Shown here: positions 1-64,000 of the stretch, piece after piece
Numbering within the stretch: the stretch's first letter is position 1
Layout: every line of letters begins with the position of its first letter
Origin: Candidatus Kaelpia imicola
GTDB lineage: Bacteria > Omnitrophota > Gorgyraeia > Kaelpiales > Kaelpiaceae
DNA length: 64,000 bases
Assembly: GCA_030765505.1 (NCBI GenBank)
Contig: JAVCCL010000043.1
Location: 69,686 to 133,685 of the forward strand
Direction: 5' to 3'
Made by a program: the position numbers and the translations under genes
Notes under the pieces: generated by a model
The model's input: the letters and a program-made list of their open reading frames with translations, nothing else
The model's database searches: none
Told to the model about the DNA's origin: nothing

Positions 1-49
1 TAGCAGCAGCTTCGGCTATTACCGGCAAGATAACCAAGCCTAGCAGCTT

Positions 50-931
50 GTGAGAATATTTTTAACATCTGCTCTTTTATTTTTTACTATAGGCTGCAGG
101 TCTCTTTTTCAAAATGACTATCTATTTAAGATTCAGCAAGAAGAGTTTTTTTTACAAGGTTCTGTTTTAGTTAAAGGATGGGGCATTGCAGATAGTTGTT
201 TTAAAAATATATCCTTTGAGATTCCGGGCAAGCCTTACAAAGCTTTTCTTTATTATGCAGGTAGAAACAGTGGCCATCTAGAGGATAAATCTTTATATAT
301 TGAAGGTAAGATAGTATCCGGCAGATTAATATATGCTGAGAATGTAAACAAGGATCCTGCATATAATAGATATGTGCATACTCTGCGTTACGATGTTACA
401 TCTTTTGTGAAAAGAGGAGAGAATAATTTAGAGATTTGGGGTTTTGAATCATTTATAAATGAAGGTCTTGGTATAGTTATACTTTATGAAGACAGCAACG
501 AGAGCTTTAAAAGAGTTGTTCTTAAATCAGGTCTTGGTTTTTTCTGGTCCGGACTTGAAGGTGAAGAGAGAGATGACTCCCCAATAGTTGAGTTTAAAGT
601 TAAGTCTGGAGAGACACCTAAAGAGGTGCGTGCATTTATGTTTTTTGCAGGAGGTTCAGATTCTCCCAGAGACGAGAGGGTCTGGTTCAGGAGGTCTTCA
701 GTTAAGCTGAATTCTAGTATTATTGCTAACTCAGAACTGTTATTTGAAAATCAGATAGCTTCATATAGTGGAAGAGAGTGGGATAGCTTGGATTTTAAGC
801 TGCCTCTTAAAGAAGAAGATAAATTTGTATATTTTCAAATTGAATCTCTGGATTTTACTGCCTCTGAACATAACGGAGACAGTTTGAATTTTATTCTTTT
901 AGGGTTAGAGATTCCGCTTGCAAAGGAATAA
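50..931 (+). CDS. Hypothetical secreted lipoprotein; GTG start
   Basis: N-terminus MRIFLTSALLFFTIGC has a signal-peptide-like hydrophobic core and a lipobox-like TIGC. No family recognised. Confidence 0.45.
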   Translation: MRIFLTSALLFFTIGCRSLFQNDYLFKIQQEEFFLQGSVLVKGWGIADSCFKNISFEIPGKPYKAFLYYAGRNSGHLEDKSLYIEGKIVSGRLIYAENVNKDPAYNRYVHTLRYDVTSFVKRGENNLEIWGFESFINEGLGIVILYEDSNESFKRVVLKSGLGFFWSGLEGEERDDSPIVEFKVKSGETPKEVRAFMFFAGGSDSPRDERVWFRRSSVKLNSSIIANSELLFENQIASYSGREWDSLDFKLPLKEEDKFVYFQIESLDFTASEHNGDSLNFILLGLEIPLAKE

Positions 932-1055
932 AATCTAAGATAGCATTTAACTAGTAGGGGCAGCTGGTAGTATTTTATTTTGTAGTGTAAATAGAAGTGT
1001 TTGTTGATATAATGAATTTAGCTCATTAAAATTATGTTTCAAAGAGTTAATAATT

Positions 1056-1131
1056 GGAGACCCGGTATCCCTGCCACAACCCCACGCCCGTGGCCAAGCC
1101 CCCTCCTCCACCCCCTAAATGCCGGGTCTCC
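1056..1131 (+). other. GC/C-rich palindromic element: 10-bp perfect inverted repeat enclosing a 56-nt C-rich loop
   Basis: ggagacccgg (1056-1065) pairs with ccgggtctcc (1122-1131). The loop contains an inner gccac/gtggc hairpin and a ccccctcctccaccccc run. A T-rich tract follows at 1132-1147. The element stands out in an AT-rich intergenic region. Confidence 0.4.
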
Positions 1132-1261
1132 TTTATAGTTTTTTTGTGGACATAAATATAGGTGTGATATAAAGTTAAAAAAGCTCTTTTAAAATATAGT
1201 TCAACGGTGTAAGGGAAGTTGGTGTGCCTCATATTTTGGCAAATCCAACACAGCCCCGCTG

Positions 1262-1380
1262 CTGTAGCTCAGCCCTGCATAGCAGGGAACTTTTTTAGCA
1301 AGTTTGAAGCCACTGCCTGTATAATGTAGGTGGGAAGGCGGCTAAAAGAGCTGAGGAGTCAGAAAACCTGACTGTTGAAG
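1262..1380 (+). promoter_or_regulatory. Cobalamin (AdoCbl) riboswitch aptamer in the btuB leader
   Basis: Conserved riboswitch elements appear in the canonical order: AGCAGGGAA (~1281), GCCACUGCC (1309-1317), GGUGGGAAGGC (1329-1339) and a B12-box-like GAGUCAGAAAACCUGACUG (1357-1375). It lies directly upstream of a TonB-dependent receptor/ABC importer operon. Confidence 0.75.
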
Positions 1381-1446
1381 ATAAGTTATAGTTCTCTCGC
1401 GGTGAGGAGAACGGCTATCGTACCATTGGGTTTATAAATCGAGGGT

Positions 1447-1486
1447 GAGCCCTGTTATCTTTTTAGGTAGCAGGGCTTTTTTTATT
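1447..1486 (+). terminator. Intrinsic terminator hairpin; likely the riboswitch expression platform
   Basis: gagccctg (1447-1454) pairs with cagggct (1471-1477), followed by a ttttttt run, about 35 nt before the btuB-like start. Confidence 0.6.
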
Positions 1487-1521
1487 TTAAACCAGTTTTT
1501 CAAATTAAAAGGAGTAGAGAG

Positions 1522-3522
1522 ATGAGGAGAGTATTAATAGTTTTGGGTTTAGTCTGTCTGTTTTCTATAGTAGTTTTAGAGAATGGAATTTCGGAAGTTG
1601 TTAGTTTAAATCCGATAGTTGTCTCATATTATGATCAGCTAAAAGGTGTCTCAGGTTATGATATACCTTCAAATATCCAGGTCTATTCTAAGGATGAGAT
1701 TGAAGAATCTGGTGCGGTATCGTTACTTGATTTTTTAAAGAAAATTCCAACAGTTAATGTTTCTGATTATTATGGTACAGGTATAAAGGCAAGCGTGGAT
1801 TTGATGGGGTATGGCGATAATGCCTCTTCAAATATACTGGTGCTTGTTAATGGAAGACGTGTTAATGATATAGATTTAAGTGGTGTTGATTGGACTCAGA
1901 TACCTTTAGAGAACATAGAGAGTGTTGAGATTATGAAAGGCGGAGGCGTTGTTCTCTATGGAGATAATGCAACAGGTGGTGTGATTAGCATAGTCACAAA
2001 AAAACCCAAGAGTAAAGATTTGAAGGTTAATTTAAGTACTAAGTTTGGAAGTTATTCTTTGGATAATGAAGTTATTGAGATAGAGAAGGCTGGTGAGGGA
2101 TGCTCTTTTTACATTAATTCCAGTCATTACGGAACCAATGGTTACAGAGAGAACAGCTTTTATTCTTCAGATAGTATTTATGCTAATTTTGATTTTAACC
2201 CTTTTAATGATTTAGAGCTTTCTCTTGAATCCGGTTACCAGAATTATAACTACGGTTTGCCGGGTTCACTTCTTACAACTGATTTGGAGGGAAGCTATTC
2301 ACGTCGTGATACCAAAAATCCTGACGATACTGTACGAATGGAAGATTGCTATGTGAATTCTAAAATTAATTACAAAATACAAGAAGATATCAAAGCTTCA
2401 ATAAGTGCTTATCTGAGAGATAAAAACGGAAGAGATGATATGGTAAGTTATAGCTCTGTAACAGATAAGCATATTCAACAGGAAGGGGCTAAGGCTCAAT
2501 TCTTTATAGATAAGGATATATACGGGTTAGAAAACAGCCTTATACTAGGAGTAGAGTTTTTCCAGGCTGATTATTCAGCAAACTCTATTGGCTTATGGAC
2601 AGGGGTTACATGTACTGATATTGACAGAAGATCGTTTACGGTCTTTATACAGAATCAGTTTAATTTAACAGATAAGCTCTCTGCTCTTTTAGGTGCCAGA
2701 CATCAGAAAGATAGATTTACTTTTGATTATATTCCATCATCAGGGAGCATTTTTGATGACAGTTTAAATCTCAACGAAGAAGGGTATGAAGCAGGGCTTA
2801 ATTATAAATGGAGTAATGAAACAAATGTTTTTCTACATTTTGCACGAGCTTTTAGAGTCCCTAAGACGGATGAGTATTTTTCAACTTGGCCATCTGCTTC
2901 CATTACAACTTCTCTTATACCGCAGCGCTCTAAAACGTATACTTTAGGTGCTAATTCTAAAATGAATGAAAAAATTACATTAAATACAGATTTATTTTTA
3001 AGTAATGTTGATAACGAGCTTTATTGTAACGATTTATCTACTGAGGATAATTTAAACGACAACTATCCTAAAATCGAAAGACTGGGTTTTAATATTTTAA
3101 CTACTATCTGTTTGACTCCAGATTTAAGCATGGATTTTGGATACCGCTACATAGATGCAGAATTTAAAAAAGGAGATCATAAAGGTAGGAAAGTTCCATT
3201 TGTTCCGGAGAATCTTTTTAGTTATGTTTTAAGATATGACTTTAAGGAACTATTCTCTGTTTATTTTGATCTTAATTATAGAGATAAGGTTTATAGAATA
3301 AACGATTTAAACAATGCAGTTTCAAAACTGGATTCTTACTGGGTTGCTAATTTGAAATTAGATTATAAATGTAAAAACAATCTCTTAGTTTATTTCGGTA
3401 TCAACAATTTATTTAATGAAAGATACTCAGAATATGGAAGCTATGGTAATTCATCGGGGAATATGGCCTTATATCCATCTCCTGGAAGAAACTATTATGC
3501 TGGGGCGAAATACTCATTTTAA
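1522..3522 (+). CDS. btuB: TonB-dependent outer-membrane receptor (BtuB-like vitamin B12 receptor)
   Basis: Signal peptide and plug-domain motifs (VNGRRVNDIDL, VEIMKGGG, YGDNATGGVISIVTK). C-terminus ends ...AKYSF with an aromatic residue typical of beta-barrel proteins. Lies downstream of a B12 riboswitch. Confidence 0.85.
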   Translation: MRRVLIVLGLVCLFSIVVLENGISEVVSLNPIVVSYYDQLKGVSGYDIPSNIQVYSKDEIEESGAVSLLDFLKKIPTVNVSDYYGTGIKASVDLMGYGDNASSNILVLVNGRRVNDIDLSGVDWTQIPLENIESVEIMKGGGVVLYGDNATGGVISIVTKKPKSKDLKVNLSTKFGSYSLDNEVIEIEKAGEGCSFYINSSHYGTNGYRENSFYSSDSIYANFDFNPFNDLELSLESGYQNYNYGLPGSLLTTDLEGSYSRRDTKNPDDTVRMEDCYVNSKINYKIQEDIKASISAYLRDKNGRDDMVSYSSVTDKHIQQEGAKAQFFIDKDIYGLENSLILGVEFFQADYSANSIGLWTGVTCTDIDRRSFTVFIQNQFNLTDKLSALLGARHQKDRFTFDYIPSSGSIFDDSLNLNEEGYEAGLNYKWSNETNVFLHFARAFRVPKTDEYFSTWPSASITTSLIPQRSKTYTLGANSKMNEKITLNTDLFLSNVDNELYCNDLSTEDNLNDNYPKIERLGFNILTTICLTPDLSMDFGYRYIDAEFKKGDHKGRKVPFVPENLFSYVLRYDFKELFSVYFDLNYRDKVYRINDLNNAVSKLDSYWVANLKLDYKCKNNLLVYFGINNLFNERYSEYGSYGNSSGNMALYPSPGRNYYAGAKYSF

Positions 3523-3557
3523 TATATAGAGCTTATCTTCTATGTTAAAATAATGCA

Positions 3558-4379
3558 ATGTTGGTTCGCATATTAATAATTCTAATAATAGGTTTTTTTC
3601 TATCCAATGCCCATGCATTAAGAATTATCTCTTTAAGCCCCTATCTTACCGAGTCTATTCTATTACTTGACGGCGGGGACTCTCTGGTTGGTATTACAAC
3701 GATATCTAAGAAGCTATTTGGTATTGATAAAGAAGTAGTAGGGGATACTTTAAATATCAATATAGAGAAAGTTGTCTCGCTTAAGCCCGATATCATTTTA
3801 GCAACTCCCATGAATAAGATTGAGAGGGTAGAAAGAATCAAGGGGTTAGGTTTTAGAGTTGAGTATTTTGAGATCGAAAAGAGTTTTGAAGATTGTTGTA
3901 ATAATTTCATGAAACTTGCAGAGATGATTAACAAAGTTGAAAAAGCAAAGATTATGATAGCTGAATCAAAAGAGAGGTTGGGGCTGATAGCCCGGAAGTT
4001 AAAATCAGGGAGTATAAAGAATATTTTTATAGAGGTTGGCTGCAGACCTCTTATTACTGCAGGTAGAAATTGCTATCTAAATGATTTAGCTCAATATTCA
4101 GGAGCTTATAACGTAGCTAGTGATATAGGGAGTAGTTTTTTTAGGATAACCAGAGAGAGGGTGCTAGAACTAGACCCTGAATATATCCTGATTCTTTCTG
4201 AGGATTATTTGGCGAGTTCTAAAGCATGGGGAGAGTACGATTTTTTGATTGCAGTTAAAAATAAGAATTTAATTAAAGTAAATAAGAACGTCTTTTCAAG
4301 GCCTAATCCTGTAAACTTTGTTCAAGCTGTTTATATGTTGAGCTCTAAAATAAATCCAGAAATATTAAATGAAGATTAA
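3558..4379 (+). CDS. btuF: ABC transporter periplasmic substrate-binding protein (BtuF/FhuD family)
   Basis: Signal peptide followed by RIISLSPYLTESILLLDGGDSLVGIT, typical of PF01497 periplasmic binding proteins. Sits in operon with a FecCD permease and an ATPase. Confidence 0.75.
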   Translation: MLVRILIILIIGFFLSNAHALRIISLSPYLTESILLLDGGDSLVGITTISKKLFGIDKEVVGDTLNINIEKVVSLKPDIILATPMNKIERVERIKGLGFRVEYFEIEKSFEDCCNNFMKLAEMINKVEKAKIMIAESKERLGLIARKLKSGSIKNIFIEVGCRPLITAGRNCYLNDLAQYSGAYNVASDIGSSFFRITRERVLELDPEYILILSEDYLASSKAWGEYDFLIAVKNKNLIKVNKNVFSRPNPVNFVQAVYMLSSKINPEILNED

Positions 4380-5355
4380 GATTTTAATAATTGTAATCCT
4401 ACTTTTAACTATAGTTGTATTTTCTTTAAAATCAGGTGAAGTCGAAGTCTCTTGGCAGAAGATATTTAAAATTATAACTGTTGATTATGGTTCAGGAGTC
4501 GAGAGTTCTATTGTGAGAGATATCCGTTTACCCAGAATTCTAATTGCTCTTATAGTTGGAGCTGGTCTTGCGGTAAGCGGAGCGGTGTTTCAATCTATTT
4601 TAAGAAACCCTTTGGCCGAGCCTTATACCCTTGGTATCTCAGGCGGTGCTTGTTTTGGTGTTGCTCTGGCAAGCCTACTGCTTGGTTTTAGATTTTCTTT
4701 TTTGATTCCTTGTGCCGGCTGGTTGGGAGCGTTAGCTGCTGTCTTTATTGTCTATCTTCTTTCGCTAAGGCGTAATTTTACGACTATAAGCCTTATCTTA
4801 TCGGGTATTGTAATCAATTTTTTATTCTCATCTTTAGTGCTTGTCCTATTTGCATTTATTGAGCCTAACAGGGTTCAATCCATGATACTCTGGTTGATGG
4901 GGGATCTTTCGTCTTCTAATTTCAATTTAGTAAAAATAGGATGCTCTATTATCCTGCCGGCAATATTGATTATTATTCTTCTCTCTCGCAGGCTCGATAT
5001 TTTAAGTTTAGGCGATGAGAAAGCGTACTCTTTAGGTCTCAATGTCAAAAGAGAGAAGCAATACTTTTATATTTTAGCCTCTCTTATTACCGGTACGGCT
5101 ATAGTCTTATCAGGAGTAGTTGGTTTTGTAGGACTTCTTATTCCACATCTGATGAGAAGGTTCTTTGGGACTTTAAACAGGGGGGTATTGATATCTTCTG
5201 CTTTGTCTGGAGCGGCTTTTCTGCTTTTGGCTGATACATTTGCCCGGGTTGTAATATCACCTCTGGAACTGCCTGTAGGTGTTATAACCGGACTTGTCGG
5301 GGGAGTATTCTTTCTTATGGTTCTCATTTTAGGTAAGGAGTTTAAGATTGGATAG
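4369..5355 (+). CDS. btuC: ABC transporter permease, FecCD/BtuC family
   Basis: Multi-TM protein with RLPRILIALIVGAGLAVSGAVFQSILRNPLAEPYTLGISGGA, the characteristic FecCD signature. Confidence 0.85.
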   Translation: MKIKILIIVILLLTIVVFSLKSGEVEVSWQKIFKIITVDYGSGVESSIVRDIRLPRILIALIVGAGLAVSGAVFQSILRNPLAEPYTLGISGGACFGVALASLLLGFRFSFLIPCAGWLGALAAVFIVYLLSLRRNFTTISLILSGIVINFLFSSLVLVLFAFIEPNRVQSMILWLMGDLSSSNFNLVKIGCSIILPAILIIILLSRRLDILSLGDEKAYSLGLNVKREKQYFYILASLITGTAIVLSGVVGFVGLLIPHLMRRFFGTLNRGVLISSALSGAAFLLLADTFARVVISPLELPVGVITGLVGGVFFLMVLILGKEFKIG

Positions 5356-6133
5356 TATCTTAGAGTTAAAAAATGTCTCTTCTGGTTATAAAGATAAGAT
5401 AGTTATAAAGGATATCAATTTTAAAGTTAAGAGAGGCGAGTTCATAGGTTTAATTGGGCCTAATGGTGCAGGCAAGACTACTCTTTTCAAGACTCTTATG
5501 GGTATATTAAGGCCTGATAGAGGAGAGATTCTGTATGGAGAGATGGCTATAATAGATATACCTCTTAAGGAGAGAGCGAGAAGAATAGCGTTTCTGCCTC
5601 AGATATTTGAAACCAGGTTCTCATATACAGTGGAGGAGTTTATAGCGATGGGGAGGTTTCCTCATCAGGATGGGCTTAGTACCTATTCTAAGGAAGATTT
5701 AGAGAGGGTTAAAGATGTCATTGGGAGATTCTCGTTGACCGATATAAGAGACCGCAGGATAGATGAGTTATCAGGCGGCGAACTTCAAAGGGTATTATTT
5801 GCTCAGAGTATTGCCCAGGATCCGGAGTTGCTGCTTTTGGATGAACCCACGACTCATCTTGATATTGGACATCAGCTTGAGATTATGAACAGTCTAAGCG
5901 ATCTTAATCAAGAGGGGCTTACTGTAATTGCAATATTGCATGATTTAAATATCTCTGCAGAGTTTTGCGATAGGCTTATTCTTATGGATAAAGGTAGAGT
6001 GGCGAGAGACGGAGAACCCTCTTTTGTTATGGACTATAATATAATAGAAGAGGTCTACAATGCTCGAGTTGTGATAAGAGAGAATCCTTATTCCGGGAAA
6101 CCATTTTTGATATTGTATCGAAATAGAGCATAG
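5348..6133 (+). CDS. btuD: ABC transporter ATP-binding protein (BtuD/FepC-like)
   Basis: Walker A GPNGAGKTT, ABC signature LSGGELQRV, and Walker B LLLLDEPT. Confidence 0.85.
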   Translation: MDSILELKNVSSGYKDKIVIKDINFKVKRGEFIGLIGPNGAGKTTLFKTLMGILRPDRGEILYGEMAIIDIPLKERARRIAFLPQIFETRFSYTVEEFIAMGRFPHQDGLSTYSKEDLERVKDVIGRFSLTDIRDRRIDELSGGELQRVLFAQSIAQDPELLLLDEPTTHLDIGHQLEIMNSLSDLNQEGLTVIAILHDLNISAEFCDRLILMDKGRVARDGEPSFVMDYNIIEEVYNARVVIRENPYSGKPFLILYRNRA

Positions 6134-6165
6134 GGTAAGATGTTTTTTTATTATAAAGGAGGCAG

Positions 6166-7284
6166 TTGATGAAAGCAGTTGTTAGCGGTGGATGTGGTTT
6201 TATAGGTTCTCATTTGGTGGATACTCTTCTTAATGAAGAGTACGAGGTCCTTGTCTATGATAATTTAGAAGAGCAAGTTCATCAAGGCAAGAAGCCTCCC
6301 TATCTAAATAAGGGTGCTGAATATATATATGGAGATATTAGAGACTATGATTCTTTTAAGAATGTTCTCATGGATTGTGACTATCTTTTCCATTTTGCTT
6401 CTATGGTAGGGGTGGGGCAGTCTCAATATCAGATTAGAAAGTATATGGAAGTCAACGATCTTGGGATAGCAAATCTTTGGGATATTTTAGTAAATAGTAA
6501 AAATAGAGTTAAGAAGGTTATAGTTAGCGCTTCGATGTCGAGTTACGGAGAGGGGCTCTATAACTGCGACAGCTGCGGCAAGGTGAAGCCCTCTTTAAGA
6601 GAAGAATCTCAGCTTAAAGATAAAGATTGGCGGCTGCACTGTCCTAACTGTTCATCTATTTTAACCCCTATAACTACGACAGAAGATACTCCTCTTGTTC
6701 CTAATTCTATCTATGCCTTAGGCAAGAAAGTTCAGGAAGAGATCTCTCTTATGATGGGTAAGACTTATGGCATACCAGTTACCTCTCTCAGGTTCTTTAA
6801 TGTCTATGGTTCCAGACAATCGTTATCCAATCCTTATACAGGTGTCTGTGCTATCTTTATGTCCCGAATTAAAAATAATAAATCTCCTTTTGTTTTTGAG
6901 GATGGTAAACAGAGCAGAGATTTTATATCGGTTAAGGATGTAGTAAGAGCGGTTATCGGAGCGATTAAGAAGAGCGAGTCAGATTATAAGATTTGCAACC
7001 TTGGCAATGGAAAACCTTATACTATAGAATCTGTTGCGCTTGAGCTTGCTAAATTGTTTGACAAAGATATAACACCTCATATATCCGGTGGTTACAGAAA
7101 GGGTGATGTAAGGCATTGTTATGCAAGTATTGAGAATGCTAAGGAGTATCTTGGTTGGGAGCCTGAGATTGATCTTGCGGCTGGACTAGGAGAGTTGATT
7201 GAGTGGGCTAAAAATGAACCTGCTTTCGATAGATTCGATAAAGCATTTGATGAGCTTATAGAGAAAAATTTAATCAAAGAGTGA
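6166..7284 (+). CDS. NAD-dependent epimerase/dehydratase (extended SDR) with an inserted Cys4 zinc-ribbon
   Basis: Rossmann motif GGCGFIGSHL and catalytic YALGK. A CDSCGK...CPNCSS insertion lies between the N-terminal NAD-binding domain and the catalytic YALGK region. Confidence 0.8.
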   Translation: MMKAVVSGGCGFIGSHLVDTLLNEEYEVLVYDNLEEQVHQGKKPPYLNKGAEYIYGDIRDYDSFKNVLMDCDYLFHFASMVGVGQSQYQIRKYMEVNDLGIANLWDILVNSKNRVKKVIVSASMSSYGEGLYNCDSCGKVKPSLREESQLKDKDWRLHCPNCSSILTPITTTEDTPLVPNSIYALGKKVQEEISLMMGKTYGIPVTSLRFFNVYGSRQSLSNPYTGVCAIFMSRIKNNKSPFVFEDGKQSRDFISVKDVVRAVIGAIKKSESDYKICNLGNGKPYTIESVALELAKLFDKDITPHISGGYRKGDVRHCYASIENAKEYLGWEPEIDLAAGLGELIEWAKNEPAFDRFDKAFDELIEKNLIKE

Positions 7285-7295
7285 TTTACAAGAAA

Positions 7296-7635
7296 ATGCA
7301 GAGGGTCTTGGTGACCGGTGGTGCCGGTTTTATCGGGTCTAGTTTCGTCCGTCTTTTAATTTTTAAAGGATATTGTGTACCTGTTCTAGGTAATTTGAGT
7401 TATGCTGAGCGTAAGAAGAATCTGGAAGAGAAATGTTGAGCTAGTTAAAATGATCTTAAAAAAGACGAATAAAACTGTTAATTTTATTAAATATATTAAA
7501 GATAGAGTTGATTATAATTTTAGGTATGCTATGGACAGTTCTAGGCTCTTAAGCCTTAGCTGGAGAAGCAATTTTAGTTTAAGTAGAGGTTTAGATAATA
7601 CAATAGATTGGTATCGTAAAAATGAAAAGTGGTGA
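7296..7635 (+). pseudogene. rfbB: Remnant of dTDP-glucose 4,6-dehydratase (rfbB): N-terminal ~47 codons plus C-terminal ~55 codons in a different frame, middle deleted
   Basis: 7296-7439 encodes MQRVLVTGGAGFIGSSFVRLL...NLSYAERKKNLEE and then a stop. 7402-7635 encodes ...DRVDYNFRYAMDSSRLLSLSWRS...LDNTIDWYRKNEKW, which matches the RfbB C-terminus. The catalytic core is absent. Confidence 0.6.
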
Positions 7636-8281
7636 CAGAGAGCTGTTTAATATCAAACTTATAATGTTCGATCTCGATGGTACTCTCTTGGATGCTTATA
7701 TTGCAATCGAGAAAGCCCTGAATGTAGTAAGAGCAGGCTATGATTTAGGGTTTGTATCTTATGCTGAGATTAAAAGGGCCGTAGGTAGAGGAGATAAGAG
7801 TCTTATAGAGGATTATTTTCCAGATGATATTGCTATAGAGGCTTTAAATTCTTATCGCCAGGTGCATAGAGATACGCTCCTTAAAGATGCAAAACTTTTG
7901 CCTTATGCAGAGGATATATTGAGTTATCTTAAAGAGAGAGATTATCTCCTGGCTCTTGGAACCAATAGACCAGCTCTATTTGCCAGGCTTATAATAGGGC
8001 ATTTTGGTATTGATAGGTTCTTTGATTATGTAATCTGCGGGGATGAGATAGGCGTTTTTAAACCGGAACCGGAGATGATTTTAGAGACTATGATGAAGTT
8101 TAATTTAAATCCTGAAGAAGTTATATATATAGGTGATATGGCTATTGATATTGAGACCGCAAATAACGCTGGAGTAAGATCGATTGCCCTTACAACAGGT
8201 TCTAGCAGCAGAGAAGAGTTAATTACCGGTAATCCTTTTGCGATTGTAAGCGGTTTAGATCGACTCAAAGACTTTTTTTAA
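7622..8281 (+). CDS. HAD-superfamily hydrolase (phosphoglycolate phosphatase-like)
   Basis: HAD motif I IMFDLDGTLLD, with later GTNRP and YIGDMAIDIETANNAG motifs. Confidence 0.75.
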   Translation: MKSGDRELFNIKLIMFDLDGTLLDAYIAIEKALNVVRAGYDLGFVSYAEIKRAVGRGDKSLIEDYFPDDIAIEALNSYRQVHRDTLLKDAKLLPYAEDILSYLKERDYLLALGTNRPALFARLIIGHFGIDRFFDYVICGDEIGVFKPEPEMILETMMKFNLNPEEVIYIGDMAIDIETANNAGVRSIALTTGSSSREELITGNPFAIVSGLDRLKDFF

Positions 8282-8298
8282 ATCTTTAATATTATTCC

Positions 8299-8327
8299 TT
8301 GACAGAGCCTGTTTTGTATTGTAATAT
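8299..8327 (+). promoter_or_regulatory. sigma70-type promoter TTGACA-N17-TAATAT for the hrcA operon
   Basis: TTGACA at 8299-8304, a 17-nt spacer, then TAATAT at 8322-8327. It overlaps the CIRCE operator. Confidence 0.65.
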
Positions 8328-8354
8328 TTAGCACTCAATCTCAAAGAGTGCTAA
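8328..8354 (+). promoter_or_regulatory. CIRCE operator (HrcA binding site): perfect TTAGCACTC-N9-GAGTGCTAA
   Basis: Exact consensus inverted repeat located 13 nt upstream of the hrcA start. Confidence 0.9.
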
Positions 8355-8366
8355 AGAGGTAAAAAT

Positions 8367-9413
8367 ATGGTAAGAATCAATAAAGAAGAGAGAATGGATA
8401 AGATACTTACAGGTATAGTCAAAACCTACATAGAGACTGCCATGCCTGTTGCATCCAAAGCCCTTGTCTATAAATACAGGCTTAAGGTCTCATCTGCTAC
8501 TGTCAGGAATATCATGGTTGAATTGGAAGAGTTGGGATATCTCAAAAATCTCCATACCTCTTCAGGCAGAGTTCCTACAGATAAAGGATATAGATATTAT
8601 GTAAATATGGTAATGGATGAGGAGCAGCTCAACCCCTCTGAGAAGAAGAAGATCTTAATGCATATTATTAATACTCAATGGGATGAGGTTGAGAGATTAT
8701 TTACACATGCCCTTCAAGTGGTTACAAAGTATACAAACCAGGTCTCTGTTTTGTTATACCATCGTATTCGCAATGTCTATGTGGAAAAGATAGATTTGGT
8801 ATATATTAACGAGTTTAAAGTTCTGTTTATAATAATAGCTGATAACGGAGATGTATTGCACCTCTTCATAGAAAATGAAAATATCCCCTCCATAGATGAA
8901 CTCAGGGGCTTTCTTAAGTTTGTGAATAGAGAGCTGCAGGGTCAATCTCTTTTTGAGATAAAGAGTTATATAAAGAGAAAATTGATCTCCTTAGACGATT
9001 CTTTTTATCGTTTATTTTCTTCGTTATTCAATCTTTTGATTAAATCACTGGAGAATATGGATGAGAAAACATTTATGTACTTTGGAGCTAATAGGATAAT
9101 CCAATATCCGGAATTTAGAAATATAGAGGTTTTAGAGAAAGTTATGAAGTTATTTGAAGAAGAGTCGGAATTGACTAAAATTATGGAAGGTGATATTGAA
9201 GGTTCGGATATTAATATTCATATAGGTGGAGAGAGTACTTCTATGGATATAGAGAGTTGCTGTATCTTGACTTCAAAGTATAAAGTTAAAAATAGAGTTT
9301 TAGGAACAATAGGTATACTTGGTCCTACCAGGATTCCTTATGCCAGGTCTATTTCAGTTGTGAAATATGTATCTGATGTTTTAACACAGGCGCTGGAGAG
9401 TGCTATATTTTAA
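8367..9413 (+). CDS. hrcA: Heat-inducible transcriptional repressor HrcA
   Basis: About 348 aa, first gene of the hrcA-grpE-dnaK-dnaJ operon. N-terminal winged-helix region and a CIRCE operator upstream. Confidence 0.85.
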   Translation: MVRINKEERMDKILTGIVKTYIETAMPVASKALVYKYRLKVSSATVRNIMVELEELGYLKNLHTSSGRVPTDKGYRYYVNMVMDEEQLNPSEKKKILMHIINTQWDEVERLFTHALQVVTKYTNQVSVLLYHRIRNVYVEKIDLVYINEFKVLFIIIADNGDVLHLFIENENIPSIDELRGFLKFVNRELQGQSLFEIKSYIKRKLISLDDSFYRLFSSLFNLLIKSLENMDEKTFMYFGANRIIQYPEFRNIEVLEKVMKLFEEESELTKIMEGDIEGSDINIHIGGESTSMDIESCCILTSKYKVKNRVLGTIGILGPTRIPYARSISVVKYVSDVLTQALESAIF

Positions 9414-9427
9414 AGGGGCAAGTAGCT

Positions 9428-9979
9428 ATGAAGAAGAGAAAAGACAGAGAGCCTGAAGCTAAAGAACCTGGACTAGAGAAGGTCTCAGAAGACGCAGCTT
9501 TAGCTAAAGTAAAAGGAGAGCTAAGTGAGACTAAAGATAATTGGTTAAGAGCGGTTGCAGAACTGGATAATGCCAGAAAGAAGTGGGCAAAAGAGAGACA
9601 GGATCTATTCTCCTATGCTCAAGTGGATTTAATCAGAGGCATTATACCTGTCTTAGACCATTTTGAGCATGCTATGCAGTTATTACCAGATGTAAGAGAT
9701 GAGTTTGAACAGGGTGTTGAAATGATATATAAAGAGATTAGTGGTGCTCTCGAGAGATACGGTTTGGTAAGAATTGATAATCTTGAAGACAAAGATTTTG
9801 ATCCTTTTGAACAGGAAGCCGTATCTCATGAAGAGAGCGAGGAAGTAATTGAGAATGGAATAATAGAAGTATTAAGACCGGGCTATAAATTCAAAAATAT
9901 TTTGATAAGACCGGCTATGGTAAAAGTATCTAAGGGTAAAGTTGAACAGGAGAAAACAGGAGGTAAAGAAAATGGCTAA
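9428..9979 (+). CDS. grpE: Nucleotide exchange factor GrpE
   Basis: Protein size, position between hrcA and dnaK, and a coiled-coil N-terminus followed by a GrpE C-terminal domain. Confidence 0.9.
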
Positions 9980-11897
9980 AGCTATAGGAATTGATTTAGG
10001 TACAACAAATTCAGTAATTGCGGTTTATGATGCGGGAGAACCGCAGGTTATTACCAACAAAGAGGGTACGCGTACTACCCCCTCGGTTGTTGCGTTTACC
10101 AAGACTGGTGAGATTCTTGCCGGGGGGCCGGCAAAGAGACAGGCGGTAACGAATGCTGAAAACACAGTCTTCTCTATTAAAAGGTTTATGGGCAGAAGAT
10201 ACAACGAAGTGAATGAAGAGATGAAGATGGTTCCTTATAAAGTTATAGAGGAGTCTAATAATGATGCCAGGATAAAGATCAACGATAAGGTTTACTCTCC
10301 GCCTGAGATATCGGCTATAACTTTAAGAAAGTTAAAACAGGATGCGGAAGAGTATTTAGGGGAGAAGATTACCCAGGCTGTAATAACAGTACCTGCTCAT
10401 TTTAACGATTCTCAGCGTCAGGCTACAAAAGATGCCGGTTCTATTGCCGGCCTTGAGGTCTTAAGAATTATAAACGAGCCTACAGCTGCGGCTCTGGCGT
10501 ACGGATTAGACAAGAAGCAGGGTGGTAAGATTGTTATATATGATTTTGGCGGCGGTACTTTTGATATCTCTATTTTGGAGATTGGAGATGGAGTCTTTGA
10601 GGTCAAGTCTACCTCAGGCGATACGCATCTGGGAGGAGATAATATTGACCAGAAGATTATTGACTGGATTGCAGATGAGTTTAAAAGAGAGCAGGGGATA
10701 GACTTAAGAGAGGATAGGATGGCTCTTCAAAGACTTAAGGAGGCTGCAGAGAAGGCTAAATGCGAGTTATCTTTTAGTCTTCAGACAGAGATTAACCTTC
10801 CCTTTGTTACAGCTGACAGTTCTGGGCCTAAGCATCTTACTATGAATTTAACGAGAGCAAAATTAGAAGCTCTTTGTGAAGACCTTTTAAATAGAACTAT
10901 AGGTCCCTGCAAGCAGGCGCTCTCTGATGCAAAGCTGAGTCCGGAAGATATAGATGAGGTTATACTTGTAGGCGGTCAGACAAGGATGCCTAAAGTGCAG
11001 GAGATGGTTAAAGAGATATTCTCTAAAGAACCTCATAAGGGTATAAACCCTGATGAGGTTGTTGCTTTAGGGGCTGCTATTCAGGCAGGCGTTCTGGTGG
11101 GAGATGTAAAGGACATATTACTCTTGGATGTTACGCCTCTCTCTTTAGGGATTGAGACTTTAGGCGGAGTCATGACTACTCTTATTCCCAGAAACACTAC
11201 TATACCAACAAAGAAGAGTGAGACTTTTACAACAGCGGCAGATAGTCAGACAAATGTTGAGGTACATGTACTCCAAGGCGAGAGGTCTACGGCGCGTGAC
11301 AATAGAAGTTTAGGTAAGTTTATTTTGGAAGGTATTCCGGCAGCTCCGCGCGGTGTTCCGCAGATTGAGGTTTCATTTGATATTGATGCTAACGGTATTC
11401 TCCATGTTACAGCAAAGGATAAAGGGACAGGCAAAGAGCGGAAGATAAGGATTGAGTCCTCTTCGGGGTTAGAGAAGAATGAGGTTGAAGATTTGGTTAA
11501 AGATGCGGAAGCTCATGCTGAGGAAGATAAGAAAAAGAAAGAGTTGATAGAGATAAAAAATGAACTTGATGGTTTGATCTATTCAACAGAGAAATCGCTC
11601 AAGGAGTATGGAGATAAGATATCTGAAGAGGAGAGAAAGGTACTTCAGGAATCTTTAAACACGGCTAAACAGAAGGTTAGCTCTGAAAATGCAGCTGAGA
11701 TTAAGGAAGCAAAGGAGAGCCTGTTAAAATCATCTCATAAATTGGCTGAGGAGATTTATAAGAAGACAACTCAGGATGCAGCCCAGAGTCAGGCTTCTTC
11801 TGAAGACGTCTCAGAACCTAAGCCTGAAACTGGAGAGGATAAGCCTAAAGGCGATGGTGATGATGTTATAGATGCGGAGTATAAAGAAGAGCAATAA
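9972..11897 (+). CDS. dnaK: Molecular chaperone DnaK (Hsp70)
   Basis: [22 protein letters not shown] and [11 protein letters not shown] motifs. The likely true start is the ATG at 9972 after an aggagg RBS; the ORF-track start at 9942 is probably an N-terminal over-extension. Confidence 0.95.
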
Positions 11898-11988
11898 TGT
11901 AGTATGGTTAAGCAGGAATTATAACCGGAATAGATATAATTTCTGCTTTTAACCGCTCTGCTTATCTTCGAATAGATCTGTTATTAAT

Positions 11989-13128
11989 ATGAAAAGAGAT
12001 TATTACGAGATATTGGGTCTTACCAAGGGTGCTTCAAAGGATGAGATTAAAAAGACTTATAGGAAGCTCGCTATGGAACACCATCCTGATAGGGTATCTG
12101 CTGATAAAAAAGGAGAGGCTGAGAGGAGATTCAAGGAGATCTCAGAGGCATATGCCGTTCTCTCCGACGATGAGAAGAAAGCTCAGTACGATGCTTATGG
12201 TCATGCCGGAATAAACTCTCATTATACACAGGAGGATCTCTTTAGAAATGCAGATTTCTCCAGCATATTCTCAGACCTTGATTTTGGGGGTTCTATATTC
12301 GAGAATCTTTTTGGAGGTTTTGGTTTCTCTCAACAGAGCAATTATCCCGGAGGGGCTAAGAGGGGAAGAGATCTGGAGTTCAAGATGTCTTTAACTTTTC
12401 AGGAGGCTGTTAAAGGTGCGGAGAGAGAGCTTGGTTTCCCGTCCTATGCAAAATGTTCTAAATGTTCAGGAAGCGGTTCTGCTTCAGGTAATTTAGAAGA
12501 TTGTCGTTACTGCGGCGGGGCTGGACGGGTATCTCAACAGAGAGGTTTTTTTGCAGTTACCACTATATGCCCTTCTTGTAAGGGTGAGGGCAGGATCATA
12601 AAAGACCCTTGTCCTGATTGCCGCGGCATAGGAAAGATAAATGAGACAAAAAAACTGGAAGTAAAGATACCCCCTGGAGTTGATAATGGCAGTATTTTGC
12701 GCCTCTCAGGAAAGGGAGAGATTGGAGATAAGGGAGGCCCTCCTGGGGACCTCTATTTACATATCTCAGTTAAACCCCATGAAATATTTAAAAGAGAGGG
12801 CAGGGATATTGGAATAGAACTTCCTATTACTCCTTCAGAGGCTGCTTTGGGTGCAGAGATTAAGGTACCTACTATTGATGGTGTGGTTAAGATGAAGATT
12901 CCAGCCGGAACTCAGAGTGAGAGGATCTTTAGGCTTAGAGGTAAAGGGGTGGCAGATCCTAAAATCGGAGCTAGAGGAGATGAGCTTGTTAAAGTACTAA
13001 TAGATACCCCGACAGGATTAAACAGAAGTCAGAGAAAGCTTCTCGATAGTTTTAACAAAGAGATTCCCGGCGACCATTATCCTCAAAAGAAAAGGTTTCA
13101 TAAATTGGTAAGAAAACATTTTGGTTAA
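11989..13128 (+). CDS. dnaJ: Co-chaperone DnaJ
   Basis: J-domain with HPD (HHPDR), a G/F-rich region, and four CxxCxGxG zinc-finger repeats. Confidence 0.95.
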   Translation: MKRDYYEILGLTKGASKDEIKKTYRKLAMEHHPDRVSADKKGEAERRFKEISEAYAVLSDDEKKAQYDAYGHAGINSHYTQEDLFRNADFSSIFSDLDFGGSIFENLFGGFGFSQQSNYPGGAKRGRDLEFKMSLTFQEAVKGAERELGFPSYAKCSKCSGSGSASGNLEDCRYCGGAGRVSQQRGFFAVTTICPSCKGEGRIIKDPCPDCRGIGKINETKKLEVKIPPGVDNGSILRLSGKGEIGDKGGPPGDLYLHISVKPHEIFKREGRDIGIELPITPSEAALGAEIKVPTIDGVVKMKIPAGTQSERIFRLRGKGVADPKIGARGDELVKVLIDTPTGLNRSQRKLLDSFNKEIPGDHYPQKKRFHKLVRKHFG

Positions 13129-13252
13129 GTAGAGAAGTTTTTCGTTTATTTTTTATTCTATTTATGTTATATCAGATAGAATAATCTTAGTCTTTTCTTT
13201 TGCAGTGTTTATATTAACGTCTATTATTAAGAGATAGATATCTATTTAAGAG

Positions 13253-14476
13253 ATGGCAAAGATAAAACCTTTTAAGGGTCTTATATATAATAGCGATAAG
13301 GTAGAGCCTGCTAATGTTGTTACTCCTCCTTATGATGTGATAACTCCTCAGGGGCGAGATGATTATTACGAATCATCACCTTACAATGTTATTCGCCTGA
13401 TATTGAATAAATCATCTCAGACTTACAAGGAAGCCAAGTCAGTATTGAATAGATGGATAGAGGAGGAGGTTTTAATCTTTGACAGTAATGATTCAATCTA
13501 TCTCTATCGCCAGAAATATAATTATTGCGGGAATAGTTACTCCCGTTATGGATTTATCTCTTTACTCAAGTTAGAGTCTCCAGGATCTGACATTCTTCCC
13601 CACGAGAAAACTTATGAAGGTCCAAAAAAAGATAGGTTTAGTCTCCTGGAAGAGGTTGAGACGAATCTCTCACCTATATTTGCTACTTTTTCAGATAAAG
13701 ATAGAGAGTTGCTGAAAATATTTAAAAATATAGAGAGAGAAGATCCGCTATTTAATTTCGATTTTGAAGATGTGGATCACACTCTTTGGGGGGTATTCGA
13801 AAAAGAGCCTCTTGATAAGATAATCTCTCTGATGAGTTCAAAATCGATATTAATAGCAGATGGCCATCACAGATATGAGGTTGCTTTAAATTATAGGAAT
13901 ATGAAACGATTGAAATCTCAATCTTCAGGCGAAGAGAGCTATGATTACCTTATGAGCTATTTTGCCCCGATAGAGCAGGATGGCCTCATTATTTTACCTA
14001 CTCACAGGCTGGTAAAATTGGGTCTTTCAGAAGATGATTTTAAAGCTAAGTTGTCGGATTACTTTGAGATCGAAGATTTTATGGATTTAGAAAGCATACT
14101 TAAATCTTTAGCAGAATTACAGAGTCTTGGGTTCGGAGTCTCTACTCAATCCGGGTTTTCTCTGTTAAAAATAAGACCTGGTACTGAAGAGAGGTTTCAG
14201 AAAGAGAATAACCAGCTCTTTAAATTTGATGTAACTGTACTCCATAATTTTATTTTGGGTGAGGTCTTTGATTATAAAGGAAATATAATATACAAGAAAG
14301 ATGAAGAAGAAGCCGTAAGAGAGCTTAAGGAGAATAAAGCTGATACTATATTCTTTCTTAAATCTATTCCTGTAGAGCATATTATAGATGTAGCCGAGAA
14401 GAAGCTTCTGATGCCTCAGAAGTCAACCTACTTTTACCCTAAGATATTAACGGGTTTGCTCTTCCACAAGTTTTAA
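13253..14476 (+). CDS. Conserved hypothetical protein, DUF1015-like
   Basis: About 400 aa. N-terminus MAKIKPFKGLIYN...VVTPPYDV resembles the DUF1015 family N-terminus as recalled from memory; no function is assigned. Confidence 0.4.
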   Translation: MAKIKPFKGLIYNSDKVEPANVVTPPYDVITPQGRDDYYESSPYNVIRLILNKSSQTYKEAKSVLNRWIEEEVLIFDSNDSIYLYRQKYNYCGNSYSRYGFISLLKLESPGSDILPHEKTYEGPKKDRFSLLEEVETNLSPIFATFSDKDRELLKIFKNIEREDPLFNFDFEDVDHTLWGVFEKEPLDKIISLMSSKSILIADGHHRYEVALNYRNMKRLKSQSSGEESYDYLMSYFAPIEQDGLIILPTHRLVKLGLSEDDFKAKLSDYFEIEDFMDLESILKSLAELQSLGFGVSTQSGFSLLKIRPGTEERFQKENNQLFKFDVTVLHNFILGEVFDYKGNIIYKKDEEEAVRELKENKADTIFFLKSIPVEHIIDVAEKKLLMPQKSTYFYPKILTGLLFHKF

Positions 14477-14555
14477 ATTGATAAATATAGCCTACTGCTG
14501 TATAATCCAAAATTGCCTATAGATACTTTAAAAAACAAATTTTGGGGTTAAATCT

Positions 14556-15404
14556 ATGTCATTCTGGAGTAAGCCTAAATATACCTTGGTAAGAATAACC
14601 AGAAAGAAAGATATTCCGGCAGGGTTGTGGAGTAAGTGTCCTTCTTGCGGGGGGATTCTGTTTAAAAAAAAGATAGAAGAAAATTTAAAAGTTTGTACTC
14701 ATTGCGATTACCATTTTACGCTCAAAGCCGATGAGAGAATAAGCCTTATAGCAGACAAGAGAAGTTTTAAAGAGATAGATAGGGCTATCTTTTCAACCGA
14801 TATTTTAAATTTTCAGGGTCCCAAATCTTACGGGGAGAAATTAAAAAAAGAGAGAGAGAAGACTGGATTATACGATGCTGCTGTTACAGGCAGGGCTAAA
14901 ATTGATGGAATAGATATCATGTTAGGAGTTACCGATTCTCGTTTTATGATGGGCTCCATGGGTTGTGTCTTAGGAGAGAAGATTACTCGTCTTACTGAGG
15001 AGGCTCTGGATTCTAAAATTCCGGTTGTCATTATATCAGGTTCCGGCGGAGGAGCCAGAATGCAGGAAGGTATGTTCTCCCTGATGCAGATGGCTAAGAC
15101 TTCAGCAGCTCTATCGAGATTAAAAGAGTCGAATATTCCCTACATCTCTGTTTTGACTAACCCTACCATGGCTGGTGTTCTTGCCAGCTTTGCTACCCTG
15201 GGAGATATTTTGATTGCCGAGCCTAAAGCTTTGATAGGCTTTACAGGTCCAAGGGTCATTGAGCAGACTATCAGACAGAAGCTGCCTGCCGGTTTTCAGA
15301 CTTCAGAGTTTCTTCTTGAACATGGTTTAATAGATTCAATAGTTCACAGAAAAGATCTGAAATATACCTTGAGCACTATTCTGGATTATTTTATTCGTTC
15401 TTAG
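14556..15404 (+). CDS. accD: Acetyl-CoA carboxylase carboxyltransferase beta subunit
   Basis: N-terminal C4 zinc finger (CPSCGG...CTHCDYH) followed by a carboxyltransferase domain. Confidence 0.85.
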   Translation: MSFWSKPKYTLVRITRKKDIPAGLWSKCPSCGGILFKKKIEENLKVCTHCDYHFTLKADERISLIADKRSFKEIDRAIFSTDILNFQGPKSYGEKLKKEREKTGLYDAAVTGRAKIDGIDIMLGVTDSRFMMGSMGCVLGEKITRLTEEALDSKIPVVIISGSGGGARMQEGMFSLMQMAKTSAALSRLKESNIPYISVLTNPTMAGVLASFATLGDILIAEPKALIGFTGPRVIEQTIRQKLPAGFQTSEFLLEHGLIDSIVHRKDLKYTLSTILDYFIRS

Positions 15405-15966
15405 ATAGTACCCATCTTGCTATCGTTTCATACCGAGGCCCATCTGACGTAAGATTGCTTTTGATAAGAGAGATTCTGTCTACGTCTATCTGCTGAAACC
15501 TTTGTTCGGGAAAATTCAACAGTGTCGTTTCTAAGGTACTTATATCCTTGGATGGTCTTATTCGTCCGATAGTCATATGAGGGTGATACTCTCTGTTATC
15601 CGTTGTAATTTTGCAGTTCTTAAGCAGTAATTTTATTTTTTTGTTCAGTTCTATCAGTCTCTCTACTCCGTCTTTTATGCCTATCCAGAGTATTCTGGGA
15701 TTTTTTGCATTTGGAAAGCAGCCTATATCCTTAGGCAATATCTTAAAAATTCTGATATCCGAGATAGGATTTTGAAGTACTTTTTTCATCTCGTTAACTT
15801 TGGTTATCTCGATATTACCTATAAAGATTAGTGTTATGTGGATATTATTCGGTGCTACAAATCTAATCTCTGCTCCGGATTTTTTAAAGCTGTTCTGAAT
15901 CTTAGATATTCTATTTCGAGTTTCGTCGTCTATCTCAATGGCTATGAAAGTTCTTAAAGTCGGCAT
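15391..15966 (-). CDS. thpR: RNA 2',3'-cyclic phosphodiesterase (2H family, ThpR/LigT)
   Basis: Two H-x-T/S-x motifs: HITLIF and HMTIGR. Confidence 0.8.
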   Translation of the reverse strand: MPTLRTFIAIEIDDETRNRISKIQNSFKKSGAEIRFVAPNNIHITLIFIGNIEITKVNEMKKVLQNPISDIRIFKILPKDIGCFPNAKNPRILWIGIKDGVERLIELNKKIKLLLKNCKITTDNREYHPHMTIGRIRPSKDISTLETTLLNFPEQRFQQIDVDRISLIKSNLTSDGPRYETIARWVLSKNE

Positions 15967-16436
15967 AGCTGTTGGTATAACATTTTCAGGGCTTGAGTTA
16001 CAGCTTCTTTTTTAATTTTAGCCCTATTACCCTTCAATCTCAATTTTTTAACAATAGATTTACTCGATAGTGATATCGCTATATATATCTCTCCCTTAAG
16101 CTTATTCTCTATGGTTTGAGGCCCCAGTATTCCAGTTGTAGATATGCCTATCTCGCTATCCGTTAAGGACCTTATATTGTTTGCCATCTCTTTAGCGCAT
16201 TCCTTGCTTATAGTTCCATAGTTATTGATTGTATCTTTATCTATCTTTAGGTATTTCAACTTCGACTCTCTGTTGTAAGCAATGAACCCTGTTTTAAAAT
16301 AAGAAGAACTGCCGGCTATGTCGGTGAGACTGCTTGCTAGGAGGCCGCCTGTACATGATTCGGCAGATGATATGGTGAGGTTATGTTTTTTAAGCAGAGA
16401 AGATATTTTATAACTTATTCTGGCTGTATTGCTCAT
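15954..16436 (-). CDS. CinA C-terminal domain protein / nicotinamide-nucleotide amidohydrolase PncC-like
   Basis: ISSAESCTGGLLASSLTDIAGSS motif characteristic of the CinA C-terminal domain. Confidence 0.8.
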   Translation of the reverse strand: MSNTARISYKISSLLKKHNLTISSAESCTGGLLASSLTDIAGSSSYFKTGFIAYNRESKLKYLKIDKDTINNYGTISKECAKEMANNIRSLTDSEIGISTTGILGPQTIENKLKGEIYIAISLSSKSIVKKLRLKGNRAKIKKEAVTQALKMLYQQLCRL

Positions 16437-16505
16437 ACTCTTTTCATTGTAGCGTTTCTTTTAGCTGTTGAAAATAAGTTTTTTTTCATTTAGAATAGGC
16501 AAATC

Positions 16506-16988
16506 ATGAAGATAGAAGGCAGAGTTTGGAGATTTGGTAACGATATCGATACGGATTTAATAATTCCTGCGAGATATCTTGTTACAACGGACGCAGAAGA
16601 GCTGGGGTTACACTGCCTTGAGGGTCTTAAGAGAGGTTTTCCCTCTGAGGTCAAAAGCGGAGATATTATAGTGGGGGGCAAGAACTTTGGTTCCGGGTCA
16701 TCCCGCGAACACGCACCTCTGGCTATTAAAGGTTCAGGTGTGGCTGCTGTGATTGCCTCTTCTTTTGCCAGAATATTTTACAGGAACTCGATAAATATAG
16801 GGTTGCCTATAATAGAGATTGACTCTGTGAGCAGGTTTAAAGATAGAGATTTGATAGAGATAGATTTTTTAGGCGGCAGTATAGATAATTTAACTACAGG
16901 AGAGGAGCTCTCTTTTCAGAGCTATCCTCAGTTTTTACAGAGAATCATTCAAGCAGGAGGTTTGATGAGATGGGCAAAGAAGCTTTAA
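16506..16988 (+). CDS. leuD: 3-isopropylmalate dehydratase small subunit (LeuD type 2)
   Basis: MKIEGRVWRFGNDIDTDLIIPARYL and GSSREHAP motifs. Confidence 0.85.
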   Translation: MKIEGRVWRFGNDIDTDLIIPARYLVTTDAEELGLHCLEGLKRGFPSEVKSGDIIVGGKNFGSGSSREHAPLAIKGSGVAAVIASSFARIFYRNSINIGLPIIEIDSVSRFKDRDLIEIDFLGGSIDNLTTGEELSFQSYPQFLQRIIQAGGLMRWAKKL

Positions 16989-18058
16989 AATTATACAATA
17001 TTGCTGTTATAGCCGGCGATGGAACGGGGCCCGAGGTTATAAGAGAGGGGCTGAAGGTTCTGGAGGCGGCAGGTTCAAAGTATGATATCAAATTCAACTT
17101 TAATGAGTATGATTTTGGGGGAGATAGGTACTTAAAGACTAAAGAGATACTCCCGGACTCTGCAATTGAAGAGCTAAAAAGCTATGATGCAATCTATCTA
17201 GGTGCGATTGGTCATCCTGATGTTGCTCCTGGGATTCTTGAGAAAGGAATTCTACTCAAGGTTAGATTTGCGTTGGATCAATATATTAATTTAAGGCCTG
17301 TAAAACTATATCCCGGTGTCTGGACTCCGATTAAAGGTAAAGGTCCGGAGGAGATAGACTTTGTTGTTGTGCGGGAGAATACCGAAGGGCTCTATACCGG
17401 CTGCGGCGGTTTCCTGAGGAAAGGTACGGATAAAGAGGTAGCAATTCAAGAATCCGTAAATACTAGATTTGGTGTTGAGAGATGTCTTAGGTATGCGTTT
17501 GAATATACTATGAAGAGGAATAAGGGTAAAAAGCTTACCCTTTGCGGAAAGACTAATGTCTTAACTTATGCTTTTGATCTCTGGGAGAGGGCTTTTAATG
17601 AAGTGGCTAAAGAGTATTCCGAAATTGCTGCTGACTATGCTCATGTAGATGCAATCTGTATGTGGATGGTCAAGAATCCGGAGTGGTTTGATGTTATTGT
17701 GACCGACAATATGTTTGGAGATATTATTACGGATTTAGGAGCCATGATTCAGGGTGGTATGGGTATTGCGGCTGGAGGCAACATCAACCCGGAAGGGGTC
17801 TCTATGTTTGAGCCTATTGGCGGTTCTGCCCCTAAATATACTGGTCAAAACGTTATTAATCCTCTTGCTGCTATCTCTGCAGGGGCTATGATGCTGGATG
17901 TTATCGGAGAGGAAGATGCAGCTTTAAAGATTGAAGAAGCGGTTATGGATATTACAGCCAACAAATTAAAAAGCCTCTCGGCTGGTAAGATGGGTTATTC
18001 TACTGCTGAAGTAGGCGATATGGTAGTCGAGTGTTTCTTAAACGGTAAAATAAATTAA
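16970..18058 (+). CDS. leuB: 3-isopropylmalate dehydrogenase (isocitrate/isopropylmalate DH family)
   Basis: [12 protein letters not shown] signature. Adjacent to leuD. Confidence 0.8.
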
Positions 18059-18071
18059 TAGAGATTCTATT

Positions 18072-19088
18072 ATGAAAGAATATAATGTGGCTGTGTGCGG
18101 AGCAACCGGCGTAGTCGGCAGTGAGATGCTTAAAGTGCTTAAAGAGAGGAGTTTTCCGATTAAGAAATTACTTCCTCTGGCCTCTGAGCGTTCTATAGGT
18201 AAAGAGATTGAGTTTAAAGGTGAAAAAGTAAGAGTTGAGCTTCTCAAACCCGATGCTTTTTCGGGTATAGATTATGCTCTGTTTTCAGCTGGTTCATCTG
18301 TAAGCTCTGAGATTGCGCCTGAAGCTGCTAAGAGGGGAGTGGTTGTTATAGATAATTCCTCGGCTTTTAGAATGGATGATAATGTTCCTCTTGTTGTACC
18401 TGAAGTAAATCCGGAAGATGCTTTTAAGCATAAAGGGATAATTGCCAATCCTAATTGTTCTACTATACAGATGGTTGTGGTCTTAAAGCCGATAGATGAT
18501 AATTTTAAGATCAAAAGAGTTGTTGTCTCTACCTATCAGTCTGTATCCGGATGGGGCAAGGGTGCAGTAGATCAGCTCTGGGAAGAGATAGCTAAGATTG
18601 CAGGGAGCGGTAAGCCCAAAGCAGATTTAGAAAATAGGGTCTTGCCTTCTCAGATTGCATTCAATCTCTTTCCTCATATAGATGCTTTTTCAGAGAATGG
18701 ATATACCAAAGAAGAGTTGAAGATGGTCAATGAGACAAATAAGATTATGCATGGGAATCTCTCTGTTACTGCAACATGTGTAAGAGTTCCTGTCTTAATA
18801 TCCCATAGTGAGGCGATAAATATTGAGCTGGAGAAAAACGCAGATCCTGATGCGATAAGAGAAATCTTAAGAAGTGCTCCAGGAGTAAAGGTTGTCGATG
18901 ATATATCCAGCGATAGTTACCCGATGCCTCTCTATGCGGCGGGTTCAGATGATATCTTTGTAGGCAGAATAAGGAGAGACCCTACAGTTGAGAATGGAAT
19001 CTGGCTTTGGGTCGTATCCGATAACCTCAAGAAAGGAGCTGCTTTAAATGCGGTTCAGATTACTGAGCTTCTTGCGCAAAAGAATTAA
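18072..19088 (+). CDS. asd: Aspartate-semialdehyde dehydrogenase
   Basis: CGATGVVGSEM N-terminus and the active-site Cys region IANPNCSTIQM. Confidence 0.9.
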   Translation: MKEYNVAVCGATGVVGSEMLKVLKERSFPIKKLLPLASERSIGKEIEFKGEKVRVELLKPDAFSGIDYALFSAGSSVSSEIAPEAAKRGVVVIDNSSAFRMDDNVPLVVPEVNPEDAFKHKGIIANPNCSTIQMVVVLKPIDDNFKIKRVVVSTYQSVSGWGKGAVDQLWEEIAKIAGSGKPKADLENRVLPSQIAFNLFPHIDAFSENGYTKEELKMVNETNKIMHGNLSVTATCVRVPVLISHSEAINIELEKNADPDAIREILRSAPGVKVVDDISSDSYPMPLYAAGSDDIFVGRIRRDPTVENGIWLWVVSDNLKKGAALNAVQITELLAQKN

Positions 19089-19116
19089 CAGTCATTGCAT
19101 AATCTGATCTTTTGGT

Positions 19117-20628
19117 ATGAAAAATGAATATATGCAGCTCCATCGCCCTCAGTGGAAGACGAGAGTAGGTTTTTTGCTTGCAGCCTTGGGTTCAGCAGTA
19201 GGTCTTGGTAATATCTGGAGGTTCTCCTATCTCTGCTACAAGAACGGCGGCGGAGCGTTTTTAGTCCCTTACTTTATAGCTCTTTTAGTTGTAGGTATAC
19301 CGTTAATGATTCTTGAGCTTGGGGTCGGGCATAAGATGAGAGGCTCGGCTCCGATGAGTTTGGCAAAGATAAGCCGTAGATGGGAATGGCTGGGATGGTG
19401 GTCGGTAATATTTGTAATGTTTGGAATAGTTCTCTACTATTCTGTAATAATATCCTGGTGCTTCAACTATCTTCTATATGCTTTAGATCTCAGATGGGGT
19501 TCAGACCCTAACGGCTTCTTTTTCAAGCAGTTTCTCGGTGTTACCAAGGGTCCGTTTCAGATAGGCAATATCAGATTCGGGATATTGATAGCCCTTGCTT
19601 TTGTATGGTTTATAAATTGGATAATTGTTTTTTTAGGTATCGAGAAAGGAATAGAGAGGGCAAACAAGATATTTATGCCCCTGCTCTTCTTCTTAACAGC
19701 TATTCTTGTCTTTTGGAGCATAAAGCTGCCCGGTGCTTTAGAAGGCCTAAAAATATATCTTAAGCCTGATTTCTCTCTTCTTAGAGAATCCAGAGTATGG
19801 ATAGAAGCTTTCTCTCAGATATTCTTTACCTTAAGTCTCGGTTTTGGAATAATGATAACATACGGGTCTTATCTGCCTAAGAAATCTGATATAGTATTAA
19901 ACTCTTACTGTATAGCGGGTTTAAATTCTATCTTTTCTTTTTTTGCCGGGCTTGCCGTTTTTGCCACTATAGGTTATATGGCCAATCAGACCGGAGTAGG
20001 ATTTAACGAGGTTATAAAAGAGTCTATAGGGCTGGCATTTGTAGTATACCCTCAGGCTATAAGCCTGCTGCCGTTTCTACCTCAGCTTTTTGGTTTTCTG
20101 TTTTTCTTAACACTCTGTATTGCCGGTATATCGTCATCTATATCGATTATTGAGGCTTTTAGCTCTGCACTAATAGATAAGTTTCATTTCAACAGAAAGA
20201 CTATTACGAGCATAGTCTGTATTCTGGGCTTTTTCGGTTCTATGATATTTACTACCGGAGGCGGGCTGTTCTGGATAGATATAGTCGACCATTTTCTCTC
20301 TCATTACGGGTTGATAATGATTGGAATACTCCAGACTGTCTTAGTGGCCTGGGTATATAAGGCTGGAAAATTAAGAGAGCATATCGATAATGTATCCGAT
20401 CTTAAAATAGGAGTATGGTGGGACGGGGCAGTAAAATATATTATCCCGGGTGTACTTTTAATTCTCTTCTTCAATGATTTAAGTTATGAAATTTTAAACC
20501 CCTACGGAGGTTACTCTTCTATTGCATTGCTTCTCATAGGCAGGGATTGGCTTCTCTATACTCTATTTGCTGCTCTGATTTTTGCTATGTGTCCCTGGAG
20601 AAAAAATATTCATTCTAATAAGGAGTGA
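19117..20628 (+). CDS. Sodium-dependent transporter, neurotransmitter:sodium symporter (SNF) family
   Basis: GLGNIWRFSY motif and about 12 TM helices. Confidence 0.85.
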   Translation: MKNEYMQLHRPQWKTRVGFLLAALGSAVGLGNIWRFSYLCYKNGGGAFLVPYFIALLVVGIPLMILELGVGHKMRGSAPMSLAKISRRWEWLGWWSVIFVMFGIVLYYSVIISWCFNYLLYALDLRWGSDPNGFFFKQFLGVTKGPFQIGNIRFGILIALAFVWFINWIIVFLGIEKGIERANKIFMPLLFFLTAILVFWSIKLPGALEGLKIYLKPDFSLLRESRVWIEAFSQIFFTLSLGFGIMITYGSYLPKKSDIVLNSYCIAGLNSIFSFFAGLAVFATIGYMANQTGVGFNEVIKESIGLAFVVYPQAISLLPFLPQLFGFLFFLTLCIAGISSSISIIEAFSSALIDKFHFNRKTITSIVCILGFFGSMIFTTGGGLFWIDIVDHFLSHYGLIMIGILQTVLVAWVYKAGKLREHIDNVSDLKIGVWWDGAVKYIIPGVLLILFFNDLSYEILNPYGGYSSIALLLIGRDWLLYTLFAALIFAMCPWRKNIHSNKE

Positions 20629-20631
20629 GAG

Positions 20632-21363
20632 ATTATAAATATTAAATTAGTCCTGGAGTATGACGGCGGTTGTTTCTCTGGTTGGCAGAGACAGAGAGAG
20701 AAGACTACCGTACAGGGTGAGATTGAATCGGGGCTATCTAAGATTCTGTCTCAGCCTGTGAATTTAATATCTTCGGGCAGGACAGATGCTGGAGTTCATG
20801 CAAAATATCAGGTGGCCAACTTTAAGACAGAGAAAAGAGTGCAGCCTGAAGATATTAAGAGAGCTTTAAACTCACTCTTACCTTCAGATATTAGGATTAA
20901 ATTTGCACAGAGAGTGGGTTTGGATTTTCATGCTCGTTATTCTGTTAAAAACAAAATTTACAGGTATAATATATTTACAGGAGAGTATATCTCTCCGTTT
21001 AAAGTTAGATACTTCTGGCATCTGCCTTTAGGTTTGGATTTTTATAAGATGAGTGAAGAGATAGGATATATTTTAGGTAAACATGATTTTATAAATTTTC
21101 AGGCTAAAGGAAGCAGTGTTAAAGATACTAAGAGAACAGTATCTAAGGCTTTTCTGAAAAAAGACGGCAGCTATTGCAGTATCTTTATAGAGGCAGATGG
21201 TTTTCTTTATAAGATGGTAAGGTTCATTGTTGGAACTCTTGTTGAGGTTGGTAGAGGTAGATTTGAGCCTGGGAGAGTTAAAGTTCTTCTTGGCGGTAAG
21301 AGATTAAAGAGAGGTCCTGTAGCTCCAGCAGAAGGGCTTTTTCTCTGGAAGGTGAAATATTGA
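20632..21363 (+). CDS. truA: tRNA pseudouridine(38-40) synthase TruA; apparent non-canonical start (ATT/ATA) immediately after the upstream TGA
   Basis: The TruA N-terminus IKLVLEYDGGCFSGWQRQ...SSGRTDAGVHA is encoded from ~20641 in the same frame. The ORF-track start at 20758 is an internal GTG. No ATG, GTG or TTG lies between the upstream stop (20626-28) and this homology. Confidence 0.8.
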   Translation: MINIKLVLEYDGGCFSGWQRQREKTTVQGEIESGLSKILSQPVNLISSGRTDAGVHAKYQVANFKTEKRVQPEDIKRALNSLLPSDIRIKFAQRVGLDFHARYSVKNKIYRYNIFTGEYISPFKVRYFWHLPLGLDFYKMSEEIGYILGKHDFINFQAKGSSVKDTKRTVSKAFLKKDGSYCSIFIEADGFLYKMVRFIVGTLVEVGRGRFEPGRVKVLLGGKRLKRGPVAPAEGLFLWKVKY

Positions 21364-22145
21364 AGAAGATAGGCGTAAGACAGCTGCAGGATTTTTTAAA
21401 GATTTTAGGAGTAGATTATTATAAAGATGGTCTCTATTACTATAAGCTTTTAGAATACCCCTTGATTTTAAAAGAGATAGACTTTGAAGAATCTGGAAAG
21501 ATTCTTGATATAGGTTGCGGTAAAAGCTTTTTGCCGCTCTACTTTCTTTACAGGGGGTTTGAAACTTGGGTGGTGGATAATGGCGAATTCTATGCTGACT
21601 TCGATAAATTCTATAGGCAGATTCTAGATTCAAGACGTTTTATGGATGATGAGAATATGAGTATTATCTGGGGTAATTTTCAGGAAATAGATTTTCCTAC
21701 AGGTTATTTTGATTTTATTACGGCTATTTCAACATTGGAGCATTTTAAGTTTAGTGGTGATATGCAGGCAGCAATGAAGATAAATGCCTTACTTAAAAAG
21801 GGTGGAAGATTTATTGTAACTCTACCTTTCTCTCAGGCCGGTACAAGAGAGAAGTTTTTTGACAATAATGGCCATACATATTTTCAGCGTGACTATGAAT
21901 TGGATTGCGTCTTTAAAAGAATAGTTGAGCCTTCTAAATTAAAATTAAAATATTTTTATATTATTGGTGAGAGGTTTCCTTCTCTGGGAAAGTTTTTTTT
22001 CTTTAAAATGCCTTTTGCAAAACGTAAAAATACCTGGGCACGTCTCTTCTCTAAGCTATTTTGGAAGGTTTATTACAAAGGGAAGGATAGGAAGCTGCCC
22101 CAGTTTAAATATCCCGGAGTGATAATCATGGTACTAGAGAAATGA
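21360..22145 (+). CDS. Class I SAM-dependent methyltransferase
   Basis: Motif I LDIGCGKS and FDFITAISTLEH. Its start overlaps truA (ATGA). Confidence 0.7.
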   Translation: MKKIGVRQLQDFLKILGVDYYKDGLYYYKLLEYPLILKEIDFEESGKILDIGCGKSFLPLYFLYRGFETWVVDNGEFYADFDKFYRQILDSRRFMDDENMSIIWGNFQEIDFPTGYFDFITAISTLEHFKFSGDMQAAMKINALLKKGGRFIVTLPFSQAGTREKFFDNNGHTYFQRDYELDCVFKRIVEPSKLKLKYFYIIGERFPSLGKFFFFKMPFAKRKNTWARLFSKLFWKVYYKGKDRKLPQFKYPGVIIMVLEK

Positions 22146-23080
22146 AGTTATCCAAGATTTCTGTTGTAATGCCGGTCTACGATGAAGAGGATAGCCTTCC
22201 CCGTATCTTTAATGAGCTGAAAGATGTCTTAACCGGAATACCCTATGATTATGAGATAGTGATTGTAGATGACGGCAGTAAGGACGGGAGCTGGGATTTA
22301 ATATCGAGTGTTTCCAGTTCGGATGAAAAGATAAAGGCTATCAGGCTTCTTAAGAACTATGGGCAGACGGCGGCAATTCAGGTTGGTTTTGAGAATGTTA
22401 GCGGTAATCTCATTGTAGTTATGGATAGCGATGGACAGAATGACCCTGCCGATATCCCTCTCTTAATTTCAAAACTTAATGAAGGTTATGATGTTGTAAG
22501 CGGATTGAGATTTAAAAGAAAAGACTCTCTGGTAAGGAGGTTCTTCTCTTATTCCGGTAATCTCTTGATTAGAAAAACGACAGGACTTAAGATTCATGAC
22601 GTAGGCTGCAGCTTGAAGGTATATAAGAAAGAGTGGGTTGATAATTTAAAACTTCTTGGCGAAATGCATAGAATATTCGTTGTCTATCTGGCTGAGATGG
22701 GAGCTAAAGTTGCTGAAGTTAAGGTCAACCATCGTGAGAGGATAGGGGGGCGCTCAAAGTATGGAATAGCAAGGGTTATGAAATTGATGATGGACCTGAT
22801 ACTCTATAAATTCTTTACAAGCTTTGCTTCAAGACCGATATATGTATTTGGCGGAACAGGTTTTATAAGTATATCTATGTCTCTATCTGTGTTTATCTTT
22901 GTTGTCTACAGGAAGATTGTCTTTCGGGGTCTCTGGTTAAGTCCGCTATTCTTTATAGCGGTGTCGTTATTTACCGTGGGAATTCTTTTTATCATGCTGG
23001 GTATACTGGCTGAAATTGTTATGCGGATCTATTATCAGACTAAGTATGGGTTTCCTTATAAAATCAAAGAGAAGATATAG
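22142..23080 (+). CDS. GT2 polyprenyl-phosphate glycosyltransferase (DPM1/ArnC/GtrB-like) with C-terminal TM helices
   Basis: VVMPVYDEEDSL, IVIVDDGSKDGS and VVMDSDGQND (DxD) motifs, with two C-terminal TM segments. Confidence 0.8.
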   Translation: MKLSKISVVMPVYDEEDSLPRIFNELKDVLTGIPYDYEIVIVDDGSKDGSWDLISSVSSSDEKIKAIRLLKNYGQTAAIQVGFENVSGNLIVVMDSDGQNDPADIPLLISKLNEGYDVVSGLRFKRKDSLVRRFFSYSGNLLIRKTTGLKIHDVGCSLKVYKKEWVDNLKLLGEMHRIFVVYLAEMGAKVAEVKVNHRERIGGRSKYGIARVMKLMMDLILYKFFTSFASRPIYVFGGTGFISISMSLSVFIFVVYRKIVFRGLWLSPLFFIAVSLFTVGILFIMLGILAEIVMRIYYQTKYGFPYKIKEKI

Positions 23081-23086
23081 CTAAAA

Positions 23087-24952
23087 ATGTGCGGTATTCT
23101 CGGTTCATTAACCGATAGCGTTATAGATAACAGAGAGAGATTTAAGGAGGCTCTTGGTCTTTTATACCATCGCGGCCCTGATGAGATTGGGTATTTTCTG
23201 AGTCAGAATATTAGCCTGGGTTGCCGCAGGCTTAAGATCATAGGGTTAGATAATGGTAATCAGCCTATAGTTAATGAAGATGGTACATTAAGGATAATAT
23301 TTAATGGGGAAATATATAATTACAGAGAGTTAAGATCAGATCTTAAATCCAAAGGTCATCTTTTCAAAACCGATACCGATACAGAGGTTATCCTCCATCT
23401 TTATGAAGAGGAAGGAGTTGGATGTTTAGAGCGTTTTGAAGGTATGTTTGCTTTTGCTATTTGGGATAGCCGGGATAGGAGCCTTTTTATTGCCAGAGAT
23501 AGGTTCGGTATTAAGCCGCTTTTCTATTCCCATAACAGAGATGGATTTATTTTCTCGTCTTCTATCAAACCTATCTTGAAGCTTCTAAATAGTAAGCCTG
23601 GTATATCTGATAAGGCCTTAAATCTCTACTTTTGGCTGGACTATGTGCCTTCACCCTACACCATATATAAGGGTATATCCTCTCTGCTGCCGGCCCATTA
23701 CCTTGTTTTTTCAAAAGATAGGGGTTTAGATATAAAAAAGTATTATAGCCTGGGGAAGTGCGATCTTAGAAATAGAAGCAGAGAGGATATTATTTTAGAT
23801 CTGAGAGAGCGTATCTCGAACTCAGTTAAGAAACATCTTGTTTGCGATGTTGAGCCGGGTCTTTTTTTAAGCGGAGGACTTGATTCAAGTATATTGGCTT
23901 ATCATATGAATGAGCACCTGGGTTCTTTTAAGACATTCAATATCGGTTTTAGGGAGAGTAGCTTTGATGAATCAAGGTATGCAAAGTTGATTGCAGATCG
24001 GTTTAGGCTGGAATACAACTTTAAATGTTTTTCCAGCGATTATCTTTTAGGATATTTAGAGAATATTGTTTCCAGGCTGGATCAGCCTTTTGCCGATCAT
24101 TCACTATTACCTACTTATCTTCTCTCCGATTTCAGTTCTAGAAAATTAAAGCTGGTTCTTTCTGGTGATGGAGGAGATGAGTTGTTTTGCGGGTATCAGA
24201 CATATATTGCTCATAGATTATTTCGTTTTTATAAGATTATGCCTTTAAAATTAAGAGAGAGTTTTTTAAGATTGGCTCTCTCTCTTGTCCCGGTTTCTGA
24301 TAGATATTTTAGTTTAAACTTTTGTCTGGACAGATTTTCGAGGTCTCAAAGTATAAATGATATTAAGAGGCATATCTCCTGGATGGAAAGTTTTGGTCAG
24401 GAAAGAAGAGAACTTTTAAATGATAGATATGAAGATGTTGAGGATGAGTATATAGATTTTATTCAGGATAAGTTTATATCAGACTCTAAGGGGTTAGAGA
24501 AGATTCAAAAGTTCGATATTTATAGCTATCTTAGTAATGACATTTTATATAAGACTGATTTTTCAAGCATGCAGAATTCATTAGAAGTCAGGGTTCCTTA
24601 TTTAGAGAAGAGTGTGGTTGAGCTGGCTTTATCATTGCCTGAGAATCTGAAATTAAGGAATCTCAGAGATACTAAACATATATTGCGATCTGCCTACAGA
24701 GGTAGTTTGCCCGCTGCGATTCTCGAGAGGAAAAAAGCAGGCTTCAGTTTGCCTGTAGCAGGAATGTTGAGGGGTCAGTTAAAGAGTATGCTTAATGATC
24801 TTATCGAAGATAACAGTAGTCTAAGATATTTAAATAGAGGTTATCTGAAAGATATCTTCTTGGAACATTTGCAATATAGGAAGAATAACCGTAAAATACT
24901 TTGGAATATTTTGATTTTCTCTATATGGTCCATAAAACATGAAGCAGAATAA
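23087..24952 (+). CDS. asnB: Asparagine synthetase (glutamine-hydrolysing) family amidotransferase, AsnB-like
   Basis: N-terminal MCGILG (Ntn nucleophile Cys2) and the PP-loop SGGLDSS. Confidence 0.85.
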   Translation: MCGILGSLTDSVIDNRERFKEALGLLYHRGPDEIGYFLSQNISLGCRRLKIIGLDNGNQPIVNEDGTLRIIFNGEIYNYRELRSDLKSKGHLFKTDTDTEVILHLYEEEGVGCLERFEGMFAFAIWDSRDRSLFIARDRFGIKPLFYSHNRDGFIFSSSIKPILKLLNSKPGISDKALNLYFWLDYVPSPYTIYKGISSLLPAHYLVFSKDRGLDIKKYYSLGKCDLRNRSREDIILDLRERISNSVKKHLVCDVEPGLFLSGGLDSSILAYHMNEHLGSFKTFNIGFRESSFDESRYAKLIADRFRLEYNFKCFSSDYLLGYLENIVSRLDQPFADHSLLPTYLLSDFSSRKLKLVLSGDGGDELFCGYQTYIAHRLFRFYKIMPLKLRESFLRLALSLVPVSDRYFSLNFCLDRFSRSQSINDIKRHISWMESFGQERRELLNDRYEDVEDEYIDFIQDKFISDSKGLEKIQKFDIYSYLSNDILYKTDFSSMQNSLEVRVPYLEKSVVELALSLPENLKLRNLRDTKHILRSAYRGSLPAAILERKKAGFSLPVAGMLRGQLKSMLNDLIEDNSSLRYLNRGYLKDIFLEHLQYRKNNRKILWNILIFSIWSIKHEAE

Positions 24953-26663
24953 ATGGTTTCTAATATTATTTTTTATTATCCTGATCTATTCTCTTGTAGC
25001 CGTTTATATTATTGCTTCTAATTCAAATTTTCCTACAATAGATGCTCCTAACCATGCCATATTCTGTGTTCAATTTTATGGTGATACAATAGATTTATTT
25101 CATAATTCTGAGCTCTCTATTGCCGGTAAGATATTTGAATTCAGAAATATTTTTTCTAAAGGCATAATCTATTGGCCTAAGCTGCTTAATTTAAGCTCGC
25201 TGCCTTTTATGTTTATCTTTGGGTTATCAGCTTGTAGTATAAAAATGGCCAACGTATTGTATTTAATAATTTTTGCGGTTTTTGGCTATCTGCTGGCTTT
25301 AAAACTTGGAGCTAATAATAGAGAGGCTCTTTTTGTTACGATTATTCTTCCGCTCTATCCTGTTATTTTAAGGGCTATACAGAGTTACGGTTTAGATCTG
25401 CCGCTTATGAGTATAGTTGTCCTGTTTTTCTTCTTGCTTTTAAAGACAGATGGTTTTAAGAAGACCCTTTATTCAATATTGGCAGGTTCTGTGTTTGGAA
25501 TTGGCTTACTGATCAAAGGTCAGGTTGTGATATTTGTTTTATTTCCTCTCTCTCTCTATCTGTTTATTTCATTATCAAAAGAGATTAAAGGTGACGGAAA
25601 CTACATTCCTCTTTTTAGGTTACTTGCCAATCTCTCTCTATTCTTGATCTTTGCTTTTCAAATTGGTGGTTTATGGTGGCAAGGGAAGTATAATGATCTA
25701 TTATCGGCTTTAAGAGAGCATACCATACCTGATTATAAACATTTTGAGAGTTATCCTTATGAAGCTTCAGGGTCTTTAAGTTACTACCTCTTTTATTTTA
25801 AATATCTTTATTTAGATGGTTTTGGACCTCTGCTTAGCTGTTTTTCGGTATTGTCGTTTTTTAGATATATTTTTAATAAATCTCTACCTAATAAAAAAAT
25901 AGCATTATCCTGGTTGTTTTTTCCGCTCCTAATACTGTCTTTTTTGTTTAAAGTCCATCAGCTTAGATATATTATCCCCCTTGTTCCGGTTATTGTCATT
26001 ATTACTACGATAGGCTCAAGGTTTAAAAGACTGCTTTGGACTATCTTTTTTAGGTCTCTACTTTTAATTATATTAGTTTTTCGGGTCTATCTGTTAGTGT
26101 TCTCTGGGAAAGATAAGCCTCTCTGCAGTAAACTGTTTGCCATTAGGTATAGCGATGGTATTTTAAAAGATTTTGAAATGAATAATTCTGATATAGCCGA
26201 TATTTTTTATGAAAATTTAGAAGATCATTTAGCCCCCGGTCGGTATAACTGCTTGATTATCCGTTCAGCCGGCATTGAAGACGGGCCTGTTGGTATACAG
26301 CTCTGGCTTGAGATGAAAGCATATAACAAGGGTTATAGAATTTTGACCCATGATTTATATGATCAATGGTATTCAATCTATGAATGGTGGAAGGGAGAAC
26401 CGGGTAAGTATATAATATTGTTTATTGAAGACGGAAGTCAAGATTTAGGTGGGGATAGATTGTTTGATAAGGATTGGATATTAAAAAGAGATGAAGAGCT
26501 GTTTCCCAGGATAGAAGAGTTTAAAAATCATCCTGTAACGGCTGAGCTTTTAGATGAATTTTTCCCGCTTTTAAAAGAGCGGGCTCAAAAAATGTTTGAT
26601 TTTGATATAGCCATATATCACTGCGAAGCCTATGAATACGAAAATGTTCCAACCTCTTATTGA
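24939..26663 (+). CDS. GT-C fold membrane glycosyltransferase (PMT_2/ArnT-like, GT39/83-type), paralog 1
   Basis: More than 10 TM helices. An acidic/His motif IDAPNHA follows TM1. This architecture is shared with five other ORFs in the window. Confidence 0.5.
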   Translation: MKQNKWFLILFFIILIYSLVAVYIIASNSNFPTIDAPNHAIFCVQFYGDTIDLFHNSELSIAGKIFEFRNIFSKGIIYWPKLLNLSSLPFMFIFGLSACSIKMANVLYLIIFAVFGYLLALKLGANNREALFVTIILPLYPVILRAIQSYGLDLPLMSIVVLFFFLLLKTDGFKKTLYSILAGSVFGIGLLIKGQVVIFVLFPLSLYLFISLSKEIKGDGNYIPLFRLLANLSLFLIFAFQIGGLWWQGKYNDLLSALREHTIPDYKHFESYPYEASGSLSYYLFYFKYLYLDGFGPLLSCFSVLSFFRYIFNKSLPNKKIALSWLFFPLLILSFLFKVHQLRYIIPLVPVIVIITTIGSRFKRLLWTIFFRSLLLIILVFRVYLLVFSGKDKPLCSKLFAIRYSDGILKDFEMNNSDIADIFYENLEDHLAPGRYNCLIIRSAGIEDGPVGIQLWLEMKAYNKGYRILTHDLYDQWYSIYEWWKGEPGKYIILFIEDGSQDLGGDRLFDKDWILKRDEELFPRIEEFKNHPVTAELLDEFFPLLKERAQKMFDFDIAIYHCEAYEYENVPTSY

Positions 26664-29565
26664 CGGCGCTAAATCGGATCTGTTGCTTTTAATGATTCAC
26701 ACCTGGTATCCCTGGATGCCCCCTCTAGGCATATCTTATATATCAAATTATATGGAGTCTAAGGGTTATAAAGCGCTGCTCTTTGATTTTAATGCCAAAC
26801 TATACAATAATACTTCCGGTGAGAAGAAGAGGTTCTGGGATATAAGCACTATAAGCAGCTTACCGCTGCAGGATATAGTAGCTCTTTTGATAAATAGTTT
26901 TTCCAAAGAGATTGATGAATTAATCGATATAGTTCTTAAACGTCCAGAACCTATTATAGGATTCTCTACTAATTATTTAAGTATCCACGTTGTGAATCAT
27001 ATTGCTAAAATTATCAAAAGTAGAAATAGTGATAAGTTACTGATTGCAGGGGGTCCAGGTTGTTTCTGGGATCATGATCGCAGTGTTGTCGAACCTGGAG
27101 CGATAGATATTTTTGTTTTAGGAGAGGGAGAGAGGCCGCTCTATAATATAGTGGAGAGTTTTTATAAAGGGTCTAGTCTGGAAAATATTCCAGGCACTAT
27201 ATTTATAAAAGATAAAAAAGAGATAGATAATAGGCCGGCTGATCCGATATTTGATTTAAACAGCATCCCCTACCCGGATTTTAAAAATCTAGATTTAGAT
27301 GACTATGGATTTGGTGAAAAACAGACCAGAACTCTGCCTCTATTGGCCAGTCGCGGCTGTATCTCCAAGTGCACTTTCTGCATAGATCACTTTATGTGTA
27401 CCCCTTTTAGGATGAGAGAGCCAAGAAATATAGTCGATGAGATAAAGTTTCATATAAAAGAAAATGGTGTAAAAAACTTCTCTTTTAACGACCTGCTCTG
27501 TAACGGAGATTTAAAGAGACTCAGAGAATTTGCTGAGCTTATCAAAGAAGAGTCTCTCAATATACAGTGGGGCAGTTATGCTGTTGCCAGAGGGGATATG
27601 GATTTAGAGCTATTGAAGAGTCTTAAAGATGCAGGCTGTGTATCTCTCTGTTATGGGATAGAGAGCGGGTCAGATAAAATCTTAAAGGTGATGAGCAAGA
27701 TTTATACTGCCTCTGATGCTGAGCGGGTCTTAAGGTTGACAAAAGAGGCAGGCATAAAGGCTACTTTTAACATAATTATAGGCTATCCCGGGGAGGGGAG
27801 AAGGGAGTTCAAGCAGACTCTCCGTTTCGTAAAGAGAAACAGAGCTTACACAGAGAGTATTATCAATGTCTCTACTCTCTTTATCAATCCTACGGCAGCA
27901 CTTGGTGTGGAGCCTGAAAAGTTTAATATTTATTTTCCAAGACACCCCCGGAGTTTTAAGTTTATTTCATTAAAAAAGGCTTTGATTCCTAAATATTATA
28001 GTCTTTTTGGTATAAGTTCAGCTGTCAAAGATACGAAAGGAGTGGATATTTCGGAATTTGTCGATAAAAACGGAAACACAAAACCAGTAAGACTAAAAAG
28101 GTTAGTAAAGACACTCTATTTCTTGCAAAGACTGGGATTGTTTAGAAACGAGCCGATTATAAATGTTTATGCCACTAGGAACAGAAAAGTAAAGAAGGCT
28201 ATTGAATATATAGGGAGCAGGCAGAGCCTTACCTCTGGAGATCTTAGCGTTAAATGCAACAGGGAAGGTTTTGTAAGGATATTTTTAAAACATAAGTGTA
28301 TCACTGCAGGCCCGGGACTGAATATTGCTTTTTGGATTAAAGATAATTGGTATGATACATCTAGATATATCTGGGAGATTAAAAAGATAGGTTTAAATAG
28401 GATTGAGATTTTGATCAATATGGATGATATTGCTATAGAACACAAGTGGCTCTTAGAGCTTAAACCTGAAGGATTATATTGGCATATCAATGTCTGTTTT
28501 AGGGCCAAAAACTATACTGTTAACGAGACTAAGATAGGACTTCAGCTCTCAGAGTTTTATAAACATTGGTATTCTAAGTCTTATCAGGGAGAGTTTCCTG
28601 TTTTAGATGATAAATGGAAGAGCTTAGATCTGGAAGATGTCCAGAGTATTTGGGCTATGACAGAAGGAGGCTCTCCTTTAGGGGTTGAGATGAGTAAGAT
28701 TAAAAGCTCTATACCTTTGAGTTTGAGGATGGAGAGTTCTTATGCAAAGTACGGTTTTAGATTCTTAGCCTTCAGGAATAAAATTATTAGGCCTTACAAC
28801 AATAATAAGTTGAATATTAAACTGTTTTTTGGTTTTCGGGAAATACCCAAATCTTATTTAAAGATAAAAGAAGAGAAGAGAGCGTTAGAGAAAAAAGAGT
28901 TTCAGATTGTTGGAGCCGGGGATGAACTTAACGAAAGAAGAGAGCCTCTCTATGTAAAGAGATTTCGTTTTTTAGATTTAAGTATAAATAAAGGTATAAA
29001 GTTGTATTATAAGCAACGTGAGATAACGTCTGGGTGCGGAGCTATTATAACATGCCACCATAATGGCAGGATATTTGACAGTAGAGATGCTATCTGGAGC
29101 CTTATAGGTGGTAAAAATTATGATATCTTCGATCTCTATTGGGAGAATATATGTTTTCAAATAGAATGGGGGATAAGAGTTAAGAGAAACAATATTTTAT
29201 GGAGCTTTAGAGTTAATTCCTTAGAGAAGATAGAGTTAAAAGAATTGAAGTTTGGTCTTTTTTTAAATAAAAAATATGATTCTTGGTCTTTGGGTCCGTT
29301 CAGGGGGGGGTTGCCGGATAGCGTTAAAGATAGGTGGGATTATCTTCCTCTTACAAAAAGTAATGACAATAAAATATTATTAAGCTCTAGTCAAAATAAT
29401 CTTCCCGCTCTTTCATTCTCTAAATCCAAACTGGGATTTTTTCAAATAGAGGTACCCGATTTAAATATTGCAGAAGGTAAGATTATCTATGCTGCTTTAA
29501 ATAATTTATGTCTTAAGAGCGGAAAACCGTTAAATTTTCACTACAAGATTGGTCTGGAAGAATAA
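26632..29565 (+). CDS. B12-binding domain / radical SAM protein (class B) fused to a ~500-aa C-terminal region of unknown function
   Basis: The N-terminal Rossmann-like B12-binding region (LIAGGPGCF...GEGERPL) is followed by the radical SAM CxxxCxxC motif SRGCISKCTFC. The C-terminal half shows no recognisable motifs. Confidence 0.8.
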   Translation: MNTKMFQPLIDGAKSDLLLLMIHTWYPWMPPLGISYISNYMESKGYKALLFDFNAKLYNNTSGEKKRFWDISTISSLPLQDIVALLINSFSKEIDELIDIVLKRPEPIIGFSTNYLSIHVVNHIAKIIKSRNSDKLLIAGGPGCFWDHDRSVVEPGAIDIFVLGEGERPLYNIVESFYKGSSLENIPGTIFIKDKKEIDNRPADPIFDLNSIPYPDFKNLDLDDYGFGEKQTRTLPLLASRGCISKCTFCIDHFMCTPFRMREPRNIVDEIKFHIKENGVKNFSFNDLLCNGDLKRLREFAELIKEESLNIQWGSYAVARGDMDLELLKSLKDAGCVSLCYGIESGSDKILKVMSKIYTASDAERVLRLTKEAGIKATFNIIIGYPGEGRREFKQTLRFVKRNRAYTESIINVSTLFINPTAALGVEPEKFNIYFPRHPRSFKFISLKKALIPKYYSLFGISSAVKDTKGVDISEFVDKNGNTKPVRLKRLVKTLYFLQRLGLFRNEPIINVYATRNRKVKKAIEYIGSRQSLTSGDLSVKCNREGFVRIFLKHKCITAGPGLNIAFWIKDNWYDTSRYIWEIKKIGLNRIEILINMDDIAIEHKWLLELKPEGLYWHINVCFRAKNYTVNETKIGLQLSEFYKHWYSKSYQGEFPVLDDKWKSLDLEDVQSIWAMTEGGSPLGVEMSKIKSSIPLSLRMESSYAKYGFRFLAFRNKIIRPYNNNKLNIKLFFGFREIPKSYLKIKEEKRALEKKEFQIVGAGDELNERREPLYVKRFRFLDLSINKGIKLYYKQREITSGCGAIITCHHNGRIFDSRDAIWSLIGGKNYDIFDLYWENICFQIEWGIRVKRNNILWSFRVNSLEKIELKELKFGLFLNKKYDSWSLGPFRGGLPDSVKDRWDYLPLTKSNDNKILLSSSQNNLPALSFSKSKLGFFQIEVPDLNIAEGKIIYAALNNLCLKSGKPLNFHYKIGLEE

Positions 29566-29690
29566 GAAACAAGATGCTTTTAATTTTATTTTAATTTATT
29601 TTACAGAACAATGTTGAATGAAATAATAAGATTTTGGTCTCTATTAGAGCGCTTCTTTAGGAGAAGTGTTTTTATTAAGGAGAGATAGGT

Positions 29691-31640
29691 TTGAAGAGAG
29701 ATGTTCAAAAAGAATTAAGTAGTTTAAGGCGGGAGTTAGACTGCCTTAAGAAGAAAGAGAAATCTTATAAAAAAAACGGGTTAGAGTTACGGGAGAGCGA
29801 AGAGAGGTTTAGGAAGCTATTTGACGCTACCATGGAGGCTATAGTCTTACATGAGAAGGGTAGGATTTTAGCGGTAAACAAATTCTTTCTCAAAATGTTC
29901 GGTTATAGAAAAAAGTCTGAAATAATAGGAAAGAGCGTTCTGGATTTAGCCACTCCTAAATATAGAAACATTGTTAAAAGACACGTGCTGTCAGGTTATC
30001 AGAAAGTATATATTGCCGAGGGTAAAAAGTGTGATGGGACCATTGTAAAAGCTGTGCTTTCAAGTAGGCCTGTTAAGCTGAGAGGCAGGAATGTTAGGGT
30101 GACTGTTCTGCGTGATATTACTTCTCAGGATAAAGAACAGAAGGAATTAAAGCTCTTTAAAACAGTTGCTGATGTTTCGAAGTACGGTTCAGCTATTATG
30201 GATATGAATAAGAGGTTGGTGTATATCAACGGTGCTTTTGCTAAAATGCACGGCTACAGCAAAAAAGAGCTTATAGGTAGAAAGATACTCCTTCTGCATT
30301 CTAATCGGAATTTAAAAAAAATAGATAAATCTATTGAAGATGTTATTAAAAAAGGAGGTTTTATTGATTGCGAGCAGGTTCACTTAAGAAAAGACGGTAC
30401 AGAGTTTGTTGCTTCTATGAGCGCAGCTTTAATAGAAGGTGATAGCACAGATTCTTCCTATATGACTGCTGTAATTATAGATATAAGCGATAGAAAAAAA
30501 GCCGAGGTTTTACTTAAAGCAGAGCGTGCTCAACTTCTCTCTATCTTTGATAGCATAGATGAGGTGATCTATGTTACAGATCCTCATAATTATGAGATTC
30601 TGTATATGAATAAGTTTTTTAAAAAGATTTTAGGCAAGAATTCTATAGGAGGTTTTTGTTATCGTGAATTTCAGAATTTTGATAGACCCTGCTACTTCTG
30701 CACAAATGAAATAATCTTAAAAAGGGCTGGTAGACCTTATAAGTGGGAATATCATAACCCGATTCTGGATAAAGATTATTATATTGTAGATAGAATTATT
30801 AAATGGCCTGATGGTCGGGATGTAAGGTTTGAAATAGCGATAGATATTACAGAGCGTAAAAAAGCTGAAGCTCTTATTATGAGGTATAACAGAGAACTTG
30901 AAGGAGAGGTAAAGAGAAGAACAGATGAATTACTGAAAGCAGAGAGGAAGCTTGAAGAGTCTAAACGTCTCTCTGATATCGGTATGTTGGCTGCAACAGT
31001 AGCGCATGAACTCAATAACCCTTTGGGAGTTATAAAGACAGCTGTATTTAATATCAGGAAAGAGAGAGCTGAGATTGACGATGATTTGGAGGGCCATCTC
31101 TTTAACATAGAGAAGAAGATATCCCAGAGCAGCAGGATTATTAAAAATTTGCTTGGTTATGCTAAAATAAAGAAGCCTATTTATGAAAAGGTAGATATTA
31201 TAACTATCGTTGATGAATGTATCGACAGTTGTAGCAAAAAATATAGCGATTATGAAGTAGTTATCGATAAAAGGTATAAGATAGATAGAGATAAAGTTAT
31301 AAAGGCAGATATTATACAGATAATCGAGCTGTTTACAAATATCCTTGAGAATGCCTTCCAATCTTTTAAAGGTAAAAAAGGGAAGATAATAATAATTGTA
31401 AATCGTAGTAAAGATAAGAGTAGTATCGATTTTAAGATTAGGGATAGTGGTTCGGGTGTGCCTGAGGATGACTTAGATAATGTCTTTGAACCATTTTTTA
31501 CAAAAAAACCAAGAGGTCTAGGCCTAGGACTTACTGTTTCGAAGCAGATAGTCCATCTTCATAGAGGCAGCATATATTTTAAGAGTAAATTGGGAGAAGG
31601 AACAGAGGTGAATATAAGTTTGCCTTGTACAATAGGATAG
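29691..31640 (+). CDS. Multi-PAS sensor histidine kinase (orphan; no response regulator adjacent)
   Basis: Repeated PAS segments, the HisKA H-box AHELNNPLGV, and an HATPase_c domain with G-boxes (RDSGSGVPED, GLGLGL). Confidence 0.85.
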   Translation: MKRDVQKELSSLRRELDCLKKKEKSYKKNGLELRESEERFRKLFDATMEAIVLHEKGRILAVNKFFLKMFGYRKKSEIIGKSVLDLATPKYRNIVKRHVLSGYQKVYIAEGKKCDGTIVKAVLSSRPVKLRGRNVRVTVLRDITSQDKEQKELKLFKTVADVSKYGSAIMDMNKRLVYINGAFAKMHGYSKKELIGRKILLLHSNRNLKKIDKSIEDVIKKGGFIDCEQVHLRKDGTEFVASMSAALIEGDSTDSSYMTAVIIDISDRKKAEVLLKAERAQLLSIFDSIDEVIYVTDPHNYEILYMNKFFKKILGKNSIGGFCYREFQNFDRPCYFCTNEIILKRAGRPYKWEYHNPILDKDYYIVDRIIKWPDGRDVRFEIAIDITERKKAEALIMRYNRELEGEVKRRTDELLKAERKLEESKRLSDIGMLAATVAHELNNPLGVIKTAVFNIRKERAEIDDDLEGHLFNIEKKISQSSRIIKNLLGYAKIKKPIYEKVDIITIVDECIDSCSKKYSDYEVVIDKRYKIDRDKVIKADIIQIIELFTNILENAFQSFKGKKGKIIIIVNRSKDKSSIDFKIRDSGSGVPEDDLDNVFEPFFTKKPRGLGLGLTVSKQIVHLHRGSIYFKSKLGEGTEVNISLPCTIG

Positions 31641-31757
31641 GCGGTTATTCTGCAGTTTCTCTATTTGAAAGTTCAGTTTTCGTATTTACTCCGCTGCAGT
31701 TTTCTGTTAACCTTTATCTGTATTTTGCAAGTTTTTCTAGCGATAATTAAACTTTAT

Positions 31758-31831
31758 GCGCCTGTGGCTCAATTGGATAGAGCGGCTGGCTACGGACCAG
31801 TAGATTGGGGGTTCGAGTCCCTCCAGGCGTG
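31758..31831 (+). tRNA. tRNA-Arg (anticodon ACG)
   Basis: Hand-folded cloverleaf. Acceptor stem GCGCCTG/CAGGCGT with a G1-U72 wobble. D-arm GCTC...GAGC. Anticodon loop CTACGGA gives ACG. T-arm GGGGGTTCGAGTCCCTC. CCA is not encoded. Confidence 0.8.
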
Positions 31832-31846
31832 TATGTTTTTTACACA

Positions 31847-32302
31847 ATGAACGACAATTTTTACATGCAGGAGGCTTTAAAAGAGGCTTTTAAAGCACTG
31901 GATAAAGACGAGGTGCCTGTTGGGGCGGTTATAGTATATCAGAATAAGATAGTAGCCCGAGCATACAATCAGGTAAGAATGTTAAAGGATCCTACTGCTC
32001 ATGCGGAGATTCTTGCTATAACACAGGCAGCAGATTATTTAAAGTACGAGAGATTGAATGGATGTAATATCTATGTTACAATCGAGCCGTGTATAATGTG
32101 TGCTGGTGCGTTAATATTGGCGCGGGTAGATAAATTGATATACGGAGCTTCAGATAATAGACAGGGAGCTTTTGGTTCTCTGCTGGATGTTACAAAATAC
32201 AAAGATACGCATCATAAGATAAAAGTAAAGAATGGTGTTTTAAAAGAAGATTGTGCTTTTTTAGTTCAGGATTTTTTTAAAGAGAAAAGAGTTACAGCTT
32301 AA
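31847..32302 (+). CDS. tadA: tRNA-specific adenosine deaminase TadA
   Basis: HAEILAI and PCIMCAGAL zinc-binding CDA motifs. ATG at 31847, 16 nt after the tRNA-Arg gene. The ORF-track start at 31805 overlaps the tRNA. Confidence 0.9.
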   Translation: MNDNFYMQEALKEAFKALDKDEVPVGAVIVYQNKIVARAYNQVRMLKDPTAHAEILAITQAADYLKYERLNGCNIYVTIEPCIMCAGALILARVDKLIYGASDNRQGAFGSLLDVTKYKDTHHKIKVKNGVLKEDCAFLVQDFFKEKRVTA

Positions 32303-32308
32303 ATAGAT

Positions 32309-32400
32309 GGAGAGGTGGCTGAGCGGCCGAAAGCAGCCGCCTGCTAAGCGGTTGGCCCTGTAAAAGGGGCCCCCGGGTTCAAATCCCGGCCTCTCCGCCA
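32309..32400 (+). tRNA. tRNA-Ser (anticodon GCU), class II with long variable arm; CCA encoded
   Basis: Acceptor stem GGAGAGG/CCTCTCC with discriminator G and CCA. Anticodon loop CTGCTAA gives GCT. Long variable stem ggccc/gggcc. T-arm CGGGTTCAAATCCCG. Confidence 0.8.
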
Positions 32401-32446
32401 ATATTAATAGCAAGTGGGCAAAAAGTCTTATAGAGAGGGAGATATT

Positions 32447-34114
32447 TTGAGTTATTTAGCTTTAGCAAGGAAGTGGCGTCCTCAGAATTTCGATGATATA
32501 GTTGCTCAAGACCATATTGTTGAAATATTAAAGAATGCGATTAGACTTAATAGAGTTTCTCATGCCTATCTTTTTGCAGGTCCTCGAGGGATAGGTAAGA
32601 CTACAACAGCCCGAGTTTTAGCAAAAGCATTAAACTGTAAAGAGTCCTTCTCTCCAGCTCCTTGCCTTAAGTGCGGTAACTGTCTTCAGATAAAAGAGGG
32701 CAGCAGCCTTGATGTTTTAGAGATTGATGGGGCTTCTAATAGGGGGATAGACCAGATTCGCGATCTGCGTGAAAATGTTAAGTTAAAACCGGCTCAATCC
32801 AGATTTAAGATATATATAATAGATGAGGTTCATATGTTGACAGAGGCTGCTTTCAATGCGCTTCTTAAGACATTAGAAGAGCCGCCGGAGCATGTTAAGT
32901 TTATCTTTGCTACGACTCAACCTAACAAGGTTCCAGTTACTATCCTTTCGCGCTGCCAGAGGTTTGATTTTAAGCCGTTCTCTATAACTGCAATAAAAGA
33001 GAAGCTTATTGATATATTAACTCAAGAGAAGATAGATTTTGAGCCTGAAGCTGTTCTTATGATAGCAGAATCTGCCGGGGGTAGTTTGCGGGATGGGGAG
33101 TCTCTATTAGATCAGCTTATATGTGTTGCAAAAGGCGGGAAGCTTAAGGTAGATATGGTCAAAGATTTTTTAGGAGTAATCGAAACGACTGTGTTGTATG
33201 ATTTGACGCAGAGTTTAATAAAATCTGATGTCAATAAGAGCTTTACGATATTAGACAGGCTGCTCTCTGATGGTAGAGATATTCCCATTATCATTGAAAG
33301 CCTGCTCTCTTATTTCAGAGCTGTGCTCCATTATAAGATTCTATGCTCCACTGATTTTACAGTTGGAACTATAGCTGTAGATTTGGATAAAGTTAAGGAG
33401 CAGTCCGGGCAGTTAAGCAGAGAGGAATTGATTTTTATATTAGAGCTGCTTAGTGAACTTCAAAATAGAGCAAAGATTGTTTTATCTCCAAGAGTTTTGG
33501 TCGAAGTAGGTCTTTTAAAGATATGCAGCAGATCTAAATATCAGATAGTTTTTAATCAGTTTTTAGATAATGATTCAAAAGAGAGGCGGAGTGTCAAAGA
33601 GCGGGTATTACCTCTGGTTAAACCTAAGCTTCAGATAAATACTCTGATTAAAAAAAAAGTAACGAAAACATCTCTTTCTCAGAATGATAACAATTTTAAA
33701 AAAAATGATTCTGAATTAAAAAGTAACAATAAAGCATTAAGTTTTCAGGAGATTGAGGAGGTTTGGCGAGATGTAGTCGGAGATTTAAGAGATACCAAGC
33801 TTTACCTTGCTTCTTATCTTGAAGGTTCTAAGGTTAAGTCTTTTGAGTCTGACAGTATTGTTGTTGAGGTCAAAATTGATTTTGATTTTCAGCGTGAGTT
33901 AATAGATGAAAATGATAATAGAAGAATTATTGAAGATTCAATCTCTTTAAAATCGGGCAGGAAGATCAGATTAAAATATCTCTATAGTAAGGTAATTACC
34001 GTTGATAATAAAAAAAGAATTCAAGAGATATTAAAAAATCCAAACATAAAAAAGATTTCCAAGCTCTTTAATGCTAAAGTTCTTAAAGTGATACCCAGGA
34101 ATGATGAAGTTTGA
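32447..34114 (+). CDS. dnaX: DNA polymerase III subunit gamma/tau
   Basis: ALARKWRPQNF, FAGPRGIGKTT (Walker A) and IYIIDEVHML motifs. The likely start is the TTG at 32447 after a gagggag RBS. The ORF-track ATG at 32414 lies only 14 nt after the tRNA. Confidence 0.9.
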   Translation: MSYLALARKWRPQNFDDIVAQDHIVEILKNAIRLNRVSHAYLFAGPRGIGKTTTARVLAKALNCKESFSPAPCLKCGNCLQIKEGSSLDVLEIDGASNRGIDQIRDLRENVKLKPAQSRFKIYIIDEVHMLTEAAFNALLKTLEEPPEHVKFIFATTQPNKVPVTILSRCQRFDFKPFSITAIKEKLIDILTQEKIDFEPEAVLMIAESAGGSLRDGESLLDQLICVAKGGKLKVDMVKDFLGVIETTVLYDLTQSLIKSDVNKSFTILDRLLSDGRDIPIIIESLLSYFRAVLHYKILCSTDFTVGTIAVDLDKVKEQSGQLSREELIFILELLSELQNRAKIVLSPRVLVEVGLLKICSRSKYQIVFNQFLDNDSKERRSVKERVLPLVKPKLQINTLIKKKVTKTSLSQNDNNFKKNDSELKSNNKALSFQEIEEVWRDVVGDLRDTKLYLASYLEGSKVKSFESDSIVVEVKIDFDFQRELIDENDNRRIIEDSISLKSGRKIRLKYLYSKVITVDNKKRIQEILKNPNIKKISKLFNAKVLKVIPRNDEV

Positions 34115-34703
34115 ACTACTCAATAGCTTGATTGAAAAATTTGTCAAATTTCCCGGTGTAGGTAGAAAAACTGCGGAACGTTATGTTTTTCATATATTAG
34201 ATATGAAGGCCGATGAAGTAGAGGAGTTGGTGGATTCTATGAAGTATCTTAAGGAGAGGGTCTGTAACTGCAAGCAGTGTAATAACCTTACTGAGGATGA
34301 GTTTTGTGATATCTGTAAGAGTGGAAATAGAGATAGCTCTCTTCTCTGCGTTGTTGAGGAGCCAAAAGATTTGATAGCTATCGAAAAGGCAGGATGTTTT
34401 AAGGGCAAATACTTTGTTCTCTTGGGTGTACTCTCACCTCTGGATGGTGTAGGAATTGAAGATATAAAACTGAATGAGCTTTTCTGTTATGTTAAATCCA
34501 ACTCTACTATAAAAGAGATTATTATATCAACAGATGCTGATGCTGAAGGTGAATCTACAGCCTATTACATTATGAAGCTGCTTAAGCCTTTGGGCAGGAA
34601 GGTTTCACGTATAGGTATGGGTTTACCTGTCGGAGCAGATTTGGAATTCATAGATAGAAATACACTTCAGGAAGCTTTTAAAGGGCGAAAAGAGATTCTC
34701 TGA
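34101..34703 (+). CDS. recR: Recombination protein RecR
   Basis: Helix-hairpin-helix FPGVGRKTAER, a C4 zinc finger CxxC...CxxC, and a Toprim domain. Confidence 0.9.
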   Translation: MMKFELLNSLIEKFVKFPGVGRKTAERYVFHILDMKADEVEELVDSMKYLKERVCNCKQCNNLTEDEFCDICKSGNRDSSLLCVVEEPKDLIAIEKAGCFKGKYFVLLGVLSPLDGVGIEDIKLNELFCYVKSNSTIKEIIISTDADAEGESTAYYIMKLLKPLGRKVSRIGMGLPVGADLEFIDRNTLQEAFKGRKEIL

Positions 34704-34890
34704 TTTCTTCACTTTTTTTATTCTTTTAACAAAAGTTGCACTTTTCCCTCAATTTTTCCCGATTTTTTAATATTATTAAATAGATACTTGTTGTTTCTTC
34801 TTTTATTTCAATTAGTTAGAGATACTTGTTTTATCTTTTTTTTTGGCATGGAATTTGTTTAATACAAGGTGTGAACTAAGGAGGTATAAG

Positions 34891-35193
34891 ATGAAAGTAA
34901 AATTTTACAAGATTCAGAAAGAGAGACTGGGAGAAGACGATGTAGTTGTAATATATACCAAGGGAAGTTTCAGCGGTACGCTGGAGGTAAAAGATAGAGA
35001 TATGTCTTTTAAGGGTAAAAAAGATGGAGATCTTATGGATATTCTCTTTCGTCCTTACCGTATAAATATTCCTGATAGAGCTGGTAAAGGGCTTAAGGAG
35101 AAGGTTCTTATACCTGGCTCCCCGCAGCATCTTGAGGCTATACGCAGAAGCTGCTGGTCCCATGGTTATATATCAGAGATGGAGGAGAGTTAG
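34891..35193 (+). CDS. Hypothetical small protein (100 aa), no recognisable family
   Basis: ATG at 34891 with an aaggagg RBS. The ORF-track start at 34843 is a TTG over-extension. Tightly followed by a second unknown ORF. Confidence 0.45.
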   Translation: MKVKFYKIQKERLGEDDVVVIYTKGSFSGTLEVKDRDMSFKGKKDGDLMDILFRPYRINIPDRAGKGLKEKVLIPGSPQHLEAIRRSCWSHGYISEMEES

Positions 35194-35196
35194 AAA

Positions 35197-35523
35197 ATGC
35201 ATAGTATAATATTTGCAAAACAGGCTCAGCCTAAGGCCGACAATAGAGAGGTCAGGGTTACGGAGAAAGTGTTTGAGGATGGGGTTTTGGTCTATTCTCG
35301 CAGGAGTAGTTCCTACAAGGTGCTTTTAAGCCACGAAGATAGAGAGCCTGTATATGAATATAGTTTTAAACCTCAAATGTATATCTATAAGAATATTCAG
35401 AACAAGAGAAAGTTTTTCAAATGGAAGATTGTTGGAGTGTTAAAAGTTCCTCATAGAGGTAATCAATATTCTCTTATATCCTATCAGCATTCTTTCTGGA
35501 TGTTAGTTAAAGATAAGTATTAA
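35197..35523 (+). CDS. Hypothetical small protein (108 aa), no recognisable family
   Basis: Starts 4 nt after the previous stop, so likely co-transcribed with it. Confidence 0.45.
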   Translation: MHSIIFAKQAQPKADNREVRVTEKVFEDGVLVYSRRSSSYKVLLSHEDREPVYEYSFKPQMYIYKNIQNKRKFFKWKIVGVLKVPHRGNQYSLISYQHSFWMLVKDKY

Positions 35524-35557
35524 TATCCGCTTATTCCTATCTTATTTCAGTTATGGT

Positions 35558-35586
35558 TTGCCATTTCAGCATATCTTGCGTATAAT
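35558..35586 (+). promoter_or_regulatory. sigma70-type promoter TTGCCA-N17-TATAAT upstream of argD
   Basis: TTGCCA at 35558-35563, a 17-nt spacer, and a perfect TATAAT at 35581-35586, 27 nt before the argD ATG. Confidence 0.55.
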
Positions 35587-35612
35587 AAATTTCTTAAGAA
35601 AGAGAGGTTTTT

Positions 35613-36800
35613 ATGAAGAATAAAGATGTTGCCCGGTTATATTCTAAATATATTATGGATACATATACCCATCTTCCAATCTCTCTTGTAAAGGGAAGAG
35701 AGTCCAGGGTATGGGATTTAGAGCAGAATGAGTATTTGGATTTATTTCCAGGTTGGGGTGTCTCTATTTTGGGACATTCTCCTTCTAAGGTTGTCTCTCA
35801 TATTAGAAATCAAGCCGGTAAGATAATACATATATCTAACAATTACTACAACCACCTCCAGGCTAAGCTTGCTCAAAAAATAGTTAAAATAGCGCAGATC
35901 GACGCCAAAGTTTTTTTCTGCAATTCAGGAGCAGAGGCTAATGAAGGAGCCTTTAAACTGGCAAGGTTATACGGAGCAGGCAATAGATATAAAATAATTA
36001 CGATGAACGACTCTTTTCATGGCAGAACTCTAGCCTCTCTCTCTGCAACAGGGCAGGAAAAATACAAAAAAGATTTCGAGCCTCTACCCGAAGGTTTTAC
36101 CCATGTTCCTTTTAACGATTTTGAGGCTTTTCAGAGCAGTGTTGACAATGAAACTGTGGCGATTATGTTAGAGCTGGTTCAGGGTGAGGGCGGTATAAAT
36201 GTTGCCGATTACGACTATATCCAGAGAGTGAAAAAGTTTTGTAATGAGCGGGATATATTATTTATTGCTGATGAGGTTCAGACTGGAATGGGTAGGACCG
36301 GAAAATGGTTTGCATATCAGAATTTTGACATTGAGCCCGATATAGTTACTTTAGCAAAAGGTATTGGCGGAGGAGTTCCTATGGGTGCTGTTTTTGCCAA
36401 AGATAAGGTTGCTGATTGTATTAAGCCTGGAATGCATGCTTCTACTTTTGGCGGAAGCCCTATTGCATGTAAAGCGGCTTTAGCCGTTGTAGATACTATA
36501 ATGAGCAAGAAATTGCTCAATAATGTAACCGATATGAGTAAATATTTTAAAGGCAGGCTGCTGGATTTAAAAGAAAAGTATGATTTAATAGATAGTGTTA
36601 GAGGTTTAGGTCTCATGATAGGTGTGGAGGTTAAAGATAAAGGCAAGGAGATTTTTGAGGGCTGCCTTGCTAATAGGCTTTTAATTAATTTAACCCAGGG
36701 CAATATCTTAAGATTTTTGCCGGCGCTGAATATTAACAAAAAGGATATAGATAAAGCTATTATAATATTAGATGGAGTATTAAAAGAGGTGCAGAGATGA
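35613..36800 (+). CDS. argD: Acetylornithine aminotransferase (class III PLP aminotransferase)
   Basis: Class III aminotransferase motifs including GIGGGVPMGA and the PLP-lysine region. Adjacent to argF. Confidence 0.85.
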   Translation: MKNKDVARLYSKYIMDTYTHLPISLVKGRESRVWDLEQNEYLDLFPGWGVSILGHSPSKVVSHIRNQAGKIIHISNNYYNHLQAKLAQKIVKIAQIDAKVFFCNSGAEANEGAFKLARLYGAGNRYKIITMNDSFHGRTLASLSATGQEKYKKDFEPLPEGFTHVPFNDFEAFQSSVDNETVAIMLELVQGEGGINVADYDYIQRVKKFCNERDILFIADEVQTGMGRTGKWFAYQNFDIEPDIVTLAKGIGGGVPMGAVFAKDKVADCIKPGMHASTFGGSPIACKAALAVVDTIMSKKLLNNVTDMSKYFKGRLLDLKEKYDLIDSVRGLGLMIGVEVKDKGKEIFEGCLANRLLINLTQGNILRFLPALNINKKDIDKAIIILDGVLKEVQR

Positions 36801-37525
36801 ATCATTTTTTAAGCATTAATGATTTAAGCAGGAAAGATATAACAGGGTTTATCAATGCTGCAAAAAATCTTAAAAAGAAGAGAAGGCAGGAGAAGATACT
36901 TAAAGGCAAGAGTTTCGTTCTTTTATTTGATAAACCTTCTTTAAGAACAAAGGTTAGCTTTGAAGTCGCCATAGCTGAACTTGGAGGTAGCTATTCATAT
37001 TTAGGAGATGGTTCGGCTGGGTTCGGTAAGCGTGAATCTCTCAAAGATACGGCAGAGGTGCTTTCAAGGTATATCCATTGTTCTATTGTAAGAACTTTTA
37101 AACAGAAAGACCTTTTAAGGTTTGCACGGTTTTCTTCAGCTTCTGTCGTTAATGCTCTTACTGATACAGAGCATCCCTGCCAGATTTTAAGCGACCTTCT
37201 AACCATAACTGAAAAAGTTGGGAGCCTGGATAATTTTAAAATTGCTTTCATCGGTGATGGTAATAATGTCTGTAATTCACTTATACAGGCAGCAGCAGTT
37301 TTGAAGTTCAAACTGTCAATTGCAACACCTTCTGGTTATGAGCCTAAGAGAGAGAGCTATAGGGTTAAACTGGAAGATTTAAATAAGCAGAGCTTAAGAG
37401 TAGAGATAGTCAATTCACCTCAAGATGCGGTAAGAGATGCAGATTTTGTATACACAGATGTTTGGACCTCTATGGGTTGGGAAGAAGAGCAGTCAGATAG
37501 AAAAAAGATCTTTGAGTCCTATTAA
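36797..37525 (+). CDS. argF: Ornithine carbamoyltransferase, interrupted by an in-frame TAA; homology continues in-frame to 37711
   Basis: STRTKVSFE-type motif PSLRTKVSFE. After the TAA at 37523-37525, the same frame encodes ...[21 protein letters not shown]...[16 protein letters not shown], the conserved OTC C-terminus. Confidence 0.8.
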   Translation: MNHFLSINDLSRKDITGFINAAKNLKKKRRQEKILKGKSFVLLFDKPSLRTKVSFEVAIAELGGSYSYLGDGSAGFGKRESLKDTAEVLSRYIHCSIVRTFKQKDLLRFARFSSASVVNALTDTEHPCQILSDLLTITEKVGSLDNFKIAFIGDGNNVCNSLIQAAAVLKFKLSIATPSGYEPKRESYRVKLEDLNKQSLRVEIVNSPQDAVRDADFVYTDVWTSMGWEEEQSDRKKIFESY

Positions 37526-37721
37526 ATTAATAAGGATTTACTTAAAAACGCAGGGAAGAGATGCTACGTGATGCATTGCCTGCCTGCGCATAGAGGAGAG
37601 GAGATAACAGATGATCTTATCGACTCTGAGAACTCTATAGTATTTGACCAAGCTGAAAACAGACTCCATATGCATAAAGCTATTTTAATTAAGCTTTTAT
37701 CTAAAAGGTAGATTTTCTTTA

Positions 37722-39305
37722 ATGTCCAGGAAAACAGTTTTTTTGATACTTCTTCTTATAGTCGTATTTCATCTCTTAAACAATTTTATTATTCTCACAA
37801 TAGATGATACTCCTCCAGTAGGACACTATGGGCTCTATTTTTCACATAGCCTGTATCTCTTTGAACAGTTTAAAAATCTTTCGCCTGGATTTATAACTGA
37901 GCTGTTTAACGTTAATAGTATATATCCCCCTCTGCTCTATTTAACGCCCATACCTCTCTATTATATTTTTAGCATAGATTATGATGTTGCTTCTTTTTCA
38001 GTCGGACTGCTCTATCTTTCTGTATTTATATTCTCTCTATATTTTCTAGCAACCTACCTCTTTAAACCTTCTGTAGGGATTGTAGCTGCTCTTATCGGTT
38101 CTCTCTTTGCGGCAGTCTTTGGCTATGCCAGGCTATTTCTAATGGCATTTCCAATGGTTGCCATTTTGACATTGAATATCTATCTTATGTTTAAGACCGA
38201 AGTGTTTAAGAAGAGGCTATATGTAGTACTCTTTGCTTCTGTTTTAGCTTTAGGGATGCTGATGAAGAAATTTTACTTTATCTATATCTCTTTTTTTACA
38301 TTAATCTATCTGATTGAAAACAGAAAATTGATATCTAAAGAGCGGTTCAAGGTTTTTTTAAATATTTTTATTGCAGCTGGTATTGTTATATCTATTTCCG
38401 GGTATTGGTATCTTCGCAACATTGAACCCATTTTGTTCCAGCTTAAAAGTGACCAGCCTACAATATTTTATAATGAAGGCTATAGTTTTAATTTTTTAAT
38501 TTATTTAAAGTATTTGATTAGATATCAATTAGGTTGGTTCTTATTCTCTCTTTTTTTAATATCTTTTATCTATCTTGTTATCAAAAAGAGGTCCGCGCTT
38601 TTTCTATCAGCTTGGGTTATATGGCCCTACCTTATCTCTTCTCTTTTTATTGTTGAGAAGAGTTCCCGCTATACAATGGCCATGCTGCCTGCGATTGCTA
38701 TCATAATTGCTAATGGAATAATGGGATTTTCAGATAACCTGAAGCTTAAAAGAAGGCCTGCTTTAAGGTGCTCTCTTATGTTTTTAATTTTAGCTGTTCC
38801 GGTGTTTAATTTTTTTAAGACCTCTTATGGCGGGGGAGTAGAAGTGTTCAATTATAGGGATGAGACAGATAGGTTCTTTTATACCGGATTATTAAGGTCT
38901 AAGAAGATTGGTTGGGATATTGAAGATTTAGAAAAAACCTTAATTCAAGATGGTAAAAATAAAATCATGATAGATGGGTTCGGCTACTGGTATCTTTTAA
39001 ATGACTACTTGAATAACTTTATTGAAAATAACAATCTCTCTATCAGCTTTATTCATTTGGAGTTTGACGAAAGAGATAAAGATTATAGAAAGCTTATAGA
39101 GGAAGGGGATTTTATTATTTTAAGATCCGATGACGGGTCTTCTATTCCCAATATCAGCCTACCTTTTGAAAATGAAAACTTAGAGAAGATCCGTTCTCTT
39201 CTGGTTATATTTAATGAATATAAAGAGAAGTTTGAATTAATCAATAGGGTTACCATAGAAGGTAGGTTTACGGAGAGAACGCTGTTGATTTATAAGAGAA
39301 TATAG
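37722..39305 (+). CDS. GT-C-like polytopic membrane protein (PMT_2/ArnT-like), paralog 2, with C-terminal soluble domain
   Basis: N-terminal TM helix followed by TIDDTPPVGHY, then about 11 further TM helices and a ~150-aa C-terminal domain. Confidence 0.45.
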   Translation: MSRKTVFLILLLIVVFHLLNNFIILTIDDTPPVGHYGLYFSHSLYLFEQFKNLSPGFITELFNVNSIYPPLLYLTPIPLYYIFSIDYDVASFSVGLLYLSVFIFSLYFLATYLFKPSVGIVAALIGSLFAAVFGYARLFLMAFPMVAILTLNIYLMFKTEVFKKRLYVVLFASVLALGMLMKKFYFIYISFFTLIYLIENRKLISKERFKVFLNIFIAAGIVISISGYWYLRNIEPILFQLKSDQPTIFYNEGYSFNFLIYLKYLIRYQLGWFLFSLFLISFIYLVIKKRSALFLSAWVIWPYLISSLFIVEKSSRYTMAMLPAIAIIIANGIMGFSDNLKLKRRPALRCSLMFLILAVPVFNFFKTSYGGGVEVFNYRDETDRFFYTGLLRSKKIGWDIEDLEKTLIQDGKNKIMIDGFGYWYLLNDYLNNFIENNNLSISFIHLEFDERDKDYRKLIEEGDFIILRSDDGSSIPNISLPFENENLEKIRSLLVIFNEYKEKFELINRVTIEGRFTERTLLIYKRI

Positions 39306-41240
39306 ATGAAAACAAAAGAGAGAGTTCTGCTCTATTTTCTATTATTAATCTTAGTTTTAACAAAGCTGCAGTATTTATTTAAAGCGGGATTGTTATTTGA
39401 TACCTGGGAGATGTGCAATCTATTTATTGCAAATACAATAGTAAAACATCGGATATTTTTGCCCTCATTTTTTCATCTCTCTGTACCTTATGCAGGCGGC
39501 GGAGACTATCTGTATAGTCTTCTCTCTGCTCCTTTTGTCTATCTGTTTGGCAGCAACATTTTTTCAATTCGGATATTAACTATCTTTCTTAACATGGTTG
39601 AACTTAGCCTTCTTTTTTACATTGTAAATAGGTATTGGAGCTGGAGGGAGGCTCTTGGAGCTTCTTTATTATTCATATTTTGTTCTAAGTATATTTTTAT
39701 CTATTCTATTGTCGGTATGGGACGGCATTTTCATTTAGGTCTATTCTTTTTATTATCGCTGTTTTTCTACCTTAGATTTAAAGAGAAAAAGGGGTATCTC
39801 TCTGCTGTTCTATTTGGTCTCAGCATGGGTATTGGTAATTATTTCTATCCGGCTTTTGCAGTATTTATCTCTATTTTTATACTTTTTTTTCTGCTGAGCA
39901 TTGACTGGAAGAGAGTATCAGATTATCTTAAGATCTTCATTGTGCTTTCCTCTACGATACTATCAGGTCTCTTTTACAAAGTTGTTTTTTTAGATTTTAA
40001 CATTGCCTACACTTTTAAAAGTACTTTTATGCTCTCTACCCATTCCCCTAAGGCAATATTCCCGATAGATAATATTTTTATTATTGTAAAAAGGTTTATC
40101 TTATTCCTGTTTTTTCTGGTTCCGGATTTTTTATCTTTTAATCTTTTTCACACTGGAGAATATTTTAACCTCTTTAGAGATATTGAGAGTCTATCTTTAG
40201 TAAAAGCTTTTCAAGAAATATTTAACCTCTATCAATCTAAGAGTAACTCTTTGGATATCTTTTATGCCGATCTATACCGGGTAATCTTTATTCTATTTTT
40301 TGCAATTATTATTTCTTATATTCTTAAAAGAGCAAAAAACTTTAAGCAGTTTGTGATTGGAGAGAGAGGAAGAGATAAGAAAGCATTGAAAAACTCTATT
40401 ACAGCATTGCTCTCTGTAACAATATTGGTCTATTTTTTCTTATATATCTTAAATGGCCGCTCTATCACTACTTATAAATATTATCTACCGTTATTTATAC
40501 CGATTATTCTTGCTCTAACTATAGTTACTGCATGGAAAAAAAGTTTTTTCTTGCCGTTATTAATTATTTTGCTGATTCCCGGTTTTAACTTTCAGCTTCA
40601 AGCGTTAAAAACCTCTGATTCCAAAGGCAACCCTCTTATGCCGCTCTATTATGGCGACAAATCGACTTTAGAGTTTCTGGGCGATAGCAATAACTCAGAA
40701 CAAAAGAAACTTATAGAGCTAAATATAAATACAGCCCATACTCTGGGCTATATATTGGCTGATAGGAGTAAAGATTGCTCTGCATTGCGTCTGCTGGCTG
40801 GAGATATTTCTTTTTCAGATAAGGCTAGGCGTTTTTTCTGGGAAGGATGGTTTTCCAAGATGTTCTTAAATGAGAGCATAGATATTGATTATGTTAAAAA
40901 TTATCTCGCAGATTTAAAGAGAGAAGAGAGGTTTTTCGCTTTTTCCGGGATAGGCGAAGCTCTCATCCAGAATTCTATATATTGTCCGGATATATCTGAA
41001 TATTTTAAAAGTGCAGAGAGAGATATTTTAAAGATAACAACTATAGAGGAGAGAGTCTATTTTTATCAGGGTTTAGGCAGGGGCTTAGCTCGCTTATACG
41101 GTAGCGATGTCTATTCTGCAAAAGGGCCTTATATAGCTGATAAGAGGTTGTTCTATTCTTACCTTCAGATGGTAGATAGGGATAATATAACTGATTTTAT
41201 AAATGGGTTTTTACTTAAAGAGTTATGGCAGCCTTTATAG
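39306..41240 (+). CDS. GT-C-like polytopic membrane protein, paralog 3, with ~200-aa C-terminal soluble domain
   Basis: Many TM helices. Start is adjacent to the previous stop. C-terminal domain is of unknown function. Confidence 0.4.
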   Translation: MKTKERVLLYFLLLILVLTKLQYLFKAGLLFDTWEMCNLFIANTIVKHRIFLPSFFHLSVPYAGGGDYLYSLLSAPFVYLFGSNIFSIRILTIFLNMVELSLLFYIVNRYWSWREALGASLLFIFCSKYIFIYSIVGMGRHFHLGLFFLLSLFFYLRFKEKKGYLSAVLFGLSMGIGNYFYPAFAVFISIFILFFLLSIDWKRVSDYLKIFIVLSSTILSGLFYKVVFLDFNIAYTFKSTFMLSTHSPKAIFPIDNIFIIVKRFILFLFFLVPDFLSFNLFHTGEYFNLFRDIESLSLVKAFQEIFNLYQSKSNSLDIFYADLYRVIFILFFAIIISYILKRAKNFKQFVIGERGRDKKALKNSITALLSVTILVYFFLYILNGRSITTYKYYLPLFIPIILALTIVTAWKKSFFLPLLIILLIPGFNFQLQALKTSDSKGNPLMPLYYGDKSTLEFLGDSNNSEQKKLIELNINTAHTLGYILADRSKDCSALRLLAGDISFSDKARRFFWEGWFSKMFLNESIDIDYVKNYLADLKREERFFAFSGIGEALIQNSIYCPDISEYFKSAERDILKITTIEERVYFYQGLGRGLARLYGSDVYSAKGPYIADKRLFYSYLQMVDRDNITDFINGFLLKELWQPL

Positions 41241-41257
41241 ATTGGTGCTTAATTGTC

Positions 41258-41956
41258 CTATGATTTTCGAGCTCTAAAGATTGAGCTTACTCCAAAAGGT
41301 ATATTGAATCTCTTAGAAAAGGCTAAGTCCCATCTTATAAAAAAGAAGGAGAGATTGTTTAAAAAATCAGGTAGATTTATACAGTCATCCGTCTCTTTTT
41401 TTATATTTAATATTTTTTGAAATTTTCTGAATAGATATACAGCTAAAAATATTGTCCAGCCAAAAAGATCAACTTCTGTATTACTAAAGCCGGATTTGGA
41501 TAGTTTATCCAAGAGTTCTCTCTTTCTGTAGCGGCGGTAATGCTTGTTAAGCTTATCTTGCTGTCCCCAGAGGGTAGGCGACATGGGTAGAGAGCCGAAT
41601 AGAAGTCCGGATTTCTCTAAAACTCTGGATATCTCTTCTAAGGCTCTCTTGTCATCTTTTATATGCTCTAATACTTCAAAGGAGACTACAATTTTAAAGC
41701 TCTCTTTTTTAAACGGTAGATTGGTCAAATTCGCGATTACTCGATTCTCTATAGTGTTGTTATCCATTGTTTTTAAATCCAGGGCTATTATTTTTTTATA
41801 GTTTAAGGCTATATTTGAAAAATAACCGTTGCCGCAGCCTGCATCAAGTATCAATGTCTCTTCGGGCATCTTTAGTTTTTTGAGGGTTTTTAGTGCGGTC
41901 TCATACTTTATCTTTATCCACCAGTAGTTGTGGGTAAGCTTAAAATAGTTCAGCAT
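41258..41956 (-). CDS. Class I SAM-dependent methyltransferase (type 11-like)
   Basis: Motif I LDAGCGNGY and VVSFEVLEH. Last gene of the minus-strand operon. Confidence 0.7.
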   Translation of the reverse strand: MLNYFKLTHNYWWIKIKYETALKTLKKLKMPEETLILDAGCGNGYFSNIALNYKKIIALDLKTMDNNTIENRVIANLTNLPFKKESFKIVVSFEVLEHIKDDKRALEEISRVLEKSGLLFGSLPMSPTLWGQQDKLNKHYRRYRKRELLDKLSKSGFSNTEVDLFGWTIFLAVYLFRKFQKILNIKKETDDCINLPDFLNNLSFFFIRWDLAFSKRFNIPFGVSSIFRARKS

Positions 41957-42665
41957 CTTTTTTTATCCTGCGAGTAGATTTCCATATTCGGAATACCTCT
42001 CTAAGTGTTCTTGGAATATCCTGGATGCCTATCTTTGAATAATCTCCGAGTCTTGGAAAATGTTCTACGGATATCTCAGCGATAGAAAGATTGAATATTT
42101 TTGCTTTTGCCAATATCTCTGTATTTACAGAGAATCTTTTAGATTCAATAGTTATTTTATTAAAGATGTCTTTATGAAATAGTTTAAAAGCGCAGTCTAT
42201 GTCCTTCACATTAAGGTTGAATATGTATCGCATGAGCAGGTTATAGCCTTTTGAGAGCACTATTCTCAAAAGAGAGTCTTTTCTTATTTTACGATAGCCG
42301 ATTACTATATCATGGTTTCTAATGCTCGGTAGTAATAGTTCAAGGTTTTTTATGTCAAACTGCCTGTCGGAATCAGTAAAGAATATTGTATCATTACTGC
42401 AGTTTTTAAATCCTGTCGCTAACGATGCACCGTAACCTGTATTAGAGTTATGCTTGATAAGTTTTATTCTATCGTTATGAAGGCTCAATCTATGGGCTAT
42501 AGAGAAAGAGCTATCTTTACTCCCGTCATCTACTAGTATAATTTCATAGGATTGGAACTTTTGAACTAAATAATCGTTAATATCTGTTATGGCTCTCTCT
42601 ATATGATACTGTTCATTATAAAATGGCAGTACTACGCTTATTGAATGCCTGATTATTTTTTCCAT
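41940..42665 (-). CDS. GT2 glycosyltransferase (DPM1-like, no TM)
   Basis: VVLPFYNEQ, ILVDDGSKDSS and FTDSDRQFD (DxD) motifs. Confidence 0.8.
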   Translation of the reverse strand: MEKIIRHSISVVLPFYNEQYHIERAITDINDYLVQKFQSYEIILVDDGSKDSSFSIAHRLSLHNDRIKLIKHNSNTGYGASLATGFKNCSNDTIFFTDSDRQFDIKNLELLLPSIRNHDIVIGYRKIRKDSLLRIVLSKGYNLLMRYIFNLNVKDIDCAFKLFHKDIFNKITIESKRFSVNTEILAKAKIFNLSIAEISVEHFPRLGDYSKIGIQDIPRTLREVFRIWKSTRRIKKDAELF

Positions 42666-44302
42666 AGCAATAGGTGTGTTATTAAATTCTTTGAATCAGT
42701 GCTTGTTAGTCTTAGTTTAAGTACTTCCTCTCTCTCTATGTTATCGGAGAGTGAATAGAGCCTGCTCTCTTCTTCAGGCATGATTCTAAAGACCGATATT
42801 GACTCTTTGAAGCTTTTTGCATCCATTATTATCTGTTCTATATCTTTAGCTGTAAATATCAACCTATATTTGAGAGAGTGCTTATCGGCGTATATTTTAA
42901 GGTAGGCGCTTATTTCACTACATAGTTGATGGGATTTGCTCTCTCTAATAAACATATCTATTATCAATTTATCAGTTGAGTATATTTTGATCTGCTCTAT
43001 TATACTCTGAAAGATAATCTTATTATTATAATCCGGCGGTCTTACCTCATAATTGTATAACAGGGGATAGATATTACCTTTAGCGTCATAATAATCTCTA
43101 TCTTTGAAGAGTTTTGTTTTAAGAAGGGGTTTCTGCTTGATCTCTAGGAAAGAGGATGAAATATTCTGCGTTATCCCGAATAAAAACAATACCGAGATTG
43201 TTGTATTGCGTAATCCTTTTTTAAGTCCGGATATGAATATGGCCGATATTATGGCGCATATTGGGATATAGCCGATACTGTAACGCGCCCATTTTACATC
43301 TCCGGTTTGAAGGAAGAGATAGGGGATTAAAATAGCTAACCATAGATGTGTAAAATTTTGGTCTATTTTTTTTCGAAAGATTAGATTTATAGTGCCCGAG
43401 ATAAACACTAAGAAGAATGGTAATGATAGTTGATAATTTATAAGTGTAAAAAGATAGAAAAACCAGGAGTTTAAGCTGCCAGACGGTATCGTCTCTCCAC
43501 CTATTAGACCCTTTCTGCTGTAGCTCATAAGCAGGTATCTAATTATCTCTTTATAGTTTTTTACATAGTAGCCTATAGCAGGGGCTAAGGCGATAAAGAT
43601 TATTAGCGCTATATTTAAACATTTAGTCTTATTGGTAGATGTTGAGTTTTTATTCCAGTTAATTATTAGCTTAAAGAGTTCATAGATAATGCCTGGGACA
43701 ACAAATATCAAGAAGTGATATTTAGTTAATAGCCCCAAACAGAGAGATAGCCCCAGGAGTATTGAATATTTGGTGTTTGAGAAGTTCTGGCTTTTTATAA
43801 TCAGATAGATTATCAGGGGAACTAAAGCCAGGATAAGTGTCTCTAACATCGGATAGCGGGATATTCCGTAAGTTGCAGGATAGAGTGTCAGGATAATAAA
43901 GCTTATGCAGCCTGCAGACCTATTTTTAAGAACTGATGATATTTTATAGCTAAATAGAGCTGATATTAATACTATTACAGAGTTAACTGTTACTACTGTC
44001 ATATGATTTATTCTTCCCAGAATTAATCCTGTCAGGGAATGAATCAGAAAATAGAGTGAGGGATAAGAGCTATGGCCGTAGCTCAAGTAAAGAGAGTCTT
44101 TTAAGAATCCAATGTCGTGTTGTAAATTTATAAAAAGGTCTATTATGCTATTAAAATTATCTGAGCCCATACACATATAGCTAAAGTTGAAATTATAATG
44201 TTCCCAGAGTAGATTTATTGCTATAAAAAGTAATGCAGAGATAGACAGCAGGGTCATCAGCAGATGCTTGCTGTTTTTTTTATCTATCTTATTTATCGAC
44301 AT
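42653..44302 (-). CDS. GT-C fold membrane glycosyltransferase (PMT_2/ArnT-like), paralog 4
   Basis: Polytopic N-terminal two-thirds plus a C-terminal soluble domain. Overlaps its neighbours by 13-14 nt. Confidence 0.5.
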   Translation of the reverse strand: MSINKIDKKNSKHLLMTLLSISALLFIAINLLWEHYNFNFSYMCMGSDNFNSIIDLFINLQHDIGFLKDSLYLSYGHSSYPSLYFLIHSLTGLILGRINHMTVVTVNSVIVLISALFSYKISSVLKNRSAGCISFIILTLYPATYGISRYPMLETLILALVPLIIYLIIKSQNFSNTKYSILLGLSLCLGLLTKYHFLIFVVPGIIYELFKLIINWNKNSTSTNKTKCLNIALIIFIALAPAIGYYVKNYKEIIRYLLMSYSRKGLIGGETIPSGSLNSWFFYLFTLINYQLSLPFFLVFISGTINLIFRKKIDQNFTHLWLAILIPYLFLQTGDVKWARYSIGYIPICAIISAIFISGLKKGLRNTTISVLFLFGITQNISSSFLEIKQKPLLKTKLFKDRDYYDAKGNIYPLLYNYEVRPPDYNNKIIFQSIIEQIKIYSTDKLIIDMFIRESKSHQLCSEISAYLKIYADKHSLKYRLIFTAKDIEQIIMDAKSFKESISVFRIMPEEESRLYSLSDNIEREEVLKLRLTSTDSKNLITHLLLWKK

Positions 44303-45737
44303 TATCGTATCCGTATATATGGTAGTAAATCAGTAGATAGGCTATATTGAGACCGTTTTTAATCAGACCCTTGTAGATATAGATAGAGAGGTGAAGAAAA
44401 TATTTAAGGCCCTGTTTTCTAATCATAGATAGTAATCTTTTGCCGAAGGTTATAAAATAGGCCAGTTTCTGATAATGTTCAATCTCTTTAGGCGTAAGCT
44501 CTTTAGTGTATATAGCTGCTCCAAAGGTTATATTATTAGCCTTCTTCCATCTTCTCTTATCTATCTTACCCCCTAAAGAGTATATCTGTTCGATGCTTTC
44601 TCTTGTGAAAGGCTTATAGATAAAAAATGCAGAGCGTTCCGCCTTTATCTTATCAGCAAATCTTATAGTATCCTTTATTGTCTTTTTTGTCTCTCCCGGG
44701 CCGCCTAATATATAAAAAGCGGTTAATGCTATATTATATTCTTTGCAGAGTTTGGCTATCTCTGTAATTTTTTTATTGCTAACAGGTTTTTTGTAAATAT
44801 TACTTCGTATATACTCATTACCGGTTTCAATTCCGACTCTCAACAATGCACACCCGGACTTGGCGAGGATTTTGAGCCTATCCTCATCCAGGTTGTCTAT
44901 TCGGGCAAAAGAACTGAACTTTATCTCCTTAGCCAGCCCTAATTTACGGTAATTATAACAGAACTCTTCAAGCCAGGTCCGGTCTATTGTAAATACAGGG
45001 TCAAATAATTGCAGCAGCCTTAGATTGCGGTTTTTGTATTTGTTCCAGTGGTATAACATCTCTTGGGCATAATCTTTTGGATTGCGCATTCTGAAATAAT
45101 TTCCTCCCACTGCATCTGATATTCCATGAGCATCGCAATAGCTGCATCTGTAAGGACAGCCCCTGGAACCGATAATGTATAGCATGCCCAGAAAATAGAA
45201 GTATCTATCCAGGTCTTCCCAGAGATCCCAGTCGGGATAGGGGAGGGCGTCCAGATTCTCATTGAAGCTGCCGCCGCCGTTCCTTATGATCTGGTCTTCT
45301 CTCTTGAACCAGATACCTTCAGTATTATATGGTTCTTCGTTATCCCTGACTCTATTCAGATAGTTTAAAAGCGGTATCTCTCCATCTCCGATATAGACAG
45401 CATCGCATTCAGGAATGTTGATTGTCTCTTCAGGGTATATCGATGCGTGATGCCCTCCCACCATTATGGGTAGATTGTAATGTTCTTTAATCTCTTCCAT
45501 CACGGTCTTTACATACTGCATATACATCGTATTGCTTGAGAAGCCGATTAAGTCTGGCTTATGTTTTTCTATTTTTGTTTTTAAATATTCTCTCCAGTGT
45601 CTTTTGTGAAAAGTTAGATCTATTATTGAAGCTGAATGTTCTGATTTTTTGTTTACGTAACTAGCAAGATAAGTGATAGCTATATCCATAGCGCTATAGT
45701 CATTACCGAGAGTAGGATTTATAAAACTTATATGCAT
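44289..45737 (-). CDS. B12-binding domain / radical SAM protein (class B)
   Basis: N-terminal B12-binding Rossmann region followed by IIGSRGCPYRCSYCDAH (CxxxCxxC). Confidence 0.8.
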   Translation of the reverse strand: MHISFINPTLGNDYSAMDIAITYLASYVNKKSEHSASIIDLTFHKRHWREYLKTKIEKHKPDLIGFSSNTMYMQYVKTVMEEIKEHYNLPIMVGGHHASIYPEETINIPECDAVYIGDGEIPLLNYLNRVRDNEEPYNTEGIWFKREDQIIRNGGGSFNENLDALPYPDWDLWEDLDRYFYFLGMLYIIGSRGCPYRCSYCDAHGISDAVGGNYFRMRNPKDYAQEMLYHWNKYKNRNLRLLQLFDPVFTIDRTWLEEFCYNYRKLGLAKEIKFSSFARIDNLDEDRLKILAKSGCALLRVGIETGNEYIRSNIYKKPVSNKKITEIAKLCKEYNIALTAFYILGGPGETKKTIKDTIRFADKIKAERSAFFIYKPFTRESIEQIYSLGGKIDKRRWKKANNITFGAAIYTKELTPKEIEHYQKLAYFITFGKRLLSMIRKQGLKYFLHLSIYIYKGLIKNGLNIAYLLIYYHIYGYDNVDK

Positions 45738-45738
45738 T

Positions 45739-47121
45739 TTAAAAGAACCTCGCTATCTTATTTAAGAGTTTTTTTATTCCTCGGAGACTCCTGAAGTGTC
45801 TCATTAAGTAAGCCCAGTGACGCGGGTGAAGATAGAATAGAGTGACACCTGTTTTTTGGAGTAAGGATACAACAAGAGCATTATTATTCCCGTTTTGAAA
45901 TGATACCTTAGAATAGTAATCGAAATTACTGGAGGAGCCGAGTATTTTGAATATAGATAGTTTCTTCATTTTTTGATAAAGCAGCGTTCCGATAAAAGGA
46001 GTTGTTATCGAAAAGCTCGCTTCGGCAAGATTCAATTTTAAAGATAGGTTTATAGTCTTTAAGATCTCTTTTTTTGATTCATCCGGTGCGCCTATCATAA
46101 AGAAACCCGAGGGGTAGATCCTGCTCTTCCTGGTACTCTCTATGGTTTTGCCTACTCTCTTTAGCTCTATCCCTTTATTGTAGACCTGGTCTAATATTCT
46201 TTGAGACCCTGATTCAATCCCGTAATGTATTACTCTTAAGCCTGATTGATACATCTTATTGAGCAGCTCTTCATCAACAGTATCTATCCTGCTGTTGCAG
46301 CCCCAGAGTATATTCATCTTATTGTTTTGGATTATATCGCAGAATCTATTTATCCAATCTCTGTTTACGGGTAGGGTATCATCATGAAAAAAGAAATTTT
46401 CTATTCTAAAACTCTCTCTATAGTAATTTAGCTCTTTTATCAGATACTGAGGGCTTTTATAGCGTATACCGTCTCCGAATATCAATCGTAAGGTAGGTTG
46501 GCAGTAGCTGCAGTTGAATAAGCATCCTCTTGAGGCTATGACATTTAACCCTCTTTTAGCCGGATCCAAAGGGTCGAGGTAGTGCCATAGGTCGAAGTAT
46601 TGGTCAAGATTTTCAAGTAGATCCAGCGCTGGTATCTCTAAAGAGTCAAGCTCTATTTGTTTGCGTTCTTCCCGGCTTTTAAATATTGTTCTATCTCTCT
46701 TGAAATATATACTTGGAACACTATCTAAATCTCTTTGAGGCAGCCTCTCTATCAGCCGGTTCATGGTATCCTCTGCTTCACCTATGACTGCGATATCGAC
46801 AATATCTATTATGCTCTCCGGTGCTACTGTTACCTGGGGTCCGCCTGCAATGAGAATAGTGGTTTTAGGAAGCTCTCTTATCAGTTCCCGGACAGCTTTA
46901 TACATAACAGAGTCTATATATATGCCTATGGCTTGGGGTCTTATTCTGGATATCTCATTCTTTATTTTTTTAAAGGAGTTGTGAAAGGTACTATCCAGTA
47001 TGTTTATCTTTAGCTCTGGATGCTGTCTTTTTAGATAAGAGGCTATTGAGCATATTCCTAAAGGAGGGTCTCCGGATCTATATTTTAGACGCGGGAAGAT
47101 AAAAGTTAATGAATCTATCAT
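45739..47121 (-). CDS. B12-binding domain / radical SAM protein (class B)
   Basis: B12-binding region (ILIAGGPQVT...GEAE) followed by VIASRGCLFNCSYCQP (CxxxCxxC). Confidence 0.8.
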   Translation of the reverse strand: MIDSLTFIFPRLKYRSGDPPLGICSIASYLKRQHPELKINILDSTFHNSFKKIKNEISRIRPQAIGIYIDSVMYKAVRELIRELPKTTILIAGGPQVTVAPESIIDIVDIAVIGEAEDTMNRLIERLPQRDLDSVPSIYFKRDRTIFKSREERKQIELDSLEIPALDLLENLDQYFDLWHYLDPLDPAKRGLNVIASRGCLFNCSYCQPTLRLIFGDGIRYKSPQYLIKELNYYRESFRIENFFFHDDTLPVNRDWINRFCDIIQNNKMNILWGCNSRIDTVDEELLNKMYQSGLRVIHYGIESGSQRILDQVYNKGIELKRVGKTIESTRKSRIYPSGFFMIGAPDESKKEILKTINLSLKLNLAEASFSITTPFIGTLLYQKMKKLSIFKILGSSSNFDYYSKVSFQNGNNNALVVSLLQKTGVTLFYLHPRHWAYLMRHFRSLRGIKKLLNKIARFF

Positions 47122-47171
47122 TGATAGCCTTGTTGATTTTAAGTTATAAAGTTATCTAATGTGTATTGACT

Positions 47172-47180
47172 ATTATAGCA
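47172..47180 (-). promoter_or_regulatory. Extended -10 promoter element (TGcTATAAT) for the minus-strand rSAM/GT operon
   Basis: The reverse complement of 47172-47180 reads TGCTATAAT, 51 nt upstream of the rSAM start codon at 47121. No good -35 hexamer. Confidence 0.4.
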
Positions 47181-47236
47181 TCTCATTCTGTTTTGGACTA
47201 TAAAGCATAAAGTTTAGATGTTTTAGCATTCTATTA

Positions 47237-48451
47237 TCAAATATTATCATTTTTATTCCAAGGTGTCTTTTTAAATAAAAAGATTGAGATTTTTAATATC
47301 GGGTCGAATCTACAGTCAAATATTATTTGCTTGCTATAGAGCAACTCGTATCCAATGATGCCGGTTTTATCTAATGCCGATTCTTTACTGCTAAATATAA
47401 TGAAATCATTATCTGCTTCCAAAGCTTCTTGGTGGTCTTCAAAAAACATCACATTTCTAAATCCGCGTTCTGTTAAGAATATACGCAACCACTGCGAGTA
47501 GCCATCTTCTTCAATTAGGGCTATCTTTACAAAGTTACGATTAGAGTTATTGAGATGCAAAAGCAGACCATTGAATTTTAACAATCTTATAGGGTTGCCA
47601 TACCTTGTATGCTTTGGGATAAAATATTTAGAGATGTTATCAGGTTTCATCAGTTTTGAGTTTACGAAGAAGCTGAATTTGAAAAAATATAGCAAACCGA
47701 AATATAATGTTATTATCCAGATTAATATTTTTAATTTTCTCCATTTTAATTCAGTTACCCCGTATGCTGATATAATAGCTAGTGCTGGCATTATAGGAAT
47801 TATATAACGGTCTCTCTTGGTTGTAGCTATGCTCAGTATAATCATCGAAAGGATAATCCAGCTAAACAATATATGTCTCTCTTTCTGTTTTTTCTTCAGG
47901 AGATAGTATAGGCCTAAAGCGATTAATGAGATTGAATAATAAGAGAGAGATAGGTTGCCTAAAGTAGAGATATAAAAGAATATCGGTTGATTATCTTTAA
48001 GAGTTGATAGTTTTATCAAGTCTTTTATCCGGTATTCTAAAGGGTAATAATATATCAGTGCTATTAGGAGAGTAAATGCAAAACAGATTATGAGATTGTT
48101 TAAATTGTTTTTCTTCTGTCCTCTTATAGTGATATAGGCAAGGTAGATTAAAGGTCCTGATATAAAAACTAAAACACTCTGTTTTGTAAGCAACCCCAAC
48201 CCTAATATTATTCCGCAGATTATAGAGTTGTATCTTTTGGAGAAAAAATCACTCTCTATAAGCGCAAGTATCGAGCAGGTTACCATTGTTGTAGTTGGTA
48301 ATATTAAATTGTAGCTGCGGGAATAGAGGTAGATTGGGGGATAGAGGGATAATATTGCAGCAGCCATCAATCCTGTCTCTCTGTCTTTTAGGTGCTTTCC
48401 GATAGTATAGGTTGCTATGATAAGGAAGATAAGGAATAGAGAGTTTGTCAT
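47237..48451 (-). CDS. GT-C fold membrane glycosyltransferase, paralog 5; the reading frame continues upstream to an ATG at 48757 through a single in-frame TGA at 48665-48667
   Basis: An upstream in-frame segment encodes MLSRISGIKKQKYILLLLTIVLFHLSANII, then a stop, then INANTYPELAEEIGHIGG...YAMTNS. This gives a TM1 plus acidic/His loop N-terminus matching the other paralogs. Confidence 0.5.
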   Translation of the reverse strand: MTNSLFLIFLIIATYTIGKHLKDRETGLMAAAILSLYPPIYLYSRSYNLILPTTTMVTCSILALIESDFFSKRYNSIICGIILGLGLLTKQSVLVFISGPLIYLAYITIRGQKKNNLNNLIICFAFTLLIALIYYYPLEYRIKDLIKLSTLKDNQPIFFYISTLGNLSLSYYSISLIALGLYYLLKKKQKERHILFSWIILSMIILSIATTKRDRYIIPIMPALAIISAYGVTELKWRKLKILIWIITLYFGLLYFFKFSFFVNSKLMKPDNISKYFIPKHTRYGNPIRLLKFNGLLLHLNNSNRNFVKIALIEEDGYSQWLRIFLTERGFRNVMFFEDHQEALEADNDFIIFSSKESALDKTGIIGYELLYSKQIIFDCRFDPILKISIFLFKKTPWNKNDNI

Positions 48452-48868
48452 GGCGTAAGTTGTATATCTTAAGCCTGCAATCTGTATAAATGCGAATGAG
48501 ATAAGATAAAATAGATGCGGTTTTTCGGCTTTAGGGTTAGCAAAGGTTCTAAATATAGCAGTTGGACTATACTCTTTATCATATTTAAGATAGCTATAGA
48601 TACCGGTAATTCCTCCGATATGCCCTATCTCTTCTGCCAGTTCAGGGTAGGTATTAGCATTAATTCATATGATGTTTGCACTTAGATGGAATAGTACGAT
48701 TGTTAAGAGAAGTAATATATATTTCTGTTTTTTGATTCCGGAAATACGACTGAGCATTTTAACATTATATATGGTAGTATAATTACAGCATAGGAAAAAT
48801 ATTGTTTTTGGAATAGAAAAAAGGTTGCTTTTCGGGTATCATATTGTTTTAAATAATCGGAGGATATT

Positions 48869-50041
48869 ATGGCTAAAAAAATAGTTTTGGCGTATTCAGG
48901 AGGTCTTGATACATCTGTTGCTATTCCATGGTTAATAGATAAGGGGTATGAGGTAACTGCTTTTAGCGCCGATGTTGGCCAGGGAAAAAAGAGTTTCGAT
49001 TCTGTCCTTAGAAGAGCCAAAAAAGCAGGAGCCAAGAGAATTATTTTCAGGGATTTAAAGAAAGAGTTTATCGAGAACTATGCTTTTAGCGCCCTTAAGG
49101 CCGAAGCTCTATACGAGAACAGGTACTATCTGGCTACTGCTCTATCCAGGCCTCTTATTGCCAAGCACCTTGTAGATATTGCAAAGAGAGAGAAGGCTCA
49201 GGCCATAGCTCACGGTTGTACCGGCAAGGGCAATGATCAGGTTAGGTTTGAAGTTGCTGTAAAAATTTTGGCTCCAAAGATGGAGATAGTTGCTCCTTTA
49301 AGAATCTGGGAACTTAAAAGCAGGGAAGAGGAGATTGAATATGCGAAGCTGAAGAGAGTTCCAATAGAGGTTAAGGAGTCCACTTATAGCATTGACAGGA
49401 ACCTCTGGGGTTTAAGTATTGAGTGCGGAGTGCTTGAAGAGATAGATAAGGAGACGCCGGAGGATATATTTATGCTTACAAGTTCTCTGGATAAGACTCC
49501 TAAGAAAGCAGAATATATAGAGGTTGAGTTTAAAAAAGGAGTGCCCGTAGGTTTAAACTCCAAGAAGTTATCTGCAGTTGAGATAGTTAGTAAGCTTAAT
49601 AAGATAGCCGGCAGGCATGGTATAGGCAGGGCGGATATGGTGGAGAATAGGTTGATTGGAATAAAAAGCAGGGAGGTATATGAATCCCCTGCTGCTGCCG
49701 TACTATATTTTGCTCACAGAGAGCTGGAATCTCTGGTTTTAGATAGAGAGTTATCCCACTTTAAAAACTCTATCTCCAGTAAATATGCAGAGTTAATTTA
49801 TTACGGTCTCTGGTTTACACCTTTAAGAGAAGCATTGGACAGTTTTATTGATTTTACGCAGGGCTCTGTCAATGGAAAGATAAAGTTGAAATTGCATAAA
49901 GGCAATATTAAAGTTGCAGGAAGAGAGTCCAAGAATTCAAAATATAACTATAACATGGCTACATATACCGATAAAGATAAGTTTGAACATAAGGCGTCTG
50001 AGGGTTTTATAAAGATATGGTCTCAAGCCTATATGAGGTAA
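48869..50041 (+). CDS. argG: Argininosuccinate synthase
   Basis: PP-loop AYSGGLDTS and ArgG-type motifs. Confidence 0.9.
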   Translation: MAKKIVLAYSGGLDTSVAIPWLIDKGYEVTAFSADVGQGKKSFDSVLRRAKKAGAKRIIFRDLKKEFIENYAFSALKAEALYENRYYLATALSRPLIAKHLVDIAKREKAQAIAHGCTGKGNDQVRFEVAVKILAPKMEIVAPLRIWELKSREEEIEYAKLKRVPIEVKESTYSIDRNLWGLSIECGVLEEIDKETPEDIFMLTSSLDKTPKKAEYIEVEFKKGVPVGLNSKKLSAVEIVSKLNKIAGRHGIGRADMVENRLIGIKSREVYESPAAAVLYFAHRELESLVLDRELSHFKNSISSKYAELIYYGLWFTPLREALDSFIDFTQGSVNGKIKLKLHKGNIKVAGRESKNSKYNYNMATYTDKDKFEHKASEGFIKIWSQAYMR

Positions 50042-50045
50042 TGAT

Positions 50046-51431
50046 ATGAAAGAGAAATTATGGGGCGGAAGATTTAAAGATGGTCTGGATCCTGTTATTC
50101 TGGAGTTCACCAAGAGTATCAATTATGACTGGTTTCTATTTGAATATGAGGCTTATTCCAATATTGCCTGGGTAGGTGAGCTGCAGAGCCTTAAGCTGAT
50201 AACTCAGAGAGAGAAGAGCTCTATCAAAAAGGCTATAAAAGAGCTCTTAAAAGAGTATTCCGATGGAAAGATAGAGATAGATTTTAAAGAAGAGGATATA
50301 CACTCTCTCTTCTATTCTCTGCTAAGGAAAAAAGTCTCTTCTCTTGTAGATAAGATTCATGCCGGTAAGAGCAGGAATGAACAGGTTGTTACTGTTATGA
50401 GAATGTTTTTACTCGATGCTATATCTGAAGAGGTTGAACTTATCACTAAACTGCAAAAGGGTTTTCTGAGGAAAGCAAAGAAGTATAACGACTCAGCTAT
50501 TCCAGGATTTACTCATCTTCAATATGCTCAGCCTGTACTGTTTGGGCATTGGCTGCTGTCTTTCGTTGAGCAGCTAGAGAGAGATAAAAAAAGGTTAATC
50601 AATTGTCTTGACGGTGTAAGCCTGCTGCCTTTGGGCAGCGGTGCTCTTGCCGGCAGCAATTTTAAATTAAACAGAGATAAACTAAGAAGAGAGCTTGGAT
50701 TTAAAAGCTTGGGAAAAAACAGCATCGATATGGTTTCAGACAGAGACTTCATTTTGGAATATCTTAATGCTAATCTTACTCTTCTCCTACATTTGAGCAG
50801 ACTTGCAGAAGACCTGATAATATACAATAGCCCGGGATATGGGATAATATATTTCTCGGATAAGGTTACTACCGGTTCAAGCCTGATGCCGCAGAAGAAA
50901 AACCCTGATCCTGTAGAGCTTATCAGGTCTTATTCTTCCGGAGCCCTGGCGGCCTATGTATCTATGGCGGATATCTTAAAGGGGCTCCCAACATCCTATA
51001 ACCGCGATTTACAACTGGATAAGAAGGCGCTTTTCTCATCATATCTTTCGGCTACAGCTGTTTTAGATGCTACTGAGATAGTTATCTTAAATACATATTT
51101 GGATAGAGACAGGGCTTTAGAGCTGCTAAAAGATGAGAGGTTTTATTTGACAGATATTTCGGATGAACTTATTAAAGATGGCTTATCTCATAAAGAGGCT
51201 CATTGGCGGGTAGGTAGGCTTTTGAGGAAGGCGGAAGAGAGCAAGAGTAATATAGCGGATTTTAAGAGAGAGGAGTTGATTAAAATATTAGGTCGGGATA
51301 TAAAGATAGACAATTTTTTTAGTGTCAGTAAATCTCTAAAAAGAAAAAAGGTTGACTGCTCTACAAACTTTAAGTATTTTTTAAAGAGGTTAAAGGAGTG
51401 GGAGATATTATTAGAGTCTCCTGAGCTATAA
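50046..51431 (+). CDS. argH: Argininosuccinate lyase
   Basis: Fumarate-lyase family signature region GSSLMPQKKNPD. Confidence 0.9.
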   Translation: MKEKLWGGRFKDGLDPVILEFTKSINYDWFLFEYEAYSNIAWVGELQSLKLITQREKSSIKKAIKELLKEYSDGKIEIDFKEEDIHSLFYSLLRKKVSSLVDKIHAGKSRNEQVVTVMRMFLLDAISEEVELITKLQKGFLRKAKKYNDSAIPGFTHLQYAQPVLFGHWLLSFVEQLERDKKRLINCLDGVSLLPLGSGALAGSNFKLNRDKLRRELGFKSLGKNSIDMVSDRDFILEYLNANLTLLLHLSRLAEDLIIYNSPGYGIIYFSDKVTTGSSLMPQKKNPDPVELIRSYSSGALAAYVSMADILKGLPTSYNRDLQLDKKALFSSYLSATAVLDATEIVILNTYLDRDRALELLKDERFYLTDISDELIKDGLSHKEAHWRVGRLLRKAEESKSNIADFKREELIKILGRDIKIDNFFSVSKSLKRKKVDCSTNFKYFLKRLKEWEILLESPEL

Positions 51432-51434
51432 CTA

Positions 51435-52682
51435 ATGCATAGATTTAAATACCGGGGCAACCATCTTTATGCAGAGAATGTTAAACTCTCTTCTCTCCTG
51501 GAGAGGTTTGGGACACCGCTCTATATCTATAGCGCCAATACTTTTCTGGACCATTTCTTAAAACTTAAAAGCGCTTTTAAAGAGTTATCTCCGCTTATAT
51601 GTTTTAGTGTTAAGTCAAATTCCAATCTGGCTGTTCTGAGATTGCTATCTAAGGCTGGAGCGGGTATGGATGTTGTTTCAGGCGGAGAACTTTTCAGGGC
51701 ATTTAAATCCGGTTGCCCTGCATCTAAAGTTGTATATGCAGGGGTTGGCAAAAGAGAGGATGAGATAATCTATGCAATCAAAAAAGGTATAAAGTTTTTC
51801 AATATTGAGTCTCTCCCTGAACTTGAAAGAATTAATAAGGCTGCCGGGAGCCTGGGTAAGAGGCAGGGTGTCTGTCTGAGATTGAATCCCGACGTAGATT
51901 CTAAGACACATAAGTTTATTACAACAGGGAAGAAGGAGACAAAGTTTGGACTCTCCTATGGTGTTATAAAAAGTATTCTGCAAAACAGAGACAGCTATAA
52001 GAATCTATTAATCTCAGGTCTGCATCTACATATCGGATCTCAAATTATTTATAATGAGCCATTTTTAAAAGCTGTAAAGGTTGCTTTAAGATTAAAATCT
52101 GAGAGAGATTGTGATTTCCAATATTTAAATATCGGTGGTGGATTAGGAATCATCTATAAAGATGAGAAAGCTTTGACTGCTCAAAAATATGCATCTGAGA
52201 TAAAAGGTTTGATAAAGAAAACCGAACTCAAACTTATTCTGGAGCCGGGAAGGTTTATTGCCGGTAATTCTGGAATATTTGTTACCACAGTCCAATACGT
52301 CAAGGATGGTATAGATAAAAAGTTTGCCATAGTTGATGGAGGTATGAATTTGCTGATAAGGCCGGCTCTATACTCTGCCTACCATGAGGTAGGATTGATT
52401 GAAAAGAGGGCTGGGAGAAAAGAGCTATACGATGTTGTAGGTCCGATTTGCGAAAGCTCAGACTTCCTGGCTTTATCCAGAAAGCTTCCTCAGCTTAAGA
52501 GCGGAAATAGAATAGTTCTATTTAGCGCAGGAGCCTACGGGTTTACGATGGCATCGAATTATAATAGTTATCCTAGATGTGGTGAGGTTATGGTTAAAGG
52601 CAATAGTGCTCATCTTATCAGAGAGCCTGAAGATTATAAGGATTTAATAAGAGGAGAGAATATACCGGGGTTTTTAAAATGA
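51435..52682 (+). CDS. lysA: Diaminopimelate decarboxylase
   Basis: Fold-III PLP decarboxylase with FSVKSN and GGGLGI motifs. Sits in an operon with the dap genes. Confidence 0.9.
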   Translation: MHRFKYRGNHLYAENVKLSSLLERFGTPLYIYSANTFLDHFLKLKSAFKELSPLICFSVKSNSNLAVLRLLSKAGAGMDVVSGGELFRAFKSGCPASKVVYAGVGKREDEIIYAIKKGIKFFNIESLPELERINKAAGSLGKRQGVCLRLNPDVDSKTHKFITTGKKETKFGLSYGVIKSILQNRDSYKNLLISGLHLHIGSQIIYNEPFLKAVKVALRLKSERDCDFQYLNIGGGLGIIYKDEKALTAQKYASEIKGLIKKTELKLILEPGRFIAGNSGIFVTTVQYVKDGIDKKFAIVDGGMNLLIRPALYSAYHEVGLIEKRAGRKELYDVVGPICESSDFLALSRKLPQLKSGNRIVLFSAGAYGFTMASNYNSYPRCGEVMVKGNSAHLIREPEDYKDLIRGENIPGFLK

Positions 52683-53491
52683 GGATTATCTCTTTTCATA
52701 AAGCTGTTGCTAGTGGAAATGATTTTGTCATAATCAAAAACAGAACTTTTTCTAAATCCGAATTAAGAGATACAGCAATTAAGTTATGTAGTAGAAAATA
52801 CGGTGTTGGTGCAGACGGGCTTCTGGTTGCAGAGAGTTCAAAGAGAGCCGACCTTAAAATGAGAATATTTAATTCTGATGGAACTGAAGCTGAGATGTGC
52901 GGCAACGGAATGAGGTCTTTTATTCTCTGGGCTTATAATAAGAAGCTGATAGCTATAAATTCTTTTATTGAGACCAAGGCAGGTATTATAATAGGTAAGG
53001 TCAAAAAAGATGATTTTATCAAGATTAAGATTGGAGCTTCTTTTGAATACAGGCCGAATTTAAAAGTAAAGGTAGATGGGAAGACAATAGAGGGCGATTA
53101 TCTGGATACTGGAGTTCCCCATTTTGTTGTTGAGGTAAGCACCCTTTGCGGCTATGATGTCTTTAATATCGGTTCAAAGATAAGGCACCACTCTATTTTT
53201 AAGCCTCGGGGAACCAATGTGGACTTTATGCATTGGGAGAGAGGGTATCTTGCTGTTAGAACTTATGAGAGAGGGGTAGAGACTGAGACTTTGGCTTGTG
53301 GTACAGGCTGTGTAGCCTCTGCTTTGATAGCTGGATTGAAAAGAGGTTATGACTCTAAGAATATAGTCGTTCTTCCTTTAAGCGGCGAAAGATTGAGAGT
53401 TTCGTATTCTTATCAGAAGGGAAGATTTAGCGATGTCTATCTTGAAGGTGAGGCAGAGCTTCTCTTTGAATCAAAATTTAAAATTAAATAG
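52679..53491 (+). CDS. dapF: Diaminopimelate epimerase
   Basis: Catalytic-Cys motifs NSDGTEAEMCGNG and ACGTG. Confidence 0.85.
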   Translation: MRIISFHKAVASGNDFVIIKNRTFSKSELRDTAIKLCSRKYGVGADGLLVAESSKRADLKMRIFNSDGTEAEMCGNGMRSFILWAYNKKLIAINSFIETKAGIIIGKVKKDDFIKIKIGASFEYRPNLKVKVDGKTIEGDYLDTGVPHFVVEVSTLCGYDVFNIGSKIRHHSIFKPRGTNVDFMHWERGYLAVRTYERGVETETLACGTGCVASALIAGLKRGYDSKNIVVLPLSGERLRVSYSYQKGRFSDVYLEGEAELLFESKFKIK

Positions 53492-53503
53492 GAGGTAAGG
53501 TAT

Positions 53504-54379
53504 ATGTTTAGAGGTTCTATGGTGGCACTTGTTACACCTTTTAAAGACGGTAAGGTGGATAAAAGCGGCTTAAAAAAGCTTGTGAGATACCATATTAAGA
53601 ACAACACTTCAGCTCTTGTTCCATGTGGAACGACAGGAGAGTCTGCAACGCTCTCTGAGAGAGAACATGAGACTGTCGTGGAGACTGTTATAGAGGAGAC
53701 TGCCGGGCGTATCCCTGTCATTGCGGGTACAGGTTCTAACTCTACAGAAGAGGCTATTAGGTATACTAAATTTGCTCAGAAGAGAGGAGCTAGCGGAGCT
53801 TTGCTTATATGTCCTTATTACAATAAGCCTACTCAAGAGGGACTCTATCAGCATTTTAAAGCTATTGCAGAAGAGGTAAGGATACCGTTAATACTCTATA
53901 ATATCCCATCACGTACAGGTGTTAACATGAGCCCTGAGACTATAGCACGTCTTGGAAGACGATATAAGAATATAGTCGGGGTAAAAGAAGCAACAGGCAG
54001 CTTGGATCAGATGACGGCTATTAAGAGTCTATGTCCTAAAGAGTTTCTTCTGATATCAGGAGATGATGCTCTAACGCTTCCGATATTGTCTATTGGGGGA
54101 GTCGGAGTCATATCTGTTTTGGCCAATATTATACCCAGGGAGGTCGAAGATATGGTCAGGAGATTTGAGAGCGGAGATTTAAGAGTTGCGAGAAAACTAC
54201 ATATAAATTTATATCCATTGATTAAGACGATGTTTTTAGAGACAAATCCCGCCCCTGTTAAAACAGCTATGGGTATGATAGGTATTATATCGGATGAACT
54301 CAGGCTTCCTATGGTAAGAGTATCGACTCTAAATAGAGTGAAGATAAGGTCAATAATCAAAAAATACGGATTGATATAA
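53504..54379 (+). CDS. dapA: 4-hydroxy-tetrahydrodipicolinate synthase
   Basis: GSMVALVTPF N-terminus and GTTGES motif. Confidence 0.9.
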   Translation: MFRGSMVALVTPFKDGKVDKSGLKKLVRYHIKNNTSALVPCGTTGESATLSEREHETVVETVIEETAGRIPVIAGTGSNSTEEAIRYTKFAQKRGASGALLICPYYNKPTQEGLYQHFKAIAEEVRIPLILYNIPSRTGVNMSPETIARLGRRYKNIVGVKEATGSLDQMTAIKSLCPKEFLLISGDDALTLPILSIGGVGVISVLANIIPREVEDMVRRFESGDLRVARKLHINLYPLIKTMFLETNPAPVKTAMGMIGIISDELRLPMVRVSTLNRVKIRSIIKKYGLI

Positions 54380-55185
54380 TGAATACAAAAGTAATAGTCT
54401 CAGGTTGTCTGGGGAGAATGGGCAGAGAGATATCCATGCTTGCTCTTCTGGACTCTAAGATAGAGCTTATTGCAGGGATTGAGCAGCCTACCTCTCTCGG
54501 TCTTGGAGCGGATATAGGGTCTATTCTCTTAGGTGAAAATAAAGGTATTCTAATAGCTGAGGATCTAAGAGGATATATAGAGAATGCAGATCTGGTTATA
54601 GAGTTTAGCGCTCCTGATGCTACTTTGAGGCATTTGAGAATAGTCTCTGAGTTTGGCAAAGGCATGGTAATCGGAACTACCGGTTTTAATGCAGAACAGC
54701 TTAAAGAGCTGGAGAGCTTTTCAAAGAGAGCCGCAGTTCTGATTTCACCCAATATGAGCATAGGTGTTAATGTACTATTTAAGATTATACCGCAGCTGAC
54801 TGAATTGTTGGGCGAGGATTATAACATAGAGATTGTTGAGGTTCATCATAATAAGAAGAAGGATGCGCCGTCCGGGACTGCAAAGAGAATTGCCGAACTG
54901 ATAAAAGGTGTTAGAAAAGATCTGGTACTTACTTGCGGCAGGGAAAAGTCCAACACTCAGCGGAAGAAAAATGAGCTGGCTATACACGCTCTTCGCTTGG
55001 GCGAAATAGTGGGAGAACATAAGATTATATTTGCGGGTAATAATGAAGTTGTAGAGTTAAGCCATTCTGCTGTCTCACGCGACATATTTGCTATAGGGGC
55101 AATTTTGGGGGCTAAGTATATCAAAGATAAAAAAGCGGGGCTCTATACTATGCAGGATGTGATTTCTGCTAAGCTGGGCGGGTAA
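54379..55185 (+). CDS. dapB: 4-hydroxy-tetrahydrodipicolinate reductase
   Basis: KVIVSGCLGRMG NAD-binding motif and EVHHNKKKDAPSGTA signature. Confidence 0.9.
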   Translation: MNTKVIVSGCLGRMGREISMLALLDSKIELIAGIEQPTSLGLGADIGSILLGENKGILIAEDLRGYIENADLVIEFSAPDATLRHLRIVSEFGKGMVIGTTGFNAEQLKELESFSKRAAVLISPNMSIGVNVLFKIIPQLTELLGEDYNIEIVEVHHNKKKDAPSGTAKRIAELIKGVRKDLVLTCGREKSNTQRKKNELAIHALRLGEIVGEHKIIFAGNNEVVELSHSAVSRDIFAIGAILGAKYIKDKKAGLYTMQDVISAKLGG

Positions 55186-56867
55186 TGAAAAAAGTAAAAA
55201 TATACCTTATAACATCTGTTGTTCTAATAGGTGTTATTCTATCTCTTTCAGGGTTTTTCTGGAGGTTTGAGAAGTCCGTTCTTTCAAGATATCTGAAAGA
55301 TGAAGATATTTCTGCCAGTCAGATTGTGGTAGTCACTTTAACTGAGGAGAATTTTAGAGAGAGAGAGCTTTGGCCCTGGGGTAGTAATTGGTTGGATTAT
55401 CTCATTACTTATATTCTGGATTTTAAGCCCAACAAGTTGGTTTTAAATCCTGATTTTGTCGAAAGTGCCAAAGATATAAAAGGGTTTAATAAATTTTTAC
55501 AGAATGATAAGGTGATTATCCCATTTGCAGAGAATATCAAAGATTTAAAAACGGAATTCAAGACCCACATGGTATACGGCAAGGAGAATGGGCTCCTCTA
55601 TTCATTTACCAATTACAAAGATATGCCTAGTGTAGATTTTGCTCTTAAAGGGGATGGTGAGAGAGCAGCGTTGAGTAAAAGAGGAAAGTTTTATTTTCTT
55701 CTCCAAGAGAATGTCAGAGTTGTCCCCGCATCTAATATTGCCCTTTTCGGCATGCTGAAAAAAGAGGGTTACCGCGATAACAATATAGCCGATCTTAGTA
55801 ATAGCATAGTGTTTTTAAGTAAAGACGGGGGTTCTCTGCCAGAGTTATATTCATTTTTATATGCTTTATTGAACCACAGGACCTTCTCTGTTCTACCTGT
55901 GGAGTTTACAATATATATTGGGATTTTCATCTTTTCTATTGTCTGTATTATGTTGAAGTCACTTAAGTTTAAGCATCTCTTTATTATTTTTTCATTGATA
56001 TTTTTTGGCTGGTTTGCATTCCAGAGACTCTATTTCACTATTAGCAGGAATTATATTGAGTTAATACCAGTCTCTATATTTGCGCTGCTAGCTCTTGCAG
56101 TTGTTGTTTTTGAAAAAGAGTATAATAGCAGAGTTTGCAAGAAAGAGAGAAAAGATACTCAACTGGCACGACTTCTCAAAGAGAGAGAGGTTTTACCTAA
56201 TGCGGTCTTAAGTTCTAATGGTGCCTTAGTTAGCGTAAATCGCTATAAGATGGATTTTGTCGGAGGGGATTTTTATCAATTTCTGGAATTTTCTAAAGGT
56301 GAATTAGGAGTTGTTATAGGCTGGGTTCCAGGCAGCGGGATAGAGAGGGTGGAGTATATTATGGAGGTAGTACATAGTTGGAGAGATTTTGCTTCTGTCT
56401 ATAAAGAGCCAAGTAAGGTTATACAGGTTCTGAATAACAGTATGTTCAGATATGCAGAGCAGGCCAAGTATGCAACTTTAGCATACGTTCTATACGATGC
56501 AAAGAAGAGCAACTTAAGATATGTCAACGCTGGGCACGACCCTTTGATATTTGTCAATGGAGACGGGGTTGTAAATATCCTTGCTGCAGAAGAACCTACC
56601 CCTCTGGGTATAGCCAGAGATGTTCCTTTTAAAGAGGAGGAGGTCTCTGTAAAAGGTAATGCTATGCTTATTGGATATAGCGGCGGTATTGCAAAGATAC
56701 TCTCCAGAAGCGGCGGTATAACCGATAAGTTTTTAGGGCATCTTAAGGATTGCTTGAAAGATAAGAGAGAGAGAGTTACAGATGATATATTCAAAGAGTT
56801 TCTCAATTACTGTTCTAAGAAACCGGAGGAAGAATGGTCTTTACTCACTTTAAAAATAACGGCATAA
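55185..56867 (+). CDS. Membrane sensor protein: CHASE2-like extracytoplasmic domain + 3 TM + PP2C/SpoIIE-type Ser/Thr phosphatase
   Basis: Topology is TM1, a ~230-aa extracytoplasmic domain, a ~80-aa hydrophobic region (likely three TM helices), then GGDFYQF...VIGWVPGSG, a metal-binding PP2C motif as in RsbU/SpoIIE. Its start overlaps the dapB stop (ATGA). Confidence 0.6.
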   Translation: MKKVKIYLITSVVLIGVILSLSGFFWRFEKSVLSRYLKDEDISASQIVVVTLTEENFRERELWPWGSNWLDYLITYILDFKPNKLVLNPDFVESAKDIKGFNKFLQNDKVIIPFAENIKDLKTEFKTHMVYGKENGLLYSFTNYKDMPSVDFALKGDGERAALSKRGKFYFLLQENVRVVPASNIALFGMLKKEGYRDNNIADLSNSIVFLSKDGGSLPELYSFLYALLNHRTFSVLPVEFTIYIGIFIFSIVCIMLKSLKFKHLFIIFSLIFFGWFAFQRLYFTISRNYIELIPVSIFALLALAVVVFEKEYNSRVCKKERKDTQLARLLKEREVLPNAVLSSNGALVSVNRYKMDFVGGDFYQFLEFSKGELGVVIGWVPGSGIERVEYIMEVVHSWRDFASVYKEPSKVIQVLNNSMFRYAEQAKYATLAYVLYDAKKSNLRYVNAGHDPLIFVNGDGVVNILAAEEPTPLGIARDVPFKEEEVSVKGNAMLIGYSGGIAKILSRSGGITDKFLGHLKDCLKDKRERVTDDIFKEFLNYCSKKPEEEWSLLTLKITA

Positions 56868-57658
56868 GTAATTCTAAAAAAAATAACGCTATTGGAGAAG
56901 ATGGATCAAAAAATATTTCCGGAATAACAGAGCTTCTCTTTGAAGGGCTTAGCAGTTTAGAGAGAGGAATGTTTGGCTTAGATAGAGATATCTCTACTCC
57001 CGCCGGTAAGATAGATATTATGGCGGTGGATATGATTGGAAGATTTGCCATTGTTGAAGTCGGAGAGGGAGAGGTTAATGATTTGATATTCAAATCTATC
57101 GACCACTTTGATTGGGCGCTTACGAATATAAAGAGTCTTCAGGAGAGATATAAATCTTACAATATAGACCCTACTCTCGCTCCCAGAATTATCATACTTG
57201 CGCCTTCTTATTCAGAGAAATTTGTCAAGAGAGCTCATTATCTTAATCCTACTTTTATTGATATCTATGAGTATCAGATTAATGAGAGTCTGGGTATAAA
57301 GAAGATCTATTTCAGGCCTTTCTCTTTTATAAATCACAAAAAATGGATTGTCTATTTAAGAACAAAATCGGTAGACGATCATCTTAAGTATGTAGAGAAT
57401 GAATATTTAAAGAGTATACTAAAGAATTTTTTCATTGAACTGCAGTCTATAAGAAGCGATGCTACTTTAGATACCTCTTTAGGCTATATAAGGCTTAGAG
57501 ATAAGAATGATAATACCCTTTTAGGGATATATATATTGAAGAATTCTTTTTGGATTAATTGGAGCAGGTATAGATGGGATGGTTATTTTATCTCCAGTAG
57601 AGAAAAATTTCAGACGGTAAAGCGTGACGTTTTAGAAGCTATAAGAAGGAAGGCTTAA
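56834..57658 (+). CDS. Hypothetical protein with a PD-(D/E)xK nuclease-like core motif
   Basis: GKIDIMAVDMIGRFAIVEVGEGE resembles NucS/Hjc-type restriction-endonuclease-fold cores. No confident family assignment. Confidence 0.35.
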   Translation: MVFTHFKNNGISNSKKNNAIGEDGSKNISGITELLFEGLSSLERGMFGLDRDISTPAGKIDIMAVDMIGRFAIVEVGEGEVNDLIFKSIDHFDWALTNIKSLQERYKSYNIDPTLAPRIIILAPSYSEKFVKRAHYLNPTFIDIYEYQINESLGIKKIYFRPFSFINHKKWIVYLRTKSVDDHLKYVENEYLKSILKNFFIELQSIRSDATLDTSLGYIRLRDKNDNTLLGIYILKNSFWINWSRYRWDGYFISSREKFQTVKRDVLEAIRRKA

Positions 57659-57661
57659 GGT

Positions 57662-58828
57662 ATGGTTAAATATGAGGTTGCCCGGCGGCTTAAAGAATTA
57701 CCCCCTTATCTTTTTGTTGAAATAGATAGGATTAAAAAGAGATTAAAGAGCGAAGGCAGAGATCTTATAGACCTGGGTATTGGAGATCCTGATCTTCCTA
57801 CACCTCCCCGGATAAGAGAAGTTTTAAAAGAGAGGCTCAAAGATCAGGTTAATCATCAGTATCCTTTGGATTTAGGATTGAGTATCTTTAGAGCAGAGAT
57901 ATCCAAGTGGTTCTCAAAGAGATTTGATGTTCAGATAGATTCTGAAAATGAGATTCTGCCTTTGATAGGTTCTAAAGAAGGGATTGCCCATTTTCCGCTC
58001 TCTGTTATTAATCCCGGTGATTCAGTATTGATACCGGAACCGCTCTATCCTCCTTACCGTAGCGGAGCGATATTTGCAGGTGCCCGGATATACTATCTCC
58101 CGCTTAAAGAAGAGAATAATTTTATACCGGATTTTGAAGGTTTGAACAGGGATGTTTTAAAAAAAGTCAAACTGCTCTATCTGAATTATCCCAATAATCC
58201 CACTGCGGCAATTATCAAAAAAGAGGATCTTAAAAGAATTGTTGATCTGGCCCGGGAATTTGAGTTTATAGTGCTCTATGATGCTGCTTACTCTGAATTG
58301 ACCTACGGTTCTTCCGGAGCTTGCAGCATCCTGGAAGTTAAAGGTGCATCTGAGGTTGCTATAGAGTTTCACTCTTTCTCTAAGACCTACAACATGACCG
58401 GGTGGCGTATTGGCTGGGCTTGCGGAAATGAGAATCTTATTGAGTATTTAAGAAAGGTGAAATCGAATATAGATTCCGGAGTATTTAACCCCATACAGTA
58501 TGCGGCTATAGAGGCACTCAGGATATATGATACTCATATTACAGAGCTTAGAGAGATATATAGAGAGAGGAGAGATATCTTTATCCAGACTCTATCCAAA
58601 TCCGGCTGGGATATCAAAGCTCCGGAAGCTACTTTTTATGTTTGGGCGAAGATTCCCTCTGAGACGAATTCTGCGGATTTTGCCAAGTTGCTGCTTGAGG
58701 AATGTTTTATTATCGCTACTCCCGGTTCCGGGTTCGGTCCCTCAGGAGAAGGCTATTTAAGGTTCTCGTTAGTTAATGATAAGAGCCGTATTGAAGAGGC
58801 TGCTGAGAGGATTGCCAAAGTATTGTGA
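57662..58828 (+). CDS. dapL: Class I PLP aminotransferase, probable LL-diaminopimelate aminotransferase (DapL)
   Basis: Aminotransferase class I/II fold with PLP lysine in SFSKTYNMTGWRIG. Operon context with dapA, dapB, dapF and lysA, and no dapD/dapC/dapE in the window. Confidence 0.7.
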   Translation: MVKYEVARRLKELPPYLFVEIDRIKKRLKSEGRDLIDLGIGDPDLPTPPRIREVLKERLKDQVNHQYPLDLGLSIFRAEISKWFSKRFDVQIDSENEILPLIGSKEGIAHFPLSVINPGDSVLIPEPLYPPYRSGAIFAGARIYYLPLKEENNFIPDFEGLNRDVLKKVKLLYLNYPNNPTAAIIKKEDLKRIVDLAREFEFIVLYDAAYSELTYGSSGACSILEVKGASEVAIEFHSFSKTYNMTGWRIGWACGNENLIEYLRKVKSNIDSGVFNPIQYAAIEALRIYDTHITELREIYRERRDIFIQTLSKSGWDIKAPEATFYVWAKIPSETNSADFAKLLLEECFIIATPGSGFGPSGEGYLRFSLVNDKSRIEEAAERIAKVL

Positions 58829-59370
58829 GTAGAGCTTTTATCTCTTTGGGCTCAAACCTGGGTGACAGAAAGAAGATTCTGGAGTTATCTTTGGTTGAGC
58901 TGGGTAAGCTCTTTGAGCTAAAGGTTGTATCTTCGTTGTTTGAATCAGAACCATGGGGATATAAAGAGCAGAATGATTTTCTAAATGCTGTTGTTGAAAT
59001 AGAAGTAGCTGTCTCACCTCACGAGCTCCTGAGGCTGCTTAAAAACATAGAGAGAGATTTTGGCAGGGAGAGCGGCGGGTTAAGAATGGGCCCAAGAGCT
59101 CTGGACCTGGATATCCTGCTTTACGGTTCAAATGTTATTGATGGCCATGATCTAAAGATACCTCATCCGGGATTAAAGAAGAGATTTTTTCAACTTCTTC
59201 CTCTCCTTGAGTTAGCTCCAAGCGTTAAAGATCCTCTAAACGGTAAGAATTTTAAAGCAGAACTTGAAAACATTGGAAAAGATACTAGTATAAAGAAGAT
59301 AGCTGTTTTTAATAAAGATAATCTCTGTTGGGATGAAGATATTCAAAACTCCAAAATCATTACAGAGTAA
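58825..59370 (+). CDS. folK: 2-amino-4-hydroxy-6-hydroxymethyldihydropteridine pyrophosphokinase
   Basis: AFISLGSNLGDR N-terminus and EPWGY motif. Confidence 0.85.
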   Translation: MSRAFISLGSNLGDRKKILELSLVELGKLFELKVVSSLFESEPWGYKEQNDFLNAVVEIEVAVSPHELLRLLKNIERDFGRESGGLRMGPRALDLDILLYGSNVIDGHDLKIPHPGLKKRFFQLLPLLELAPSVKDPLNGKNFKAELENIGKDTSIKKIAVFNKDNLCWDEDIQNSKIITE

Positions 59371-60172
59371 TAATTTAGGATTAAAGCGGGAAGGTAAGAG
59401 TTTAGGTTTTATTCCCTCTATGGGCTATCTCCATCAAGGCCACATCAGCTTAATAAGAGCAGCAAGAAAAGAGAATGATACGGTTGTCTTAAGCATCTTT
59501 GTAAATCCTATTCAATTCTCTTCCGGAGAAGATTGTAAAAGATATCCAAGGGATTTTAAGAGAGATTGCAGTATTGCCAGGAATGAGGGTGTGGATATTC
59601 TTTTCTATCCTTCCAGTGATGAGCTTTATCCTCGAGGGTATTTAAGTTATGTTAAAGTTGACGGGTTATCGTCTCTTCTCTGCGGAAAGAGCAGGCCCAA
59701 TCATTTTAAAGGTGTTACTACGGTATGTGCGAAACTCTTCAATATAGTGCAGCCTGACCTGGTCTATTTTGGTCAGAAAGATGTTCAGCAGGCTATCATT
59801 ATCAGGCGCATGATAAAAGATTTGAATATGCCTTTTAAGATAAGAGTCTTACCGCTGTTAAGGGAGGAGAGCGGGCTGGCTATGAGTTCTAGGAATAAAT
59901 ATTTGAGTAAGACTGCAAGAGATAATGCAGCCAGTATATATAAAGCCTTAAAAGAGGCAAAGACCCTTTTTGAGAATGGACAGAGAGATGCAGTCAAAAT
60001 AAAAACTATATTTAAGAAGAAGATTAAAGAGATATCGAATGTCAGAATAGATTATGTAGATATTGTAGATAATGAGTCGTTAAAATCTCTGAGTGAAGTC
60101 AAAAAAAAATCTATTCTAGTTATTGCGATATGGATTGACAAAATTAGATTAATAGATAATATAGTTTTCTAA
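59333..60172 (+). CDS. panC: Pantoate--beta-alanine ligase
   Basis: GFIPSMGYLHQGHISL (HIGH-like) motif. Start overlaps folK by 38 nt. Confidence 0.9.
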   Translation: MKIFKTPKSLQSNNLGLKREGKSLGFIPSMGYLHQGHISLIRAARKENDTVVLSIFVNPIQFSSGEDCKRYPRDFKRDCSIARNEGVDILFYPSSDELYPRGYLSYVKVDGLSSLLCGKSRPNHFKGVTTVCAKLFNIVQPDLVYFGQKDVQQAIIIRRMIKDLNMPFKIRVLPLLREESGLAMSSRNKYLSKTARDNAASIYKALKEAKTLFENGQRDAVKIKTIFKKKIKEISNVRIDYVDIVDNESLKSLSEVKKKSILVIAIWIDKIRLIDNIVF

Positions 60173-60174
60173 TT

Positions 60175-60966
60175 ATGAAAGTCGGTATTATAGGTCTGGG
60201 TACAATAGGAAGTTCTGTTATAGAGCGTGTTCTCTCTAAATATAGCTCTTCTTTAGAGGAAGTCTATATTTATGATGTAGAGAAGAGCAGCATCCGATCA
60301 GTTCTAAATAGTTATAGTTGGGCTAAAAGTCTGGATAGCCTTAAAGAGGTGGTAGCGGAGTCCGATTTTTTAATAGAGACAGCTTCAGCTTCCTGTGTTA
60401 AAGATCTTATGCCTCTGGTTGTTAAATATAGAAGGGATATTCTGGTTATGAGTACGGGTGGACTTCTTAAAGTTAAAGATTTACTATCTCAGGCAGAAGA
60501 TATGGGCGTTGAGGTTATAATACCTCAAGGGGCCATTGCGGGTTTAGATGCAATTGAGGCGATTAGAGATTGGGGAATAGATAGTATAAGACTCTCCAGC
60601 TATAAGCCTCTTAGGGCTCTTAATAATGCGCCCTATGTTGTTAATAATAATATAAAGTTGGAAAATTTATATAGAGGTCTTGTTTTTAAAGGTGGTGTTA
60701 GTGAGGCAACAGAAGGATTTCCGAAAAGCATAAATGTCTCTGCTGCACTTCTTCTCCTGTCCGGTTTAGATGATATAGAGGTCAATATATATCTCTCTGG
60801 AGATAATAGCACTATAACCCATATAATCGAAGTTGAATCTAAGATATCCAGACTAAAGATTGAATGCAGGAATTACCCCTCCAGCAGTAATCCCAAGACT
60901 TCGGCTCTAGCAATTTGCTCAGCCGTTATAGAAGCAAAGAGATATATAGATAGGCATTTAAAATGA
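60175..60966 (+). CDS. nadX: L-aspartate dehydrogenase (NadX-like)
   Basis: MKVGIIGLGTIG, PQGAIAGLDA, FPKSINVSAA and NPKTSALA match the T. maritima NadX layout. Confidence 0.65.
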   Translation: MKVGIIGLGTIGSSVIERVLSKYSSSLEEVYIYDVEKSSIRSVLNSYSWAKSLDSLKEVVAESDFLIETASASCVKDLMPLVVKYRRDILVMSTGGLLKVKDLLSQAEDMGVEVIIPQGAIAGLDAIEAIRDWGIDSIRLSSYKPLRALNNAPYVVNNNIKLENLYRGLVFKGGVSEATEGFPKSINVSAALLLLSGLDDIEVNIYLSGDNSTITHIIEVESKISRLKIECRNYPSSSNPKTSALAICSAVIEAKRYIDRHLK

Positions 60967-60980
60967 TCTATGTTCAATAG

Positions 60981-62573
60981 ATGATTAAATCCACTTCGTT
61001 TCGCAGCGGGGTTTTTATCGTACTCTTCTTAGCTCTTCTTTTAGCTTTTGCCAACTATCTATACCTTTTAAAGTCCGACGATATTTTTACAGGTGATCAA
61101 GTAGCTCATATTACAAATAGTGTCAGGTGTTACAGGTCTGGGTTTGATATTTTTAATAAGAGACAGGGCTTTGCTCTCTATCTTATATCTTCTCTTCTTT
61201 ATCATCTCTTTCCTTTAAACTATTATACAGCAATTCTCTCCAATATTTTTTTCTCTCTTCTGTTATTCGGATCTGTGTATGCAATGGTTCTAAAGATTAA
61301 ACAAAAAAAATCCGCTGCTATGTTTGCAGCATTTTTAATTGCAGTCTATCCGATAAGCTTTGGGCTTTCACGTTTTTATCTTCTGGAATATTCGTTAATG
61401 TCCTGGGTTGCATTGTTCTACATGCTTCTTCTCTATTGTAATAATTTTAAGAATAGGTTCTATACTGTATTAGCGGCGCTTGTCCTCGGCTTAGGCCCGA
61501 TTACAAAAGAGTCTTTCTTTATATATGTAATCCCGGTTATCATCTATAAATTCTGTCTTGTTATTAAAGATAGAAGCGTAAACATAGAGAGGATTAGACT
61601 TAACCTGCTCTTTTTTCTTTCGTTTTCTTTTCTGGCCAGTTTCTGGTTTTTCTCCAGCCCCAAGGGTATTATCAACGAAGGTCTATGTAGATTATTGAGA
61701 GAGGGAGGCAATAATCCTGATATTAGTTGGTTCTCTTTAAGAAACATTACTTTCTATCTATATCCATTGGTTGATTTCAATCTCTCTCCTTTTTATGCTT
61801 TTTTGTTCGTTTCGGCTCTAGTGGTATTTTTCAAGAACAGATTTAAATTTAAACGGGAATTGGTCATCTGGTTTATTATGCCTTTTATTATATTCTCTCT
61901 CTTTCCCTGGAAGCTGGCCAGATATATTGCGGCGGTTACTCCTGCAGCAGCGGTAATTACATCTTTAGGAATAAGCACTTTTGGGAAATACCTGCGCCGG
62001 TCTCTATATCTATTCTCTGTTATCTTTGGTTTGGTGCAGTTTCTTACCTTAAGTTACGGTCTCTATCCTTTTAAAGCAAATTGTTTTATAAGAACAGAGT
62101 TTTTAAGTAAACTCTTTTCACTGACTCCGAATAGATATTGCGAAGATTTTGAAATAGCTACTCCTAATAAATCCTATAGCGGGTCTTTAGAGATTCTTGA
62201 TGCTTTCGATGAGTTCAGGATAAATATGGCAGGAGGGGCGGAACCTGAGGAGATTAAGGTCTGCAGGGTGCTCAATGTAAAGTCTAAATCCGGTTATTCA
62301 GTAGAGCATTCGATATCTTCTATGCTGCCTTACTTCAATGAAGTTAAAGGCCACTATTCAATAGATTATTGTTATCTGGATGAGAGTAGAGTTTTGAACT
62401 ATTTTGAAGGCAGCAGGGTAGAAGATTTAGATAAATTCGATATCTTTTTATTTTATCAGCCCGAATTATCTCTCTATATTGAAGGTAATCTAAGACTCTA
62501 CAAAGAGTTGAGTTATAAAACCGGAAATATAGATAGAAGTATCAGCATCTTCTATGATGCTGATAAATATTAG
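60981..62573 (+). CDS. GT-C fold membrane glycosyltransferase (PMT_2/ArnT-like), paralog 6
   Basis: TM1 followed by DDIFTGDQVAHI, about 11 TM helices, and a ~150-aa C-terminal domain. Confidence 0.5.
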   Translation: MIKSTSFRSGVFIVLFLALLLAFANYLYLLKSDDIFTGDQVAHITNSVRCYRSGFDIFNKRQGFALYLISSLLYHLFPLNYYTAILSNIFFSLLLFGSVYAMVLKIKQKKSAAMFAAFLIAVYPISFGLSRFYLLEYSLMSWVALFYMLLLYCNNFKNRFYTVLAALVLGLGPITKESFFIYVIPVIIYKFCLVIKDRSVNIERIRLNLLFFLSFSFLASFWFFSSPKGIINEGLCRLLREGGNNPDISWFSLRNITFYLYPLVDFNLSPFYAFLFVSALVVFFKNRFKFKRELVIWFIMPFIIFSLFPWKLARYIAAVTPAAAVITSLGISTFGKYLRRSLYLFSVIFGLVQFLTLSYGLYPFKANCFIRTEFLSKLFSLTPNRYCEDFEIATPNKSYSGSLEILDAFDEFRINMAGGAEPEEIKVCRVLNVKSKSGYSVEHSISSMLPYFNEVKGHYSIDYCYLDESRVLNYFEGSRVEDLDKFDIFLFYQPELSLYIEGNLRLYKELSYKTGNIDRSISIFYDADKY

Positions 62574-62634
62574 TGCTTGCAAAGAGGTCTCTTTGTTGTT
62601 AAAATTCTTTCTCAAATCGGCTATAAAATAATAA

Positions 62635-63663
<1,029 letters not shown>

Positions 63664-63691
63664 TTTAAAGTAGATAATTTGAAAAATAGAT

Positions 63692-63725
63692 AAATAGAAG
63701 GTATCGGGTCTTAAAACCCCATACC
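63692..63725 (+). terminator. Possible intrinsic terminator after gap
   Basis: aggtatcggg and ccccatacct form a 9/10-bp stem with an 8-nt loop, followed by a weak T-rich tail. Confidence 0.3.
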
Positions 63726-63738
63726 TTGCGCTGTTTTA

Positions 63739-64000
63739 TGCATATTCTGATAACGAATCCTTTTGGAATCGGTGATGTTCTATTCAGCCTTCCTATGGTC
63801 TATGCTCTTAAAAGAGAGTATCCTAACAGCAGAATAGATTATATTTGCAACAGAAGAGTAGCTGATATTCTAAGAGCGCAAGAAGATATAGAGAGAGTAT
63901 ATGTATATGAAAAAGATGAATGGCGTGATAGGTTTTCACAGTCAAAGTTAAAAGCAGTTAGAGATTTCAGAGGTTTTCTTAAAGTGATAAAGAGAGAGAG
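63739..64000 (+). CDS. Glycosyltransferase family 9 (heptosyltransferase-like), N-terminal fragment truncated by window end
   Basis: MHILITNPFGIGDVLFSLPMVYALKREYP matches the GT9 (RfaF/WaaC-like) N-terminus. Confidence 0.5.

Follow-up and report, generated by a model that had tools for sequence, protein, structure and literature searches.

An ancient radical SAM pair beside a GT-C/GT2/methyltransferase trio in Candidatus Kaelpia imicola, a probable operon for lipid-linked-sugar modification and glycosylation

Polyprenyl-phosphate-sugar systems (ArnC/ArnT with ArnEF; GtrB/GtrA/Gtr-type; PpgS/Rv3779; PgfS with GT-C partners) are expected to combine a cytoplasmic donor synthase with an extracytoplasmic transferase. 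In hopanoid side-chain biosynthesis by HpnI/HpnK/HpnJ, and with the analogous calditol synthase Cds, a glycosyltransferase first joins a sugar to a lipid, after which the lipid-linked sugar is presumably rearranged by a radical SAM enzyme (PMC13459092). Gms/Gmm, which modify archaeal tetraether lipids, are a precedent for a consecutive pair, as the two radical SAM enzymes act one after the other and may associate physically (PMC13459092). AprD4 (PDB 6fd2), the radical SAM 1,2-diol dehydratase of apramycin biosynthesis, is non-methylating, has a sugar as its substrate, and binds no cobalamin (PMC12931638). The cobalamin-dependent radical SAM enzymes TsrM, MgmA/QCMT (9ccb), TokK, CysS, and OxsB are built from a Rossmann-like B12 domain at the N terminus, a radical SAM barrel, and a helical domain at the C terminus.

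The window, by which we mean the whole 64-kb stretch of DNA analyzed, carries a minus-strand operon at 41258–47121. In order of transcription it encodes R1 (45739..47121, 460 aa) and R2 (44289..45737, 482 aa), two radical SAM proteins with N-terminal B12-binding-type domains; a polytopic GT-C fold glycosyltransferase of GT39/PMT_2-like type (42653..44302, 549 aa); a small, soluble GT2 nearest to polyprenyl-phosphate sugar synthases of the ArnC/PgfS/PpgS type (41940..42665, 241 aa); and a class I SAM-dependent methyltransferase (MT; 41258..41956, 232 aa). ORF calling and Pfam reproduced exactly the coordinates, strand, and families that a sequence-only reading had given for these five genes. 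Its claim of 13- to 17-nt overlaps applies to three junctions (R2/GT-C, 14 nt; GT-C/GT2, 13 nt; GT2/MT, 17 nt) and fails at R1/R2, where the genes abut without overlap (+1 nt). All five proteins have Pfam family matches above gathering scores and are exact matches to MDP8217056-60 of a Candidatus Kaelpia imicola MAG (Omnitrophota); all sequences compared are from MAGs or metagenome contigs.

The operon resembles polyprenyl-phosphate-sugar systems in that a GT2 matching ArnC, PgfS, and PpgS is encoded beside a polytopic PMT_2/GT39-like GT-C. The GT-C (PMT_2, 1.7e-9; PMT, 1.3e-5) has nine hydrophobic segments and a conserved acidic SDNF motif in its first loop, and only ∼5 close homologs, 38–45% identical, were found in 5.8 billion proteins. 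The GT2 (Glycos_transf_2, 1.2e-27) lacks a hydrophobic segment, and ArnC, PgfS, and PpgS are its top NCBIfam matches. Because the GT2 of this operon and that of a plus-strand operon in the window both fall below every NCBIfam cut-off, polyprenyl-phosphate specificity is putative. Unlike the described systems, the operon also encodes a methyltransferase (Methyltransf_11, 8.6e-17) and two radical SAM enzymes, and the analysis of the operon and the 64-kb window found no GtrA/ArnEF-type flippase gene. The searchable literature yielded no account of GT2/GT-C combined with these three enzymes. Relative to the Hpn system, the window lacks hopanoid genes, there are two radical SAM enzymes rather than one, and a GT-C is present; Gms/Gmm act on lipid chains and have no link to GT2 or GT-C genes.

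The five-gene arrangement recurs, complete or truncated by contig ends, in three related Omnitrophota contigs. Identities are 80% for R1, 84% for R2, and 75% for GT-C in L084; 68% for R2, 47% for GT-C, 65% for GT2, and 45% for MT in L087, which has the same argD-argF synteny as the window; and 55%, 69%, 45%, 63%, and 41% for R1, R2, GT-C, GT2, and MT, respectively, in L088. In all three, GT-C orthologs follow R2; R2/GT-C junctions in the Kaelpia relatives overlap or are 4 nt long, and MT orthologs in L087 and L088 hold the same operon position. Conservation within the operon is highest for R2, whose orthologs, mostly of 479–485 aa, are 50–84% identical in Omnitrophota, Elusimicrobiota, Bacteroidota, Woesearchaeota, and Nanoarchaeota.

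Both R1 (Radical_SAM, 2e-16; B12-binding, 4.1e-12; also Radical_SAM_N2) and R2 (Radical_SAM, 3.2e-17; B12-binding, 1e-16) exceed the gathering score of B12-binding PF02310 and carry a CxxxCxxC motif (C200/204/207 and C194/198/201, respectively). Their overall fold is like that of TsrM, MgmA/QCMT, TokK, CysS, and OxsB (TM 0.6–0.75). The AF2 model of R1 (pLDDT 93.8) has AprD4 as its top PDB structure (TM 0.77/0.77) followed by MgmA/QCMT, and that of R2 (pLDDT 92.6) has TsrM, MgmA, and AprD4. In profile alignments, homology to cobalamin-dependent enzymes extends into the B12 domain, with the N-terminal domains of both proteins aligning to the cobalamin domains of OxsB, TokK, CysS, and TsrM, and these domains thus look like genuine cobalamin domains. 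Identity to the five cobalamin-dependent enzymes is, however, 13–18%, and their known substrates (Trp, protein Gln, carbapenem, nucleoside) bear no relation to the glycan setting here. No NCBIfam model of a characterised class-B family reaches its cut-off; HpnJ is among the top matches (R1, 121 bits; R2, 117 bits), yet far below the cut-off of 577.6. As judged by these models, both proteins fall outside all characterised subfamilies, and C-methylation is thus just one candidate chemistry, next to deoxygenation and ring rearrangement. A cobalamin riboswitch and a BtuB/BtuFCD-like importer in the same 64-kb window were counted toward the B12-type reading of R1 and R2.

The explanation that we favor, and consider moderately probable as a whole, is that the five genes form one operon kept in a Kaelpia-related clade and consist of two separable units, an ancient R1-R2 pair, each member of which represents a separate orthologous family, and a GT-C/GT2/MT trio, which together serve lipid-linked-sugar modification and glycosylation. 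Included in this explanation is that the plus-strand operon, though alike in architectural type, is a separate cassette and not an ortholog. The mechanism and order of steps proposed here draw on topology and on what is known of these families. At the cytoplasmic face of the membrane, the soluble GT2 would charge polyprenyl phosphate with a sugar; either this polyprenyl-linked sugar or the nucleotide precursor of the sugar would be modified in the cytoplasm by R1, R2, and MT. We place these three in the cytoplasm because they lack membrane segments and because radical SAM enzymes require a reducing environment; hydrophobic segments number 9–12 in the GT-Cs and none in the radical SAM proteins, MTs, and small GT2. 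The modified lipid-linked sugar would then be flipped across the membrane, and the polytopic GT-C would pass the sugar to an envelope acceptor.

The sequence-only reading had instead taken the operon for a second copy of the plus-strand operon at 21360–29565. That operon is real, with genes for an MT (21360–22145), an ArnC-like GT2 (22142–23080), an AsnB-type amidotransferase (23087–24952), a GT-C (24939–26663), and a B12-domain radical SAM protein of 977 aa (26632–29565), all identified by ORF calling and Pfam and joined by junctions of −4, +6, −14, and −32 nt. In that account an ancestral MT/GT2/GT-C/radical SAM module was duplicated within the genome, one copy gaining asnB and the other a tandem radical SAM duplication for iterative C-methylations, which we regard as very unlikely. 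The two operons do share four families (class I MT, GT2, GT-C, and B12-domain radical SAM), and, as had been proposed, both are glycoconjugate-type cassettes. Counterparts are nevertheless only 25–33% identical (MT, 25%; GT2, 33%; GT-C, 30% over only 118 aa; radical SAM, 26%), and the order of genes is reversed along transcription: the plus-strand operon begins with MT and ends with radical SAM, whereas the other runs from radical SAM to MT. When ranked against all homologous ORFs in fetched related loci, the window counterpart was 120th to 160th of 179 for the radical SAM proteins and last for MT (27th of 27) and GT-C (13th of 13), no better than random family members, which as regards sequence similarity is the outcome that the sequence-only reading had itself named as refuting it. 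The GT2 pair alone ranks high (3rd of 68), the two being each other's third and seventh best matches, although their architectures are unlike, the plus-strand GT2 having 312 aa and membrane segments at its C terminus and the minus-strand GT2 being soluble, with 241 aa. Every minus-strand gene has orthologs in other genomes (closest: R1, 80%; R2, 84%; GT-C, 75%; GT2, 65%; MT, 45%) that are far closer than its plus-strand counterpart, and recent copying from the operon 15 kb upstream is thus not supported by these comparisons. Nor is a tandem duplication supported as the origin of the pair, as R1 and R2 are 27% identical and R1 stands farther from R2 than do at least 150 independent clusters at 50% identity. 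At E ≤ 1e-10, R1 has 1352 homologs, of which the nearest is 62% identical. Sequential C-methylations by R1 and R2 are possible, as their B12-type domains pass the Pfam threshold and their fold is like that of the methylases TsrM, MgmA, TokK, and CysS; no characterised methylase family matches at its cut-off.

The distribution of the pair also argues for great age, and it bears on whether R1 and R2 belong with the trio. R1 and R2 orthologs co-occur in 23 fetched loci of Omnitrophota, 'Planctomycetia', Elusimicrobiota, Bacteroidota, Thermoplasmatota, Methanosarcinales, and Woesearchaeota; those in other phyla and in archaea are each 35–84% identical to the window protein, so the pair long predates this genome. 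In 17 of the 23 loci the two genes meet at a junction of −10 to +3 nt, and three others have one gene inserted between them. By sequence, R1-R2 is an ancient pair, tightly spaced and conserved across phyla and domains, and is probably translationally coupled. In L001, L002, and L085 the strand that carries the pair lacks the GT-C/GT2/MT trio, and a minimal island of flavoprotein-R1-GT2-R2 in L090 has no GT-C within 8 kb, so the trio is not strictly needed by the pair. It is conceivable that R1 and R2 are independent of the trio and, with an amine-oxidase-like flavoprotein found in most other lineages, modify a substrate such as an isoprenoid or polyprenyl lipid chain, being merely neighbors of glycosylation genes in Kaelpia; we consider this, with its two parts taken jointly, unlikely though far from negligible. 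Consistent with it are flavoprotein-R1-R2 triads in L003, L007, L011, L012, L018, L020, and L090, weak similarity to NCBIfam lipid-modifying radical SAM families (HpnJ, a ladderane-lipid family, and HpnR), and basic, amphipathic C-terminal helices, seen in the sequences and AF2 models of both proteins, that could bind membranes. Against it, in L017 and L090 the gene that separates R1 from R2 is a small GT2, a GT2 directly adjoins the R1 homolog in 19 loci, R2 and GT-C are closely joined in the Kaelpia relatives, and even 'pair-only' loci have GT-C genes as immediate convergent neighbors. GT2 and GT-C each lie within three genes of the R1 homolog in 38 of 79 loci, and enrichment around R1 homologs is moderate, with GT2 making up 13% of adjoining genes versus 4% at six or more positions away, a control drawn only from the outer genes of the same loci. 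Quite unlikely, in our view, is that R1, and possibly R2 as well, resembles AprD4 in being a cobalamin-independent dehydratase or deoxygenase of carbohydrates instead of a methyltransferase, for which the flavoprotein would serve in other lineages as partner reductase. AprD4 is the top PDB sequence match of both (E of 5.1e-17 and 1.9e-11), it is similar in length and in its three-domain layout, and it has a sugar substrate. But identity is only 15–19%, similarity is restricted to the radical SAM core (R1 profile 155–385; R2 profile 184–420), the N-terminal domains are cobalamin-like, the NCBIfam AprD4 model scores 59–80 bits against a cut-off of 500, and the operon in the window has no reductase gene.

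Returning to the favored reading of pair and trio as one operon, its relation to the plus-strand cassette is informed by two relatives, L004 and L009, in which orthologs of both cassettes occur in one cluster on a single strand. There, orthologs of the plus-strand GT2 (44–45%), AsnB (32–42%), and long radical SAM protein (30–34%) share the cluster with R1-R2, and the two cassettes therefore probably cooperate. We suggest that, rather than being diverged duplicates, they probably build one complex surface glycoconjugate jointly.

Additional GT-C genes flank the operon. Upstream, 115 nt from the R1 gene, a minus-strand GT-C gene (47237..48757) is interrupted by an in-frame TGA at 48665–48667 (codon 31); homology continues through the TGA to ∼48736, and the part after the stop covers the whole PMT_2 domain (profile positions 3–157). 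It is possibly a sixth operon gene or a pseudogene. At the 3′ end, two plus-strand GT-C genes (37722–39305 and 39306–41240) abut the operon convergently. Their products have 12 and 11 hydrophobic segments, and their PMT_2 matches of 24.2 and 21.8 bits (E of 4.2e-5 and 2.4e-4) are below the gathering score of 26.1. Orthologs of the 644-aa member adjoin the R1-R2 pair in L002, L004, L009, L085, and L087, and the two genes complete a block inserted between argF and argG.

Five genes on the minus strand at 41258-47121 form a compact operon. In order of transcription, they encode two radical SAM (rSAM) proteins, R1 (460 aa, 45739-47121) and R2 (482 aa, 44289-45737), a GT-C (42653-44302), a GT2 of 241 aa (41940-42665), and an MT (41258-41956). 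All five ORFs are where an earlier sequence-only reading had placed them, and Pfam supports each family (PF04055 at 61.0 bits in R1 and 63.6 bits in R2, cut-off 29.5; PMT_2 at 38.6 bits in the GT-C, cut-off 26.1; GT2 and MT above gathering score). The proteins are identical to annotated MDP8217056-60, on a 155-kb contig of the Candidatus Kaelpia imicola MAG. Overlaps of 13-17 nt, which that reading claimed throughout, are present at three junctions (R2/GT-C, -14 nt; GT-C/GT2, -13 nt; GT2/MT, -17 nt), but R1 and R2 abut (+1 nt). A promoter scan of 37.4-49 kb gave nothing better than shuffled sequence, and terminators were weakly enriched.

Genes on one strand that overlap or abut, and that are in the same order in three related loci from other genomes (L084, L087, and L088), identify the five genes as a unit within one clade. 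Relative to the window proteins, identities are 68% (R2), 47% (GT-C), 65% (GT2), and 45% (MT) in L087, where the MT is followed by a convergent 648-aa GT-C and then argF and argD, the same synteny as in the window. In L088, identities are 55% (R1), 69% (R2), 45% (GT-C), 63% (GT2), and 41% (MT). Locus L084 has argG, another B12-type rSAM, R1 (80%), R2 (84%), and the GT-C (75%) before the contig ends. In three other loci (L001, L002, and L085), R1-R2 is all that is present of the operon at this position, and the convergent genes beside it encode GT-Cs. The operon therefore consists of two separable units, the R1-R2 pair and the trio of GT-C, GT2, and MT.

The operon had been interpreted as a second copy of a plus-strand operon at 21360-29565, elaborated by a tandem rSAM duplication. 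The plus-strand operon is as described, with an MT, an ArnC-like GT2 (312 aa), an AsnB-type amidotransferase, a GT-C, and a 977-aa rSAM (26632-29565). Counterparts were compared by BLASTP and then ranked among all homologous ORFs of the fetched related loci. Between operons, identities are only 25% (MT), 33% (GT2), 30% over only 118 residues (GT-C), and 26% (rSAM), versus 41-84% for orthologs in other genomes. The two MTs are each other's worst match (27th of 27 and 7th of 7). Among matches to the minus-strand GT-C, its plus-strand counterpart comes last (13th of 13), and the reverse search gave no match at all. Only the GT2s rank high as mutual matches (3rd of 68 and 7th of 67), and their architectures differ, with C-terminal membrane segments like those of ArnC present in the 312-aa protein and absent from the 241-aa protein. 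On sequence similarity, then, and except for the GT2s, counterparts are no closer to each other than to other members of their families, the outcome that the earlier reading had itself named as refuting it. The order of transcription is also reversed (MT, GT2, AsnB, GT-C, rSAM on the plus strand; rSAM, rSAM, GT-C, GT2, MT on the minus strand). With the reading as a duplicated module failing, what survives of the proposed likeness is a common family composition, whereas gene order is not collinear relative to transcription. Equal domain composition of two operons in one genome need not mean duplication, a caution for annotation.

Nor are R1 and R2 the products of a local duplication. They are 27% identical (BLASTP); as a match to R1, R2 ranks 120th of 179 and the 977-aa rSAM 155th, and as a match to R2, R1 ranks 133rd and the 977-aa rSAM 160th. 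Among 1.84 billion cluster representatives (50%-identity library), at least 150 independent clusters score at least 178 bits to R2, to which R1 scores 131-142 bits. Orthologs of both are together in 23 fetched loci labeled as Omnitrophota, "Planctomycetia", Elusimicrobiota, Bacteroidota, Thermoplasmatota, Methanosarcinales, and Woesearchaeota. This shared occurrence across phyla of bacteria and archaea argues that R1-R2 is ancient and co-inherited, and it displaces the tandem-duplication claim. We consider it well supported that the minus-strand operon is not a duplicate, that R1-R2 is an ancient pair, and that the operon is conserved.

Both members of the pair are widespread. For R1 there are 1352 homologs at E<=1e-10, of which the best shares 62% identity, and for R2 there are 1608. 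Orthologs of R2 are mostly 479-485 aa and are 50-84% identical across bacterial phyla, DPANN, and other archaea; the ortholog group corresponds to about one representative in the 50%-identity library. In 17 of the 23 loci, R2 starts between -10 and +3 nt from the R1 stop. In three, a single gene separates the two, encoding a GT2 in both L017 and L090 and a TPR/GDSL protein in L009, and in the remaining three, R1 and R2 are near each other on opposite strands. The near-zero spacing would favor coupled, equimolar expression, which fits either a heteromer or enzymes of consecutive steps. No R1-R2 fusion, which would have pointed to physical contact between the two, is among the best 150 cluster representatives, where the only multimodular forms are giant proteins with two to four more distant rSAM modules.

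Neighborhood counts and one island point to a small GT2 as the gene that accompanies the pair most constantly. A GT2 is within three genes of an R1 homolog in 38 of 79 loci, as is a GT-C (38 of 79), and GT2s make up 13% of genes adjoining an R1 homolog versus 4% of those six or more positions away. The island, in an Elusimicrobiota contig (L090:4470-9443), consists of an amine-oxidase-like flavoprotein, R1, GT2, and R2 between rho-side and aspS-side housekeeping genes, has no GT-C within 8 kb, and may be a minimal form of the system. A similar flavoprotein directly precedes R1-R2 in six loci (L003, L007, L011, L012, L018, and L020).

Domain content and predicted structures support a class-B architecture for R1 and R2. 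Each has the CxxxCxxC motif (R1 C200/204/207; R2 C194/198/201) and an N-terminal PF02310 domain above the cut-off of 32.1 (46.5 bits in R1 and 61.3 bits in R2). In profile searches, alignments of their N-terminal parts extend over the cobalamin domains of OxsB, TokK, CysS, and TsrM, while likeness to AprD4 is limited to the rSAM core. AF2 models (pLDDT of 93.8 for R1 and 92.6 for R2) match whole chains of AprD4, MgmA, TsrM, OxsB, CysS, and TokK at TM 0.6-0.77 and 12-19% identity. The best PDB sequence matches are AprD4 and 9ccb, the latter being QCMT/MgmA, a glutamine C-methyltransferase that depends on cobalamin. AprD4 works as a 1,2-diol dehydratase on a sugar and binds no cobalamin, showing that a class-B-like architecture can lack the cofactor (PMC12931638). 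Use of cobalamin by R1 and R2 is plausible from their domains, and methylation is only one candidate chemistry among several.

Searches for a named family did not give one. Matches from PDB sequence and fold searches are at the level of the superfamily, and all three rSAMs of the window score below the cut-off of every NCBIfam model. The top models, which also include BchE and QCMT, score 100-131 bits against cut-offs of 360-750, the best being ApyD (131 bits; cut-off 750), HpnJ (121 and 117 bits; 577.6), and the ladderane-lipid family (105-107 bits; 360); HpnR, PhpK, QCMT/MJ_0865, TsrM, KedN5, BzaD, and AprD4 are likewise below cut-off. The 977-aa rSAM has the CxxxCxxC motif (C243/247/250) and PF04055 (72.8 bits; cut-off 29.5), and its PF02310 score of 24 bits is below the cut-off of 32.1. 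Residues ~450-977 form a C-terminal extension of ~530 aa that has no Pfam match and is conserved in a 1042-aa ortholog (L004:311-3439).

B12-type radical SAM enzymes are among the largest pools of unassigned enzyme chemistry. R1 and R2 are two orthologous families that occur as a fixed, tightly spaced pair tied to genes of lipid-linked-sugar glycosylation. For both GT2s, the top NCBIfam matches are the polyprenyl-phosphate sugar synthases ArnC, PgfS, and PpgS, all below cut-off (74.5 bits for the 241-aa and 208.5 bits for the 312-aa protein; cut-off 529). The donors of PMT/ArnT-type GT-C enzymes are polyprenyl-phosphate sugars, used at the outer face of the membrane. The minus-strand GT-C is polytopic, with nine hydrophobic segments, and has an SDNF motif between the first two, where five of five orthologs have D or E; a polytopic topology combined with acidity in the first external loop supports its assignment as a GT-C. 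GT-Cs are polytopic membrane proteins, and the rSAMs, MTs, and 241-aa GT2 have no hydrophobic segments.

We suggest a four-step pathway as the most economical model. The GT2 would make a lipid-linked sugar; R1, R2, and the MT would act in the cytoplasm to modify this sugar or the nucleotide precursor from which it is made; the product would be flipped across the membrane; and the GT-C would transfer it to an acceptor in the envelope. Radical chemistry on a lipid-linked sugar has its closest precedent in HpnI/HpnK/HpnJ and calditol synthase (PMC13459092). Observations also weigh against the model. Scans revealed no flippase gene, as GtrA and ArnE/F types are absent from the Pfam-scanned ORFs of the window (a scan covering ORFs of <150 aa in part) and the overlapping operon has no room for one, and R1-R2 occurs without the trio in some genomes. 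The order of steps is much less supported than the operon and the pair. Taken as a whole, an explanation that combines a conserved, nonduplicate operon, an ancient R1-R2 pair, and a lipid-linked-sugar pathway is somewhat favored by the evidence.

A broader and distinctly more speculative proposal is that R1, R2, and the small GT2, with the amine-oxidase-like flavoprotein in most lineages, constitute an undescribed radical-SAM pathway common to many uncultured bacteria and archaea. Its product would be a polyprenyl-phosphate-borne sugar of an unusual kind (C-methylated, deoxygenated, or carbocyclic) for a GT-C to install on the envelope, with R1 and R2 acting as an obligate heteromer or as consecutive enzymes whose chemistry is unseen among B12-type radical SAM enzymes. 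The component superfamilies and GT2/GT-C logic are known; the fixed R1-R2 pair linked to a small GT2 and GT-C is new in the searched literature, which gave no account of such a pair nor of rSAMs combined with GT-C or polyprenyl-phosphate systems, and the Omnitrophota papers searched do not mention the system. The pair also leads to a testable idea about envelope decoration in uncultured nanobacteria and DPANN archaea. With more than 1000 database homologs each, R1 and R2 are, together with the GT2, a defined target for enzyme discovery.

Though not copies, the two operons may belong together. Loci L004 and L009 unite orthologs of both in one cluster on one strand, suggesting that one larger glycoconjugate system is scattered over the two operons of the window. 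Orthologs of the plus-strand operon in these clusters are an ArnC-like GT2 (44-45% identity), AsnB (32-42%), a GT-C (28%), and, in L004 only, the long rSAM with its C-terminal extension (30-34%); those of the minus-strand block are R1 (46-50%), R2 (57-59%), and the 644-aa GT-C (29-33%). The clusters also hold a DegT aminotransferase, hydrolases, and more GT-Cs. The plus-strand operon may itself begin upstream of 21360, since a truA-like pseudouridine synthase ORF (20758-21363, plus strand; 201 aa, GTG start) overlaps the MT start by 4 nt.

Other arrangements were also observed. In Armatimonadota/WS1 loci (L034-L036, L045, L054, and L071), R1 homologs are in a different conserved context, a ~740-aa protein, R1, and then proteins of ~660, 790, and 550 aa, with neither GT2 nor R2 detected. 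One contig region (L092:1-17437) packs eight or more B12-domain rSAM genes into 17 kb, along with GT2 and PMT_2 genes, and three giant proteins of 2,096-2,331 aa (P0292, P0312, and P0334) have four rSAM modules each. These suggest assembly-line use of many B12-domain rSAMs.

The minus-strand operon lies in a block (37722-48757) inside arginine genes, flanked by argD and argF at one end and by argG and argH at the other. Two plus-strand GT-C genes (37722-39305 and 39306-41240, the latter encoding 644 aa) are convergent to the operon. A third, on the minus strand (47237-48757), is 115 nt upstream of R1, and an in-frame TGA (48665-48667) breaks it at codon 31; homology extends to the ATG at 48757, and there is no start codon within 70 codons past the TGA. 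The slot between R1 and argG is occupied by the additional B12-type rSAM in L084 and is empty in L001 and L002. Altogether the 64-kb window has six GT-C genes (lower coordinates 24939, 37722, 39306, 42653, 47237, and 60981; the last spans 60981-62573), which are 25-30% identical to one another where alignable at all, making this an unusually GT-C-rich stretch.

The argF gene (ornithine carbamoyltransferase; 36797-37711, plus strand) has an in-frame TAA at 37523-37525 (…FESY*INKDLL…), at what we take, from the family motif, to be the usual Gln site of OTCases. The frame is open past HCLPAHRG to ~37711, and orthologs are intact in L085 (301 aa) and L087 (295 aa). This argF is either a pseudogene or a consensus error of the MAG. 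Stop-codon recoding does not account for this TAA or for the TGA of the upstream GT-C, as TAA, TGA, and TAG terminate 31, 12, and 10 of 53 long ORFs, respectively. Recent horizontal acquisition of the block as an island is similarly disfavored: its GC content is like that of the window elsewhere, neither an integrase nor a flanking tRNA is present, and the argD-argF and argG flanks are syntenic in L084, L085, and L087.

Also present in the window is a riboswitch for cobalamin (RF00174, 64 bits; 1165-1389, plus strand), directly upstream of a gene for a TonB-dependent receptor, the first of a plus-strand set (1522-6133) that continues with a periplasmic binding protein, a FecCD permease, and an ABC ATPase and resembles BtuB/BtuFCD. 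Together, riboswitch, receptor, and transporter indicate that the cell probably imports B12, circumstantial evidence for cobalamin use by R1 and R2. A putative B12 importer fits a genome rich in B12-domain rSAM genes.
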